This document shows positions 1 through 58,281 of a stretch of DNA of 58,281 nucleotides, piece by piece. The stretch's first letter is position 1. Each line of letters opens with the position of its first letter. Location of the stretch: contig JAPDFW010000037.1 in assembly GCA_028826165.1 (NCBI GenBank), positions 1-58,281 of the forward strand, written 5' to 3'. The notes under the pieces were generated by a model that searched no databases, was not told the origin of the DNA, and saw nothing but the letters and a program-made list of their open reading frames with translations. The stretch comes from Anaeramoeba ignava BMAN (lineage: Eukaryota > Protista > Anaeramoebae). The translations under genes were made by a program, and so were the position numbers.

Positions 1-1112
1 TGATAATCGTAAATATTTTCGTTAAATCTTAATTTAGGAAGTTCAATTTGAATTGGAATTGATTGAGTATTTGTATCTCCAGTTCCTAATTGACCATACC
101 AATTACCACCAAATACTATTAATTTTGAATTAGAAGTTAAAATCAAATTATGATCTGCGCCAACACAAATTTCAAGAATATTATCATCATTTTCAAATAA
201 AGATGATTTGATTTCAGTAAATTCATAAGTATTTCCATTTTTTTTGCCAAGTCCATTATCTTGAGAATAACCAGTTGAATAAAGTTTTCTTTTTGGATTT
301 TGATTTTCATCTTCATTTTCAATCAACATTATTGAATGATTAATTCCACATTGAATATCAATTATTTTGCCTTTTGGAATATTTTGAATTTTGGTTAATT
401 TATTGATTTTATCTTCTTCTTTTCTTGATTCTCCTAATCCAAGTTGGCCATATTCATTATACCCGCATCCAAATAATTCTTGATTTGGATTTAAAAGAAA
501 AATATGTCTTGAATCAGTTCCTGAAAATATTTTAGAAACATTTTTCATCATTAAAATTGGTTTTTCTGTTTTTTTAAGCGTTTTAGAATCAAAACCAAGT
601 TGACCAAATTCATTTGAACCAATTCCATAAGCATTATGATTTGAAGTTAATAAGTAAATCGAACTTAATCCAGAAACAATATCTTCAATTATTCTATCAT
701 TTTTATCTTCAATTAATGATGAAATATTGATAAATTTATTTGGTTTTTTTGGATTAATATTTTCTCCTTTTGCAAATACATTTCCTTCTATTGTTAAAAT
801 AGCTTCATTTCGACAACCAACAGATACTTTTTGAATATTTTCAATTTGGATTTTTGAAGGATTTTGTTTTGAATTTAATAAATATTCTATTGCTTTTCCA
901 TTTTTAAAAAGGAAAATTGTTGAAAAATAACCTGATGAAATTTGTTTAATTTGATTTTCATTTTCATTTTCATTTTCATTTTCATTTTCATTTTCATTTT
1001 CATTTTCATTTTCATTTTCAAATTTAAATTGAATTGGTTTTGTTATTTTATCTGGTTTATTCTTGAAAAGTTTTGGATTTTGATTAAAACCAAAAAATAA
1101 AATTTCATTCAT
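1..1112 (-). CDS. RCC1-repeat/BTB protein paralogue 1 (3' end runs off the left edge)
   Basis: ATG at 1112 (MNEILFFGFNQNPKLF...). Nucleotide sequence is colinear with and highly similar to ORFs 1363-3243 and 3584-5389, with RCC1-type GxNxxGQLG motifs. Not in the ORF track because the stop lies outside the window. Confidence 0.88.
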   Translation of the reverse strand, partial: MNEILFFGFNQNPKLFKNKPDKITKPIQFKFENENENENENENENENENENENQIKQISSGYFSTIFLFKNGKAIEYLLNSKQNPSKIQIENIQKVSVGCRNEAILTIEGNVFAKGENINPKKPNKFINISSLIEDKNDRIIEDIVSGLSSIYLLTSNHNAYGIGSNEFGQLGFDSKTLKKTEKPILMMKNVSKIFSGTDSRHIFLLNPNQELFGCGYNEYGQLGLGESRKEEDKINKLTKIQNIPKGKIIDIQCGINHSIMLIENEDENQNPKRKLYSTGYSQDNGLGKKNGNTYEFTEIKSSLFENDDNILEICVGADHNLILTSNSKLIVFGGNWYGQLGTGDTNTQSIPIQIELPKLRFNENIYDY

Positions 1113-1362
1113 TTTTAAAAAGAAAAAAAATGAAAAAAATGAAAAAATAATTTTAATTTTAATTTTTAATTTTAATTTTAATTTTAATTTTAATTTTAAT
1201 TTTAATTTTAATTTTGATTTTGATTTTAATTTTGATTATAATTTTAATTTTGAATTTAATTTTAATTTTAATTTTGATTTTAATTTTAATTTTAATTTTA
1301 TTTTTAATTTTAATTTTAATTTTGATTTTGATTTTGATTTTGATTTCATTAATAATTCCATT

Positions 1363-3243
1363 TCAAAAAATTAAACAATTTTCTTTCTTTTCCTTTTTCT
1401 TTTTTTCTTGATTTTCTTCTTGATTTTGATTATTAAATTTGTTAATTAATAAATCAAATAAATTTGGATTTGTTTGATTTAATTGAAAATAATCAATTCC
1501 TCTTTTAATTTCATCAATTATTTCTTGTGTAATTTGAATATCATTTTTAATTTGATTTGAATAAATCCAATATTCAAATAATTGAAATGATTTATTACTT
1601 AATTCACTATAATCTGTAACTTTATTAGAAGTATCATTTGTTACAGATAAAAACATTCCTCGATATAATTCACTTCTCATTATTAATATTAATTTTGGAA
1701 ATTTATATTGTTTTTCTTTTCTTTCAATAATGAAATCTTTTTCATTTTCATTTTCATTTAAATAAATTCTTTTAATTGTTTCTTCAATTTTTTCATTTGA
1801 ATTTATAATTTCTTTAATTTCAGAATATAATTTTGGATTTATTTTGGAATTGTTTGAATAAATCATTTCAAATATTTGATTTGATTCTTTAATTGATTTA
1901 TTTGAAATAATTTCTTTAAGTTTTTCAATTTCATTTTCATTTTGATTTTGATTTAATCTATATTTTAATATTAATTTATGAGCTTCAATTATTTCTTCAT
2001 TTTTGGTTTTAAATGAAATATTACAAAATTCTTTTCTTCCAAATAGTTTTATCAAATCTTCTTCAAGATTGGAAAAAGAAGGAAGGGAATAATAAAGAAA
2101 TGAACTATTTTCTCCACAAGAAATATGATAATTAGAAACATTTTCGTTAAATCTTAATTTAGGAAGTTCAATTTGAATTGGAATTTTTTGATAATTTATA
2201 TCTCCTATTCCTAATTGACCAGACCAATTTCCACCAAATGTAATTAATTTCCCATTGGAAGTTAAAATCAAAGTATGATCTGCACCAACACAAATTTCAA
2301 GAATATAATCATTTTCATTTTCAAATAAAGATGATTTGATTTCAGTAAATTCATAAGTATTTTGATCATTTATGCCAAGTCCATTATATTGATAATTTCC
2401 ACATGAATAAAGTTTTCTTTTTGGATTTTGATTTTCATCTTCATTTTCAATCAACATTATTGAATAAGAAAATCCACATTGAATATCAATTATTTTACCT
2501 TTTGGAATATTTTGGATTTTGGTTACTTTATCAATTCTCTTTTCTTCTTTTCTTGATTCTCCTAATCCAAGTTGAGCATATTGATTATTACCGCATCCAA
2601 ATAATTCTTGATTTGAATTTAAAAGAAAAACATGATTTGAATCAGTTCCTGAAAATATTTTAGAAACATTTTTCATCATTAAAATTGGTTTTTCTGTTTT
2701 TTTAAGTGTTTTAAAATCAAAACCAAGTTGACCAAAATGATTTGAACCAATTCCATAAGAATTTTGATTTGAAGTTAATAAGTAAATTGAACTTAATCCA
2801 GAAACAATATCTTGAATTATTCTATCATTTTTATCTTTAATTAATGATGGAATATTAATAAATTTATTTGGTTTTTTTGGATTAATATTTTCTCCTTTTG
2901 CAAATACATTTCCTTCTATTGTTAAAATAGCTTCATTTCGACAACCAACAGATACTTTTTGAATATTTTCTTCAATTTGGATTTTTGAAGGATTTTGATT
3001 TGAATTACTTAAATATTCTATTGCTTTTCTATTTTCAAAAAGGAAAATTGTTGAAAAATAACCTGATGAAATTTGTTTAATTTGTTTTTCATTTTCATTT
3101 TCATTTTCATTTTCATTTTCATTTTCATTTTCATTTTCATTTTCATTTTCAAATTTAAATTGAGTTGGTTTTATTATTTTATATGGTTCATTTTTGATAA
3201 GAGTTGGATTTTGATTCCAACCAAAAAATAAACAATCATTCAT
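1363..3243 (-). CDS. RCC1-repeat (beta-propeller) + BTB/POZ-like protein paralogue 2, with C-terminal polybasic+CaaX tail
   Basis: Repeated GSNHFGQLG / GNNQYAQLGLG / GGNWSGQLG and CGFSYS / CVGADHTLIL RCC1 motifs. BTB-like segments FCNISF..IEAHKLILKYR and KDFII...FPKLILIMRSELYRGMF. Ends KKKKEKKENCLIF. Confidence 0.88.
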   Translation of the reverse strand: MNDCLFFGWNQNPTLIKNEPYKIIKPTQFKFENENENENENENENENENENEKQIKQISSGYFSTIFLFENRKAIEYLSNSNQNPSKIQIEENIQKVSVGCRNEAILTIEGNVFAKGENINPKKPNKFINIPSLIKDKNDRIIQDIVSGLSSIYLLTSNQNSYGIGSNHFGQLGFDFKTLKKTEKPILMMKNVSKIFSGTDSNHVFLLNSNQELFGCGNNQYAQLGLGESRKEEKRIDKVTKIQNIPKGKIIDIQCGFSYSIMLIENEDENQNPKRKLYSCGNYQYNGLGINDQNTYEFTEIKSSLFENENDYILEICVGADHTLILTSNGKLITFGGNWSGQLGIGDINYQKIPIQIELPKLRFNENVSNYHISCGENSSFLYYSLPSFSNLEEDLIKLFGRKEFCNISFKTKNEEIIEAHKLILKYRLNQNQNENEIEKLKEIISNKSIKESNQIFEMIYSNNSKINPKLYSEIKEIINSNEKIEETIKRIYLNENENEKDFIIERKEKQYKFPKLILIMRSELYRGMFLSVTNDTSNKVTDYSELSNKSFQLFEYWIYSNQIKNDIQITQEIIDEIKRGIDYFQLNQTNPNLFDLLINKFNNQNQEENQEKKKKEKKENCLIF

Positions 3244-3583
3244 TTTTGAAAATGAAAAAAATGAAAAAATAATTTTTAATTTTAATTTTGATTTTAATTT
3301 TAATTTTAATTTTGATTTTGATTTAAATTTTAATTTTAATTTTAATTTTAATTTTAATTTTAAATTTTAATTTTAATTTTAATTTTAATTTTAATTTTAA
3401 TTTTAATTTTAATTTTGATTTTGATTTTAATTTTGATTTTAATTTTAATTTTAATTTTAATTTTAATTTTGATTTTGATTTTAATTTTAATTTTAATTTT
3501 GATTTTAATTTTTGATTTTAATTTTAATTTTAATTTTGATTTTGATTTTAATTTTAATTTTAATTTTGATTTTGATTTTGATT

Positions 3584-5389
3584 TTAATTTTGATTTTGAT
3601 TTTGATTTTGATTTTGATTTTGATTATTAAATTTGTTAATTAATAAATCAAATAAATTTGGATATGTTTGATTTAATTGAAAATAATCAATTCCAATTTC
3701 AATTTCTTTAATGATTTCTTGTGTAATTTGAATTTCTTCTTTAATTTGATTTGAATAAATCCAATATTCAAATATTTGAAATGATTTATTACTTAATTCA
3801 CTATAATCTGTAACTTTATTTGAAGTATCATTTGTTACAGATAAAAACATTCCTCGATATAATTCACTTCTCATTATTAATATTAATTTAGGAAATTTAT
3901 ATTGTTTTTCATTTCTTTCAATAATGAAATCTTTTTCATTTTCATTTTCATTTAAATAAATTCTTTTCATTGTTTCTTCAATTTTTTCATTTGAATTTAT
4001 AATTTCTTTGATTTCAGAATATAATATTGGATTTATTATTCTGTTTGAATAAATCATTTCAAATATTTGATTTGATTCTTTAACTGATTTATTTGAAATA
4101 ATTTCTTGAAGTTTTTCAATTTGATTTTGATTTTGATTTAATCTATATTTCAATATTAATTTATGAGCTTCAATTATTTCTCCATTTTCTGTTTTAAATG
4201 AAATATTACAAAATTCTTTTCTTTCAAATAGTTTTATCAAATCTTCTTCAAGATTGGAAAAAAAAGAAAGAAAAGGGGAATAATAAAGAAATGAATTATT
4301 TTCTCCACAAGAAAGATGATAATCGTAAATATTTTCGTTAAATCTTAATTTAGGAAGTTCAATTTGAATTGGAATTTTTTGATTTTTTGTATCTCCAGTT
4401 CCTAATTGACCAGACCAATTTCCACCAAATCCAATTAATTTTGAATTAGAAGTTAAAATCAAAGTATGATCTGCACCAACACAAATTTCTCGAATATAAT
4501 CATTTTCATTTTCAAATAAAGATGATTTGATTTCAGTAAATTCATAAGTATTTTGATCATTTATGCCAAGTCCATTAAATTGATAATATCCACATGAATA
4601 AAGTTTTCTTTTTGGATTTTGATTTTCATTTTCATCTTCAATCAACATTATTGAATGATAAAATCCACATTGAATATCAATTATTTTACCTTTTGGAATA
4701 TTTTGGATTTTGGTTAATTTATCAATTCTCTTTTCTTCTTTTCTTGATTCTCCTAATCCAAGTTGACCAGTTTCATTATCACCACATCCAAATAATTCTT
4801 GATTTGAATTTAAAAGAAAAACATGATTTGAATCAGTTCCTGAAAATATTTTAGAAACATTTTTCATCATTAAAATTGGTTTTTCTGTTTTTTCGAGTGT
4901 TATAAAATTTGAACGAATTCGGCTATAATAATTATCACCAATTCCATAAGCATTTTGATTTGAAGTTAATAAGTAAATTGAACTATATCCAGAAACAATA
5001 TCTTCAATTATTCTATCATTTGTATCTTCAATTAATGATGAAATATTGGTAAATTGATTTGGATAATTTGAATTAATATTTCTTCCTTTGGCAAATACAT
5101 TTCCTTCTTTTGTTAAAATAGCTTCATTTTGACAACCAACAATTACTTTTTGAATATTTTTGATTTGAATTTTTTGAGGATTTTGATTTCTTAAATATTC
5201 TATTGCTTTTCCATTTTTAAAAAGGAAAATTATTGAAAAATAACCTGATGAAATTTGTTTAATTTGATTTTCATTTTCATTTTCATTTTCATTTTCAAAT
5301 TTAAATTGAGTTAGTTTTGTTATTTTTTCTGGTTCATTTTTTAAAAATTTTTGTTTATTATTTTCACCAAAAAATAAACAATCATTCAT
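3584..5389 (-). CDS. RCC1-repeat + BTB/POZ-like protein paralogue 3
   Basis: Same architecture as the 1363-3243 ORF; ends in an NQ repeat. Confidence 0.88.
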   Translation of the reverse strand: MNDCLFFGENNKQKFLKNEPEKITKLTQFKFENENENENENQIKQISSGYFSIIFLFKNGKAIEYLRNQNPQKIQIKNIQKVIVGCQNEAILTKEGNVFAKGRNINSNYPNQFTNISSLIEDTNDRIIEDIVSGYSSIYLLTSNQNAYGIGDNYYSRIRSNFITLEKTEKPILMMKNVSKIFSGTDSNHVFLLNSNQELFGCGDNETGQLGLGESRKEEKRIDKLTKIQNIPKGKIIDIQCGFYHSIMLIEDENENQNPKRKLYSCGYYQFNGLGINDQNTYEFTEIKSSLFENENDYIREICVGADHTLILTSNSKLIGFGGNWSGQLGTGDTKNQKIPIQIELPKLRFNENIYDYHLSCGENNSFLYYSPFLSFFSNLEEDLIKLFERKEFCNISFKTENGEIIEAHKLILKYRLNQNQNQIEKLQEIISNKSVKESNQIFEMIYSNRIINPILYSEIKEIINSNEKIEETMKRIYLNENENEKDFIIERNEKQYKFPKLILIMRSELYRGMFLSVTNDTSNKVTDYSELSNKSFQIFEYWIYSNQIKEEIQITQEIIKEIEIGIDYFQLNQTYPNLFDLLINKFNNQNQNQNQNQNQN

Positions 5390-5585
5390 TTTGAAAAAGA
5401 AAAAAATGAAAAAAATGAAATTTTAATTTTGAATTAAATTTAATATTTTTTCTAAAATTTTAATTGTTGTTCTCGAATCACTAAAATAAAAATAAAAAAA
5501 ATTGAATTGAATTGAATTGAATTGAATTGAATTGAATTAATATTTTTCTTTTTAAATTAATTTAGATTAAAAAATTTTTTAGTTA

Positions 5586-6036
5586 CTATTCATTTTTCCC
5601 ATTTTCCAAATCAATTTTTTCACAATAAGAAAAAATTTGGAAAATCAAATTTTGTTCTTTCCAAATTTTGTCTAAAATCAAACACATACTTTCTTGGTTA
5701 TTTTGAGTAATTATTGAACCATTTCCAATCCAAAAATATGACCCTTTAAATTTTTTGTTATTTCTTTGAATTATTCCTAAAGAAAGTAAAACTAAATTTT
5801 TTTTTTTGTTCCATTTTTTTTTGTTCCACTTTTTTTTTTTTTTTAAAAAAATTTTTACTTGATAATAAATCATAAATTCTTTGTTCATTTGTTAATAATT
5901 CTGATTGAATTTCCTCAAATGTTATTTTTCCTTTTTTTTCTAAAAGAAAAATTAAATTTTTTGTTAATTCTTCTAAAGTTTTTCTTTCAAATTCATTTTC
6001 TAAATATTTTTTTGAATTAAATTCTTGATTTTCCAT
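5586..6036 (-). CDS. Small E2F/DP-family winged-helix protein, 2 exons (6036-5859, 5791-5586), about 127 aa
   Basis: Removing a 67-nt GT-AG intron (5858-5792) joins two ORFs into ERKTLEELTKNLIFLL...EQRIYDLLSILLSLGIIQR...YFWIG. This matches the E2F DNA-binding pattern (SLgLLTkkF...RRIYDitNVLegi...WlG). Confidence 0.72.
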
Positions 6037-6372
6037 TTTTTTTTTTAATTTGAAAAAATTTTAAAAAATGAAATTTTAAAAATTAAAATAAAAAGGATTG
6101 AAATTGAAATTGAAATTGACATTTAAAATTGAAAGTGGAAAAATTTGGAAAAAATTTTTTTATTTGTTGATTAATAAAGAAAAAAAAATCCAAAAAAAAA
6201 AAACTTTTTAATTTTTTCATTTTAATTGACAAAAAATTAGTTTAATTAATTCAAAATTATTTTGAAAAATTATTTTTTTTAATACAAAAAACAAACAAAA
6301 ACAAAAAATGAAAAAATTTTTTTTAAAATCATTTTTTTTTTTGCTTTTTTTTTCAATTTTTTTTAATTTTAA

Positions 6373-9300
6373 ATGTTTAGTTCAAATAAAATTAATCCAC
6401 CTGATTATGAGACAGAAAAAGAATCAATTTTGATTCGTAGAGATCGATTACAAAATATTTGTGCATTTCCTAAAGATGATATTTCTATTGAAATAATTAA
6501 ACATAAATCAAGAGTTCAAACAAATGATCTTCCAGTGTGTTTTTATTTTTTCAAAAAGCATTAAACATTCCAATTCAATTATAATTATAAATTTAAATAT
6601 AATTATAAATATAAATATAAATATAAATATATAAATATAATTATAATTATAATTATAAATATAAATATAAATTTAAATTTAAATATAAATATAAATTTAA
6701 ATTCAATTTGAAATTAAAAAAATTTTAAAAGTTTAAAGATTTAAATGTTCCAGAAATCCAACCTTTTGTCAGAGAATGCATCAAACCTCTCATATCAGAT
6801 TGGAAAATTATGAAATGGAATTATAGACAATACCATAAAGGATTGATTCAAATGCAAGAGAATTTCAAAGAAAGAGAAATAGGAAAACAACAACTTGAAG
6901 AAAAAAAAGTTTCTCTTAGAGAAAGATTGGCACAAGCTAAAAGAGCACGCATGGGGGTTGTTACCACAACAAATCGAAGAAAAAAATCACAATCAAGAAC
7001 AATAGGTTATAATACAAAACACAATCTTCAAGAAGAATACCACAAACCAAAACACGAAAAAAATGATCAAAATGAAAATCAAAATGAAAATGAAAATGAA
7101 AATCAAAATGAAAATCAAAATCAAAATGAAAATCAAAATGAAAATCAAAATGAAAATGATTTGGATTCTTTTCCTAAATATGATTTTGAAATTGACCGTT
7201 TAGAATCGCTTGAAAAAGAAGATCCCAAATCAAAAACATCTTTAAAACTCTTTTTCGAATATGATCATTTGGATTCTTTATCGATTTTACAACAGAAAAT
7301 TGAGATTGACCCAACAGAAATTGATGAGGAAATTTTAAATGAATCTTCTTCAAGAAATTTATCCGATTTCGAGAAGAAAATTAATCGCAAAACCATCTTT
7401 GAAATTGCAGGAAATATCAGTGTGGATAATCTTTTTGGCGATCCTCGAATAGTTCCACAACCACCTCAGAAACCAACTCCTTTTCGATTTGTGGTTCAAC
7501 CTGTCGAACTCTCTTTCCAATTAGAAACTAATGAACCATTTTTTTGCACACTTGCTCTTTATGATATTTCCAAAAAATATAAAATTTCGGAGAATTTCCA
7601 TTTTGAATTGAATGATGAAAATTCTCTTAGTTTGATTAAAGCCTATCGTTCGAAAACAATTGATAATGAAACCTTAACAACTCAAGCTCTTTTTAACATT
7701 ACTGAACCAAACAAAAATATGTATCTTGTGTTAAGAATAGAAAAAGTATTTCAAGAAGAATATAGTAAAGTGATTGAGCCCTATTTAAAAATGAATGTAA
7801 GCAAAATGAAAATTTAATTTAATTTAATTTAATTTAATTTTATTTATTTTAATTTAATTTATTTATTTTAATTTAATTTAATTTAATTTAATTTAATTTT
7901 ATTTATTTATAAGTCTGGCAAAAAATCAGGACTTAGTTTTTCAAAAGTAAACTCACAAATCGAAATTTCTTGCATCACATTCGGAAAATACAGACAAGCA
8001 TTTGGATGGTCAGCGTTGCCTATTTTTGACAGAAATAAAGCATTTCTTTTTGGTCAAGATTCAGGAACAAAAATGGAACCAATATTTCCCGTCAAAGATG
8101 ATCTAACAGACGAATATATATATTCATTTTTAAACGACAAAAAAAACAACAAAATACCCAAGCAACAATTGCTTCCTGGAACCTTTCTTTTCTTGGGGAA
8201 AATCGTGAATGATATTGATGAAATTGAAGAACGTATTTTGGATCCATCACTTTTCCTATTGGAGAAAGCCAAAAAGGAAGATGAAAATGAAAATGCAAAT
8301 GTAAATGCAAATGAAAATATAAATGCAAATATAAATGCAAACGAAGAGTTTGTTCACGAAATACAAGAATTCGGGTTTGATATGTGCACATTTCCGTACG
8401 ATTCTTTTGTCAATAACATGTATCTTTATCCGCAAAATGTGATTCATAACAAGAAAATCAAAGGACTCAAAACACAAAATTTGGTTGTCAAAGTGCAAGT
8501 TTTTGCCGATGATTCCAATATCAAAGGTCCAGGTTTAAAGGTGATTTATGGACGAACACAAACGAAGAAATTTGTGAATGAAATATTTACTCATATTCGT
8601 GCGCAATCGCCCAAAAAACGACTTTATGATGAGATTAAAATTATGCTTCCCGTTTTCTGTCCAGAGAAACTCCATATTTTATTCAGCTTTTTTTATGTAT
8701 CCAAAGCAAAATCCAAGCGTTCTTTTGAAGCTGTGGAGACTTTTATTGGGCATTCAATACTTCCTTTATTACCCAAGAAGCAAGATTCTTTCCAACATCT
8801 GGAATCTTTGCCGATATATTTTGATCTTCCAGAAACAAACTATCTTGGAGAAATCAACAAAGAGACTTCATTAGAAAAGAAAAACCAGCAATTCAAACTC
8901 AAGATTATTATGATCAGTTCCATTTATCCCACAGACCAATTCTTATCGACTTTTTTCGCAAATTTCACTGAAAATAATCAGCAAAGTCTGATCAACTACA
9001 TCCAATCTTTAAATAAAGTTGGCGCACCAGCTGCGACAGAATTCTTTATTCCTTTGGTCAATATTTTGGTGCAGATTCTTGTCAATGGAGAAGTTTCTCG
9101 GATCCAATTTGAGGCATTCAACGCAATTGTGAAAATTGTGCTTCTGGTACAAGAATACCATCCAGGAGCCAAAAGTTTAATTTTCAAGCCATACATCCAT
9201 TACTGCTTTCAAAACCCTAACATTTTTATCCAGTATTACCAACAACAGGAAGAAAACCAGAACAAGAAAGAAGATAGATCATCCAAAACAAATATCGAAA

Positions 9301-12300
9301 AAATCCCATTGTCAAAAAGATTACCATTCAGACAAATTGTGTATCAATGGCGAAACTCATTGAAGTTTGAAAAGGCGCAATCAAACAACCAGCCCAAAAG
9401 TCATCTTGTGACTACATCTTGGTTTTTGTTTGAAATTGTGATCAAATCAATGGGGCTTCATTTGGATAATTTGAATCTGCTCAACGACATGACCCGAAGC
9501 CGCACTTCATGGTTCGAATTGGAGTATGTAAGAGACTTGGAGCTTCTTCTCGGGAGCTTAGTTGAAACTGTTCAAAACCAATCCGAAAGATTCTTTTCGA
9601 TCGCAAAATCACTGAATCGCACAATCGCGTATTTCCTCAAGGATCTGATTGGGTTGTTTGATCGTGGAGTTGTGTTTTCTTTAATTGATTTCTATCTCGA
9701 GAACTTGAAAAATAGCACAGACTCCAAATTGGTCAAGATGATTGAGTTTTCCTTTGATTTTTTACGCATCTTATCCCAATATGAGCATTATATCCCGTTG
9801 AATCTCCCGATAATCTCAGAGATTTCGCGGCACCAATTCAATTTGGATTCGTATTTATCACATAATTTTTTGGTTGGCTCATCACTTGATGCAGAAATCG
9901 ATCAAGAAGATATGCAAGAAAATGATGGGAATGAAAACGCCAAAGAAACTTTAAAGCAAAATGAAAAAGCAAACGAAAATAATGAATTAAGTATGAGTGA
10001 ATTCCACAAATTGCTTGATGAATTTGGGATTTCTCAACCATCTCTACAAATCAAAATCACGTCAGACGATTTCTCAGGAATGATAACTGAGATTGGAGAA
10101 AGCCGAATGCAAAGCACAATTCTCCAGTTGTTTTTCCATCAGCATTTTCTTATTGGAATGATTATCCAAAATGTTTGTCTTATTATCGACATACAATTCC
10201 AGAAGCTCATGAATGAAAACTTGAAAACAAGAGGAATATCTCTTTTGCGGCATCTATTGAACAGCCATGATCTTGACCAAAGATATCAAGATCAAGCATC
10301 AAAGCAGAGAATCGCGACGCTCTATCTTCCTGTGCTTATTGTCATGATAGACAACATTGAAGGAATCAAGAAAATGCTTGTCGCTGAAGAGCAAAAAGAG
10401 TTCATCATTTGCTTATTGTATCTTTTGAAAAACATCGATAGGCATTTACTTCTTAATGGATGGTGGCGCAATGAGATTTATTCCAAAAAAATAGGCTTTT
10501 TCCAACTGCTCAAGTTTTGTCTTGTGAAATTTCAATATATGGGAAAACAAAATATAAGTGAACAAACCGCAAAGAAATTCCAAGAGAAAAAACAGCAAAC
10601 AAACTTTAAAGTCTCGGAAGCTCGAGAATTATTGGAGCATTTCTACGAGTCTAAATTGGATATGGACAAAAACAAATACCCTTCTATTGGACAGCAGGAA
10701 TTATTCCAAACAAATGCAATGCAGGATGAATTCAGAATGAGTTACGATGTGAATGCAATGAACCCAGAAAGACCTTATTTCACGGATCTTTATTCTGGAG
10801 GCTCATTGAGACTGGAAGAAAACCCTGTTGAGAATATCAAAATGCTTCCAAAAGAAAATTGGAAGGAGTCGCGCAAAGAACTAACGCGAACAACGACTCT
10901 GGGAACTTTATCAGAGCGTCCCACTCCATTCGGCAATTTTATTTTGGAAGGAAATCTGAATTTCGAAGCAAGTTACACAATTCTCGAGCTTATTGATGAA
11001 CTTGTTTCGAGATGTCTTGTTGATTTTGGTGTTGGAAATATCGATTCCCAAGATAAACTGATTCTTGATAATATTTTCCAAGTTTTGCTTGTATTTTTTC
11101 AGACAAACCAAACTGATCTTCTTTTTGAACAGTTTCTTTTCACTTTGAAGGCATACATTACCAACTTCCAGCGCTTTCTTTTCCTTGATGACTATCCATT
11201 TTTACAGGATTTATGCACAGAACTATTAAGAGCATCGTTTTATCATAAAGAAAAAATACGCACTCTCGTTAATTCCCTTCTTTATTTATTGCTCAAGAAA
11301 AATTTCGAAATTTCCAATAATATTATGGCGATTGCGATTCGTTTGATGATTTCTCTTTCTAAAATTGTTTCCCAAACACAAGATCGCGAACAAGATTTAT
11401 TGATAAGAAGAACACTGAAGATTTTGAGAATGCTTGCCAAAAAAGAAAAACTTTGGGATTTTTATTCTCTTGTGAAAAACATGACGAAACAAATGGATAA
11501 AATTGCCAAAGATAGTTATAAACTAAAGCAATTCAGGCACGATCCTGAAATGACTTCTTTTCTATACTACAGAATCGCACAAAATTACCGGCACATTCCT
11601 GATGTTCGTTTGATTTGGTTGGAATCTTTAGTGAATTTCCATAAGAAAAACGATCAGCGCACCGAAGTTGCCATGACAATGGTTCATATGCTTGCTTTAG
11701 TTTCTGAGTGTTTATATCTAATCAATCCAGAACTCAAGCATATTCCTTCAGGCGCAAAAGATTTTGAAAAAATTACCACAAATTGCAGCGAGGAATCTTT
11801 TCCTCAGTATTTATCGATGATATATAGTTTCACTAATTATGGAGATGACAAACAATTCAATTCCAATGAAAATTTCAATTTAAATTTAAATGAAAACAAA
11901 AACCAATTTGATGATCTTGATTTCCATTTTGAAAATATACAAGAAGAAAACAACAAAAAAGAAGAAAAGAACAAAAAAGAAGAAAACAACAAAAAAGAAG
12001 AAAACAACAAAAAAGAAGAAAAGAAAAAAAAAGAACTCGAACAAAAGAAATTATTCTATCAATCCAAAAGTTTTTCCATTTTTAACTTCCAAACCAAAAA
12101 TGAGGATTTACCCATTCTTTCCAAAATCAAAGAATTTAATATAAAAGAAGACCAAAGCTCAATTTATCTAAAACAAGTATGCAAATCAACATACTTTTCG
12201 GAAAAGGGATTAGTCAATTTATTCCATGAAACAACCGAAGCATTAAAAAATGCCCAAATGTTTGAAAGCATTAACAAAATTTCCAAAATGCTCATTTCCA

Positions 12301-13655
12301 TCTATGAATATAATCGTGATTTAAAAAATATCGTTGTTTCCTATATGAATTTGAAGAAACTGTTTGAAGATTTACTCGAGGAGAAAATTGTATCCAAACC
12401 TCGGATTTTAGGATCATATTATCGAGTTGGGTTTTATGGCAAAAAATTTGGGAATTATCATAATGTGGAGTTTATTTATAAAGAAAAAATGGCAACCCAT
12501 CTTTTGGATATCACTGAAAGACTGAAAAAACAATTTGAGTCTATTCATGGCGAAAACCGAATCAATATAATCACGACTTCAAACACTGTCAACACGGATG
12601 AACTCGATATTGAGAATGAACTATATTTGCAAATCACTGCTGTTGAGCCTTATTTTTCTGATGAAGAAAACCGAACAAGAATCACAAAGTATGAAAAAAT
12701 GTATGACATCAAGAACTTCTTTTTCGAGACTCCGTATACAACAACAGGAAAAGTTCGTGGCGATGTTGGTGAGCAATGCATGAGAAGAACAATTCTCACT
12801 GTTCAAAAGGCCTTTCCTTATATAATCAACAGACTTCCTGTGATGAAAAAAATCACAGAAGATTTATCTCCAATTCAAGTTTCAATTGAAAATTTAACTG
12901 CAAAAAACAAACAAATCCAAGACCAACTTTCTCATTTAAATTTGGAATTATCTCAATTACAATCGCTTCTTCACGGTATTTGTTTAACTTCTGTTAATGT
13001 TGGTGTTCTTGAGATTTGCAAAGTTTTTTTATCTTCTTCAGAAAGACAGAAATATCCTCAAAAAGATTGTATTGAAATTGAAAATCAATTAAAACTTTTA
13101 CTTCAATTATTATATAAAGGAATTATTCGTAATGAATCTATGATCAAAAAAGATCAAATTGCTCTTCATGAAGCAATTTTAAAAGGATATCAAAACTTAG
13201 TTGTAAATATTTCTCCTTTTTTAAGGCATCATAAAAAGAAAAAGCATTTGCATAGAAAAGAAAAGCAGAATGAAAATTTAAATGAAAATTTAAATGAAAA
13301 TGAAAATGAAAATTTGAATGAATTAGAAAATGAAAATGAAATAGAAAATGAATTAGAAAATGAAAATGAAAATGAAAATGAAAATGAAAATGAAAATGAA
13401 TTAGAAAATGAATTAGAAAATGAATTAGAAAATGAAAATGAAAATGAAAATGAAAATGAAAATGAAAATGAAAATGAAAATCAAAATCAAAATCAAAATC
13501 AAAATCAAATTCAAATTCAAAATCAAATTCAAATTCAAAATCAAAATATGAATGATGAAGATGATCTTAATTTAACTTTAAATTTAATTGAAAATCCAAA
13601 TTTAAATTTAAGTTTATCTGATTCTGATTCTGATACAGATACTGATTTGGATTGA
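6373..13655 (+). CDS. DOCK-family (zizimin/DOCK-C/D-like) Rho GEF; introns about 6535-6735 and 7797-7913
   Basis: N-terminal FPKDDI...PFVRECI...SDW, EPFFCTLALYD, C2 DHR1 (NNMYLYPQ...YDEIKIMLP...HILFSF) and DHR2 (YYRVGFYG...FIYKE...QITAVEPYF...FFFETPYT...SVNVG). NE/NQ tail. Confidence 0.93.
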
Positions 13656-13887
13656 AAAAGAAATTTATTTTGAACTTTTTCAAATTGAAATTTTTTTTTT
13701 TTTGAAAAGAATTTTCTTTTCTTTTTCTTTAATTTTTTAAATGAATTTTGAAAAAGAATTATTTTAAAAATTTGTTGTTTTTGTTTTTGTTTTGTTTTAT
13801 TTTTTTGAATTCTTTTCTTTGATTTTATTTGTTAAAAGAAATTAAAAGAAATTAAAAGGAATTAAAAGAAGAAGAATTAAAAGAAAA

Positions 13888-16800
13888 TCATCTGTTATAA
13901 ACTTCTTCAACCCAAGCAACATAATCAAAACCAGAATCTTTTTGAGGCATATTATTAACCAAATATTCAATAGTTTTTGTTTGCATTCCAGCAGCTTGCA
14001 TATCATTCTGAGTAACATAATCTTTACCAGCAGCGATGACTCTCCAACTCTCAAGGGATTGTTCACGAGTATCCGCATCTTCATGTCTCTCTGTCATGAA
14101 CTGGACGAATTCATCAAACTCAATAGTACCGTTTCCATCTGCATCATATTTATCAAAAACAGCCTTGAGTTCTTGCTCGGATAGATCATCTCCAAGCGAG
14201 TTCAACACGGCAGAGAACTCATAGTTGTATAAACTGCCTTTCTTATCACGATCGAAAAGATCGAACATTTTCTTGAAATCATTGAGTTGAGTCGGTGACA
14301 CTTTGCTTCCTTCTTTGACAAGCATTTCTTGCTCAATGAAAGCCGCTTTTTTTTGGATCGCATCGACGACTTGTTCGAAAAGTACTGTGAGATCGCTGAC
14401 AGTCAAAGTTGTGAATTTGTTTGTGTGGATGTTGCGCGAGTCGATGTCTGCTTGGAGTTGCTTGAGTTCGTCAAGTCGTGGTTGTTGATCCATCAATTCT
14501 CGTGACAGTTTGCGCGTGAGTGGGAGTTCTTCTTTGAGATTCCCTGAAACTTCGGCAAGGGCAAGATGCTTTTTTTCCTCGAGATAGTCGCTGAGAGCTT
14601 GTGCCTTTGTTGCGAAGTTTCTGCAGAGTTTTTCGTTTTCAATTTGGATTTCAAGTTCCTTTTGAAACTCTTGTTTTTTCTTTTCGAGCAAAGAAAGCAA
14701 AGAGTTCCATCTTGAGCGCATTGTATCGATTGTGTATCCGAGGAAATCGGTGATTCCAAAGTCGCTGAGTTGCTGAGCAATACTTGCGAGATCATCGAGT
14801 TCTGATTGTTGGTTCTCGATTTCGGATTCGTATTTTTGTGTGTCTTTAAGAACAGTGCGCACCTCTTCAGGATCTTCTGCGAAAAGAGGCTCTGTCAAGA
14901 AGTCCTCCACATAATCGATCCATGCGCGGAGCTTCTTGCATCGGGAAGCATAGTCGAACCGCAGATCCTCCATGCGTTGGTGGAGTTCCAATTGTTCTTG
15001 AAGTTGCTGTTTTTTTGCCTGTTCAAGTTCTTCCATATTTCCCCATCGCGATTTCAACTCGTTCATTTTGTTGGCGACTCTGTCCTTCTCAATGTAATCC
15101 AAATCAATGATTTTTTGTCCGATGTCGAGACATTCTTGCAAACGATCCTGACTTGTTTCGTATTCGTTATGATAAAGATCAAGCATTTTGAGTTTCAGTT
15201 GCGCAATTGAGACGTTATCAATCTGCTCTTCTTGCTGAAGATACTCTTCCTTTTCACCCGCCCATTGCTCAAGACTCGCCACTTTTTTGTCGAATAAAGC
15301 AAGCAATTTTCTTAGCATTTTTTGCCTGGCAAACTCTTTATTCATCGCGTCAATTCGGGCCAATTCTGCCTGCGTAAGATCATCCCATAATTTATTCAGT
15401 TCTTCAACAGACAATCCTTCAGGTGGCAGATAATCAGGTCGGTTGTTTGATGCCAGTTTGATCTTGATGTTGTTCATCAGCGACTCAAGCTCCACTTTCT
15501 CCGCTGTTCGTGGCGGTTTCTCTTCTGTTTTATACGTCTTGAAATCTTCTTTGGCTTTTTCAATTCCTTCGTAAGTGTTATCGAAGGTGTTGTCAGAAAG
15601 ATCCTCGATTTTCTTCTCAATCCATTCTTTCAAATCACTTGCTTTTGCGATATAATTTTCCTTCAAAGCGTCGTTTTGTTGGGTTAAATCAACAAGTTTT
15701 CCTATTCTTCTTCCGGCAACTTCTGCCTTTTGACCTTTTGAAAACACTTTGAAATATTCCGAAAGATACACCATTACTGATCGCTCATCTGGCTTGATAT
15801 CAATCATATCCTCTGCGTCAAGAAGCTGTGCGATTCCAAGTTCTTTTTCTGCGATCTGGAACGCTTGGTTCAAGTTGTCTCCTTTGTTTTCTTTCTTTAG
15901 TGAGTCGTAATCAAGAAGATCTGGTCGATGTCTGTGGATTAATGCGTTGAATCCAAGTCCGTCTTGCCAACTCCAGGTGAAGTTTTTGATGTCTACGTCT
16001 CGGTATCCTTCTGTTTTTCTTTGGCACCAAAGAAGAAGTGCTTCTTTAGCTGTCAGTTGTTCTACACTGATATCTGCGATTTGGAATCTAAGAATGATTG
16101 TCCAGATTGTTCCAAGTGTGAGTTTAACATTTCCATCAACGATATCTTTTTTTTTCAATAAATATTAAAAAATATATTAAATATAAAATATAAAATATAA
16201 AATAAATAAAAATAAATATATAAAAAAAAAAATAAAAATATAAAATATAATATAAAAATAAAATATAAAACATTAAAAATATAAAAATATAAATAAATAA
16301 ATAAAATATTAAATAAAAATATAAATATTAAATAAAAAATATAAAATATTAAATAAAATATAAAATATAAATATAAAATAAATTATTAAATATAAAAAAT
16401 ATTAAATATAAATAAATATTAAATATTAAATATAAAAAATATATAAAATATTAAATAAATATAAAAATAAAATTAAATATTAAAAATATAAAAATAAATA
16501 TAAAATATTAAAAAAATATATTAAATATTAAAAAATAAAAAATAAAATAATAAATAAAAATATAAAAATATAAAAATAAAATATATAAAATATTAAAAAT
16601 TAAATATAAAATATTAAAATATATTAAAATAAAATATAAAAATCAAATATAAAAATAAATAAATATTAAAATAAAAAATAAATATTAAATATAAAAATAT
16701 AAAATAAAATATTAAATATAAAATATAAAATAATAAATATAAAATATAAAATAAAAATATAAAAAATATAATATAAAAAATAAAATAAAAAATATCAAAA

Positions 16801-17379
16801 TATAAAATAATAAATAAAAATAAATATTAAAATAATAAAAATATAAAAAAATAAATATAAAAATATTAAAATATTAAATATTAAAAATATAAAAATATAT
16901 AAAAAATATAAAAATATTAAATATTAAAAATAAAATTAAATATTAAATAAATAATAAATATTAAATATTAAATAAATAAATATAAAATATTAAATAAATT
17001 TGCATTATTTTTTACCTTCAGGTCCAATAGATGCTAATTTAACTCCTCTCGATTCAATAAAATCAAGTGCTACTTTTACATTTTGAATTTTTTGAATTTT
17101 GATTTTTGGATTTTTGTTGTATTTGGTAAGTTTCTCATCTCCAATAATTTCCAAAAGTGAAATCAACATTAATCCATCTTGAAAATCAGTTTCTAAACTT
17201 TCAATTTTTTGTCCTCTTTTGCCTAAATGTGTATTAATCCATTTTGTGAATGTCTAAATTAAACCAAAATTAAATTTATTTAAATTAATTAATTAATTTT
17301 TTATTTTATTTTTTTGTTTTTGTTTTTTTGTCACCTTTTTTTGAACTCTTTCCCATTCTTTATCTTTTAATTGAGACAT
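13888..17379 (-). CDS. ACTN: Alpha-actinin (CH-CH, spectrin repeats, EF-hands); 3 exons, including an 870-nt AT-only intron 16146-17015
   Basis: Spliced N-terminus MSQLKDKEWERVQKK|TFTKWINTHL...DFQDGLMLISLLEII...ASIGPE|DIVDGNVKLTLGTIWTIILRF...ALLLWCQRKT. EF-hands DRDKKGSL and DADGNGTIEFDEF. Confidence 0.95.
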
Positions 17380-17631
17380 TTTGTTTTGTTCTAATATTTT
17401 TATTAATTAATTTAATTTAAAAAAAAAAATTTTTATTTTTTAATTTTGTTGACAAAAAAAATAAATAATAAACTTACTTTATTTTAATTTTAATTTTTAA
17501 TTTGAAAGAAAAAAAATGAAAAAAAAAATGAAAAAAAAAATTTTCTTTAAATTATTTTTTTTGCCTTCCTTTATTAAATTTTTATTTTAATTTAATTTAA
17601 TTATTTTTTAATTTAATTTTTAATTTAAATT

Positions 17632-19219
17632 ATGCAAAGAAGAAAACATAAAATTGATTCTGATCAATCTAAATTAGAAAAAGAAAAAAAAAGAAATAAA
17701 TTAAAAAAAGAAAAAAAAAGTAAAAAAAAAATTCAAAATTAAAAATAAAATTAAATTCAATTAAATTAATCATCAATTCTAAAAAATTTTTAAAGAAGAA
17801 AATGTTGTTGAAAGAATTAAAGCAAAATTACAAAAGAAATCAAATCCAGAAAAAAAAGCAGCTTTACAAAAATATTTTAAAACAGGAAAAGGAGAATATG
17901 CAGAAGGTGATCAATTTATAGGCATACAAACTCCTGTGTTACGTAAAATTGCAAAAAAATTCCAAGAAATTTCCCTTAAAGATATCAAGCAATTACTTTA
18001 TAGTAAAATTCATGAACATCGTTCTTTAAGTTTAATGATTTTATCAAACCAATTTAAAAAATCAAAAGAATATGAAATTAAAAAAAATATTTTTGATTTT
18101 TATCTTGAAAATACTGAACAAATTAATAATTGGGATCTTGTTGATTGTTCTGCTTTTATTGTTGGTGAATTTTATTTATTACAAAAAGAGAAAGACAAGA
18201 AAGAAAAAAAATTCAAATCCAAAAAATCCAAAAGTAAAAAAAAGCAAAAAAAGTGGATCAAATTAAAAATGAAAATGAAAATGGAAATCAAAATCAAAAT
18301 CAAAATCAAAATCAAATTAAAAATGAAAATGAAAATGAAAATGAAAATCAAAATCAAAATGAAAATCAAAATCAAAATGAAAATGAAAATCAAAATCAAA
18401 ATGAAAATCAAAATCAAAATGAAAATCAAAATGAAAATCAAAATCAAAATCAAAATCAAAATCAAAATCAAAATCAAAATCAAAATGAAAATCAAAATCA
18501 AAATGAAAATGAAAATCAAAATGAAAATGAAAATCAAAATGAAAATCAAAATCAAAATCAAAATCAAAAATGAAAATGAAAATCAAAATCAAAATCAAAA
18601 TCAAAATGAAAATCAAAATGAAAATCAAAATGAAAATCAAAATAAAAATCAAAATCAAAATGAAAATCAAAATCAAAATGAAAATCAAAATCAAAATCAA
18701 AATGAAAATCAAAATCAAAATGAAAATCAAAATCAAAATCAAAATCAAAATCAAAATCAAAATGAAAATGAAAATCAAAAAGTGGATCAAAATCAAAATG
18801 AAAATGAAAATGAAAATGAAAATCAAAATGAAAATGAAAATGAAAATATAAATGAAAATCAAAAAGTGGATCAAAATTCTATCAAAAATAAAATCATTTC
18901 TTTAGCTCATTCAGATCTTATTTGGAATAGAAGAATTTCTATGATTTCTACTTTTGTTTTGATTAGAAAAAACATTTTCCATTTTCCTCTTAAAATTGCA
19001 AAAATTTTATTAAATGATAAACATGATTTAATTCATAAAGCTGTTGGTTGGATGCTTCGTGAAATTGGAAAAAAAGATTTAAAAACTGAAGAAAAATTCT
19101 TAAAGAAACATCATCGTTATCAAAAAATTCCAAGAACTATGTTAAGATATGCTATTGAAAAATTTCCTAAAAAAAAAAGGGAATTTTATATGAAAAAAAA
19201 AATAAATCCAAAAAAGTAA
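17632..19219 (+). CDS. AlkD-like DNA alkylation repair (HEAT-like glycosylase) protein of bacterial type, with one intron (17720-17795) and a large NQ/NE insertion
   Basis: YFKTGKGEYAEGDQFIGIQTP, HEHR, INNWDLVDCSA, WNRRISMIST and HDLIHKAVGWMLREIGKKD...PRTMLRYAIEKF are characteristic of the AlkD/DNA_alkylation family. Confidence 0.88.
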
Positions 19220-19388
19220 TTAAGACAATAAGAAAAATGACGTACAAATTGGGTTTAGATTATTAATCTCTTCGTATTTAATCTTTTTTTTTTTCTTCTT
19301 TTTAAAAAAAATTTTTTTCATTTTTTCATTTTTCATTTTTCATTTTTCCAATAAAATTTACAATTTAAAATATAAATAAAAATAAACA

Positions 19389-22300
19389 ATGGTTTGCTTC
19401 TTCTGTCTTTTTATAATTAAATTTATAATTAAATATATAATTAAATTTATAATTAAATATATAATTAAATTTATAATTAAATTTATAATTATATTTATAA
19501 TTAAATTTATAATTAAATTTATAATTAAATTTATAATTAAATTTATAATTAAATATATAATTAAATATATAATTATATTTATAATTAAATTTATAATTAA
19601 ATATATAATTAAATTTATAATTAAATTTATAATTAAATCAATAATTAAATATATAATTAAATTTACAATTAAATTTATAATTAAATTTATAATTAAATTT
19701 ATAATTAAATTTATAATTAAATTTATAATTAAATTTATTTGAATAGGAAAAGAATTTTGATAGAGCTGTTCTTGAAGATTTATTAAAAAGAAGATTCTTT
19801 TATATTCCTTCTTTTGAAATTTATCAAGGCGTTTCAGGTTTTTATGATTTTGGTCCTCCAGGTTGTTCTGTTAAACAAAATGTTATTTCAACATGGAGAC
19901 AACATTTTATTATTGAAGAAAGTATGTTAGAAGTTGATTGTGCAATTTTAACTCCTGAAATAGTTTTAAAGTAAATAAAATTATAAATTAAAATTAAAAT
20001 TAAAATCAAAATCAAAATCAAAATCAAAATTAAAATCAAAATTAAAATCAAATTCAAAATCAAAATTATAAATCAAAATCAAAATTAAAATCAAAATTAT
20101 AATTAAAATCAAAATCAAAATCAAAATTAAAATTATAAATTAAAATCAAAATTAAAATCAAAATCAAAATCAAAATCAAAATCAAAATTAAAATCAAAAT
20201 TATAATTAAAATTAAAATCAAAATTAAAATCAAAATCAAAAATCAAAATCAAAATCAAAATCAAAATCAAAATCAAAATCAAAATCAAAATCAAAATCAA
20301 AATCAAAATCAAAATTATAAATTAAAATCAAAATTAAATTCAAAATTAAAATTAAATTTGAAAATAATAGAGCTTCAGGTCATACAGAAAGATTTTCTGA
20401 TTTAATGATTTATGATACAGTTACAAAAGAAGTTTTTAGAGCTGATCAATTACTTACTGAAATTTTAAAAACTAGATTAAAAGATGAAAAATTAGATGAA
20501 CAATTAAGAAAAGAATATGAAGAAATCATTGCTCAAGCAGGTTATTATTATAATTATAATTATTATTCAATTATATCTTTGTTTATTAATTTAATTTTAA
20601 ATAGATTGTTATAAAGAAAAAGAAATGCATGAACTTTTTCAAAAACATAAAATTCTTTCACCTAACAATAATCCATTATCAGAACCTGTTCCATTTAACT
20701 TAATGTTTTCAACATTTATTGGCCCAACAGGGACAACAAAAGCGTAAACAAAAATCAATTTATAATTTATAATTTACAATTTATAATTAATTTAAAATCA
20801 ATTTAAAATTTAAAATCAATTTATAATTTATAATTAATTTAAAATCAATTTACAATTTAAAATCAATTTAAAATCAATTTACAATTTAAAATCAATTTAA
20901 AATCAATTTAAAATCAATTTAAAATCAATTTAAAATCAATTTAAAATCAATTTAAAATCAATTTAAAATCAATTTAAAATCAATTTAAAATCAATTTAAA
21001 ATCAATTTATAATCAATTTACAATTTAAAATCAATTTAAAATCAATTTAAAATTAATTTATAATCAATTTAAAATCAATTTACAATTTATAATCTATAAT
21101 TAATTATAATTTATTTAAAATCAATTTAAAATCAATTTATAATTTATAATTAATTTATAATTTATAATTTATAATTTAAAATTAATTTATAATTTATTTA
21201 AAAATCAATTTAAAATTAATTTATAATCAATTTATAATTTAAAATCAATTTATAATTTATAATTTTAAAATCAATTTATAATTTAAAATCAATTTAAAAT
21301 CAATTTATAATTTATAATTAATTTATAATTTAAAATCAATTTATATAATTTATAATCAATTTATAATTTAAAATCAATTTATAATTTAAAAATCAATTTA
21401 TAATTTAAAATCAATTTATAATTTAAAATTTACAATTTATAATTTATAATTAATTTACAATTTATAATTTATAATTAATTTATAATTTATAATTAATTTA
21501 TAATTAATTTATAATTTAAAATCAATTTATAATTTATAATTAATTTATAATTTAAAATCAATTTATAATTTATAATTTAAAATCAATTTATAATTTAAAA
21601 TCAATTTATAATTTATAATTTATAATTTATAATTTAAAATCAATTTATAATTTATAATTAATTTATAATTTATAATTTAAAATCAATTTATAATTTATAA
21701 TTTATAATTTATAAATTAATAACAGATTTCTTCGCCCAGAAACAGCACAAGGCATATTTGTTAACTTTCGAAGACTTTTAGGTTACGCAGGCGGCAAAGT
21801 ACCATTTGCAGTTGCACAAATTGGTAATGCATTCCGGAACGAAATATCACCAAGATCAGGGTTATTAAGAGTAAGAGAATTCACACTAGCAGAGATTGAG
21901 CATTTTGTTTCACCTGATAGAAAACAACATGAAAAATTCAAAAGAGTAGCTGAAATGGAACTGACATTATTCCCACAAAAACAGCAACTTTCAGACGGTA
22001 AAACAATTGGTATGAAAGTGAAGGATGCGGTTGATCAAGGAATCATCAACAATCAAACACTTGCATATTACATGGCAAGAACACATTTGTTTCTGATCAA
22101 ATTGGGGATCAAACCCGAGGGTCTGCGTTTCCGCCAACATCTTAAACACGAAATGGCTCATTATGCAAGTGATTGTTGGGATGCAGAAATTCTCACTTCA
22201 TACGGTTGGGTCGAATGTGTCGGCCATGCTGACCGTTCTTGCTATGATTTGAAAGCTCATACAAAGGTTTCCAAAACTGAACTCAGTGTTTTTGAGCAAT

Positions 22301-23040
22301 TTGATGAACCAAGAATGGAAAAGGCTTACCAGGCAAAACCAGTAATGCAGAAGATCGGTCGTGAGTTCCAAAAAAAAGCAAGACTTATTAGCAACCATTT
22401 AAAACAAATGAACTCTGAGGATGCTGAAAATTTGAAAAAAAATATCGAAAATGATGGAAAAGCAAAAATTGAGATCGAATCAGAAGAATTTGAACTGGCA
22501 AAAGATCATGTTGAATTTTCACTTGAAGATGTCAAGATCAACGGTCGAAATTTTGTACCCGGTGTTATTGAACCATCATTTGGGATTGGGCGAATTATTT
22601 ATGCCGTTTTTGAGCATTCTTTTAGTGTTCGAGAGGATGATAAAAGAAGAGGGTTTTTCCGATTCACTCCTGCAGTAGCTCCAGTTAAATGCTCTATTTT
22701 GCCACTTAGCTCAAACACTGATTTTGATCCTTTGATCCAAAAAATCCAATCCAAATTAACTCTTCTTGGCATCTCAACAAAACTCGATACAACAAGCACA
22801 ACCATTGGGAAACGATATGCAAGAACTGATGAAATTGGTATTCCTCTTGCAATCACAGTTGATTTTGATAGTTTGAATGATGAATCTGTTACTTTGAGAG
22901 ACCGTGATTCTACAAAGCAAGTTCGTGGTAATTATAGTGATATTATCGATTCTGTTTTCCAAATCATTCAAGGTTCTTTAACTTGGGAAGAAGTTACAAA
23001 AAAATTCCCTGCTTTTAATCGTCCTTCTGATAAAGACTAA
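19389..23040 (+). CDS. GARS1: Glycyl-tRNA synthetase, eukaryotic alpha2 type; exons 19389-19391, 19747-19970, 20371-20540, about 20606-20743, 21726-23040
   Basis: Spliced reading M|[19 protein letters not shown]...YDFGPPG...VLK|ASGH...FNLMF...|[11 protein letters not shown]...[17 protein letters not shown]...[11 protein letters not shown], plus the anticodon-binding domain. Confidence 0.96.
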
Positions 23041-23262
23041 ATTTACCTTCTTCTTCTTCTTCCTATTCTTCTTTTTCTTTTTTAAGAAGTTAAATCAAAT
23101 TCTTCTTTAAAATTTTTCATTTCAATTTCAGAAATAATTATAATTCAAGAATTATGATTAAATCAATCAGAATAAAAATTTCTTTTCTTCCAAAAACTTT
23201 CTTTTTCTTTTTATTCTTTCATTTTTTTTAAAAGAAAATCAAATTACAAAATTAATTTAAAT

Positions 23263-23823
23263 TTAATTATCAGATTCATCTAAATTGCATTTTATTTCTA
23301 AATTCTTAAACATCCATTCCATTCCTTCATAAAATCCTTCTCCAGTAATTGCACAACTTTCTTGAATTTTCCATTTTCTATATCTAATCAAATCAAGATC
23401 TAATTTATCAATTAATTCATTTTCATTTAATGAATTTGGAAGATCTCTTTTATTTGAAAAAATTAAAAGAGGTAATCCTTTCAATAAATCTTCTTTTAAA
23501 ATTGTGTGTAATTCTTCTTTTAATTCATCCATTCTTTCAATATCATTACTATCAACAACAATTATAATTCCATTCATCATTTGATAATAATGTCTATATA
23601 AAGGTCCAAGTCTTAAACCAGTATTCAAATCCCATGAATATATCATTAAATTTTTATATTCTATTGTTTCTAAATAGATTCCTATTGTAGGTATTGTTGT
23701 TTGAACATCTAATTTGGTTTTATAAAGCATTGTTGTTTTTCCACCTGCATCAAGTCCAACAATCATAAGTTTAATTTCTTCTTTTAAATATTTTGTAATT
23801 TGTTTTTTAAGGATATTTCCCAT
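23263..23823 (-). CDS. ADP-ribosylation factor (Arf/Arl) family small GTPase, divergent
   Basis: MGN myristoylation start at 23823, GLDAGGKTT P-loop, PTIG, NKRD and SCA motifs. G3 reads WDLNTG. Confidence 0.9.
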   Translation of the reverse strand: MGNILKKQITKYLKEEIKLMIVGLDAGGKTTMLYKTKLDVQTTIPTIGIYLETIEYKNLMIYSWDLNTGLRLGPLYRHYYQMMNGIIIVVDSNDIERMDELKEELHTILKEDLLKGLPLLIFSNKRDLPNSLNENELIDKLDLDLIRYRKWKIQESCAITGEGFYEGMEWMFKNLEIKCNLDESDN

Positions 23824-24063
23824 TTTAAATTCAATAAAATAAATCAAATCGAATCAAATCAAATCAAATCAAATCAAATCAAATAAAATCAATTTTTTCT
23901 TTTGGATTATTTTATAAAAAAGAATATTTTGGAAATTTTTGAAAAGAAAAAAAATGATTTTTTCATTTTTTCATTTTTTCATTTTTTCATTTTTTCATTT
24001 TTTCATTTTTTCATTTTTTCATTTTTTCATTTTTTCATTTTTTTATTCTTTTATTTATTTATT

Positions 24064-27000
24064 ATGTCAAATAATTCTCAATTAAATAAAAATAATAATA
24101 TTTTGAAAGAAATTCATTCTCCTATCCAACATTCTTCAATAAATCAAAACGAATTTTTTATAACAAGCTTAACGGATAATAATAAATTAATTTTTCAAAA
24201 AGAAAATTCTTTACATGAAAGACAAAAGCCAAGTCAAGAATTTAAGAACAATTTACAATTAAATTCAAATTATAATTCAAATACAAATCAATTTATAAAT
24301 AATCCAAGTCAAGAATTTAAAAATAATTTAAATCAATTTATAAATAAACCAAGTCAAGAATTTAAAAATAATTTAAACCAATTTATAAATAATCCAAGTC
24401 AAGAATTGAATAATAATTTACAATTAAATTCAAATTATAATTCAAATTCAAATCAATTTATAAATAATACAAGTCAAGAATTTAAGAATAATTTACAATT
24501 AAATTCAAATTATAATTCAAATTCAAATCAATTTATAAATAAACCAAGTCAAGAATTTAAAAATAATTTAAATCAATTTATAAATAAACCAAGTCAAGAA
24601 TCTAAGAATAATTTACAATTAAATTCAAATTATAATTCAAATACAAATCAATTTATAAATAATCCAAGTCAAGAATTTAAGAATAATTTAAATCAATTTA
24701 TAAATAATACAAGTCAAGAATTTAAGAACAATTTACAATTAAATTCAAATTATAATTCAAATACAAATCAATTTATAAATAATCCAAGTCAAGAATTTAA
24801 GAATAATTTAAACCAATTTATAAATAAACCAAGTCAAGAATTGAATAATAATTCAAATTCAAATCAATTTATAAATAATACAAATTATAATTCAAATACA
24901 AATCAATTTATAAATAATCCAAGTCAAGAATTTAAAAATAATTTAAATCAATTTATAAATAAACCAAGTCAAGAATTTAATGAACAATTTACAATTAAAT
25001 TCAAATTATAATTCAAATTCAAATCAATTTATAAATAATCCAAGTCAAGAATTTAAAAATAATTTAAACCAATTTATAAATAATACAAGTCAAGAATTTA
25101 AGAATAATTTACAATTAAATTCAAATTATAATTCAAATTATAATTATAATCCAAGTCAAGAATTTAAGAATAATTTAAATCAATTTATAAATAAACCAAG
25201 TCAAGAATTTAAGAATAATTTAAATCAATTTATAAATAATACAAGTCAAGAATTTAATAATAATTTACAATTAAATTCAAATTATAATTCAAATTCAAAT
25301 CAATTTATAAATAATACAAGTCAAGAATTTAAGAATAATTTACAATTAAATTCAAATTATAATTCAAATTATAATTATAATCCAAGTCAAGAATCTAAAA
25401 ATAATTTAAAATTAAATTCAAATTATAATTTAAATCAATTTATAAATAATCCAAGTCAAGAATTTAATAATAATTTACAATTAAATTCAATTTATAATTC
25501 AAAAGAATTTAAAAATAATTTGCAATTAAATCAAAATTATAATTCAAATTCAAGTCAATTTATAAATAATTTTAATCCAAAAGAATCCAAAAACAAAAAA
25601 ATTATGGTTACTTCTGATTTCTCACAAAAAAAACTTAACAATTTCCAAAAATCTCCACAAAAAAATTTACCAAATTTTAAACATTTCCAAAAAATTCCCA
25701 TTTTATCAAATATGAAAAAACAAGAAAATCATAACAAAATTCAAAACTCAAATGAACTTATTACAAATTCTCCAAAATTATCACCAAATTTCATCCCAAA
25801 AAATAATATCGAAAATAATGTAACATTTGTATCAAATTCACCTCAAAATTTAATGAAAAAATCATCTAATCAAAACTTAAATCTTTATCACAATTACCAG
25901 ATTCAAAATTCAAATATAACAAACGGAAATTTGGATTCTTTCAATGTTTCTGAAAATAAAATTCAAAATGATAATTTACAATTGCAAAAAGCTTCAAAAA
26001 TACCTCAATATAACAATTCCCAAAAATCAACATTTAAGCAGCACTCAATTAAAAGATTATTCCCTATCCCAAAATTTCAGCAATTTAATAAAAACTCGAT
26101 TGATACAATGAAAGGTTTAAACCATTTTGAATCCAAAATATCGGAAAATTCCGATCCAAATTTACTCAATCCATCTTTTCAAAATTATATAGAACAAAAA
26201 CTACAGAACACAAACAACTCTTCATTAATAACAAAAATAGACAGCCAATTACCATTTGAAAAAAAGCAAAATACGGATTCAATTCAAACAGAAATCCCAA
26301 ATCAACTCATAAATGTATCCATTTCTTTTGAAATGAAATCCAAAACCCATATGTTTTGCCGAAGAGCTTATCACATTGAAATTGAGAAAATATTTGAGGA
26401 AACTGAAACATGCTATTTTGATGAGGTTGAAACAAATTGGGTTTTTCATTTTTCAAAATATAATGAAATAATTCAAAAAATCGAAACTTTCCAAGAAGAA
26501 AACCTTCGCTTCAATATACAAATTGAAAGAATCCCTGACAAAATATATAAATACTTTGAAAAAATCAGAAACAGAAACCCTTTCCCACAATCTCAAACAC
26601 AAAATATCATCTCTAAAATCCCAAAACGTCTATACAAAACATTATTTGATTTCCAAAAAAATGCTATTCAATTTGGAATTGAACATGATGGAAGAATTTT
26701 AATTGCTGATGATATGGGATTAGGAAAATGTGTCCATAAAAATACACTTATTTATACGAATTCTGGTGTTTTTCCAATCCAAAAAATATTCAAGAGAATA
26801 TTTTCTCAAAACAAAAATGTTCATTTGCAAATGGATTTGGCTTTTGGAGAATGGATCAATATCCCGTCTTCAAAATCTTTTTCTGTATTAGGATTTTCTA
26901 ATTCAATTCTATCTTTCCAACCTGTAAAGGCGATTTATAGAGAAAAACAACCACTTATTCAAATTACCACACTCCAAAACGGATTTGAAATTAAATCTGG

Positions 27001-29911
27001 CTTGAATCATCGTTTCTTCACAAAAAATGGATGGATCAAAGCAGAAAATATTTCTGGAATTGATGAGGTTGCTTTTTGTTCTGGCTATTTCTTCAAATTT
27101 GGTTGTGGTTTCCAAAATCAAAATTTATTGCAAAATATCACAATTCACGAAATTTCTATTTTAGCAATTCACTTGTTTCTAGCTGAGGAAAATAATGAAA
27201 GAAATCAAGTTTTAATCACCATTATTTCTTCAAAATTCTCTCTTTTCCACAAAATTGAAAAGGAAATTTTACGATTTGCTTCTTTTTATCAAATTCTTCC
27301 AATCAAATCAAACAAAAAATACAATAATAGAAACACAAATAAAAAATTAATTTCCATTGAATCAAGAGAATATATCGAGAAAATCACAAATTTGAAGTAC
27401 AAGTATGGATTCAACCAAAAGAAAAAGGAAATACCATATTCTGTATTAAATTGGGAAAGAAAAAAAATAAGTCATTTTATTCAACTTACATTTTGTTTTT
27501 GTGGTTCAATTCATTTCCAAAAGCATATTCCTATTATTCAATTCCAATTCAATAACAAAAAAATTGCGAAAATGGTTTTTTTGATTTTAATTGGATTTGG
27601 AATTTACTCAGTAATTGAAAGTATTAACAACAAATTCTATATTCGAATCGAGAAGCTCGAAGAAATTAAGAAATATTTATTTTTGATTAAATTTCATAAA
27701 TGGAATGATTTAGAATATAAATCAACAATTCGAAAAATGGAAGAAATAGTTGGAAAAGAAAAAATTGATGATGAAATGAGAAAATGCCAAATAATATGGA
27801 TCAAGGTTTGCAAAAAAAGAAGGAAAATAAGCGAGCAAAATTATATATATGATCTATCAATAAGAGGAGATCCCAATTATTTTGTGGATAATATTTTAGG
27901 TCACAATACACTTCAAGCAATAGGATTAGCAAATGTATATAGAGAAGAGTGGCCATTGTTAGTTATTGCACCTCCAAGTGTTTGTTTTGCTTGGGCAGAA
28001 GCATTGGAAAAATGGAATTCACTTGAAATTTACATCAAAATTAATATCATTCAGAAGAAGAAGGCAATCCAAAACATTGATTTATCCAAGCCCGTAACAA
28101 TAACAACATATAATTTGGCAACAAGCGATACATACAATCCACTTTTTATGAGGCAAAAATTCAAGGTTGTTATTGCGGATGAAAGTCATTACTTAAAAAA
28201 TCACAAAACAAAAAGAGCCAGAATGATTTTCCCTTTACTTCGCAAGGCAAATCGGGTGATTCTACTTTCAGGGACACCTAGTTTGGCTCGACCAGAAGAG
28301 TTATTCACACAACTGAATGTTTTGCATCCTGAATTTTTCAGTAATTTCCAGGATTTCCGCGCAAGATATTGCAGACAAAATAAGCAAAAAAACACAAAAA
28401 ATATGGGGATGACAAATTTTGGGAATCGATTCAAAGGATACAGCCATATGAAGGAATTGCATGTTTTGATGAAGAATACATGCATGATTCGCAGAAGAAA
28501 AAACGATGTTCCCAATGATTTACCTCCAAAAAATAGATATCCAATTTTTTTTGATGTTGAAATTAATTCCAAAACTGAGATCATATACAAAAACATCACT
28601 GTTTATGATGCTTTTCTTAAAGAAAGAGAAAGCAAACGCAATCAAGAAATCTCCTATTTTGATATAAAGAATAAAAGAAAGCAAGAAGTTATGTCACTTT
28701 ATACAATAACAACAACTTTGAAAATCAAATTTGTTCAAGATTTTATTGATAAATTTTTGGATAAGCATCCCAAAGAAAAAGTGATAATATTTGCGCATCA
28801 TCGAATAATGATCAAATCAATATGTTCAGTATTACGCAAAAAGCATGTGCGTTTTATTCGCATTCAAGGAGGAACATCAATAGAAAAAAAAAAGCAATTA
28901 GTAGATATTTTCCAAAACAATGCACTTTATCAAATTGCTGTTCTTAGTATAACTGCAGCTGGTCAAGGAATTCATTTAATTGCTTCTCATATTGAAATAT
29001 TTACTGAGTTGTTTTGGTCTCCTGGTGTTGTTTTGCAAGCTGAGGATAGAGCACATCGGATTGGTCAAACTCATCCTGTTGATATTTATTATTTGATTGC
29101 TAGTAAAACTGCTGATGATTTTTTGTGGGAAATGTTACTTAGTAAATCAAGGAATTTATCCAAATTTCTTGATGGTAGAGAATCTGAGTCTTTTCCGACT
29201 TATGAAACTTTTGGACAAAATCAAAATAAATTAGAAAATCAAATAGAAAATAAATTAGAAAATCAATTAGAAAATAAATTAGAAAATAAATTAGAAAATA
29301 AATTAGAAAATCAAAATCAAAATCAAAATCAAAATAAATTAGGAAATAAATTAGAAAATCAATTAGAAAATCAATTAGAAAATAAATTAGAAAATAAATT
29401 AGAAAATAAATTAGAAAATAAATTAGAAAATCAATTAGAAAATCAAAATCAAAATCAAAATGAAAATGAATTAGAAAATAAATTAGAAAATGAATTAGAA
29501 AATAAATTAGAAAATCAAAATCAAAATAAATTAGAAAATAAATTAGAAAATCAATTAGAAAATCAATTAGAAAATCAAAATCAAAATCAAAATGAAAATC
29601 AATTAGAAAATAAATTAGAAAATCATTTAGAAAATAAATTAGAAAATCAAAATCAAAATCAAAATCAAAATCAAAATCAAAATCAAAATCAAAATCAAAA
29701 TCAAAATCAAAATAAATTAGAAAATAAATTAGAAAATAAATTAGGAAATGAATTAGAAAATAAATTAGAAAATAAATTAGGAAATCAATTAGAAAATGAA
29801 TTAGAAAATAAATTAGAAAATCAAAATCAAAATCAAAATCAAAATCAAAATCAAAATCAAAATCAAAATCAAAATCAAAATAAATTAGAAAATGAATTAG
29901 AAAAAAATTAA
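24064..29911 (+). CDS. SMARCAL1: SMARCAL1-like SNF2 annealing helicase (HARP-like domain + ATPase) interrupted by an intein; N-terminal SQE repeats; apparent 1-nt frameshift near 24980
   Basis: HARP-like AYHIEIEKIF...YFDEVETNWVFHFSKY; LFDFQKNAIQFG...GRILIADDMGLGK|TLQAI...EEWPLLVIAPPS; ADESHYLKN; LLSGTPSLARPEELFTQL; KVIIFAHH; LFWSPGVVLQAEDRAHRIGQ. Confidence 0.9.
24229..25560 (+). repeat. Coding minisatellite of 45-nt and 75-nt units (PSQEFKNNLNQFINK / PSQEFKNNLQLNSNYNSNTNQFINN)
   Basis: CAAGTCAAGAAT recurs at 45/75-nt spacing; about 21 SQE copies by hand count. Confidence 0.9.
26729..27907 (+). mobile_element. Intein (393 aa) with degenerate LAGLIDADG homing endonuclease domain, in Walker A of the SNF2 helicase
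   Basis: Block A CVHKNTLIYTNSG, block B EIKSGLNHRFFT..GWIKAENI, block F YIYDLSIRGDPNYFVDNIL, block G GHN, then +1 Thr. Excision restores DDMGLGKTLQA exactly. Confidence 0.95.
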
Positions 29912-30399
29912 AAAAAATTAGGAAATATAATTTAAAAAGGAAATTAGAAAATAAAAATCAATTAGAAAATGAATTAGAAATAAATTAGAAAATCAAAATC
30001 AAAATCAAAATCAAAATCAAAAAATCAAAATCAAAATCAAAATCAAAATCAAAATCAAACAAAAAATAAAAAAGAAAAATTGAAAATGAAAAAGAGGAAA
30101 TAAAAAAATCAATTTAGAAAATGAAAATCAAAAATCAAAAATCAAGAACTAAATACAAAAAATCAAATAATATTTCAATATACTTTACTGAAAATGCTAA
30201 AACGTTAAATTTTCATTTCAATATTTTCCAAAAAGAAAAAGCAAAAGAATTAAAAATTATTCTTGATCAAAAATCAAAAAGAAGAAATAACAAAAATTAC
30301 AAAAGAAAAATTTGAAAAGAAAAAGAAAAAAAGAAAGAAAAATTTGTAAAAATGTATTTATGAATAAAATAGAAAACAAAAGTTGAGAACAAATCAGAA

Positions 30400-30665
30400 T
30401 TTAAATTTTAAATTGGATTTTAAATTAGATTTTAATTTGGATTTTAAATTGGGTTTTAAATTGGATTTTAAATTAGATTTTAAATTAAATTTTAAATTGG
30501 ATTTTAAATTGGATTTTAAATTGGATTTTAAATTGGATTTTAAATTGGATTTTAAATTGGATTTTAATTTGGATTTTAAATTGGATTTTAAATTGGATTT
30601 TAAATTGGATTTTAATTTGAATTTTAAATTAGATTTTAAATTGAATTTTAAATTGAATTTTAAAT
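30400..30665. repeat. (TTTTAAATTGGA)n 12-mer tandem array between convergent genes
   Basis: Direct reading of the sequence. Confidence 0.9.
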
Positions 30666-30669
30666 CAAA

Positions 30670-31578
30670 TCACCAAGGTTCATCATCACTATTATCATCA
30701 TCACTATCATTTTCATTTTCATTATCACTAATATAGCTATTATCATTATCACTATCATTTTCATTTTCATTATCACTTTCATTATCATTTTCATTATCAC
30801 TTTCATTATCATTATCATTTTCATTATCAATATCATTTTCATTATCACTTTCAATATCATTATCACTTTCATTATCACTTTCATTATCACTTTCATTATC
30901 ATTATCACTTTCATTATCATTATCATTTTCATTATCATTATCATTATCACTTTCATTATCACTTTCATTATCAATATCATTTTCACTTTCATTATCACTT
31001 TCATTATCATTATCATTATCATTATCACTTTTTTCATCAAATTCAAAATCTTCATCAGCATAAGCATCTTCTTGTTCTTTAAGCCAATCATCAATAAAAT
31101 CCAAGTTATCATCAGAATGATCAAAAGACTCTGAAAATCTTTGAGATAAATTAATAGGATTGACATTATTTAAATTTCGAGAAAAATGATTGATTTGACT
31201 TCTTTCTTGTTGAATAGTTAAATTAGATTCATTATCTATTCTTTGTTCTTGTTCTTGTGCTTGCTCTTGTTGATCCGAATTACTTTCTGATTGTGGTTCT
31301 TGATTTCTATCTTCTTGATTTGTTTCTTCTTCTGATTTTATTTCTTCACTTTTTTCTTTTTCTGTTTCTTTTTCTTTTTTTCCTTTTATTAATCCAATTG
31401 GTATATTTTTTATATTTGTATTTTTAATTTCTTCTAAAATATTTTTCCATTCATTTTCTTGTTGTAATATTGATTTTTGTGGGAATTTTTTAAATGTTAA
31501 AAAATTTGAATTTTGTAAAATTGAATTTTGAATTTCAATTGATTGAGTTTGAAGATGAGGAAATAAAAAGAGATTCAT
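30670..31578 (-). CDS. Acidic protein, possible APC/C subunit APC15/Mnd2-like
   Basis: N-terminal LFPHL, then QQENEWKNILEEIK...IPIG, then a long D/E/N/S acidic tail ending in W. This recalls the APC15 layout (LFPSL...qqe.q.WL.si....vPIG + acidic tail). Confidence 0.45.
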   Translation of the reverse strand: MNLFLFPHLQTQSIEIQNSILQNSNFLTFKKFPQKSILQQENEWKNILEEIKNTNIKNIPIGLIKGKKEKETEKEKSEEIKSEEETNQEDRNQEPQSESNSDQQEQAQEQEQRIDNESNLTIQQERSQINHFSRNLNNVNPINLSQRFSESFDHSDDNLDFIDDWLKEQEDAYADEDFEFDEKSDNDNDNDNESDNESENDIDNESDNESDNDNDNENDNDNESDNDNESDNESDNESDNDIESDNENDIDNENDNDNESDNENDNESDNENENDSDNDNSYISDNENENDSDDDNSDDEPW

Positions 31579-31676
31579 TTATAAATTTTAAATTTTAAAA
31601 AATAAAAAAATGAAAAAATGAAAAAAAAATTTTTTAGTTTTTTATTTTTCATTTTTTTTTTAAAAAACAAAAATCA

Positions 31677-33270
31677 ATGGAAAAATATGGAAAATGGAGA
31701 GATAAACCAACAGGAATTCATCCATTTATTCCTTCTCAAAAAAAAAGAAATTACACATTTGAATTACAAAGCAATCCAACAGCAATAAAAAAAATAATGA
31801 ATATTTTAATGATCATTTTAAATATTTTAACTGGAATCATAAGAATATTTTTCATTTTAAATGTTTTAATTTGGTTGTTTATTATGAATCTTATAACAGA
31901 ATTACCATTATCAATTTTAGCCAAATTTTTCCCTTTAATCAAGCGAGGATTCAAAAGATATACTCAGTTTCTTGGATGTAGATTGTTGTTATTTTTTATG
32001 GGATTTTGGAATATTAAAGTTTTCAAAAAAAAAAATTCAAATCAAGAAAAATCATCAAAAATCAATCAAATTAATTCTGGTGATTTAATCATTGCAAATC
32101 ATTCTTCTTATATTGAATTGTTATATTTGGCTTTTAGATTTGCTCCTGTTTTTGTTTCTGTTCCAAATTATTGGTTGAATAAAAAGGATTGTTTATATAA
32201 TGATGGAAAAGTTGAGAAGAAAAATATTATTTCAATGTTGATTCATACAGTTTTTAATAAGATTTTAGTTTTCCCAGAAGAAAAATTAAATCAAAATCAA
32301 AATCAAAATCAAAATCAAAATCAAAATCAAAATGAAAATGAAAATAAAAATCAAAATAAAAATCAAAAATCAAAATCAAAATGAAAATGAAAATCAAAAT
32401 CAAAATGAAAATCAAAATGAAAATCAAAATCAAAATCAAAATCAAAATCAAAATCAAAATCAAAATTTACAAAGAAAAGCTACTAAAACAAAATCACAAC
32501 TTAGTTCTGAAATTGGAAGTGATTCTGAAATTGAAAGTGATTCTGAAATTGAAAGTGATTCTGAAATTGAAAGTGATTCTGATAGTGATGAACAAAATCT
32601 AAATGATTTCATTAATCCAAATTCAAATTCAAATTCTTCAAAAAATTTAAAATCATTAGTTGATATTTTAAAAGAAGCCAAAAAGAACAAAGAAGGTCCT
32701 GTTGTATTATTTCCAGAAGCAACAACAACAAATGGAGAAATTATGTTGAAATTTCTTCCAATTCTTGAAAATTCTCAAATTGAAAAACTTGAAAAATTGC
32801 AAATTCATTTAATAGGATTCAAGTAAAAAATCAAAATCAAAATCAAAATTAAAATTAATTAAATAATTAACAAATTATTATTATTTTTATTATTATTATT
32901 AATAATAGATATGATCACAACAAATCAAATCCTTCATTCTCTTTTGGGAATATCTTTTTTCATTTATTTAATTTATGCAAAGTTTTTGTGAATTATCTTC
33001 AAGTTTATTTTGTTGATGAAAATTTAATTCCACAATTAAAGAAAACAAATGAAAAAGAAAAAGAAAAAGAAAAAGAAAAAGAAAAAGAAGAAACAAAAGA
33101 AGAAAAGAAAAAGAAAAATGAAAAAGAAAAATGAAAAAGATGAATGGACAGAAAAAATCCAAAAAAATGTTGAAAAAGAAGATAAATAAATTTGGGAAAA
33201 AGAAAATGAACAAGAAAATTTAAAAAAATCAAAATAAATTTTGAATCAGAATATGAATGGACAGAAATCA
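31677..33270 (+). CDS. Lysophospholipid acyltransferase, Loa1/Vps66-like; NQ insert with apparent frameshift near 32370; intron about 32823-32909; 3' end uncertain
   Basis: MEKYGKWRDKPTGIHPF start typical of the Vps66/Loa1 family; motif I NHSSYIE; motif III VVLFPEATTTNG. Confidence 0.8.
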
Positions 33271-33299
33271 AATAAATCCAAAATATTAAATTTTTTCAA

Positions 33300-34560
33300 A
33301 AAGAAATTTAAAATTCAAATCAAAAGCAAATCAAATCAAATAAATTCAAATCAATAAATTTAAATTTTTCAAACAATATTTAAATCAATTTAAATCAAAT
33401 CAAATCAATTTAAATCAAATCAAATTTAAATCAAATTTAAATCAAATTCAAATAAATTTAAATCAAATCAATTCAAATCAAATAAATTCAAATTTAAATC
33501 AAATTCAAATCAAATAAATCCATTTAAATCAAATTCAAATCAAATCTAATAAATTTAAATCAAATCAAATCAAATCAAATCAAATCAATTTAAATCAAAT
33601 CAAATCAATTTAAATCAAATCAAATCTAATTTAAATCAATTCAAATCAATTTAAATCAATTCAAATCAAATAAATCAAATCAAATCAAATCAAATCAAAT
33701 CAAATCAAATCAAATCAAATCAAATCAAATCAAATCAAATCAAATCAATTCAAATCAAATCAAATCAATTCAAATCAAATTCAAATCAAATCAAATCAAA
33801 TCCATTTAAATAAAAATAAAAATCAAATCAAAAAATCAAATAATTTAAAATCAAATCAAATTTAAATTAAATCAAATCAAATTAATTTAAATTAAAAATA
33901 AATTTAAATTAAATTTCAAATCAAATCAAATCAAATTAAATCAAATCAAATCAAATCAAATCAAATCAAATCAAATCAAATCAAATCAAATAAAATCAAA
34001 TCTAATTTAAATTAAATCAAATTAAATCAAATCAAATCAAATCAAATAAATTTAAATCAAATCAAATCAATTTAAATTAAATCAAATCAATTCAAATCAA
34101 TTTAAATCAAATCAAATCAATTCAAATCAATTTAAATCAAATCAAATCAATTTAAATACAAATCAAATTTAAATCAAATCAAATTTAAATCAAATCAATT
34201 TAAATCAATTTAAATAAAATTAAATCAAATCTAATTTAAATCAATTCAAATCAATCTAATTTAAATCAATCTTAATTCAAATTAAATCAAATCAAATCAA
34301 AATCAAATCAAATTAAATTAAATTAAATAAATCAATTTAAATCAAATTAAATTAAAAATTAAATCAAATTAAAATCAAATCCAAATTTAAATCAATTTAA
34401 ATCAAATTTAAATCAAATCATTTAAATCAAATTTAAATCAAATCAAATCAATTTAAATCAATTCAAATCAAATCAATTCAAATCAAATTCAAATCAAATT
34501 CAAATAAATTTAAAAATTTAAATCCATTTAAATCAAATCAAATCAAATCAAATCATTATT
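33300..34560. repeat. (AAATC)n / (AAATCAATTT)n degenerate pentamer satellite between convergent genes
   Basis: Direct reading; essentially G-free on the + strand. Confidence 0.9.
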
Positions 34561-34715
34561 CAAATTTTAAATAAATTTTTTAAAAACAAAAAGAAAACTG
34601 TTTTTTTATTTTGGTTATTTTGATTATTTTTATTAAATTTTTTTTAAAAAGAAAAGTGGAATTAAAATAATTGAATTACAAAAAAAAAAAGTGGAATAAA
34701 AATTGAAAAAAAAAA

Positions 34716-36050
34716 TTAATCATCCATTTCTGAATCATCTGAATCATTAATTTGTTCATAATTTTCTAAAGCAGAGATAGTCCATAAAGAACCACCAACT
34801 TCAGATTGATCTCTTTCAGTTGAGATATTAATATGAAAAGCAATAACAAGAACCAAATTTGGAATAATTTCAAATAATAACATCCAAAAGAAATAAAAGG
34901 TATAAAAATTTGTATCATTTTTCATAGTCCAATCAATAATTTTATGAGTTGCCAAATTAGTAAAATCATAAATAGCACGAATTACAAAAAGAACAGAATT
35001 AAAAATTATCAAATACATAAAAGTTCGAATTTTGTTTTGATTTTTGTGAGTAAGTGAAAGTCTTCGAAGAACACGATAAAAAAAGAAACTTGATGTTCCA
35101 AGAAAAACTACAATCACTGAATAAATGCATGCACTCAAAACAAATTGTACACTTTCTGCTGATGCAAATAAACTTGCGATTGAAACAAGAATAAATGATG
35201 ATACTATTAATATTATAAATGTTGGGTTGACACACCATCTCAATGTTTTTTGATTTAAAAGTGTACTAAATCTAATGATTCCAAGCAACCATGTTAATAA
35301 AATGTAACTTAATTTATATTTTAATTTTATAAATGAATTTTATTTTAATTTTAATTTTATAAATGAATTTTATTTTAATTTTAATTTTAATTTTAATTTT
35401 AATTTTAATTTTAATTTTAATTTATATTTTATTTTTAATTTATATTTTAATTTTAATTTTAATTTTATAAATGAATTTTATTTTGTTTTATATTTTAATT
35501 TTGATTTTAATTTTAATTTTAATTTTAATTTATATTTTAATTTTAATTTTATTTTGATTTTAATTTTATAAATGAATTTTATTTTAATTTTATAAATGAA
35601 TTTTATTTTGATTTTGTTTTATAAATGGATAAAATCAACTAACCAACAAAATTGAAGAAAAAAAGGAATAGAATAATTAATAAAAAATTGTAAAAAAGTA
35701 TCAGAAGTAGAAACACCAAACAAAGTAATCAAACCTCTTTGGAACATTATCCAAGAACTCATAAATAAAATAGCAACTCTAAAACCTCTAATTATTCTTG
35801 TTGTTTGTGTAAAACTTTCAATATTTCTTTCAATAATATTTATATTTTGATTCGTTAAGCCTTTTTTCATACTTTGATTTACGTTTTTGTTTTATATTGT
35901 TTTTTACCTGAAAAATAAATAGTGATGATAAGTTTCAATTATTGTTATAAATCCAGAAATTAAATATAATATTGAGAGTATTAGAAGCCAAGCAAGTGCA
36001 ATTCCAGTTGAATGAATCACACAAAATGAATTGTCGACTTTATTCGACAT
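34716..36050 (-). CDS. Multi-pass membrane protein, GPR137/TOM1(THH1)-like, about 3 exons
   Basis: Three consecutive hydrophobic ORF pieces separated by GT-AG AT-rich introns: IPFFLQF, FVIRAIYD and terminal FFWMLLFEIIP motifs. ATG at 36050 (MSNKVDNSFC). Confidence 0.55.
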
Positions 36051-36193
36051 AAAGAAATGAAGTAGAATTGAAAAATAAGAATAAAAAAGAAGAAGAAAAA
36101 TGAAAAAAAAAATAATGAAAAAAAAAATAATTTTTTGCTTTTTATTTTTATCCAAAAAAAACAAAATTATTCATTTTTAAAAATGAGCATAAT

Positions 36194-37442
36194 TCACAGA
36201 TCCCATTCCACAAAACTTGAACGAATGGAATCAATCATTTGAGTGACTTCCTTTTGTTCTTGAAGTAATCCAACAAGACGGTTATGGTATTTCTTAAGGG
36301 AAATATTTGAATCGATGAGAGTTTTTTTTGTGTCTTTTTCATTTTCTAAAGAATTTAAACCACGTTGTAAATGTTCTTCAAGCTGTTTGTATTTAAATCG
36401 AAACTCCTTCTCTTCTATATTCAGTTGGCGGATCATATTTCCGCAAATATCTTGTTTTTCCTGCAAAACGCGAGCAAAAATAACTTGGAGATTGGATAAT
36501 AACTCGATAACATTTTGATTTCCATCTTCAGGATTCTGGTTTAATTCATATTTTGTCTCGAGAATCAGCTTGAAAACTTTATTATCAAACTCTTCAAAGT
36601 GCTGGAAAGGAACTTTATAGTTCTGTTCTCCGGGCGAAGATTGTACATTATGAGTTTTGTCAATTTTCTTTTCAAAATTCGGATTCAAAGTGTTCATTAA
36701 AATAGGGACACTTGAACTTATTTGCCTTCTTTGTGAAAAGGAAATTGACGTATTTGCCATATCATTTCCGTTAAAGTTCGAAATTTTTTGACTTTCACTT
36801 TTTTGTAATTTTTTTGGATTTATTGGTTGTTTGTTTGATTTTCTCTTTGGCTGTTTGTTTAAAGAAGGGTAGACAATCTTCATTAGCTCGCGTTCTTTAT
36901 CATTACGGAAAAGAATATGTTTTGCAAAATCCGAGCGCATTTGTTCCATTTGACCTTTTGTTGGTGATCTGTTAAGATTTCGAAAAACTACTTGAATCAT
37001 TGGTTCTTTCCCAATTCGTAGAAGTGTTGCCCAGCAATCTAACCACACCTCTTTACCGATAACAGTATTTGTTGTCCAGATGAATCGGATATTTTTTTCT
37101 CTATTTATTTTATTTGGCGAAAATTAATTACATTTTTTTTTTCCTTTTTTTCCTTTTTTGTTTTTTTTACTTTGATATTTTTTGAATAAGAAAATCAATT
37201 GTTGGTTTTGAATCCATTTCAAACATTGGTTGTTCTCTTTTAGAAAGCGATAATACTGTGTGTTCTTTTAATTTATCAGGTGAGTTTATGTTGTTACATT
37301 GAAGTACTTGTTCGTTAACTTCTTTGAAATGTCCTTCAATATCTAAAAGTACTAATGATTCATTTGAATTGTGAAATGTTTCAAAATAAATAGATTCTTG
37401 TTTTTTTTTAATTATTTTATAATATGATAAGTTAGCTCCCAT
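36194..37442 (-). CDS. N-myristoylated PAS-domain protein with C-terminal coiled coil, 2 exons (intron about 37099-37170)
   Basis: MGANLS start; FHNSNESLVLLDIEGHFKEVNEQ (PAS N-half) spliced to IRFIWTTNTVIGKEVWLDCWATLLRIGKEPMIQVVFRNL (PAC-like beta strands). Confidence 0.6.
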
Positions 37443-37754
37443 TTTAAACAGAATAAATTTAAAAAAATGAAAAAAAAGAAAAAAATGAAAAAACAAAAAC
37501 CGTTTATTTTTTTTTAAATAAATTTTTAAATATATTTTTATATATATTTTTAAATATATTTATTTAGATTTTTATTTATATTTTTATTCTAATTTTTATT
37601 CCACTTTTTAAATAAATTTTTAAATAAATTTTTAAATAAATTTTTATTTAGATTTTTATTTATATTTTTATTCCACTTTTTAAATAAATTTTTATTCTAA
37701 TTTTTTAATTTATATTTTTAAATAAATTTTTAAATTATATTTTTATTTAAATTT

Positions 37755-40001
37755 TTATATAGATTTTTGAGTTTCTAATTGAATTGAAACATTATTTGGA
37801 TGAACAATTTGAGAATCAAAAAGAATTTGCTTAATTTGTTGAAGAATCAAATGAGAATTAGGAATTCGATCTTGAAAAACAGTAACAACACTCAAAGAAG
37901 CAGAAAGTAAACTTTCAGAAACATGATTAAAATGGAAATTTTTCACACTTTCAACTTGAGGAATTGATTCAATTTTTGGAATAACTTGATTGATGAAAGT
38001 GGAAATATCCGGTGTTTGATCCAAAAGAGTTCTTAAAGTATTCTTGAAAAGACCAAAAACACTCAGAAATATTGTGCAAGATAAAATCATTGAGCAGATG
38101 GAATCCATTATTACCCAGTTATAGAAATGAACCAACAAAGAAGATATAATAACTGCAACTGAACCAAGTGTGTCTGCAATAATATGAAAAAAAACTCCTT
38201 GAAGATTGGGATTTTTTTTTGGAACCCCATTTCCAAGAGAATTCAAATTCTCTTCATCTAGACTTAGTGATGAATTTTCTAAGCCACTTTCTGTTATTGC
38301 AGTTGTAGAAGTGTCAGAAAAAAGAATGATCCCCAAAATATTCACAAAAAATCCTAAAACAGATATCAAAATCAAATGATCAGTATAAATCACTGGCGGA
38401 TTCAATGTTCGTTCAATTGCCTCAAAGAAAACAAAAACGGAAATGAAAATCAACAAACAAGAGTTCGAAAATCCGCTGATAATTTGAGTTCTTTGATATC
38501 CAAACGGAAATTTATCGTTTGATTCCCATCTTGAAATGATTGAAGCAACAAGTCCAATGATCAACGATGTGCAGTCAAAAAGCATGTGGAAAGCATCGGA
38601 AATTAATCCCAACGAGTTTGTCATGATTCCATATGCAAACTCGAAGAACATGAAGATGAAATTGATGGAAAAAAAAAGAAACAATGATCTGGACTCTTTG
38701 GAATTGAAAATTTCCTTGAAAAGTGAGTGTAAAGTTGCCGTCATTTTATCCTTGTTGAAAATGATGAATTTGACTTCGTTTCCATGTGATTGAACCATTT
38801 CCTCTTGATTTAAATATTCTACAGTTGTATAAACACTGCTTGTTGGTCTTGTGTTGATATTTGAAAAATCAATCAATATCATTCCAACCAAAACAAGAAA
38901 AAACAAAAAGAAGGTCGATTTTAATGAAATATCATTAACAGACACATCAAAAAACCGCGAGATGAGAACTGAAACAAAAGTTATAATATACATCAAATAA
39001 AATGTTAATCCTGCAAACTTGTTTGAAATGTAAATTGTATTCATAAAACCCAAAAAACGAACCAAAACGGAAATTATAATGTAAAAGACCAAAAGAATCC
39101 AAAATAAAAAGCTCCTCAAAAAATCAAATGATCCACAGAAGAACACCTGCCATATTGCAAAAGGAAAAGATACCGTCAGCGAAATGAGCAAAACTGTGGA
39201 AATTGATGACGATTTCGGAACAAATTTCGAAGAGTTCAAATCAATCATCATTGAAGTCAGTGATGATAAATAAAGAATCAGAGGGGAAGCAACGCCAATA
39301 GGAACAGAGAAAAAAAGAATGTTCATCATTTTAGTGGTTGATTCAATTGTATTCCCCAAATAATGCAAAAGTTGGTGATGATGTAAAATTGGGTTGTTGA
39401 TTTTTTGAGCGAATTGAGTTGAATTGAGAAGAATGAAAATTACAAAAAACGAAGAAATAATGAATAGTGATCCAACAAACTTCATTGTGGAACTGCGTCT
39501 GGTTGAAATATTGGTGTTGAAAATTAGTTTGAAAGCATTTGAAACTCCAACTCCAATAAACATTGATAAAATTGTTATCATAATATTTGTGTATTTAATT
39601 GAACTGAAAAAAAATAAATATTGCAAATAAAGTAGAATTCCTGTTTCAGTATTCACATAAATATTCATTTTTCGATCATTTGAATAATATATATTTAAAT
39701 TGCTTTCTTTTTCTCCTTCTCTTTCATTTGTTCTTGAAATAATTGCAATGCTATTGTTACTATTGTTATTATTATTATTGTTCATTTCTTCGTTTTTGTT
39801 TGAATTCAAAAATAAATTGAAAACAAAGTGATAAATTTTGAAAATTAATAAATTCAAAAAAACAAATAGAGATATTGGAATATCAAATGTCTGAAATAAC
39901 TTATTTGCTATTATATAAGAAATAACGATTAAAATTTGTGAAATTATTGATAAAACAAAATTTAAAGAAGAATTTCTATTTAAATTAAATTGATTAATCA
40001 T
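37755..40001 (-). CDS. Cation diffusion facilitator zinc transporter, ZnT5/Msc2-like (extended N-terminal TM region)
   Basis: TNSLGLISDAFHMLFDC, FPFGYQR, NLQGVFFHIIADTLGSVAVIIS. About 9-10 extra N-terminal TM segments. Confidence 0.9.
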   Translation of the reverse strand: MINQFNLNRNSSLNFVLSIISQILIVISYIIANKLFQTFDIPISLFVFLNLLIFKIYHFVFNLFLNSNKNEEMNNNNNNNSNNSIAIISRTNEREGEKESNLNIYYSNDRKMNIYVNTETGILLYLQYLFFFSSIKYTNIMITILSMFIGVGVSNAFKLIFNTNISTRRSSTMKFVGSLFIISSFFVIFILLNSTQFAQKINNPILHHHQLLHYLGNTIESTTKMMNILFFSVPIGVASPLILYLSSLTSMMIDLNSSKFVPKSSSISTVLLISLTVSFPFAIWQVFFCGSFDFLRSFLFWILLVFYIIISVLVRFLGFMNTIYISNKFAGLTFYLMYIITFVSVLISRFFDVSVNDISLKSTFFLFFLVLVGMILIDFSNINTRPTSSVYTTVEYLNQEEMVQSHGNEVKFIIFNKDKMTATLHSLFKEIFNSKESRSLFLFFSINFIFMFFEFAYGIMTNSLGLISDAFHMLFDCTSLIIGLVASIISRWESNDKFPFGYQRTQIISGFSNSCLLIFISVFVFFEAIERTLNPPVIYTDHLILISVLGFFVNILGIILFSDTSTTAITESGLENSSLSLDEENLNSLGNGVPKKNPNLQGVFFHIIADTLGSVAVIISSLLVHFYNWVIMDSICSMILSCTIFLSVFGLFKNTLRTLLDQTPDISTFINQVIPKIESIPQVESVKNFHFNHVSESLLSASLSVVTVFQDRIPNSHLILQQIKQILFDSQIVHPNNVSIQLETQKSI

Positions 40002-40900
40002 TTTGAAAAAAGAAAAAAAAATGAAAAATGAAAAAACTTTTTTTTTATTTTTTTAATTGCTTTTATAATTGAAGAATAGATCCTTTTAATTTTCTTTTTT
40101 CTTGAATCTTTTTTTTTGGAAAATTTTTGGAAAGTTTTGATTGATTTTATTTAATTTTAGAATAGATTTTGATTTTTAATTTTGATTTTATTTCTTGATT
40201 TTGATTTTTTTTAAAAATTTTTTGGAAAATTTTGATTTTGATTTTGATTTTGATTTTGATTTAGATTTTGATTTGATTTGATTTGATTTTGATTTTGATT
40301 TAGATTTTGATTTTGATTTTGATTTAGATTTAGATTTAGATTTTGATTTTGATTTGATTTTGATTTTGATTTTGATTTTGATTTTGATTTTGATTTAGAT
40401 TTTGATTTTGATTTGATTTTGATTTTGATTTTGATTTTGATTTTTGATTTTTGATTTTGATTTTGATTTTGATTTGATTTTGATTTTGATTTTGATTTTT
40501 GATTTTGATTTTGATTTAGATTTTGAATTTGATTTTTGATTTTGATTTTGATTCGATTTTTGATTTGATTTGATTTTGATTTTGATTTTTATTTTGATTT
40601 TTGAATTTTGATTATTTTCAATTTGATTTTGATTTTGATTTTGATTTTGATTTAGATTTTGATTTTGATTTTGATTTTGATTTTGATTTTGATTTTGATT
40701 TTGATTTGATTTTGATTTTGATTTTGATTTTGATTTTGATTTTGATTTTGATTTTGATTTTGATTTAGATTTTGATTTTGAATTTGATTTTTATTTTGAT
40801 TTTCAATTTGATTTTGAATTTGATTTTGATTTTGATTTTGATTTTGATTTTGATTTTGATTTTGATTTTCGATTTGATTTTGATTTTGATTTTGATTTAC

Positions 40901-43190
40901 CTTTATTATTATTTGAAAGAATCCATAAAGCTTCAAATCCTTTTTCTTGAATGACTTGATTATTTGAAAAATTAATCATTGCTGTTATAATTGCTTCAAT
41001 TCCTTTTAATTCCCTTATTTCTTTTTGATTTTCTTTTTTATTTGATTTTGATTTTGATTTTAATTTTGATTTTGATTTTGATTTTGATTTTGATTTTGAT
41101 TTTGATTTTGATTTTGATTTTGATTTTGATTTTGATTTTGATTTTGATTTTGATTTTGATTTTGGTTTTCATTTTGATTTACTTTTATTATTATTTGAAA
41201 TATTTAATAAAGCTTCAAATCCTTGATATTGAATAACTTGATTATTTGGGAAATTAATCATTGCTGTTATAATTGTTTCAATTCCTTTTAATTCCCTTAT
41301 TTCTTTTTGGTTTTCTTTTATTTGATTTAATTTTTGAAAGTGAATTTTACTAATCAGTCCATAAAATGGTTTTCCATTATTTTTTCTTAGTTTACCTTTT
41401 TTAATAAGAAAATTTACTAATAATGTGCATCCTTGATATTGAATAACCAATTTATTTGGGAAATTATTCATTGCTGTTATAATCGTTTCAATTCCTTTCA
41501 ATTTTCTTATTTCTTTTTGATTTTCTTTTTTATTTTGATTTTATTTGATTTGATTTTGATTTTAGTTTTAATTTTTGGAAATGTTTTTATTTTTGATTTT
41601 TGATTCATTTTTTATTCATTTTTATTTGATTTACCTTCATTATTAATAGAAATATTTAATAAAGTTTCACATCCTTTATATTGAATATTTTTATTTTTTG
41701 GGAAATTATTCATTGCTTTTATAATTGTTTCAATTCCTTTCAATTTTCTTATTTCTTTTTGATTTTCTTTTATTTTGATTTTATTTGATTTGATTTTGAT
41801 TTTGGTTTTTTGGAAATATTTTAATTTTTTGGAAATGTTTTTATTTTTGATTTTTGATTCATTTTTTATTCATTTTTATTTGATTTACCTTCATTATTAA
41901 TAGAAATATTTAATAAAGTTCCACATCCTTTATATTGAATATTTTTATTTTTTGGGAAATTATTCATTGCTTTTATAATTGTTTCAATTCCTTTCAATTT
42001 TTTTATTTCTTTTTGATTTTCTTTTTTATTTTGATTTATTTTGATTTTGGTTTTGGTTTTGATTTAATTTTTTGGAAATATTTTTATTTTTGATTTTGGT
42101 TTTGATTTGATTTAATTTGATTTAATTTGATTTACTCTCATTATTAATAGCAATATTCCTTAAAGTTCCACATCCTTGATATTGAATAATTTGATTATTT
42201 GGGAAATTATTCATTGCTTTTATAATTGTTTCAATTCCTTTCAATTTTCTTATTTCGTTTTGATTTTCTTTTTTATTTGATTTTTAATTTTAATTTTTTG
42301 GAAATGCTTTTATTTTTGATTTTTGATTCATTTTGATTTACTTTTATTATTAATAGAAATATTTAATAAAGTTCCACATCCTTGATATTGAATAATTTGA
42401 TTATTTGGGAAATTATTCATTGCTTTTATAATTGTTTCAATTCCTTTCAATTTTTTTATTTCGTTTTGATTTTCTTTTTGATTTGATTTGATTTGATTTG
42501 ATTTGATTTGATTTAATTTTTTGGAAATGTTTTGATTTTTGATTCATTTTAATTTACCTTGATTATTAATAATAATATTCCTTAAAGCTCCACATCCTTT
42601 TTCTTGAATATCTCGATTATTTGGGAAATTATTCATTGCTTTTATAATTGTTTCAATTCCTTTCAATTTTCTTATTTCGTTTTGATTTTCTTTTTTATTT
42701 TGATTTCATTTAATTTTAAAGTAATTTAATTTTTTGGAAATGCTTTTATTTTTGATTTTTGATTTTTGATTTTTGATTCATTTTAATTTACCTTGATTAT
42801 TAATAGAAATATTTAATAAAGCTTCACATCCTTTTTCTTGAATATCTCGATTATTTGGGAAATTATTCATTGATTTTATAATTGTTTCAATTCCATTCAG
42901 TTTTTTTATTTCGTTTTGATTTTCTTTTTTATTTTGATTTCATTTAATTTTAAAGTAATTTAATTTTTTGGAAATGCTTTTATTTTTGATTTTTGATTTT
43001 TGATTTTTGATTCATTTTGATTTACCTTGGTTATTAATAGAAATATTTAATAAAGCTTCACATCCTTTTTCTTGAATATCTCGATTATTTGGGAAATTAT
43101 TCATTGATTTTATAATTGTTTCAATTCCATTCAGTTTTCTTATTTCGTTTTGATTTTCTTTTTTATTTTGATTTCATTTAATTTTAAAGT
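40901..43190 (-). repeat. Tandem array of ten exon+intron cassettes (period 206-282 nt)
   Basis: Near-identical 132-nt exons (one 129 nt); flanking introns are also homologous, and the first three units have an exact 234-nt period. Confidence 0.92.
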
Positions 43191-46100
43191 AATTTAATTT
43201 TTTGGAAATGTATTATTGCCAAGAGAAAAAGTGGCACAAATAATTGATATCGAAGATTTTTTTTGATTAAAATTTGAAATTTATCTCGAAGTATTTATTC
43301 ATTATTTCTCAAATAGAATTAATTCTGGTTTTGAAAATGTTTTTGGTTTAATTGGTTCTTTTATTTACCTAAAAGGAGTGCGATATTTATCAAAATTGAA
43401 ATTGCTTTTTCTTGAATACTCTCATGATTTACCCAATTTCTCATTGATTGAATAATTGGTTGAATTCCATTTAATTGAAAAATTTCGATTCCGTTTTTCT
43501 TTCTGTTTTCGGTTTGGTTTTCTTTTTGTATTTTGTTTTATAATTAAAGAAGAAAATTCATGATATTTATTGAAAATATCATTATGTTTGAAATTAATAA
43601 TTTACTTTCTAATCCACTGGAAAGTCTTTGTAAGATTAATAAACTATTCTCTAGTATAAATTCATCCTTTAAAAAATTTTGAATCATTTGAAGAATAATA
43701 CCCATTTTTTCGTTTTGTTTCATTTTTAATCTATAAACTTTGATTTTGTTTTTTTATTTTTTTTTGAACAAAAAATGAATTCAAGCAGAATTATTTTGAG
43801 TTGATTTTTTTTTCACTTACTTTGCGTATCAAAAACAATGTGATTGAATATTTGAAATCCATTATATTGAATATTTTGATTATTTGGGAAATTAATCATT
43901 GCTTTTATAATTGTTTCAATTCCATTCAATTTGATAATTATATCTCTATTATCTTTAGGATTTATTAATTTATCAAAAGTTAATTTTGTGATAAAGAAGA
44001 CAAGAAAGAAAAAAGAAAATTTTTCCTACTTTGATATGTTTGTATAAATTCTTTTAAAATCAAAGATCCATTTTCTTGAATATCTTGGTATTTCGGACAT
44101 TGCTTCATAAATTTAATTATTTCCTCAATTGATTCTTTTTATTTTAAATTTTAAATTTTAAATAAAAAGAAGATTTTTTTTTTTAAATAATTTACTTTCA
44201 TTTAAATTTGGAATTTGGTTTTGGGATTTTTGTAAAATATATTTTGCTTTTTCGGAAACATTTTCTGCAAGTTCTTGTTTTAATTGTTTTTTCTTTTGTT
44301 TTTGTTTTTCAATTAACAATTTTTTTTGATTAATTTCTTCATTTTGTTTTTGATTTGTTTGTTGAAATTGTTGTAATTGTTTTTCTATTTTTTGAATTTT
44401 TTGATTATTTTCTTGATGAGATGTTTTGATTTTTTGATTTTCTTGATTTAATTTTTGATTTTCTTGATTTAATTGTTGATTTTCTTGATCTAATTGTTGA
44501 TTTTCTTGATTTAATTGTTGATTTTTTTGATTTATTAATTCTAATTGATGATTTGAAGGTAAAATTGGATTGTTTTGAATTTTTGGATCATTAATATTAT
44601 ATTTATCATTTTTGATATTATCAATTATATAATAAAAATCTTCAATATTATCTTGTATTTCTTGGATTTGAATTGGATCAATATATTGATATTTATTAAT
44701 TAAATTTTTATTTTTTTTTTCGAATTTTTGTTTCCATTGATGAGCTAATTTCCAAATTAAATCAATTTTGTTTTCTTTTGGTGTTGATTGAATGATTTGG
44801 ATAATTTTTTTTATTTGTGTATCATTAATTTCTCCAATTTGATTTTCTTCAATTTTATTTTCTTGAATTTGATTTTCTTCAATTTTATTTTCTTGAATTT
44901 GATTTTCTTCAATTTTATTTTCTTGAATTTGATTTTCTTCAATTTGATTTTCTTCAATTTGATTTTCTTCAATAATTTTATCAATATTTTTTTGAATAAA
45001 TATTTCACAAATATTTGAAAGAAAATGAGATTTAATTAATATACTTTTGAAATAAATCATAATAACATTTTTTTCATTGATGGTTTGTGTAATTTCTTTT
45101 TCAATTTTGATTTTTAAACTTGTTAATTTAAAATATTTTGCAACTTGGAAATATTTTTCAAATTTGTTTAAATCAAATTTAAATTCTGAATCATAACAAA
45201 ATGAAATGATTGGTTTAACAATTTCAAATTCAAATTTTTGGAGATATAATTCATCTTTATTTGGATTTTGATGATTTTCTTCATAAAAAAATCTTGATCT
45301 TGCATTAAGTATTGATTTATTACAAAAAATTTTTTCATTATTGTTTCCAACATAAATTACAAAATCACAATTTTCTTCATTTTGAAGCATTGTTTTGAAA
45401 TTTGAAATTAATTCACAAATCAAAAATATATTATATTCTTGAGGAATAAATTGATATAATTTTGATATTTGGATTTTTTTGGATTTTTCTTCAAAATAAA
45501 TTTCTTGAAATGAATTTTTTTTGATTTCAAATTGAATTTTATTTTCAATTTGGTTTTGATTTTGATTTTGATTTTGATTTTGATTTTGATTTTGATTTAG
45601 ATTTAGATTTTGATTTTGATTTTGATTTTGAATTCCATTTTGATTATAGATTTCCATTTGGATTTGTTTTTGCATCTCCATTATTTTGTTTTGATTTTGA
45701 ATTTGGATAATTTGATTTTGATTTTGGAATTGAATTTGAATTAAATTATTGAGAAGGTTTTGAATATGTGATTGATTTTGAATTAAATTTTGAACTAAAT
45801 TTTGAATTTGCTTTTCAGTTTTAGTTGTTGTCTTTTTTGCTTTTTGTTGAGTGGTTTGTGTTAATAATTGATTTTTTGATTGATTTTCAATAAAATTGAG
45901 AATTTGATTTTCCATTTTAGTTTGATTTCGAAGGATCATATCAACTTGATTTTGGATATTTATCTTTTGATTTTGATTTTGATTTGGAATTTGAATTTTC
46001 CTCTTTTGATCATTTTCATTTGCATTTTCAGTTTCGCTCTCAGTTTCACTATCAATTTCACTCTCAGTTTCGCTTATAGTTTTACTTATACTTTCGCTCT

Positions 46101-46318
46101 CAGTTTCGCTATCAATTTCACTCTCAGTTTCGCTATCAATTTGATTTAGATCTTCTTTGTCACTTTTATCTTCACTTTGACTTGATTTTTCTTTTTCATT
46201 TTTCTTTTTCTTTTTCTTTTTCTTTTTCTTTTTCTTTTTCTTTTTCTTTTGGTTTTTGGATTTGATATTTCTCTTTATTGATTTTTGGAAAGGATTTTAT
46301 TGGTTTTTTTGAATTCAT
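40901..46318 (-). CDS. BTB + coiled-coil + armadillo-like repeat protein; large first exon (46318-44196) followed by about 14 one-repeat exons
   Basis: ATG at 46318 (1-nt slip near 46200). BTB CDFVIYVG...IFCNKSILNARSRFF. Phase-1 GT-AG exons: 44134-44030, 43952-43821, 43737-43606, 43521-43369, 43157-43026, 42923-42792, 42689-42558, 42473-42342, 42267-42136, 42020-41889, 41766-41635, 41524-41396, 41314-41183, 41032-40901. Consensus ENQ.EIRKL.GIETIIKAMNNFPNN..IQ..GC..L.NI.INN. Confidence 0.85.
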
Positions 46319-46457
46319 CTTTTTTTTTTTGCTTTTTTTTTTAAAAGAGGAAAAAAATGAAAAAACTTTTTATTTCCTTTTTTTATTTTGAAAAAAGAAA
46401 AAAAATGAAAAATGAAAAAATTTTGTTTTATTTTTTTATTCACATTTTTTTTTATTA

Positions 46458-49400
46458 ATGACTTCAAAAACAAAACTTTCAATTGGTGCAAAGTGTAAAA
46501 CATCAACAGGACAAATTGGAATAATCAAATTTATTGGGAAAATACCAACATTTACAAACAAAATGATTGGAATTGAATTATCAAAACCAAGTAAAAATTA
46601 AAAAAAAAATAAAATTGAAAAAATATCTTTTTTAATTAATAAAAATATAAAGATGGAGATTCGAATGGAACTTTAAATGGAATATCTTATTTTTCAACTC
46701 AACCTTTACATGGAATTTTTGTTCCAATTAGTGATATTACTTTATTAAAAGTATTTTTATTTTTAATTAAATTAAATTAAATTAAATTAAATTAAATTAA
46801 ATTAAATTAAATTAAATTAAATTAAATTAAATTAAATTAAATTAAATTAAAAATAGAAAAGAACAGGTATTTTTATCAATTAGAATTTTAAACAAGTTTT
46901 ATATTTAAAAAATGAAAAAAAAAATATGCAAAAAATTTTTAATAGCTTCTCCACAAAAAGAAAAAGATTCAAATCAAAAAATAACAATTAAAAAAAATGA
47001 AAAAACTCAATTAAAAGATAATCAAGTGAAAAAAAAAGAAGGAGTTCCAAAACCAAAAGTAAAAACGCAGAAAGAGAATTTATCAAAAACAGTTTCTAAA
47101 ACGAAAACACAATCTAAAGTTGTGAAAAAAGTGGTTAAAAGAACATCTCCAGTTCAAAAACCAACTAAAATTGAATCAAAAACAAGAACTCCAGTTAAAA
47201 ATTTAAAAACAGTTGTTTCTAATCAAAAATCAGAAACAAAACCGAAACAGAAGCCAAAACCAAAACAGAATCCAAAAACAAAACAAACTCAATTAGCGAG
47301 TAATTTTTATATTAAAATGTAAAATTTAAAAAAAATATAATTTGAAAATTGGAAAAAATTTAAAAGAAAAAGAAGAACCAAAACCGATACAGAAAAAAAA
47401 ATCGAAACAAAAAGAAGAAGTGGATGTTACTAAGCTTCCATTAGATCAACAAATAGCCTTTTATCAATCAAAAATTGACCACATGTCAATTAAAATTGAG
47501 GAAATAGAATTTGAAAATGAAGAAACAAAAAATAAAACAGAAGAAGCACAATTAAAAATTGAGGAGTTGGAAATTGAAAAATCAGAAATTGAAGACGGAA
47601 TTGAATTTTCATCAGAAGCAATTCAAAGCAGACTTGCAGAAAAAAGATTTGATTTTCAAAAAGAAAAAACCGAGATTGAAAAGGAAATTTCATTTCTTCT
47701 TTTACAAAATAAAAAACTCAAGGAAAATTTAATTACAAAAAATCAATCACTTGCGGAAATGAAAAAAAACGGAGAGAAAATGGAAAATGAAATTGAGAAA
47801 AAAACGCAGGAAGTCGAAAAAAAACAATCGGAAATTACTCAATTAGAGGAAACAGTGCAAGAAATTGAGGATCAAAATAGTGAATTGCAAGCATTAGCAA
47901 AAGAAAGCCAAGATTATGGGAATGTTTTAACGGAAATGAGAAGTAAAAATGAAATGCAATCCAAAAAAATCGAGGAGTTAAAATCAACAGTTGTGGATTT
48001 AAGAGAACTCCACAAACTCACTCAGCAAGTGGATATGGAACAAACGGAAGTCCAAGAAAGTATAAGAAATGAAATTGAGGAAAATGAGCGCAAAACTCAA
48101 CAGCAACAAAACCAAACAAAAGAATTGAACGAGAAAATCGGTTTGCTTAAAACGCAACTTGATAATTATCGAAAAAACTCGCAGAAACTTCAGGAAACAA
48201 ACCAAAAACTCAAGGAAATTGATTTGGCACAAAAAAATATTCTTGAGTTTTCAAGCTCGATTGAGGATCAAGTCAAGAAAAAGCGCGCCAAAAACGAGGA
48301 ATTGAAAAAAAGAGGCGTTATTCTTCGCATGGAAAACGAGGCCAAAAAGGCAGAATATGAACAAGTCATTATGAAAAACAAGTTTTTTGAAAAAGCACTT
48401 ACGCCTCAAATACTAGATAATATTAAGAAATCATTTTCTACAGAATTATTCACTCATCGAATGGTTCGCAAAATTTCTGTTCTGGAAAAATATATCGAAA
48501 CAATGTTTCCTGCAAAGGCAATCATTGCAAAAATAACAGAGACAAATGAAAATGAGACTGATAAACCAAATAAAATGGAAGGCGATTCGCTTGAGGAAAT
48601 TAGTTTGAAAACCCTATTTTCATCAGGACTCGAATTCCAGCATCTCGAGTTTTTTTCTCGCCTCAAAAAATTCTTATCAGTCACAAGCTTCCAAATCGAA
48701 AAGCTTTCCGAACTCAATTTAAAATCGGATCAACAAGTTTTTTCTTCTTTGAATCAAGCATATTCAGTTTTCATGAAATTCGAGTCAAAAATTGACAATT
48801 TGATTTTCCTTTTTAAATCTAAGGAAATCACTTCCAATTTGGATCTTTCTTCTTTTGAAAATGCGCTCTCTCCTATCAAAAGCATGCTTGAGAATTATTT
48901 ACCAGATTCTTCACTTTCTTCCACAAAAAGAATAACAAAAACATTAACAATATTTTATTTCAACATTGCAGTATTTGTTTCATACACAGAAAGAGTCATC
49001 AGCGGGTTTACATCTTTTTCCCAAATTCGTTCCAGTTTAGATCCTACTACATCAGATGCCATTAATCTTAAATCCGGACTTTCAATCCAAGAAACTCAAC
49101 TTTTCGAACTTCTGAAATATCTTCAAAAATTGAATTCAAAACTTCTTATTGTTGTTGAAAGAATTTTAAAAGAAATTGAAAATGAAAATAGCCAATTTGC
49201 TTTCAAAGAAGAAAATGAAGAAAATGTGAAATTTTATTTAAAAACACAAACAAAAACTAAAAATACTCAATTTATTTTTTTTTTTCAAAACTTAGATTCA
49301 AAAACACCTTCAAATTCTCGAAAATTCAATTCAAAACATCAAGAAATTTACAAAGAAATTCAATAAATTTTTAGGTGTTTCGATTCCAACACAATTTTTA

Positions 49401-50453
49401 TCAGAAACCAAAATCAATTTATTCATTGCATTATTAACTTCAAATCCAAATATTGCGAATATTACTTCAATTTATGAACTTTCAGAAAATTCGAAAATTA
49501 TGGACAATTTACTTTATCTTAATACAGAAATGCAAACATTTGAAGAAAAACTTCCATCATTAATTTTAATTGAAAATGAAAATGAAAATGAAAATCAAAA
49601 TCAAAATCAAAATCAAAATCAAATTGAAAATGAAAAACAACAAATCAAAAAATCACCGTTATCTCAATTTCTTGAAGAAACAAAACATATAATTGAATTA
49701 GATCTCCAAACATCTCATTTACTAGAATTAGAATTGAAGAAAAATGATGAAAACCGAAATTCAATTAAAGAGAATAATGAGAATATACAAAAACTGAACA
49801 TCCAAAATAAGGAAATTAGTTTGAAAGTTAGTCAATTAAGCAATCTTCTTTCAAATCAAATGAAATTTGAATCACAAATCAAAACACTTCAAAAACAAAG
49901 TGAGGAAGTGAAGAAAGATATTGAAGATTTGAAATCAAAAAACGATTTGATTCATGAGGAAATGAAAAAGCAATTTGGAGATTCCTTTTTGAAATTTTTG
50001 GAAAATGAAACAACAATTTCAGTTGATTTTTTAGTTTCAGAAACTGATGCAATGAATTCAGCTTTAAAATACTCAAAACAAATGAATATTTTTCTTAAAC
50101 TCCACAATTCTCATCTCCAAGCCAAAATGTTAAGAAATACACTTAATAATATTCCAATTATGGATTTTGTTCTCACTTATTCTGAAAAATCAGATCAATC
50201 TATCAATAAATTTCTTATTCATGAAAAAAAGCAAATGAAAGAAAATTATTTAAAAGGGTGTTCTCTTGGGAAAGCTAGATATTTATTGGATAATTATAGA
50301 AAATCTCAAGTTTCTCGAAAAATTGTTGATTTATCAATTCCAAATCCTTCAATATTTTTAACTTTTCAAAAACGGAATTTAGAATCGAAGAAAAATATTT
50401 TTGAAGAACAAATGAAAATAATTCTTAAAAATACATTTTCAAAAGAAATTTAA
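46458..50453 (+). CDS. CAP-Gly domain + basic region + long coiled-coil protein, dynactin p150Glued-like; multiple introns including a 10-nt microexon
   Basis: Spliced MTSKTKLSIGAKCKT..GIIKFIG...MIGIELSKP|NGDSNGTLNGISYF...HGIFVP (CAP-Gly), K/P/T-rich basic segment, and heptad-rich ORFs 47342-49366 and 49500-50453. Confidence 0.7.
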
Positions 50454-50519
50454 ACAACAAAAAAAAAAAGAACATTTATTTTAAGCAAACAAAACAAGAA
50501 AATTTAATTAAAACAAAAC

Positions 50520-52370
50520 AAATTTATTTACAAATTTATTTACAAATTTATTTACAAATTTATTTACAAATTTATTTACAAATTTATTTACAAATTTATT
50601 TATAAATTTATTTATAAATTTATTTACAAATTTATTTATAAATTTATTTACAAATTTATTTACAAATTTATTTACAAATTTATTTACAAATTTATTTACA
50701 AATTTATTTATAAATTTATTTACAAATTTATTTATAAATTTATTTATAAATTTATTTACAAATTTATTTAATAATTTATTTATAAATTTATTTACAAATT
50801 TATTTATAAATTTATTTACAAATTTATTTACAAATTTATTTACAAATTTATTTATAAATTTATTTAATAATTTATTTACAAATTTATTTAATAATTTATT
50901 TACAAATTTATTTATAAATTTATTTACAAATTTATTTATAAATTTATTTACTAATTTATTTAATAATTTATTTACAAATTTATTTAATAATTTATTTACA
51001 AATTTATTTACAAATTTATTTACAAATTTATTTACAAATTTATTTACAAATTTATTTACAAATTTATTTACTAATTTATTTACAAATTTATTTAATAATT
51101 TATTTAATAATTTATTTAATAATTTATTTATAAATTTATTTATAAATTTATTTCAAAATCGGATAAAATTTATTTAATAATTTATTTAATAATTTATTTA
51201 TAAATTTATTTACAAATTTATTTACAAATTTATTTACAAATTTATTTATAAATTTATTTAAAAATTTATTTAAAAATCTATTTACAAATTTATTTACATA
51301 TTTATTTACAAATTTATTTATAAATTTATTTACAAATTTATTTCAAAATCGGATAAAATTTATTTACAAATTTATTTACAAATTTATTTACAAATTTATT
51401 TATAAATTTATTTACTAATTTATTTGTAATTTATTTACAAATTTATTTAATAATTTATTTACAAATTTATTTACAAATTTATTTATAAATTTATTTACTA
51501 ATTTATTTAATAATTTATTTACAAATTTATTTAATAATTTATTTACAAATTTATTTACAAATTTATTTACAAATTTATTTACAAATTTATTTACAAATTT
51601 ATTTACAAATTTATTTAATAATTTATTTACAAATTTATTTACAAATTTATTTAATAATTTATTTAAAAATTATTTACAAATTTATTTACAAATTTATTTA
51701 CAAATTTATTTAATAATTTATTTAATAATTTATTTACAAATTTATTTACAAATTTATTTATAAATTTATTTACAAATTTATTTAATAATTTATTTAATAA
51801 TTTATTTATAAATTTATTTAATAATTTATTTATAAATTTATTTAATAATTTATTTATAAATCGGATAAAAATTTATTTACATATTTATTTACAAATTTAT
51901 TTAATAATTTATTTACAAATTTATTTACAAAATTTATTTATAAATTTATTTTAAATTTATTTATAAATTTATTTACAAATTTATTTATAAATTTATTTAC
52001 AAATTTATTTAATAATTTATTTAATAATTTATTTACAAATTTATTTACAAATTTATTTATAAATTTATTTATAAATTTATTTACAAATTTATTTACAAAT
52101 TTATTTAAAAATTTATTTACAAATTTATTTATAAATTTATTTATAAATTTATTTACAAATTTATTTATAAATTTATTTACAAATTTATTTACAAATTTAT
52201 TTAATAATTTATTTACAAATTTATTTAATAATTTATTTATAAATTTATTTATAAATTTATTTAATAATTTATTTACAAATTTATTTATAAATTTATTTAT
52301 AAATTTATTTAATAATTTATTTCAAAATCGGATAAAAATTTATTTATAAATTTATTTAATAATTTATTTA
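50520..52370. repeat. (AAATTTATTTAC/T)n 12-mer satellite, about 1.85 kb
   Basis: Direct reading; variant units TAC/TAT/AAT and four AAATCGGATAAAA interruptions. Confidence 0.93.
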
Positions 52371-52480
52371 AAAAAAAGAAACAAAAACCGTTAAAAATTT
52401 CTTTCATAAAATGTTTTTTTTTTTTTCATTTTTTTTCCATTTTTATTTTTCCATTTAATTAGTTATTTCTATTATTTTAA

Positions 52481-55423
52481 ATGACTTCAAAAACTTCTCT
52501 TGAAGATCCAAATTGTCAAACTGTTTCAAAAATAAAAACAAAATTAAAAAATCGAAAAAAAGGAAATAAACAACAACAAACAACACTTGATCATTTTTTT
52601 ATTAAAGTTGATCGAAATTCTCAAAATGCAAAATTAGTTCAAAATGATTTTATTGAGAATCCAAATCCTTCAACAAAAAAATCTCATTTCAAGAAAGATA
52701 TTCAACAAAAAACACAAATTAAAAAAAGAATAAAAATGAAACCAATTAAATCCACAAAAAAAACCAATAAAAATCAAAATCAAAAATCAAAATCAAAATC
52801 AAAATTTAAATCAAAATTTAAATGAAAATCAAATTGAAAATCAAAATGAAATCAAACCAGAAAAACTAACAAAAGCTACACAATTTAAATTCCAAAATAA
52901 AAATAAAAATCAAAATAAAAATCAAAATCAAAATCAAAATGAAAATCAAATTGAAAATCAAAATCAAAATCAAAATGAAATTCAAAATCAAAATCAAAAT
53001 CAAATTGAAAATCAAAATCAAAATGAAATTGAAAATCAAAATCAAAATCAAAATCAAAATCAAAATCAAAATCAAAATCAAAATCAAAATGAAAATCAAA
53101 ATCAAAATCAAAATCAAATTGAAAATCAAAATCAAAATGAAATTGAAAATCAAAATCAAAATGAAATTGAAATTGAAAATCAAAATCAAAATGAAATTGA
53201 AAATCAAAATCAAAATCAAAATCAAAATGAAAATCAAAATCAAAATGAAATTGAAAATGAAAATGAAAATCAAAATCAAAAAAATCAAAATGAAAATCAA
53301 AATCAAAATCAAAATCAAAATCAAAATGAAAATCAAAATCAAAATGAAAATGAAAATCAAAATCAAAATCAAAATGAAATTGAAATTGAAAATCAAAATC
53401 AAAATGAAAATCAAAATCAAAATCAAAATCAAAATCAAAATCAAAATGAAAATCAAAATGAAAATCAAAATCAAAATTGAAAATCAAAATGAAAATCAAA
53501 ATGAAAATGAAAATGAAAATCAAAAATCAAAAATGAAAATGAAAATGAAAATGAAAATGAAAATCAAAATCAAATGAAAATCAAAATCAAAATCAAAATC
53601 AAATGAAATTGAAAATCAAAATGAAAATCAAATTGAAAATGAAAATCAAAATCAAAATCAAAATTGAAAATCAAAATCAAAATCAAAATGAAAATGAAAA
53701 TCAAAATCAAAATCAAAATCAAAATCAAAATGAAAATCAAAATCAAAATGAAAATGAAAATCAAAATCAAAATCAAAATGAAAATGAAAATGAAAATCAA
53801 AATGAAAATCAAAATCAAAATCAAAATGAAAATGAAAATGAAAATCAAAATCAAAAAAATGAAAATCAAAATCAAAATCAAAATCAAATTGAAAATCAAA
53901 ATAAAAATCAAAATGAAAATCAAAATGAAAATCAAAATGAAATTGAAATTGAAAATGAAAATGAAAATCAAAATCAAAATGAAAATCAAATTGAAAATGA
54001 AAATGAAAATGAAAATCAAAATCAAAATGAAAATCAAAATGAAAATCAAAATCAAAATCAAATTGAAAATGGAAATCAAAATGAAAATCAAAATGAAAAT
54101 CAAAATCAAAATGAAATTGAAATTGAAAATGAAATTGAAAATGAAAATCAAAATCAAAATCAAAATGGAAATCAAAATCAAAATCAAATTGAAAATCAAA
54201 ATCAAAATGAAAATCAAAATCAAAATCAAAAAAAAATCAAAAAGAAAATAAAAATAAAAATCAAAATAAAAATCAAAATAAAAATCAAAATCAAAATCAA
54301 AATAAAAATCAAAAAGAAAATCAAAAAGAAAATCAAAAAGAAAATCCAAATGAAATTACAATGAAAGTAATCTATAATAATCACAAATCAGAAAATTATA
54401 AATTATTAACAAGATTAAAAAAAGTACTCTCACTTCGACTTCCAAATATGGAAAGAGATTACATAGCCAAAGTATTATTCAATCCAGTAACAAAATCAAT
54501 AATCATGATTCAAGATAAAAAAGTGATTGGTGGAGTGAGTTTCAGACCTTTTTTGGAACAAAAATTTGCAGAAATAGTCTTTCTTGCAGTTTCAAGTAAA
54601 TCTCAAAATAAAGGATTAGGAAGAACAATTCTTGCCCATTTGAAAACATATTGTCGATCGGAATTGCAAATTTTTGATTTACTCACTTATGCAGATAATA
54701 AAGCAACTGGCTTTTTCCAGAAACAAGGTTTTTCCAATCGGATTAGAATTGATCCAAAACGTTGGAAAGGATATATTAAAGATTATGAATTGAGTACTTT
54801 GATGCATTGTGTTATTTATCCAAAAGTTGATTACTTGAAACTGAATGAAACGATTGAACAACAAAAACAAAATCTTTATCATTTAATACAAGTCATTTCA
54901 AATCGACAAATTTTTTATTCTGGTCTTTGTTTTAGTGAAGAAGTGAAAGAAATTCCATTTGATAAGATACCTGGAATAGGTAAAAATGAAAAAAAAAACA
55001 AAAATAGGGAAAAAAGTTCCTAATTTTTTTTTAAATTGATTTTTTATTATTTTAGATAAAGAATTTGCAACTCAAATCAAAAATCAATATTCTCTTCAAC
55101 TAAAACCTTCTTTAAAGGAACTTGTTGATTATCTTAAAAATCATCCTTCAATTTGGCCTTTTTTACAACCAGTTGATCCACATTTTGCTCCTGATTATGA
55201 TAAAGTTGTTAAAAATCCTATTGATCTATCTATAATTGAAAAGAAAGTGGAAAATCTTGAATATTTTGATCAAATCCATTTTATTGAAGATATTGAATTG
55301 ATGTGTCGGAATTGTTTTTTATATAATAATAAAGAAACAGTTTTTTATCAAAGTGGACAAGCCATTTTAATTGCATTTCGAAAAAAAGTGAAATCAATGA
55401 AAAAAGCAAAGAAGTTGTTATAA
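52481..55423 (+). CDS. GCN5: GCN5 histone acetyltransferase (long NQ/NE N-terminal tract with frameshifts, GNAT domain, intron 54980-55055, bromodomain)
   Basis: LPNMERDYIAKVLF, GGVSFRPF..QKFAEIVFLAV, LTYADNKATGFFQKQGFS, WKGYIKDYE; the spliced last exon reads HPSIWPFLQPVD...APDY..VVKNPIDL...NCFLYN. The start and frame of the N-terminal tract are uncertain. Confidence 0.9.
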
Positions 55424-55666
55424 TAATTTTAATAATAATTTTAATAATAATCTTATGAATAATCATCATTTTTTTTTATCATCTTCTCTAATCTCCCCCT
55501 TTTTCTTTTTTCTTTTTTCTTTTTTCTTTTTTCTTTTTTTTTATGAAGGTTAATTTTTCCGAAATAAATTTTTTCATTTTTCAATTTAATTTTTTAATTT
55601 AATTTTTTAATTTAATTTTTTAATTTAATTTTTTAATTTAATTTTTTAATTTAATTTATAAAAAAA

Positions 55667-57337
55667 ATGCAAGAAGAAATTGATGAAAGTAAAAACAATA
55701 AAATTGTAAAAATGAATCTTGAAGAAACAATAGAACACATTAGATTCGGGAAATTCCAATTAACGGTATTATTTTTATCAGGATTAGGATTGATTGTAAA
55801 TTCGTCATTTGTAACAGCACTTAGTTTCATTGTTCCAATACTTCAAGATAAATGGGGGATAAGTGATCTTCAATCAGCATATTTAGTAACAGCAATGTTT
55901 GTTGGATTTCTTTTTGGATCTATGTTTTGGGGTTGGCTTTCTGATCTTTATGGAAGAAAATTGATATTCATTGTTCCCGGAATAATCACTTGTACTTTTG
56001 GAGCTTTAATTGTTGTTTCAAATTATTGGTGGTTGATGTTTTTTGAATTTGCTTCTGGTTTTGGAACTGGTGGAACTGTTATCACTTCCACTTTATTTAG
56101 TGAATATCTTCCAAAAAAAAACAGAGGGAAATTACTAATGGTTGTTGAGTTTTTTTGGTCAGGCGGTTTGTTTATTCAAACCTTGTGGTCTTGGCTTTGC
56201 ATTGCAAAATTGAAATGGACCTATTCTCTGTTTAGTATTTTTTTGCCTTTTTTGATTGTTGTGATTTTCTACAAATGGATTCCTGAATCTCCTCATTATT
56301 TGTTAGTTTCCGGTAAATTTAGAAAAGCAACTGATGTTTTGATTCGAGCTTCAAAAATGAATAAAAAACCTCTTCCAAAGGGTTTTTTATTAGTGATGAG
56401 AAATGATTCAGATTCAAATCCAAATCCAGAAGAGGAAATTTCCAATTCAAATAAAGATGATGATGAAATTGGAAATTCAAATAAAAAAGATGATTTGAGT
56501 TCAAATGATGAAAATTCAAAAAATTCAAAAAATTCAAATTTGAATGAAGAAAAAAATAACCAAGAATACCAAAAATTAATTGAACAAGAATCAATTTCAA
56601 AAGAAAAATTAAGTTCAGATGAAAAATTAAATTCAAAAGAAAAATTAGATTCAGATAAAAAATTAGATTCAGATGAAATCGTTGTAGATCAAGAAAAAAA
56701 AACTTCAGAAAAAGCAATCCAATTACCAGCACAAAGAGCAAAATTTCGGGATTTATTTTCCAAAAAATATGGAGTTAGAGGAACAACAATTCTACTTTTT
56801 ATAATTTGGATGACAAACAATTTTGTGTATTATGGAATGGTATTTTTAACACCATTATTTTTTGGATCGAGATCAGGAAACACATTTTTATTCTCACTAA
56901 TTGCAGGTTCAGCAGAATTACCCGGAATAGTTATAGGGATTATAATGATTGAACCACTTGGAAGAAAAAAATCAATGGCTTATCTTTGGCTTGGAGTTTG
57001 TGTTTCATCTTTGATTTGTGGAAGTGTTCCAAATTTAGTAGTTTCAGCAATAGCAATAATGGTTGCTCGTGCATGTATCCTATCTACATTTGATATTTTA
57101 TTAATCATTACTGCAGAATTGTTTCCAACTCCAATTCGTGCGGTTGCTTTGGGTTCTTGCAGTGCTGTTGCTCGTATTTCTGGAATTGTTTCCCCGTTTC
57201 TTCCTTACTTGATTTCTCCAAAATCAAATACTACCATTTATATTTATAGTGCAATCAGTTTCGTTTCCTTTATTCTTTGTTTGTTAATTCCAAAAGATAC
57301 AAAAGATGCTGATTTGCCTGATGGTGAATCTTCTTAA
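55667..57337 (+). CDS. Major facilitator superfamily transporter, SV2/SVOP-like
   Basis: IRFGKFQ, GWLSDLYGRK, SEYLPKKNRG, IPESP, GRKKS and AELFPTPIRAVALG motifs; about 12 TM segments. Confidence 0.92.
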   Translation: MQEEIDESKNNKIVKMNLEETIEHIRFGKFQLTVLFLSGLGLIVNSSFVTALSFIVPILQDKWGISDLQSAYLVTAMFVGFLFGSMFWGWLSDLYGRKLIFIVPGIITCTFGALIVVSNYWWLMFFEFASGFGTGGTVITSTLFSEYLPKKNRGKLLMVVEFFWSGGLFIQTLWSWLCIAKLKWTYSLFSIFLPFLIVVIFYKWIPESPHYLLVSGKFRKATDVLIRASKMNKKPLPKGFLLVMRNDSDSNPNPEEEISNSNKDDDEIGNSNKKDDLSSNDENSKNSKNSNLNEEKNNQEYQKLIEQESISKEKLSSDEKLNSKEKLDSDKKLDSDEIVVDQEKKTSEKAIQLPAQRAKFRDLFSKKYGVRGTTILLFIIWMTNNFVYYGMVFLTPLFFGSRSGNTFLFSLIAGSAELPGIVIGIIMIEPLGRKKSMAYLWLGVCVSSLICGSVPNLVVSAIAIMVARACILSTFDILLIITAELFPTPIRAVALGSCSAVARISGIVSPFLPYLISPKSNTTIYIYSAISFVSFILCLLIPKDTKDADLPDGESS

Positions 57338-57504
57338 AAAGTTAACAATTTGGAATGTTCTCCTTCTCCTTTTTTTTTTGTTTTTTTTTTTAGAGTTATA
57401 AATTTAATAAAATTTTAAAACCAGAAATTGCTTTTTTTTTTCATTTTTCTCTTTTCTTCTTTAATTAAGCAAAAAAAAAAAAAGAAATTTTAATAATAAA
57501 AGAA

Positions 57505-58281
57505 ATGATTTCAAAACAAGAAATTAATTTTCAAGATTTTGGAGAAGATGAAATTGAATCAATCGTTTTTGATTTTGGATCTGATATGATTAAGGCAGGA
57601 TTTGCAGGAGAGAATTCACCAAGAGTTATATTAAGAACAATAGTTGGAAGACAAAAATATATTGGAATCATGACTGGAGGAATGGGAGGAAAAGATACTT
57701 ATATTGGAGAAGAAGCAATTTCCAAAAGAGGAATTTTGAATTTGAAATGTCCATTAGAAAAAGGAATGATAATAAATTGGGATGATATGGAAAAAGTTTG
57801 GCATCATACCTTTTATAATGAGTTGCGAATTGCTCCTGAAGAACATCCTTTCTTGTTTTCTGAGTTTTTTTTGAATCCAAAAAAGCATCAAGAAAAAATC
57901 ACTGAAATCATGTTTGAAATATTCGAAGTTCCAGCTTTTTATTCAGAAAAATCAGAATTGTTTTCTTTAATTTCATCAGGAAAGAGAACTGGATTGATGA
58001 TTCAATCTGGGCATGATTTGAGTTATTGTGTTTCTATTTTTGAAGGCGAAATTTTGAATGATTCATTCACTCAACTCAATTTGGCAGGAAAATCAATTAC
58101 GGAATATTTAATCAAGTTAGTTAATCAGAGAGAAGGATATTCCTTCACAACTTTTGGGGAAAAAGAAATTGTGAGAGATATGAAAGAAAAAATATGTTAT
58201 GTTGCTTTGGATTTTGAAGAAGAGATGAACAAACATGAAAATATCATTCAGAAAGATTATGAACTGCCTGATGGGCAAATT
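57505..58281 (+). CDS. Divergent actin/actin-related protein (partial, runs off the right edge)
   Basis: SIVFDFGSDMIKAGFAGENSPR, YIGEEA, INWDDMEKVWHHTFYNELRIAPEEHP, EIMFE.FEVPAFY, EKEIVRDMKEKICYVALDFEEEM, YELPDGQI. Confidence 0.92.
   Translation, partial: MISKQEINFQDFGEDEIESIVFDFGSDMIKAGFAGENSPRVILRTIVGRQKYIGIMTGGMGGKDTYIGEEAISKRGILNLKCPLEKGMIINWDDMEKVWHHTFYNELRIAPEEHPFLFSEFFLNPKKHQEKITEIMFEIFEVPAFYSEKSELFSLISSGKRTGLMIQSGHDLSYCVSIFEGEILNDSFTQLNLAGKSITEYLIKLVNQREGYSFTTFGEKEIVRDMKEKICYVALDFEEEMNKHENIIQKDYELPDGQI

Follow-up and report, generated by a model that had tools for sequence, protein, structure and literature searches.

A SMARCAL1/HARP-like SNF2 ATPase of Anaeramoeba ignava with a class 1 intein in its Walker A motif

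The SMARCAL1/HARP orthologue of Anaeramoeba ignava very probably carries a canonical class 1 intein, a Hint domain enclosing a LAGLIDADG-type domain, fixed at the GLGK/T site. We analyzed a window of 58,281 nucleotides (strain BMAN, contig JAPDFW010000037.1 of assembly GCA_028826165.1), and all features given with positions lie on its forward strand. The insert occupies positions 26729 to 27907 and is 393 codons long, in frame and free of stops. It precisely separates the GLGK of the Walker A motif (motif I) from the T that completes it, in an SNF2 ATPase resembling SMARCAL1/HARP. The translation starts with Cys and ends with His-Asn. On the 5' side, the N-extein ends with GGA TTA GGA AAA (26717 to 26728), which encodes the GLGK half of the motif, and on the 3' side the reading continues with ACA CTT CAA GCA (TLQA). 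The Thr at +1 (27908 to 27910) serves as the C-extein nucleophile and also completes GxGKT, as placed by the sequence and by alignments A1 and A3. In the intein-free SMARCAL1 orthologues P0001, P0002, P0004 and P0016, GLGK-T is contiguous exactly at the insert position (alignment A1). The initial annotation had described a 393-codon in-frame insertion between GLGK and TLQA and had proposed a comparison with intein-less orthologues; the coordinates, the translation and the four orthologues all agree with that description.

The host gene is a single open reading frame (24980 to 29911) for a 1,643-aa precursor, identified from the ORF list and its homologues. A conserved core is flanked by Asn/Gln-rich repeat tails. 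The best homologues of the protein are SMARCAL1/HARP proteins, with 36 to 40% identity and E values of 1e-83 to 1e-88. The best match of all, P0001 from Polysphondylium, is named just SNF2-related protein; PF07443 is present in two top matches that are named for SMARCAL1, the Schistosoma Harp (Smarcal1)-related protein P0002 and the animal SMARCAL1 P0004. These matches scored 298 to 317 bits, whereas the HNH-bearing ZRANB3 proteins scored 160 to 200 bits. One HARP-like unit was seen in the host, directly upstream of the ATPase core (26369 to 26491). It matched PF07443 (HARP) at 15 to 17 bits (16.8 bits, E = 0.005), which is below the 25-bit cut-off. By BLASTP, this region and the linker following it aligned with the HARP2-to-ATPase region of P0004 (E = 3e-15). 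The C-extein is 38 to 41% identical to SMARCAL1 orthologues (alignment A3). It contains the SNF2-related ATPase lobe 1 (27944 to 28654; PF00176, E = 7e-29), with DESH (motif II, 28178 to 28189) and LLSGTP (motif III), and the Helicase_C lobe 2 (28742 to 29065; PF00271, E = 2e-13), with QAEDRAHRIGQ (motif VI). These three motifs and GLGK/T (motif I) are all intact, and the frame is open from the HARP-like region to Helicase_C, with no frameshift. Motifs, Pfam matches and closest homologues uphold the earlier assignment of an intein that divides a SMARCAL1-like SNF2 enzyme at its Walker A motif. The nuclear setting claimed with it is supported by the neighboring genes, which encode an alpha-actinin-like protein and a DOCK-family GEF and place the intein in a eukaryotic nuclear context.

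The segment was confirmed as a genuine class 1 intein by Pfam, by its conserved splicing blocks, and by a Hint plus LAGLIDADG fold. A Hint-domain HMM search, which had been suggested as a check, returned Pfam PF14890 (Intein_splicing) at 47.0 bits (E = 3e-12) against a cut-off of 35.8 bits. We aligned 13 related P-loop inteins, the window copy and 12 others (alignment A2). Cys1, Gly13, His94, Asp375, His392, Asn393 and the Thr at +1 are invariant in this alignment, and they include every residue named beforehand (Cys1, block-B His, block-F Asp, the His-Asn end and Thr+1). The N-terminal Hint (splicing) subdomain (residues 1 to 118, 26729 to 27082) contains block A with Cys1 (codon TGT, 26729 to 26731) and Gly13, and block B with His94 (27008 to 27010). 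It was delimited by alignment A2, by the β-strand pattern of the model, and by matches to DnaB mini-inteins in the PDB over residues 48 to 115. In the block-B TxxH, Gly replaces the Thr, at a position that differs across the family (Ser, Gly, Thr and others). The C-terminal Hint subdomain (residues 354 to 393, 27788 to 27907) contains block F with Asp375 (27851 to 27853) and block G with His392-Asn393 (27902 to 27907), as judged from alignment A2 and from alignment with PDB entries for DnaB mini-inteins over their C-terminal blocks. There are seven more Cys residues in the intein besides Cys1. A single-sequence AlphaFold run was unusable (pLDDT 33.7), but the AlphaFold (AF2) model built with alignment A2 had a pLDDT of 82.1 and a pTM of 0.86. 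The top Foldseek matches of this model were TliVMA (E = 1e-19, TMq 0.64 to 0.66), PI-PfuI (2e-16), PhoVMA and PI-SceI (2e-9), and the Foldseek probability was 1.00 against TliVMA, PI-PfuI, PI-SceI and many mini-inteins. The Hint fold expected of an intein is thus present.

The center of the intein is a degenerate LAGLIDADG homing-endonuclease-like domain (about residues 135 to 350, 27131 to 27778), recognized from alignment A2 and Foldseek. In the AF2 model it has the double αββαββα fold and matches the LAGLIDADG folds of I-DmoI, I-SceI, I-Tsp061I and WhiA. Alignment A2 shows that LAGLIDADG motif 1 (LFLAEEN) keeps its acid, a Glu, and has Asn in place of Gly. Motif 2 reads FCFCGS against YFDAEGS in the relatives, with the catalytic acid changed to Cys, and a region of about 100 aa that follows motif 2 in the relatives is deleted. 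In Pfam, the window intein had no match to LAGLIDADG_3 (PF14528) at E values up to 1, while 11 to 12 of the 12 other inteins in alignment A2 matched it. The domain keeps its fold but, judged by these losses, looks inactive as an endonuclease. Without the motif-2 acid and the DNA-recognition region, the element has most likely lost the ability to home.

An intein in a HARP/SMARCAL1 host protein is already known. Gallot-Lavallée et al. (2023, PNAS; PMC10710043) reported roughly 100 inteins in A. ignava, located where the host proteins are strongly conserved, and verified splicing for three other Anaeramoeba inteins. That paper names HARP/SMARCAL1 as a host at one of eight sites common to A. ignava and A. 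flamelloides, in line with the initial suggestion that the allele might have been catalogued. It also describes a novel Prp8 intein site, AKWK/TAEE (Prp8-f), reported only for A. ignava BMAN, and Prp8 of the present genome carries an intein at AKWK/C...HN/TAEE. The genome is about 78 to 80% A+T, and the value reported for A. ignava BMAN is 80.65%. A profile search of the 42.8-Mb genome gave 38 matches to PF14890. The published A. ignava/A. flamelloides HARP/SMARCAL1 intein, compared with ours by host protein as listed there, agrees in host family and genome fingerprints, and the window intein is most likely that published entry itself. An exhaustive search of 1.84 billion representatives found neither a self match nor an A. 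flamelloides orthologue, and there was no Anaeramoeba protein among the matches in either protein library searched; one of the look-up tools may omit own-genome records. A word-indexed protein search with the intein alone gave no match, as expected for a length-filtered search, since inteins are embedded in far longer proteins. Because no orthologue came from the protein search, the sharing of the site with A. flamelloides is taken from PMC10710043 alone. The SMARCAL1 intein illustrates cleanly how a nuclear intein of a eukaryote can split a P-loop; since phenomenon and host were published in 2023, it is no new biology. What we add is a structural and residue-level description of one class 1 intein whose endonuclease domain retains its fold and lacks key residues.

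A second SMARCAL1-like paralogue is present on contig C77. It is catalytically decayed, with every ATPase motif lost from a 1,232-codon open frame, and it carries a homologous intein at the same site. This intein has intact splicing residues and is 36% identical to the window intein. The observation that a decayed paralogue keeps a homologous intein may be new, and a catalytically dead host bears on why inteins persist. Two readings, which do not exclude each other, come to mind: besides being unsafe to delete, the SMARCAL1 intein might be retained because conditional splicing tunes the supply of the active fork-remodeling enzyme, and/or the C77 intein or its splicing might have a role independent of the P-loop. 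We regard them as quite unlikely. A P-loop-independent role, if real, would be at odds with the common view that inteins survive only because they occupy indispensable catalytic sites.

We propose that the insert stays in the SMARCAL1 transcript and is translated with it, and that the resulting precursor would be unable to form a P-loop. Cys1 would be converted to a thioester by an N-S acyl shift, and the hydroxyl of Thr+1 would attack the thioester to give a branched ester. Asn393, aided by His392, would then cyclize and free the intein, and an O-N shift would remake the Lys-Thr peptide bond, leaving a mature enzyme with a normal GLGKT. From the interrupted GxGKT motif we can soundly infer that ATPase activity would require splicing. 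With its endonuclease apparently decayed, the element is most likely past homing and is probably inherited vertically. It may persist because any imprecise deletion would destroy the essential ATP-binding loop. In this sense, it looks like a fixed, endonuclease-dead passenger.

Spliceosomal introns exist in A. ignava, and the segment might be removed from the RNA as an intron, in which case the intein protein would never be made. This reading is hardly credible, and we rejected it on frame, borders and composition. Frame 1 of the segment has no stop in 393 codons, but each of the other five frames has 21 to 28. The chance of a stop-free frame of 393 codons is about 1e-16 from base composition, and 0 of 20,000 shuffles were stop-free. 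The borders of the segment are TG...AT, not GT...AG. No in-frame GT-AG pair within 15 nt of the borders restores GLGKT, and the only nearby in-frame pairs yield GLGKCHNT or GLGKSIG. The segment is 73.5% A+T, similar to the flanking coding sequence (whole window, 77.5%), whereas introns are reported at 91.9%. By GC3, the intein (0.23) is at home among its exteins (0.22 to 0.26). The confident intein fold likewise argues against an intron. A dead, non-splicing relic, in a SMARCAL1 copy that is non-functional or works with a large insertion, would fit the clearly decayed endonuclease domain, the absent block-B Thr, and the pseudogenization of some Anaeramoeba inteins described in PMC10710043. However, all residues for the four splicing steps are kept and are invariant in the family. 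The intact host ATPase motifs would be unexpected with a permanently split P-loop, and the host core has stayed open. We therefore consider such a relic very unlikely.

The C77 intein, homologous and at the same site, could also suggest an actively homing element whose endonuclease still cuts intein-less SNF2 P-loop sites and spreads between paralogues, and P-loop-to-P-loop and inter-paralogue transfers have been inferred for Anaeramoeba (PMC10710043). However, both copies have Cys in place of the motif-2 catalytic acid and lack the same stretch of about 100 aa, and PF14528 gives no match in the window copy. The two copies are also too divergent for a recent transfer, their low identity being ancient in appearance. 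Lesions common to the two favor a gene duplication that followed the decay of the endonuclease over homing, and we consider active homing very improbable. The initial annotation had further proposed a redox- or stress-gated switch. If the intein had been exapted to make splicing depend on redox state, metals or stress, it would time the production of active SMARCAL1. Some prokaryotic inteins are known to splice conditionally, as noted in the background of PMC10710043, and the site is reported there in two species with only about 37% protein identity between them. The additional Cys residues, and the fact that two paralogues have each kept an intein whose splicing residues are intact, would also be compatible with a switch. 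However, none of these features is specific to regulation. The retention is equally well explained by the cost of an imprecise P-loop deletion, and some 100 inteins in many proteins of the genome argue for a permissive genome, not for bespoke regulation. The classical redox trap of inteins is a disulfide between Cys1 and Cys+1. Thr at +1 rules out this trap, and the proposal of a gated switch found no supporting feature; we consider it quite unlikely. A fixed, probably splicing-competent passenger remains our preferred reading.

The nearest detectable relatives of this intein are SNF2 inteins at the same site and DnaB P-loop inteins, from phage-like contigs. The SNF2 Walker A inteins of phage-like or prokaryotic metagenome contigs (P0084, P0090, P0095, P0105, P0107, P0113 and P0116) share with it the insertion point (GLGK/C...HN/T), the class 1 residues and the Hint plus LAGLIDADG architecture, at 15 to 26% identity (best E = 1e-8). 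Unlike the window intein, they match LAGLIDADG_3, have acids in both motifs and contain the extra region of about 100 aa, and their hosts are not SMARCAL1 orthologues. A phylogeny against viral and prokaryotic inteins of the same site had been suggested. In a maximum-likelihood tree of the 13 P-loop inteins, the Anaeramoeba copies group with each other in a long-branched clade (100/100), but their sister group is unsettled, so that no viral or prokaryotic donor can be named. TliVMA (7qss/7qsu), PI-PfuI (1dq3) and PI-SceI (1vde) have a two-domain fold like that of the window intein (Foldseek E values of 1e-19 to 1e-9, TMq 0.46 to 0.66) and the same class 1 chemistry, based on Cys1 and a final Asn. 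They differ in having other hosts and sites, active endonucleases, and only 9 to 16% identity. The Anaeramoeba cluster 1 P-loop inteins, as described in PMC10710043, also occupy Walker A sites and have related inteins in phages, but they are class 3 inteins with atypical N-terminal residues. Inteins of class 3 lack a nucleophile at position 1 and use a block-F Cys in its stead. A class 3 assignment of the window intein is ruled out by Cys1 and by the block-F Asp375, which stands in place of Cys. Judged by these residues, it is a different lineage from cluster 1 at the same kind of site.

The SMARCAL1/HARP-like host gene is a single unbroken ORF of 1643 aa (24980-29911, + strand) in the ORF listing of the window. 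Translation of 26729-27907 (+) within it gives 393 residues, beginning with Cys and ending with His-Asn. The junctions read GGA TTA GGA AAA / TGT ... CAC AAT / ACA CTT CAA GCA in the DNA and GLGK / C...HN / TLQA in the protein. Alignment with four intein-free SMARCAL1 orthologues (P0001 from Polysphondylium, P0002 from Schistosoma, P0004 from an animal, and P0016), in all of which GLGKT is contiguous, placed the insert exactly between the Lys and Thr of this Walker A motif, which is otherwise undisturbed. The intein frame has no stop in 393 codons, versus 21 to 28 stops in each of the other five frames. At the base composition of the segment, a stop-free frame has a chance probability of about 1e-16; in 20,000 shuffles it never occurred. 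Because the ORF, the orthologue alignment, and the stop statistics agree, the insertion is real and far beyond chance. The in-frame, 393-codon insertion between GLGK and TLQA proposed in the initial annotation is thus borne out by the ORF and by the DNA junctions.

A profile search for the Hint domain matched the segment to Pfam Intein_splicing at 47 bits, above the cut-off of 35.8 bits, and a PDB sequence search gave weak matches to DnaB mini-inteins in blocks B and F/G. An alignment of 13 P-loop inteins shows no variation at Cys1, Gly13, His94 (block B), Asp375 (block F), His392, or Asn393. An AlphaFold model built with this alignment had a pLDDT of 82.1 and a pTM of 0.86. In a Foldseek search of the PDB, full-length inteins ranked first (TliVMA, E 1.3e-19; PI-PfuI, 2e-16), and PhoVMA, intein homing endonuclease II, and PI-SceI were further full-length matches. 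The splicing domain matched mini-inteins, and the central domain matched I-DmoI, I-SceI, and WhiA. By sequence and predicted fold, the element is a two-domain class-1 intein. The expected splicing residues, including Thr+1, are all present, and both the Pfam profile and the fold agree with the intein assignment.

The host was also named correctly as a SMARCAL1-like SNF2 helicase. The C-extein matches SNF2-rel_dom (E 7e-29) and Helicase_C (E 2e-13), retains DESH, LLSGTP, and QAEDRAHRIGQ, and is 38 to 41% identical to SMARCAL1 orthologues. SMARCAL1/HARP proteins are the named hits among the top-scoring homologues, and ZRANB3 scores lower. Just upstream of the ATPase core lies one HARP-like unit that falls under the Pfam cut-off and aligns with the HARP2-linker region of P0004 (E 3e-15). 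Long Asn/Gln-rich tandem repeats flank the core at 23902-26300, with units of the NSNYNSNSNQFINNPSQEFKNNLQL type, and at 29250-29911, with KLENQLEN/QN units. The N-terminal repeat is also encoded, in a different frame, by an overlapping ORF (23902-25011); therefore, it is uncertain where the true start codon lies, and the repeat may contain a frameshift, an intron, or an assembly error.

The precursor would have no functional P-loop. By established intein chemistry, Cys1 would form a thioester, which Thr+1 would then attack; Asn393 would cyclize with the help of His392, and an O-N shift would rebuild the Lys-Thr bond, restoring a normal GLGKT. Removal of 26729-27907 at the RNA level as an intron is very unlikely. 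Its borders are TG...AT, and excision at any in-frame GT-AG pair found within 15 nt would give GLGKCHNT or GLGKSIG instead of GLGKT. The segment also has a coding-like composition, versus 92% A+T in introns.

The initial annotation further proposed that protein splicing could act as a redox- or stress-gated switch of SMARCAL1. This idea is unsupported: we found nothing in its favor, and Thr at the +1 position makes the classical Cys1-Cys+1 disulfide trap impossible. The persistence of the intein is explained well enough without a switch: an imprecise deletion in the P-loop would be lethal, and about 100 inteins are tolerated in this genome.

The central domain keeps a LAGLIDADG fold, but its sequence no longer shows the marks of activity. 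The relatives carry LAxLxxWxIAEG and FLRxYFDAEGS; the window intein has LFLAEEN, in which the acid is kept, and FCFCGS, in which the acid is replaced by Cys. About 100 aa after the core, present in all relatives but one in the 13-intein alignment, are absent, and of the 13 inteins, only that of the window lacks a match to Pfam LAGLIDADG_3. Because of the lost motif-2 acid, the missing segment, and the absent profile match, we infer that homing activity has been lost.

Searching the genome with the window intein found one relative, 36% identical over its full length, on contig C77 (22840-24003, - strand; L033:4841-6004). It occupies the same Walker A site in a 1232-aa SMARCAL1-like paralogue with an intact open frame (G000:C77:21235-24933, - strand; L033:3236-6934). 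The ATPase motifs of the paralogue have all decayed, with IPGK/T versus GLGK/T, DGTN versus DESH, LSDQK versus LSGTP, and RAENKCLGLKQ versus QAEDRAHRIGQ, and no SNF2 Pfam model matched the paralogue at E 1e-5. In its intein, Cys1, the His of block B, the Asp of block F, and GHN/T are all retained. The paralogue looks like a pseudo-ATPase retaining an intein. The two inteins share endonuclease lesions in alignment, which argues for joint duplication of gene and intein once the endonuclease was already dead.

When 1.84 billion representative proteins were searched exhaustively with HMMER, the window intein had 22 matches (best E 1.3e-8). Twelve of these are inteins inserted at GK/C, in P-loops of SNF2-type or DnaB-type helicases, and most of the 12 end in HN/T or HN/S. 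A host-protein search added three same-site SNF2 inteins (P0084, P0090, and P0095). Among the closest detectable relatives are a GVGK/C...HN/S intein in the DnaB-like helicase P0103 (L034:360-3275) and a GLGK/C...HN/S intein in the SNF2 helicase P0105 (L036:4163-6934). Their two contigs, the only ones looked up, are short, densely packed, phage-like metagenome contigs. A single class-1 intein lineage therefore occupies the P-loops of non-homologous helicases. In a tree of the 13 P-loop inteins, the window and C77 inteins group together with 100/100 support on a long branch, for which no sister group was resolved.

Third-position GC is 0.23 in the window intein and 0.22 to 0.26 in the exteins; given this equality, the intein did not arrive recently. 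The window is 77.5% A+T (mean GC, 22.5%). Local GC rises to 0.34-0.42 at 13888-16158 (-) and 8016-13655 (+), over two ordinary eukaryotic neighboring genes, which encode an alpha-actinin-like protein (CH, spectrin, and EF-hand) and a DOCK-family exchange factor (DOCK-C2 and DHR-2). Coding density or codon usage linked to expression is the probable cause.

The reported A+T content of A. ignava BMAN is 80.65%, and its assembly is about one-sixth the size of the A. flamelloides assemblies. A. pumila, with 25.8 Mbp at 52-53% GC, is ruled out as the source. We found at least 38 Intein_splicing matches in the assembly (42.8 Mb, 147 contigs). Gallot-Lavallée et al. 2023 (PMC10710043) reported 103 inteins in A. 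ignava, in highly conserved regions. Elsewhere, an intein of about 348 aa splits Prp8 domain IV (RNase H-like) by about 1 kb (G000:C98:203036-204775, + strand; L038:1501-2910), with junctions LAKWK/C...THN/TAEE. This is the Prp8-f site (AKWK/TAEE), reported as novel for BMAN (PMC10710043), and it served as a species fingerprint. Together with the A+T content and the number of inteins, it fits A. ignava BMAN or a very close relative.

The window element is a genuine intein, correctly described at first reading, and an intein in this host is already published for A. ignava, as the initial annotation had suspected. [quoted passage not shown] The same paper describes class-3 "cluster 1" P-loop inteins in Anaeramoeba. 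We rejected this assignment for the window intein, because it differs from them in carrying Cys1 and, in block F, the class-1 Asp.

Follow-up and report, generated by a model that had tools for sequence, protein, structure and literature searches.

Can a gene that joins a BTB domain to a series of armadillo (ARM) repeats, each carried by its own small exon, belong to a diversifiable recognition system, and at which level would such a system be diversified? The question arises from a gene on the minus strand of a contig of Anaeramoeba ignava; the window, meaning the whole stretch of DNA that was analysed, spans 58,281 nucleotides. The initial annotation took this gene for a modular receptor and ubiquitin adaptor, whose specificity might be varied by exon copy number, recombination or alternative splicing. 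The locus is a real, transcribed gene in which the BTB domain is joined to a one-repeat-per-exon armadillo array. We consider it rather likely that the gene is expressed as part of a very large BTB-coiled coil-ARM family specific to the lineage, a substrate-adaptor repertoire diversified by germline birth-and-death.

Gene Structure and Splicing

The first exon (Table 1) encodes a low-complexity N-terminal region, the BTB domain, BTB-proximal helices and a coiled coil. It is followed by 14 small exons, each bordered by AG and GT, divisible by three and of phase 1-1 (one of 105 nt, eleven of 132 nt, one of 153 nt and one of 129 nt), much as the initial annotation had described them (about 14, mostly of 132 nt). 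The correspondence of one ARM-like repeat to one symmetric exon, also noted there, holds at the locus and across the family. With the ten duplicates counted once, the probability that five independent exons are all divisible by three is ~0.004, and all 125 further cassette exons resolved at ten paralogous loci are also divisible by three (138 of 138 with the window's 13), so that chance is excluded. E2 is probably an N-terminal cap.

Table 1. Features of the BTB-ARM gene, in positions of the window.
Feature	Position	Strand	Description
Candidate start ORF	46196..46318	-	ATG at 46318, 40 codons, Lys/Glu-rich; out of frame with exon 1
Exon 1 open frame	44196..46296	-	700 codons and one base; donor GT 44195-44194, phase 1
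BTB/POZ domain	45085..45399	-	Pfam PF00651, exon-1 residues 300-404, E 4.5e-15
Two helices after BTB core	44977..45066	-	3-box/BACK-like position; helices 151-160 and 164 onward in model m83438ff1a70a
15-nt tandem repeat	44829..44973	-	9.7 copies; TRF and paralogue alignment
Coiled coil (probable)	44269..44559	-	heptad period read from sequence
E2	44134-44030	-	105 nt, phase 1-1; short first ARM-like unit; partial cassette-profile match
E3	43952-43821	-	132 nt, phase 1-1; older-type ARM cassette; cassette-profile match
E4	43737-43606	-	132 nt, phase 1-1; divergent helical repeat, missed by cassette profile
E5	43521-43369	-	153 nt, phase 1-1; ARM cassette, N-terminal part longer
E6-E15 with introns	40901..43157	-	ten tandem cassette exons; introns 74-150 nt
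E6	43157-43026	-	132 nt, phase 1-1
E7	42923-42792	-	132 nt, phase 1-1
E8	42689-42558	-	132 nt, phase 1-1
E9	42473-42342	-	132 nt, phase 1-1
E10	42267-42136	-	132 nt, phase 1-1
E11	42020-41889	-	132 nt, phase 1-1
E12	41766-41635	-	132 nt, phase 1-1
E13	41524-41396	-	129 nt, phase 1-1
E14	41314-41183	-	132 nt, phase 1-1
E15	41032-40901	-	132 nt, phase 1-1
(AAAATC)n microsatellite	40165..40900	-	~740 nt, directly 3' of E15; TRF

Spliced contigs from two studies (X3 and X4) agree with the predicted exon borders. X3 record 19 joins 44196, in the BTB exon, to E2 and continues beyond 44030; the record is placed from 44129, and its 5 unplaced letters fit the acceptor at 44134. The linkage of the BTB exon to the array, formerly read from the DNA, is present in RNA through this junction (44196 to 44134). 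The E4-E5 junction (43606 to 43521) is found in X3 record 18, which contains exactly E4 (132 nt) and E5 (153 nt), and in X4 record 26, and both borders of E13 are exact stop and start points in X3 record 17 and X4 record 23.

Since each small exon is of phase 1-1 and divisible by three, the reading frame survives the skipping of any one of them. Cassette skipping or mutually exclusive exon use could therefore, in principle, generate isoforms within a cell and make the gene a splicing-based variable receptor; exon shuffling and alternative splicing are reported for ROCO receptor genes of a brown alga (PMC11378527). Against this, the readable assembled contigs, from which rare variants drop out, keep neighbouring exons in genomic order and contain no exon-skipping junction. 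A single transcript, P0045, deviates from the corresponding gene model (P0152); it maps to both C74 and C24 and looks like an assembly chimera. Splicing as the source of variability is judged highly improbable, and the reading as a family diversified in the germline is preferred.

Armadillo Repeats and the Gene Family

As modelled on the paralogue P0001, the cassettes are armadillo repeats of three helices and 43-44 residues. Single exons of the window give sub-threshold ARM-clan Pfam matches only, as expected for one repeat. Paralogues with the same cassette and an N-terminal BTB domain reach 46-54 bits for Arm (PF00514, cut-off 20.6) and 55-75 bits, above cut-off, for ARM_LRRK2. The ARM region of P0001 is predicted as a confident solenoid (pLDDT 86, pTM 0.86) and has designed ARM proteins (nearest), Vac8 and beta-catenin as structural neighbours, with structural matches up to TMq 0.78. 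Matches by sequence are Vac8 (1e-20), beta-catenin (1e-11) and designed ARM proteins (1e-9). The NCBI name "protein aardvark", carried by paralogues, is an automatic label and no evidence of beta-catenin function.

The single-locus view of the initial annotation has to be abandoned, as the gene belongs to a family whose candidate cassettes number over a thousand. For this family the genome yields at least 487 DNA matches and 1,559 first-look cassette candidates; of the latter, a scored subset lies entirely (150/150) at E 3e-19 or better. The genome-wide search proposed at the outset yields many paralogous arrays with differing repeat number: ten other loci carry from 5 to 27 or more phase 1-1 cassettes. 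Cassette exons of 129 or 132 nt make up 126 of the 138 (61 and 65, respectively). A BTB domain lies upstream of the array on the same strand at C24, C35, C60, C107, C55, C1 and C33. The partner domain in some paralogues is RCC1-BTB or a kinase, and the same cassette is fused to the RING-kinase-SH3 protein P0006, which indicates that the ARM array is not tied to BTB.

Tandem Duplication and Variation of Helix 3

Exons E6-E15 are, as assembled, tandem duplicates of exon plus intron, with exon identities of 80-98%, and TRF detects periods of 234-254 nt across them with 87-96% matches; the ten recent exon+intron duplications first noticed from the sequence alone are thereby confirmed. The introns of the window array are often more alike than its exons, and E7 and E10, for example, are 86% identical in the exon and 100% identical over 74 nt of intron. 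Such high intron identity may be due in part to gene conversion or to sequence of low complexity. Across the family, 107 of 126 cassettes find their best match inside their own locus. Arrays grow in place through tandem duplication of exon+intron units of ~230-250 nt, and the data support a diversification in the germline through duplicated exons.

Variation is greatest at the likely ligand-binding surface: changes are fastest on the exposed face of helix 3, and both the scaffold and Asn37 are kept. The hypervariable positions (36, 40, 29, 30 and 33; entropy 2.4-3.1 bits) are located on or just after helix 3, on one face, and adjoin Asn37, which is conserved in 95 of 126 cassettes. This face is presumably the one that contacts peptides in importin-alpha. 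The crude per-site dN over global dS at these positions is 1.9-2.6 and the overall dN/dS 0.84, both parsimony counts on probably recombining repeats in a very AT-rich genome, and with class-specific dS (worked by hand from the same table) the hot sites come to ~1.3. For these reasons, relaxed constraint may be the source of the helix-3 variation.

The 5' and 3' Ends of This Copy

Within the family this copy is atypical, with a 5' frame break as assembled and without a family-type terminal exon. The candidate start ORF, whose Lys/Glu-rich composition recurs at the N-terminus of P0001, ends with a TGA (46198) that falls within a (GAAAAA)n run. Contigs break at this run, where a true frameshift and an assembly indel look alike. 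At the other end, GTAAAT follows E15 immediately; if E15 is read through, translation continues into a Lys/Ser tail and stops at 40805-40803, and a terminal exon of the kind seen in the family was not found downstream of E15. Because of the 5' frame break and the missing terminal exon, this copy may be a young or decaying family member.

Taken further, the copy could be decaying, recently expanded or non-functional, albeit transcribed, and its cassette differences could be neutral drift after duplication. This would fit the ATG at 46318 out of the BTB frame with its early TGA, the ~740-nt microsatellite in place of a terminal exon, and an insert of ~40 low-complexity residues beside the BTB domain, which is encoded by the 15-nt repeat and absent from paralogues. 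It would also fit the codon differences between near cassette pairs in the window (14 synonymous, 83 non-synonymous), which are close to the neutral ratio, and the frameshifted appearance of some cassettes in paralogous arrays. However, frame, both splice sites and scaffold residues are intact in 14 of 14 small exons, and splicing is correct in the contigs of both studies. The frame break, moreover, sits in a homopolymer-rich repeat without contig coverage, a type of sequence prone to assembly indels, and translation could instead begin at an internal Met (45939). This reading of the copy is on balance unlikely, though credible, and we retain that of an expressed family member.

The BTB Domain and its Putative Cullin Partner

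The BTB domain scores 56.2 bits against a cut-off of 20.5, and the fold is confirmed in the predicted model, which has pLDDT 80-91 in this region. The best Foldseek matches of the model are KEAP1, SPOP BTB/3-box, KBTBD2-CUL3, KLHL11, A55-CUL3 (vaccinia) and KLHL3-CUL3, and the alignment to SPOP BTB/3-box (TMt 0.80, rmsd 2.7 over 147 columns) takes in the 3-box helices. The probable coiled coil that follows, read from its heptads, contains, at 44434-44534, a tandem repeat with a period of 21 nt or 7 residues (4.8 copies, 95% matches by TRF), and weak coiled-coil Pfam matches are present in paralogues. Judged by best hits only, the A. ignava genome contains a CUL3-like cullin, G000:C58, whose best solved relative is human CUL3 (4e-119, against 2e-101 for CUL4B). 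The ubiquitin-adaptor idea of the initial annotation stands as far as the resemblance of the BTB fold to cullin-3 adaptors and the presence of this cullin are concerned; the role itself stays putative, and the modelled fold makes the domain a probable cullin-3 adaptor.

Many proteins with a BTB domain do not act as cullin adaptors. Here, the domain and the coiled coil might only oligomerise the protein, with the ARM arrays acting as structural scaffolds (e.g., in the cytoskeleton or membrane traffic), no ubiquitination, and variation through relaxed constraint. Consistent with such a role, the solved structure closest in sequence to the BTB domain is that of CP190, a protein that does not serve as a cullin adaptor (only E 5e-5), a profile search of exon 1 gave no Pfam BACK match, the cassette also occurs in P0006, and the overall dN/dS is <1. 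Yet nearly all structures that resemble the BTB model come from cullin-3 adaptors, with the match extending to the 3-box helices, and a CUL3-like cullin is kept in the genome. At least 148 BTB matches in the genome, with fusions to other substrate-binding repeats such as those of the RCC1-BTB genes in this same window, follow the usual adaptor pattern, and the variation is limited to one helix face beside a conserved Asn. A purely structural role appears decidedly unlikely, and the adaptor reading is preferred.

Relation to Known Systems

Human ARMC5 and plant ARIA and ABAP1 also combine an armadillo substrate-binding array with a BTB domain and are cullin-3 adaptors, and ARMC5-CUL3 is a documented E3 ligase (PMC9462479, PMC11758996). 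In the A. ignava protein, by contrast, the order is reversed, with an N-terminal BTB domain, C-terminal ARM repeats and a long coiled coil between them, and the ARMC5, ARIA and ABAP1 genes are single or few-copy, compared with the very many cassettes (over a thousand candidates) found here. To our knowledge, those genes are apparently not built from one repeat per exon. Assignment to the ARMC5/ARIA type was rejected, as BTB precedes ARM and the ARM_ARMC5 profile reaches 56.9 and 38.4 bits in paralogues against a cut-off of 79.9. KLHL/KBTBD (Kelch), SPOP (MATH) and RCBTB (RCC1) proteins share the arrangement of BTB, 3-box helices and a substrate-binding repeat domain; here, the BTB is succeeded by a coiled coil and not by a complete BACK domain, and the ARM array is expandable.

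With importin-alpha, designed ARM proteins, Vac8 and beta-catenin the cassettes share canonical three-helix repeats and a conserved helix-3 Asn. However, the Trp position of importin-alpha (33) is hypervariable in A. ignava cassettes rather than conserved, and neither the IBB nor the catenin-specific region is present. Identity with beta-catenin or Aardvark was also rejected: a BTB domain and a coiled coil are present in the proteins, and the similarity to beta-catenin is at repeat level only.

Exon-per-repeat candidate receptors of the LRR-ROCO and NB-ARC-TPR types occur in brown algae (Zambounis et al. 2012, PMC3341825; PMC11378527). As in the present family, each repeat has its own exon, which may be duplicated or shuffled without loss of frame, the families are large and evolve fast, and the presumed ligand-binding positions vary. 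A. ignava likewise shows exons of symmetric phase, an expansion of the family and arrays that differ in repeat number. The differences lie in the repeat (ARM, not LRR or TPR), the partner (BTB, not ROC-COR or NB-ARC) and the lineage (Metamonada). A signalling domain of the brown-alga type (NB-ARC or ROC-COR) was rejected, the partner here being BTB, RCC1-BTB or kinase. BTB-repeat adaptors and exon-per-repeat receptors are each known already, and the very large A. ignava family is undescribed in the literature searched, where no account of a BTB-fused armadillo family of such size was found; the Anaeramoeba genome paper makes no mention of BTB, armadillo or ankyrin.

Proposed Function and Significance

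The link between BTB and array, the exon design, the duplications, the paralogues, the variability of helix 3, and the BTB fold together with a CUL3-like cullin support an evolutionarily diversifying recognition/adaptor family. The protein runs from an N-terminal BTB domain with 3-box-like helices through the probable heptad coiled coil to a predicted C-terminal armadillo solenoid, and every repeat of 43-44 residues (helices 1-3) has an exon of its own, symmetric, in phase 1 and 129 or 132 nt long. The ARM groove may bind extended peptides in the manner of importin-alpha and designed ARM proteins, with the variable residues setting specificity, and BTB and coiled coil would bring about dimerisation and attach the protein to the CUL3-like cullin. 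On this view the family would constitute a repertoire of substrate adaptors for ubiquitination, diversified by birth-and-death evolution in the germline.

A bolder proposal extends this to an innate-immunity-like repertoire, in which hundreds of BTB-ARM adaptors, with ARM-RCC1-BTB and kinase-ARM relatives, would recognise foreign or symbiont-derived proteins through helix-3 grooves under diversifying selection and pass them to a cullin-3 ligase, and the choice of cassette exons would add isoforms to the diversity arising from copy-number evolution. We regard this as very doubtful.

The arrays are nature's parallel to the designed ARM peptide binders: the scaffold is conserved, Asn residues form a ladder, and the specificity positions vary. 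They are also a clean case of repeat-protein growth through the duplication of symmetric exons. If the proteins are cullin-3 adaptors, they would show how targeted protein degradation expands in a free-living anaerobe that houses bacterial symbionts, and if the variable grooves recognise non-self proteins, they would represent a new kind of protist recognition system.

Gene anatomy

The BTB-ARM gene lies on the minus strand, at a G+C content of about 20% for the window, and begins with a long exon (exon 1) that is followed by fourteen small ones (E2-E15). One part of exon 1 is low-complexity sequence, acidic and Asn/Gln-rich. Two more helices lie beyond the BTB domain, and the exon also carries a low-complexity insert of ~40 residues, derived from a 15-nt repeat, that the paralogues lack. 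A further stretch of ~95 residues has a 7-residue period, includes a 21-nt tandem repeat (4.8 copies at 95% matches) and is read as a putative coiled coil. The exon closes with a GTAAAT donor in phase 1.

The small exons are 105, 132, 132, 153, 132 (seven times), 129, 132 and 132 nt long, which sums to 1,839 nt or 613 codons. All fourteen have AG..GT borders and symmetric phase 1-1, as the initial annotation had described for the array behind the BTB exon. Its view that ten of these cassettes (129/132-nt exons, each encoding one ARM repeat) are recent duplications of exon plus intron is likewise borne out: E6-E15 are tandem copies with TRF periods of 234-254 nt (87-96% matches), exon identities of 80-98% and introns of 74-150 nt. 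Rfam and tRNA scans of the whole window returned no match. One microsatellite, (AAAATC)n, populates introns, flanks and coding sequence, where it takes the form of a 740-nt intergenic tract, of most of intron 14 and of in-frame Asn-Gln runs within exon 1.

Features of the BTB-ARM gene and of other genes in the window
Feature	Position	Strand	Remarks
RCC1-repeat gene with C-terminal BTB	1363-3243	minus	adjoins the next
RCC1-repeat gene with C-terminal BTB	3584-5389	minus	
DOCK-family gene	8016-13655		~34% G+C
Alpha-actinin-like gene	13888-16158	minus	CH, spectrin, EF-hand; ~42% G+C
SNF2-family helicase ORF	24980-29911	plus	
(AAAATC)n hexamer	40165-41180, 41040-41172, 45532-45726	coding strand	
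Stop of predicted E15 read-through	40805-40803		Lys/Ser tail
Exon 1 open frame	46296 to 44196	minus	
BTB domain	45085-45399	minus	residues 300-404; Pfam E 4.5e-15
Possible internal start	45939		
ATG of Lys/Glu-rich frame	46318		
Stop of Lys/Glu-rich frame	46198		within (GAAAAA)n

Armadillo repeat identity and fold

The window exons were searched singly, and annotated paralogues served as a proxy for the spliced array. Single exons gave weak ARM-clan matches, as expected of one repeat; the paralogues pass the Pfam Arm and ARM_LRRK2 cut-offs, and sequence searches with their arrays find Vac8 (1e-20), plakoglobin, LRRK2-ARM, beta-catenin and designed ARM proteins. The predicted fold of the array of family protein P0001 (pLDDT 86, pTM 0.86) consists of regular H1-H2-H3 units and is nearest to engineered or designed ARM proteins, Vac8, APC and beta-catenin. 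With the first full codon of the cassette as position 1, the modeled helices span positions 1-7 (H1), 10-20 (H2) and 25-38 (H3), and the exon border falls in the first turn of H1.

Transcription and splicing

None of the sequencing runs (contigs of X1-X4 among them) is labeled as RNA, and X3 was guessed as "DNA?". Splicing is evident in the contigs of X3 and X4, however, so both runs include cDNA-derived sequence; X3 shares its sample with the DNA runs, and X4 comes from a separate study. Record 19 of X3 passes from exon 1 (44671-44196) directly into E2 and further. In record 18 of the same run E4, of exactly 132 nt, adjoins E5, of exactly 153 nt, with sequence continuing on either side, and the same junction recurs in X4 record 26. 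Both borders of E13 are exact break points of X3 record 17 and X4 record 23. The predicted exon borders are thus correct at every place that can be checked with contigs, and because the spliced contigs cross them, the BTB exon and the array are joined in RNA, the linkage that had been proposed. These splicing data are assembled contigs and are blind to rare isoforms. X1 and X2 yield DNA contigs that match the assembly locally, none of them crossing the full array, whose copy number is therefore the assembly's count. Many long "joints" in the contig placements, at 45965, 42065 and similar sites, were discarded as microsatellite artefacts.

A difference between P0045, an ORF from a transcriptome, and the gene model P0152 was first taken for cassette swapping and then rejected, since the divergent tail maps elsewhere. 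P0045 is identical to the gene model on C74 (G000:C74:233901-234005) as far as a cassette's conserved start, and its later cassettes match C24 (G000:C24:230367-230916) at 80-92% identity. It is probably a chimera of de novo assembly, formed at the conserved repeat core, and it calls for caution in short-read isoform analysis of the BTB-ARM family.

A family of arrays

The initial annotation had treated the array as a single locus. The array itself stands, but as a property of a family: a two-cassette DNA query finds 487 or more matches, spread over more than 20 contigs of the A. ignava genome (G000; 42.8 Mb, 147 contigs), in which contig C39 corresponds to the entire window. A cassette profile gave 1,559 first-look candidates, and all 150 that were scored reached E 3e-19 or better. 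At least 148 matches to the BTB region occur in the genome, with 65-74% identity in about 18, and on C24, C35, C60, C107, C55, C1 and C33 BTB regions sit 5' of arrays in the same orientation. At the protein level, querying with the BTB region brings up A. ignava proteins, including P0001, which maps to C79 at 98% identity; a word-index search, in which low-complexity words dominate, returned only two or three family members.

Together with 13 from the window, 125 cassette exons resolved in ten other loci give 138, all of phase 1-1, with lengths of 132 nt in 65 and 129 nt in 61. Introns have a median of 94 nt, and the arrays differ in repeat number, the smallest having 5 cassettes and the largest 27 or more. 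Among the 126 cassettes with a length of 129 or 132 nt, 107 have their nearest relative in the same locus (median identity 85% within loci versus 79% between loci), which indicates that arrays grow in place. On C69, two arrays in opposite orientation (G000:C69:319500-325500 and G000:C69:386500-393500) have a matching exon series of 135, 120 and five times 132 nt; the pair resembles a segmental inverted duplication in which the entire array was copied. In paralogous loci L025 (G000:C60:1076500-1086499) and L026 (G000:C55:157500-166500) some cassettes end early, the helix-3 part being apparently frameshifted; the cause is either exon decay or an assembly indel.

The order BTB-coiled coil-ARM recurs in the annotated paralogues P0001, P0002, P0013 and P0152. 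The cassette also occurs in other settings, as ARM-RCC1-BTB in P0012 and P0087 and as RING-kinase-SH3-ARM in P0006. The NCBI name "protein aardvark" on paralogues is an automatic label.

Variation within cassettes

Across the 126 cassettes the scaffold is near-fixed (I5, G10, I11, I15, M18, N20, F21, I27, Q28, G31, L35), and Asn37 is kept in 95. Entropy peaks at positions 36 and 40 (3.1 bits each), 29 (2.6), 30 and 33 (2.4 each), with an i, i+4, i+7, i+11 spacing on H3 and just beyond. In ARM proteins this is the face that H3 exposes to the groove; the importin-alpha residues that hold the peptide are Trp and Asn, at the equivalents of positions 33 and 37. By a crude parsimony count, per-site dN over global dS is 1.9-2.6 at the five positions versus 0.84 overall; using class-specific dS, calculated manually from the table of that count, narrows the contrast to about 1.3 versus 0.7. 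Relaxed constraint, gene conversion or low-complexity alignment effects may also account for the variation. In the window array introns are often closer than exons (E7 versus E10: exon 86%, intron 100% over 74 nt; E8 versus E10: 91% versus 99%), and near cassette pairs differ by 83 non-synonymous and 14 synonymous codon changes. As read from sequence, the pattern fits diversifying selection, or shuffling, over a conserved scaffold.

The BTB end and cullins

Among solved BTB structures CP190 is nearest in sequence, at only 5e-5. The BTB model is confident across the core and the two helices after it, and its structural neighbours are cullin-3 adaptors, namely KEAP1, the SPOP BTB/3-box (TMt 0.80), KBTBD2-CUL3, KLHL11, vaccinia A55-CUL3 and KLHL3-CUL3. 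Cullin matches occur at about eight loci, and classing covers the six that were searched by sequence, with C57 left out. Human CUL3 is the closest solved relative of the cullin on C58 (4e-119); those on C64, C71 (two loci), C74 and C109 are, by best solved relative, CUL4-like in four cases and CUL1/2-like in one. Four CUL4-like paralogues is an unusual number for a protist. The adaptor-like BTB model and the CUL3-like cullin on C58 make the predicted docking of the BTB end on cullin-3 plausible.

Peculiarities of this copy and neighbouring genes

The BTB frame is one base off from the Lys/Glu-rich frame of the upstream ATG. A true frameshift, an assembly indel and an internal start are all possible, because contigs end at the (GAAAAA)n repeat. 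Paralogues close with a short terminal exon, typically with a tail of the Leu-Glu-Lys-Leu-Gln-Asn-Asn type, and no such exon was found downstream of E15, where GTAAAT and ~740 nt of (AAAATC)n reach the next gene. The copy in the window may be young or decaying. A cation-efflux ORF adjoins it, and a search with that ORF brought up no annotated entry for the neighbourhood.

Further along the window, the SNF2 match of the helicase ORF spreads residues 559-1222 over 269 profile positions, which implies a large insertion; inteins are abundant in Anaeramoeba (PMC10710043). The alpha-actinin-like and DOCK-family genes both exceed the G+C level of the contig. The two RCC1-BTB genes and the genome-wide BTB matches point to a putative broad expansion of BTB adaptors.

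A proposed adaptor repertoire

The Anaeramoeba genome paper mentions neither BTB nor armadillo nor ankyrin. The closest precedents are ARMC5-CUL3 (PMC9462479) and the exon-per-repeat LRR/TPR families of brown algae (PMC3341825, PMC11378527). Anatomy, family structure and variation pattern support the modular reading first proposed for this gene at the evolutionary level, namely as part of a diversifying repertoire of BTB-ARM adaptors.
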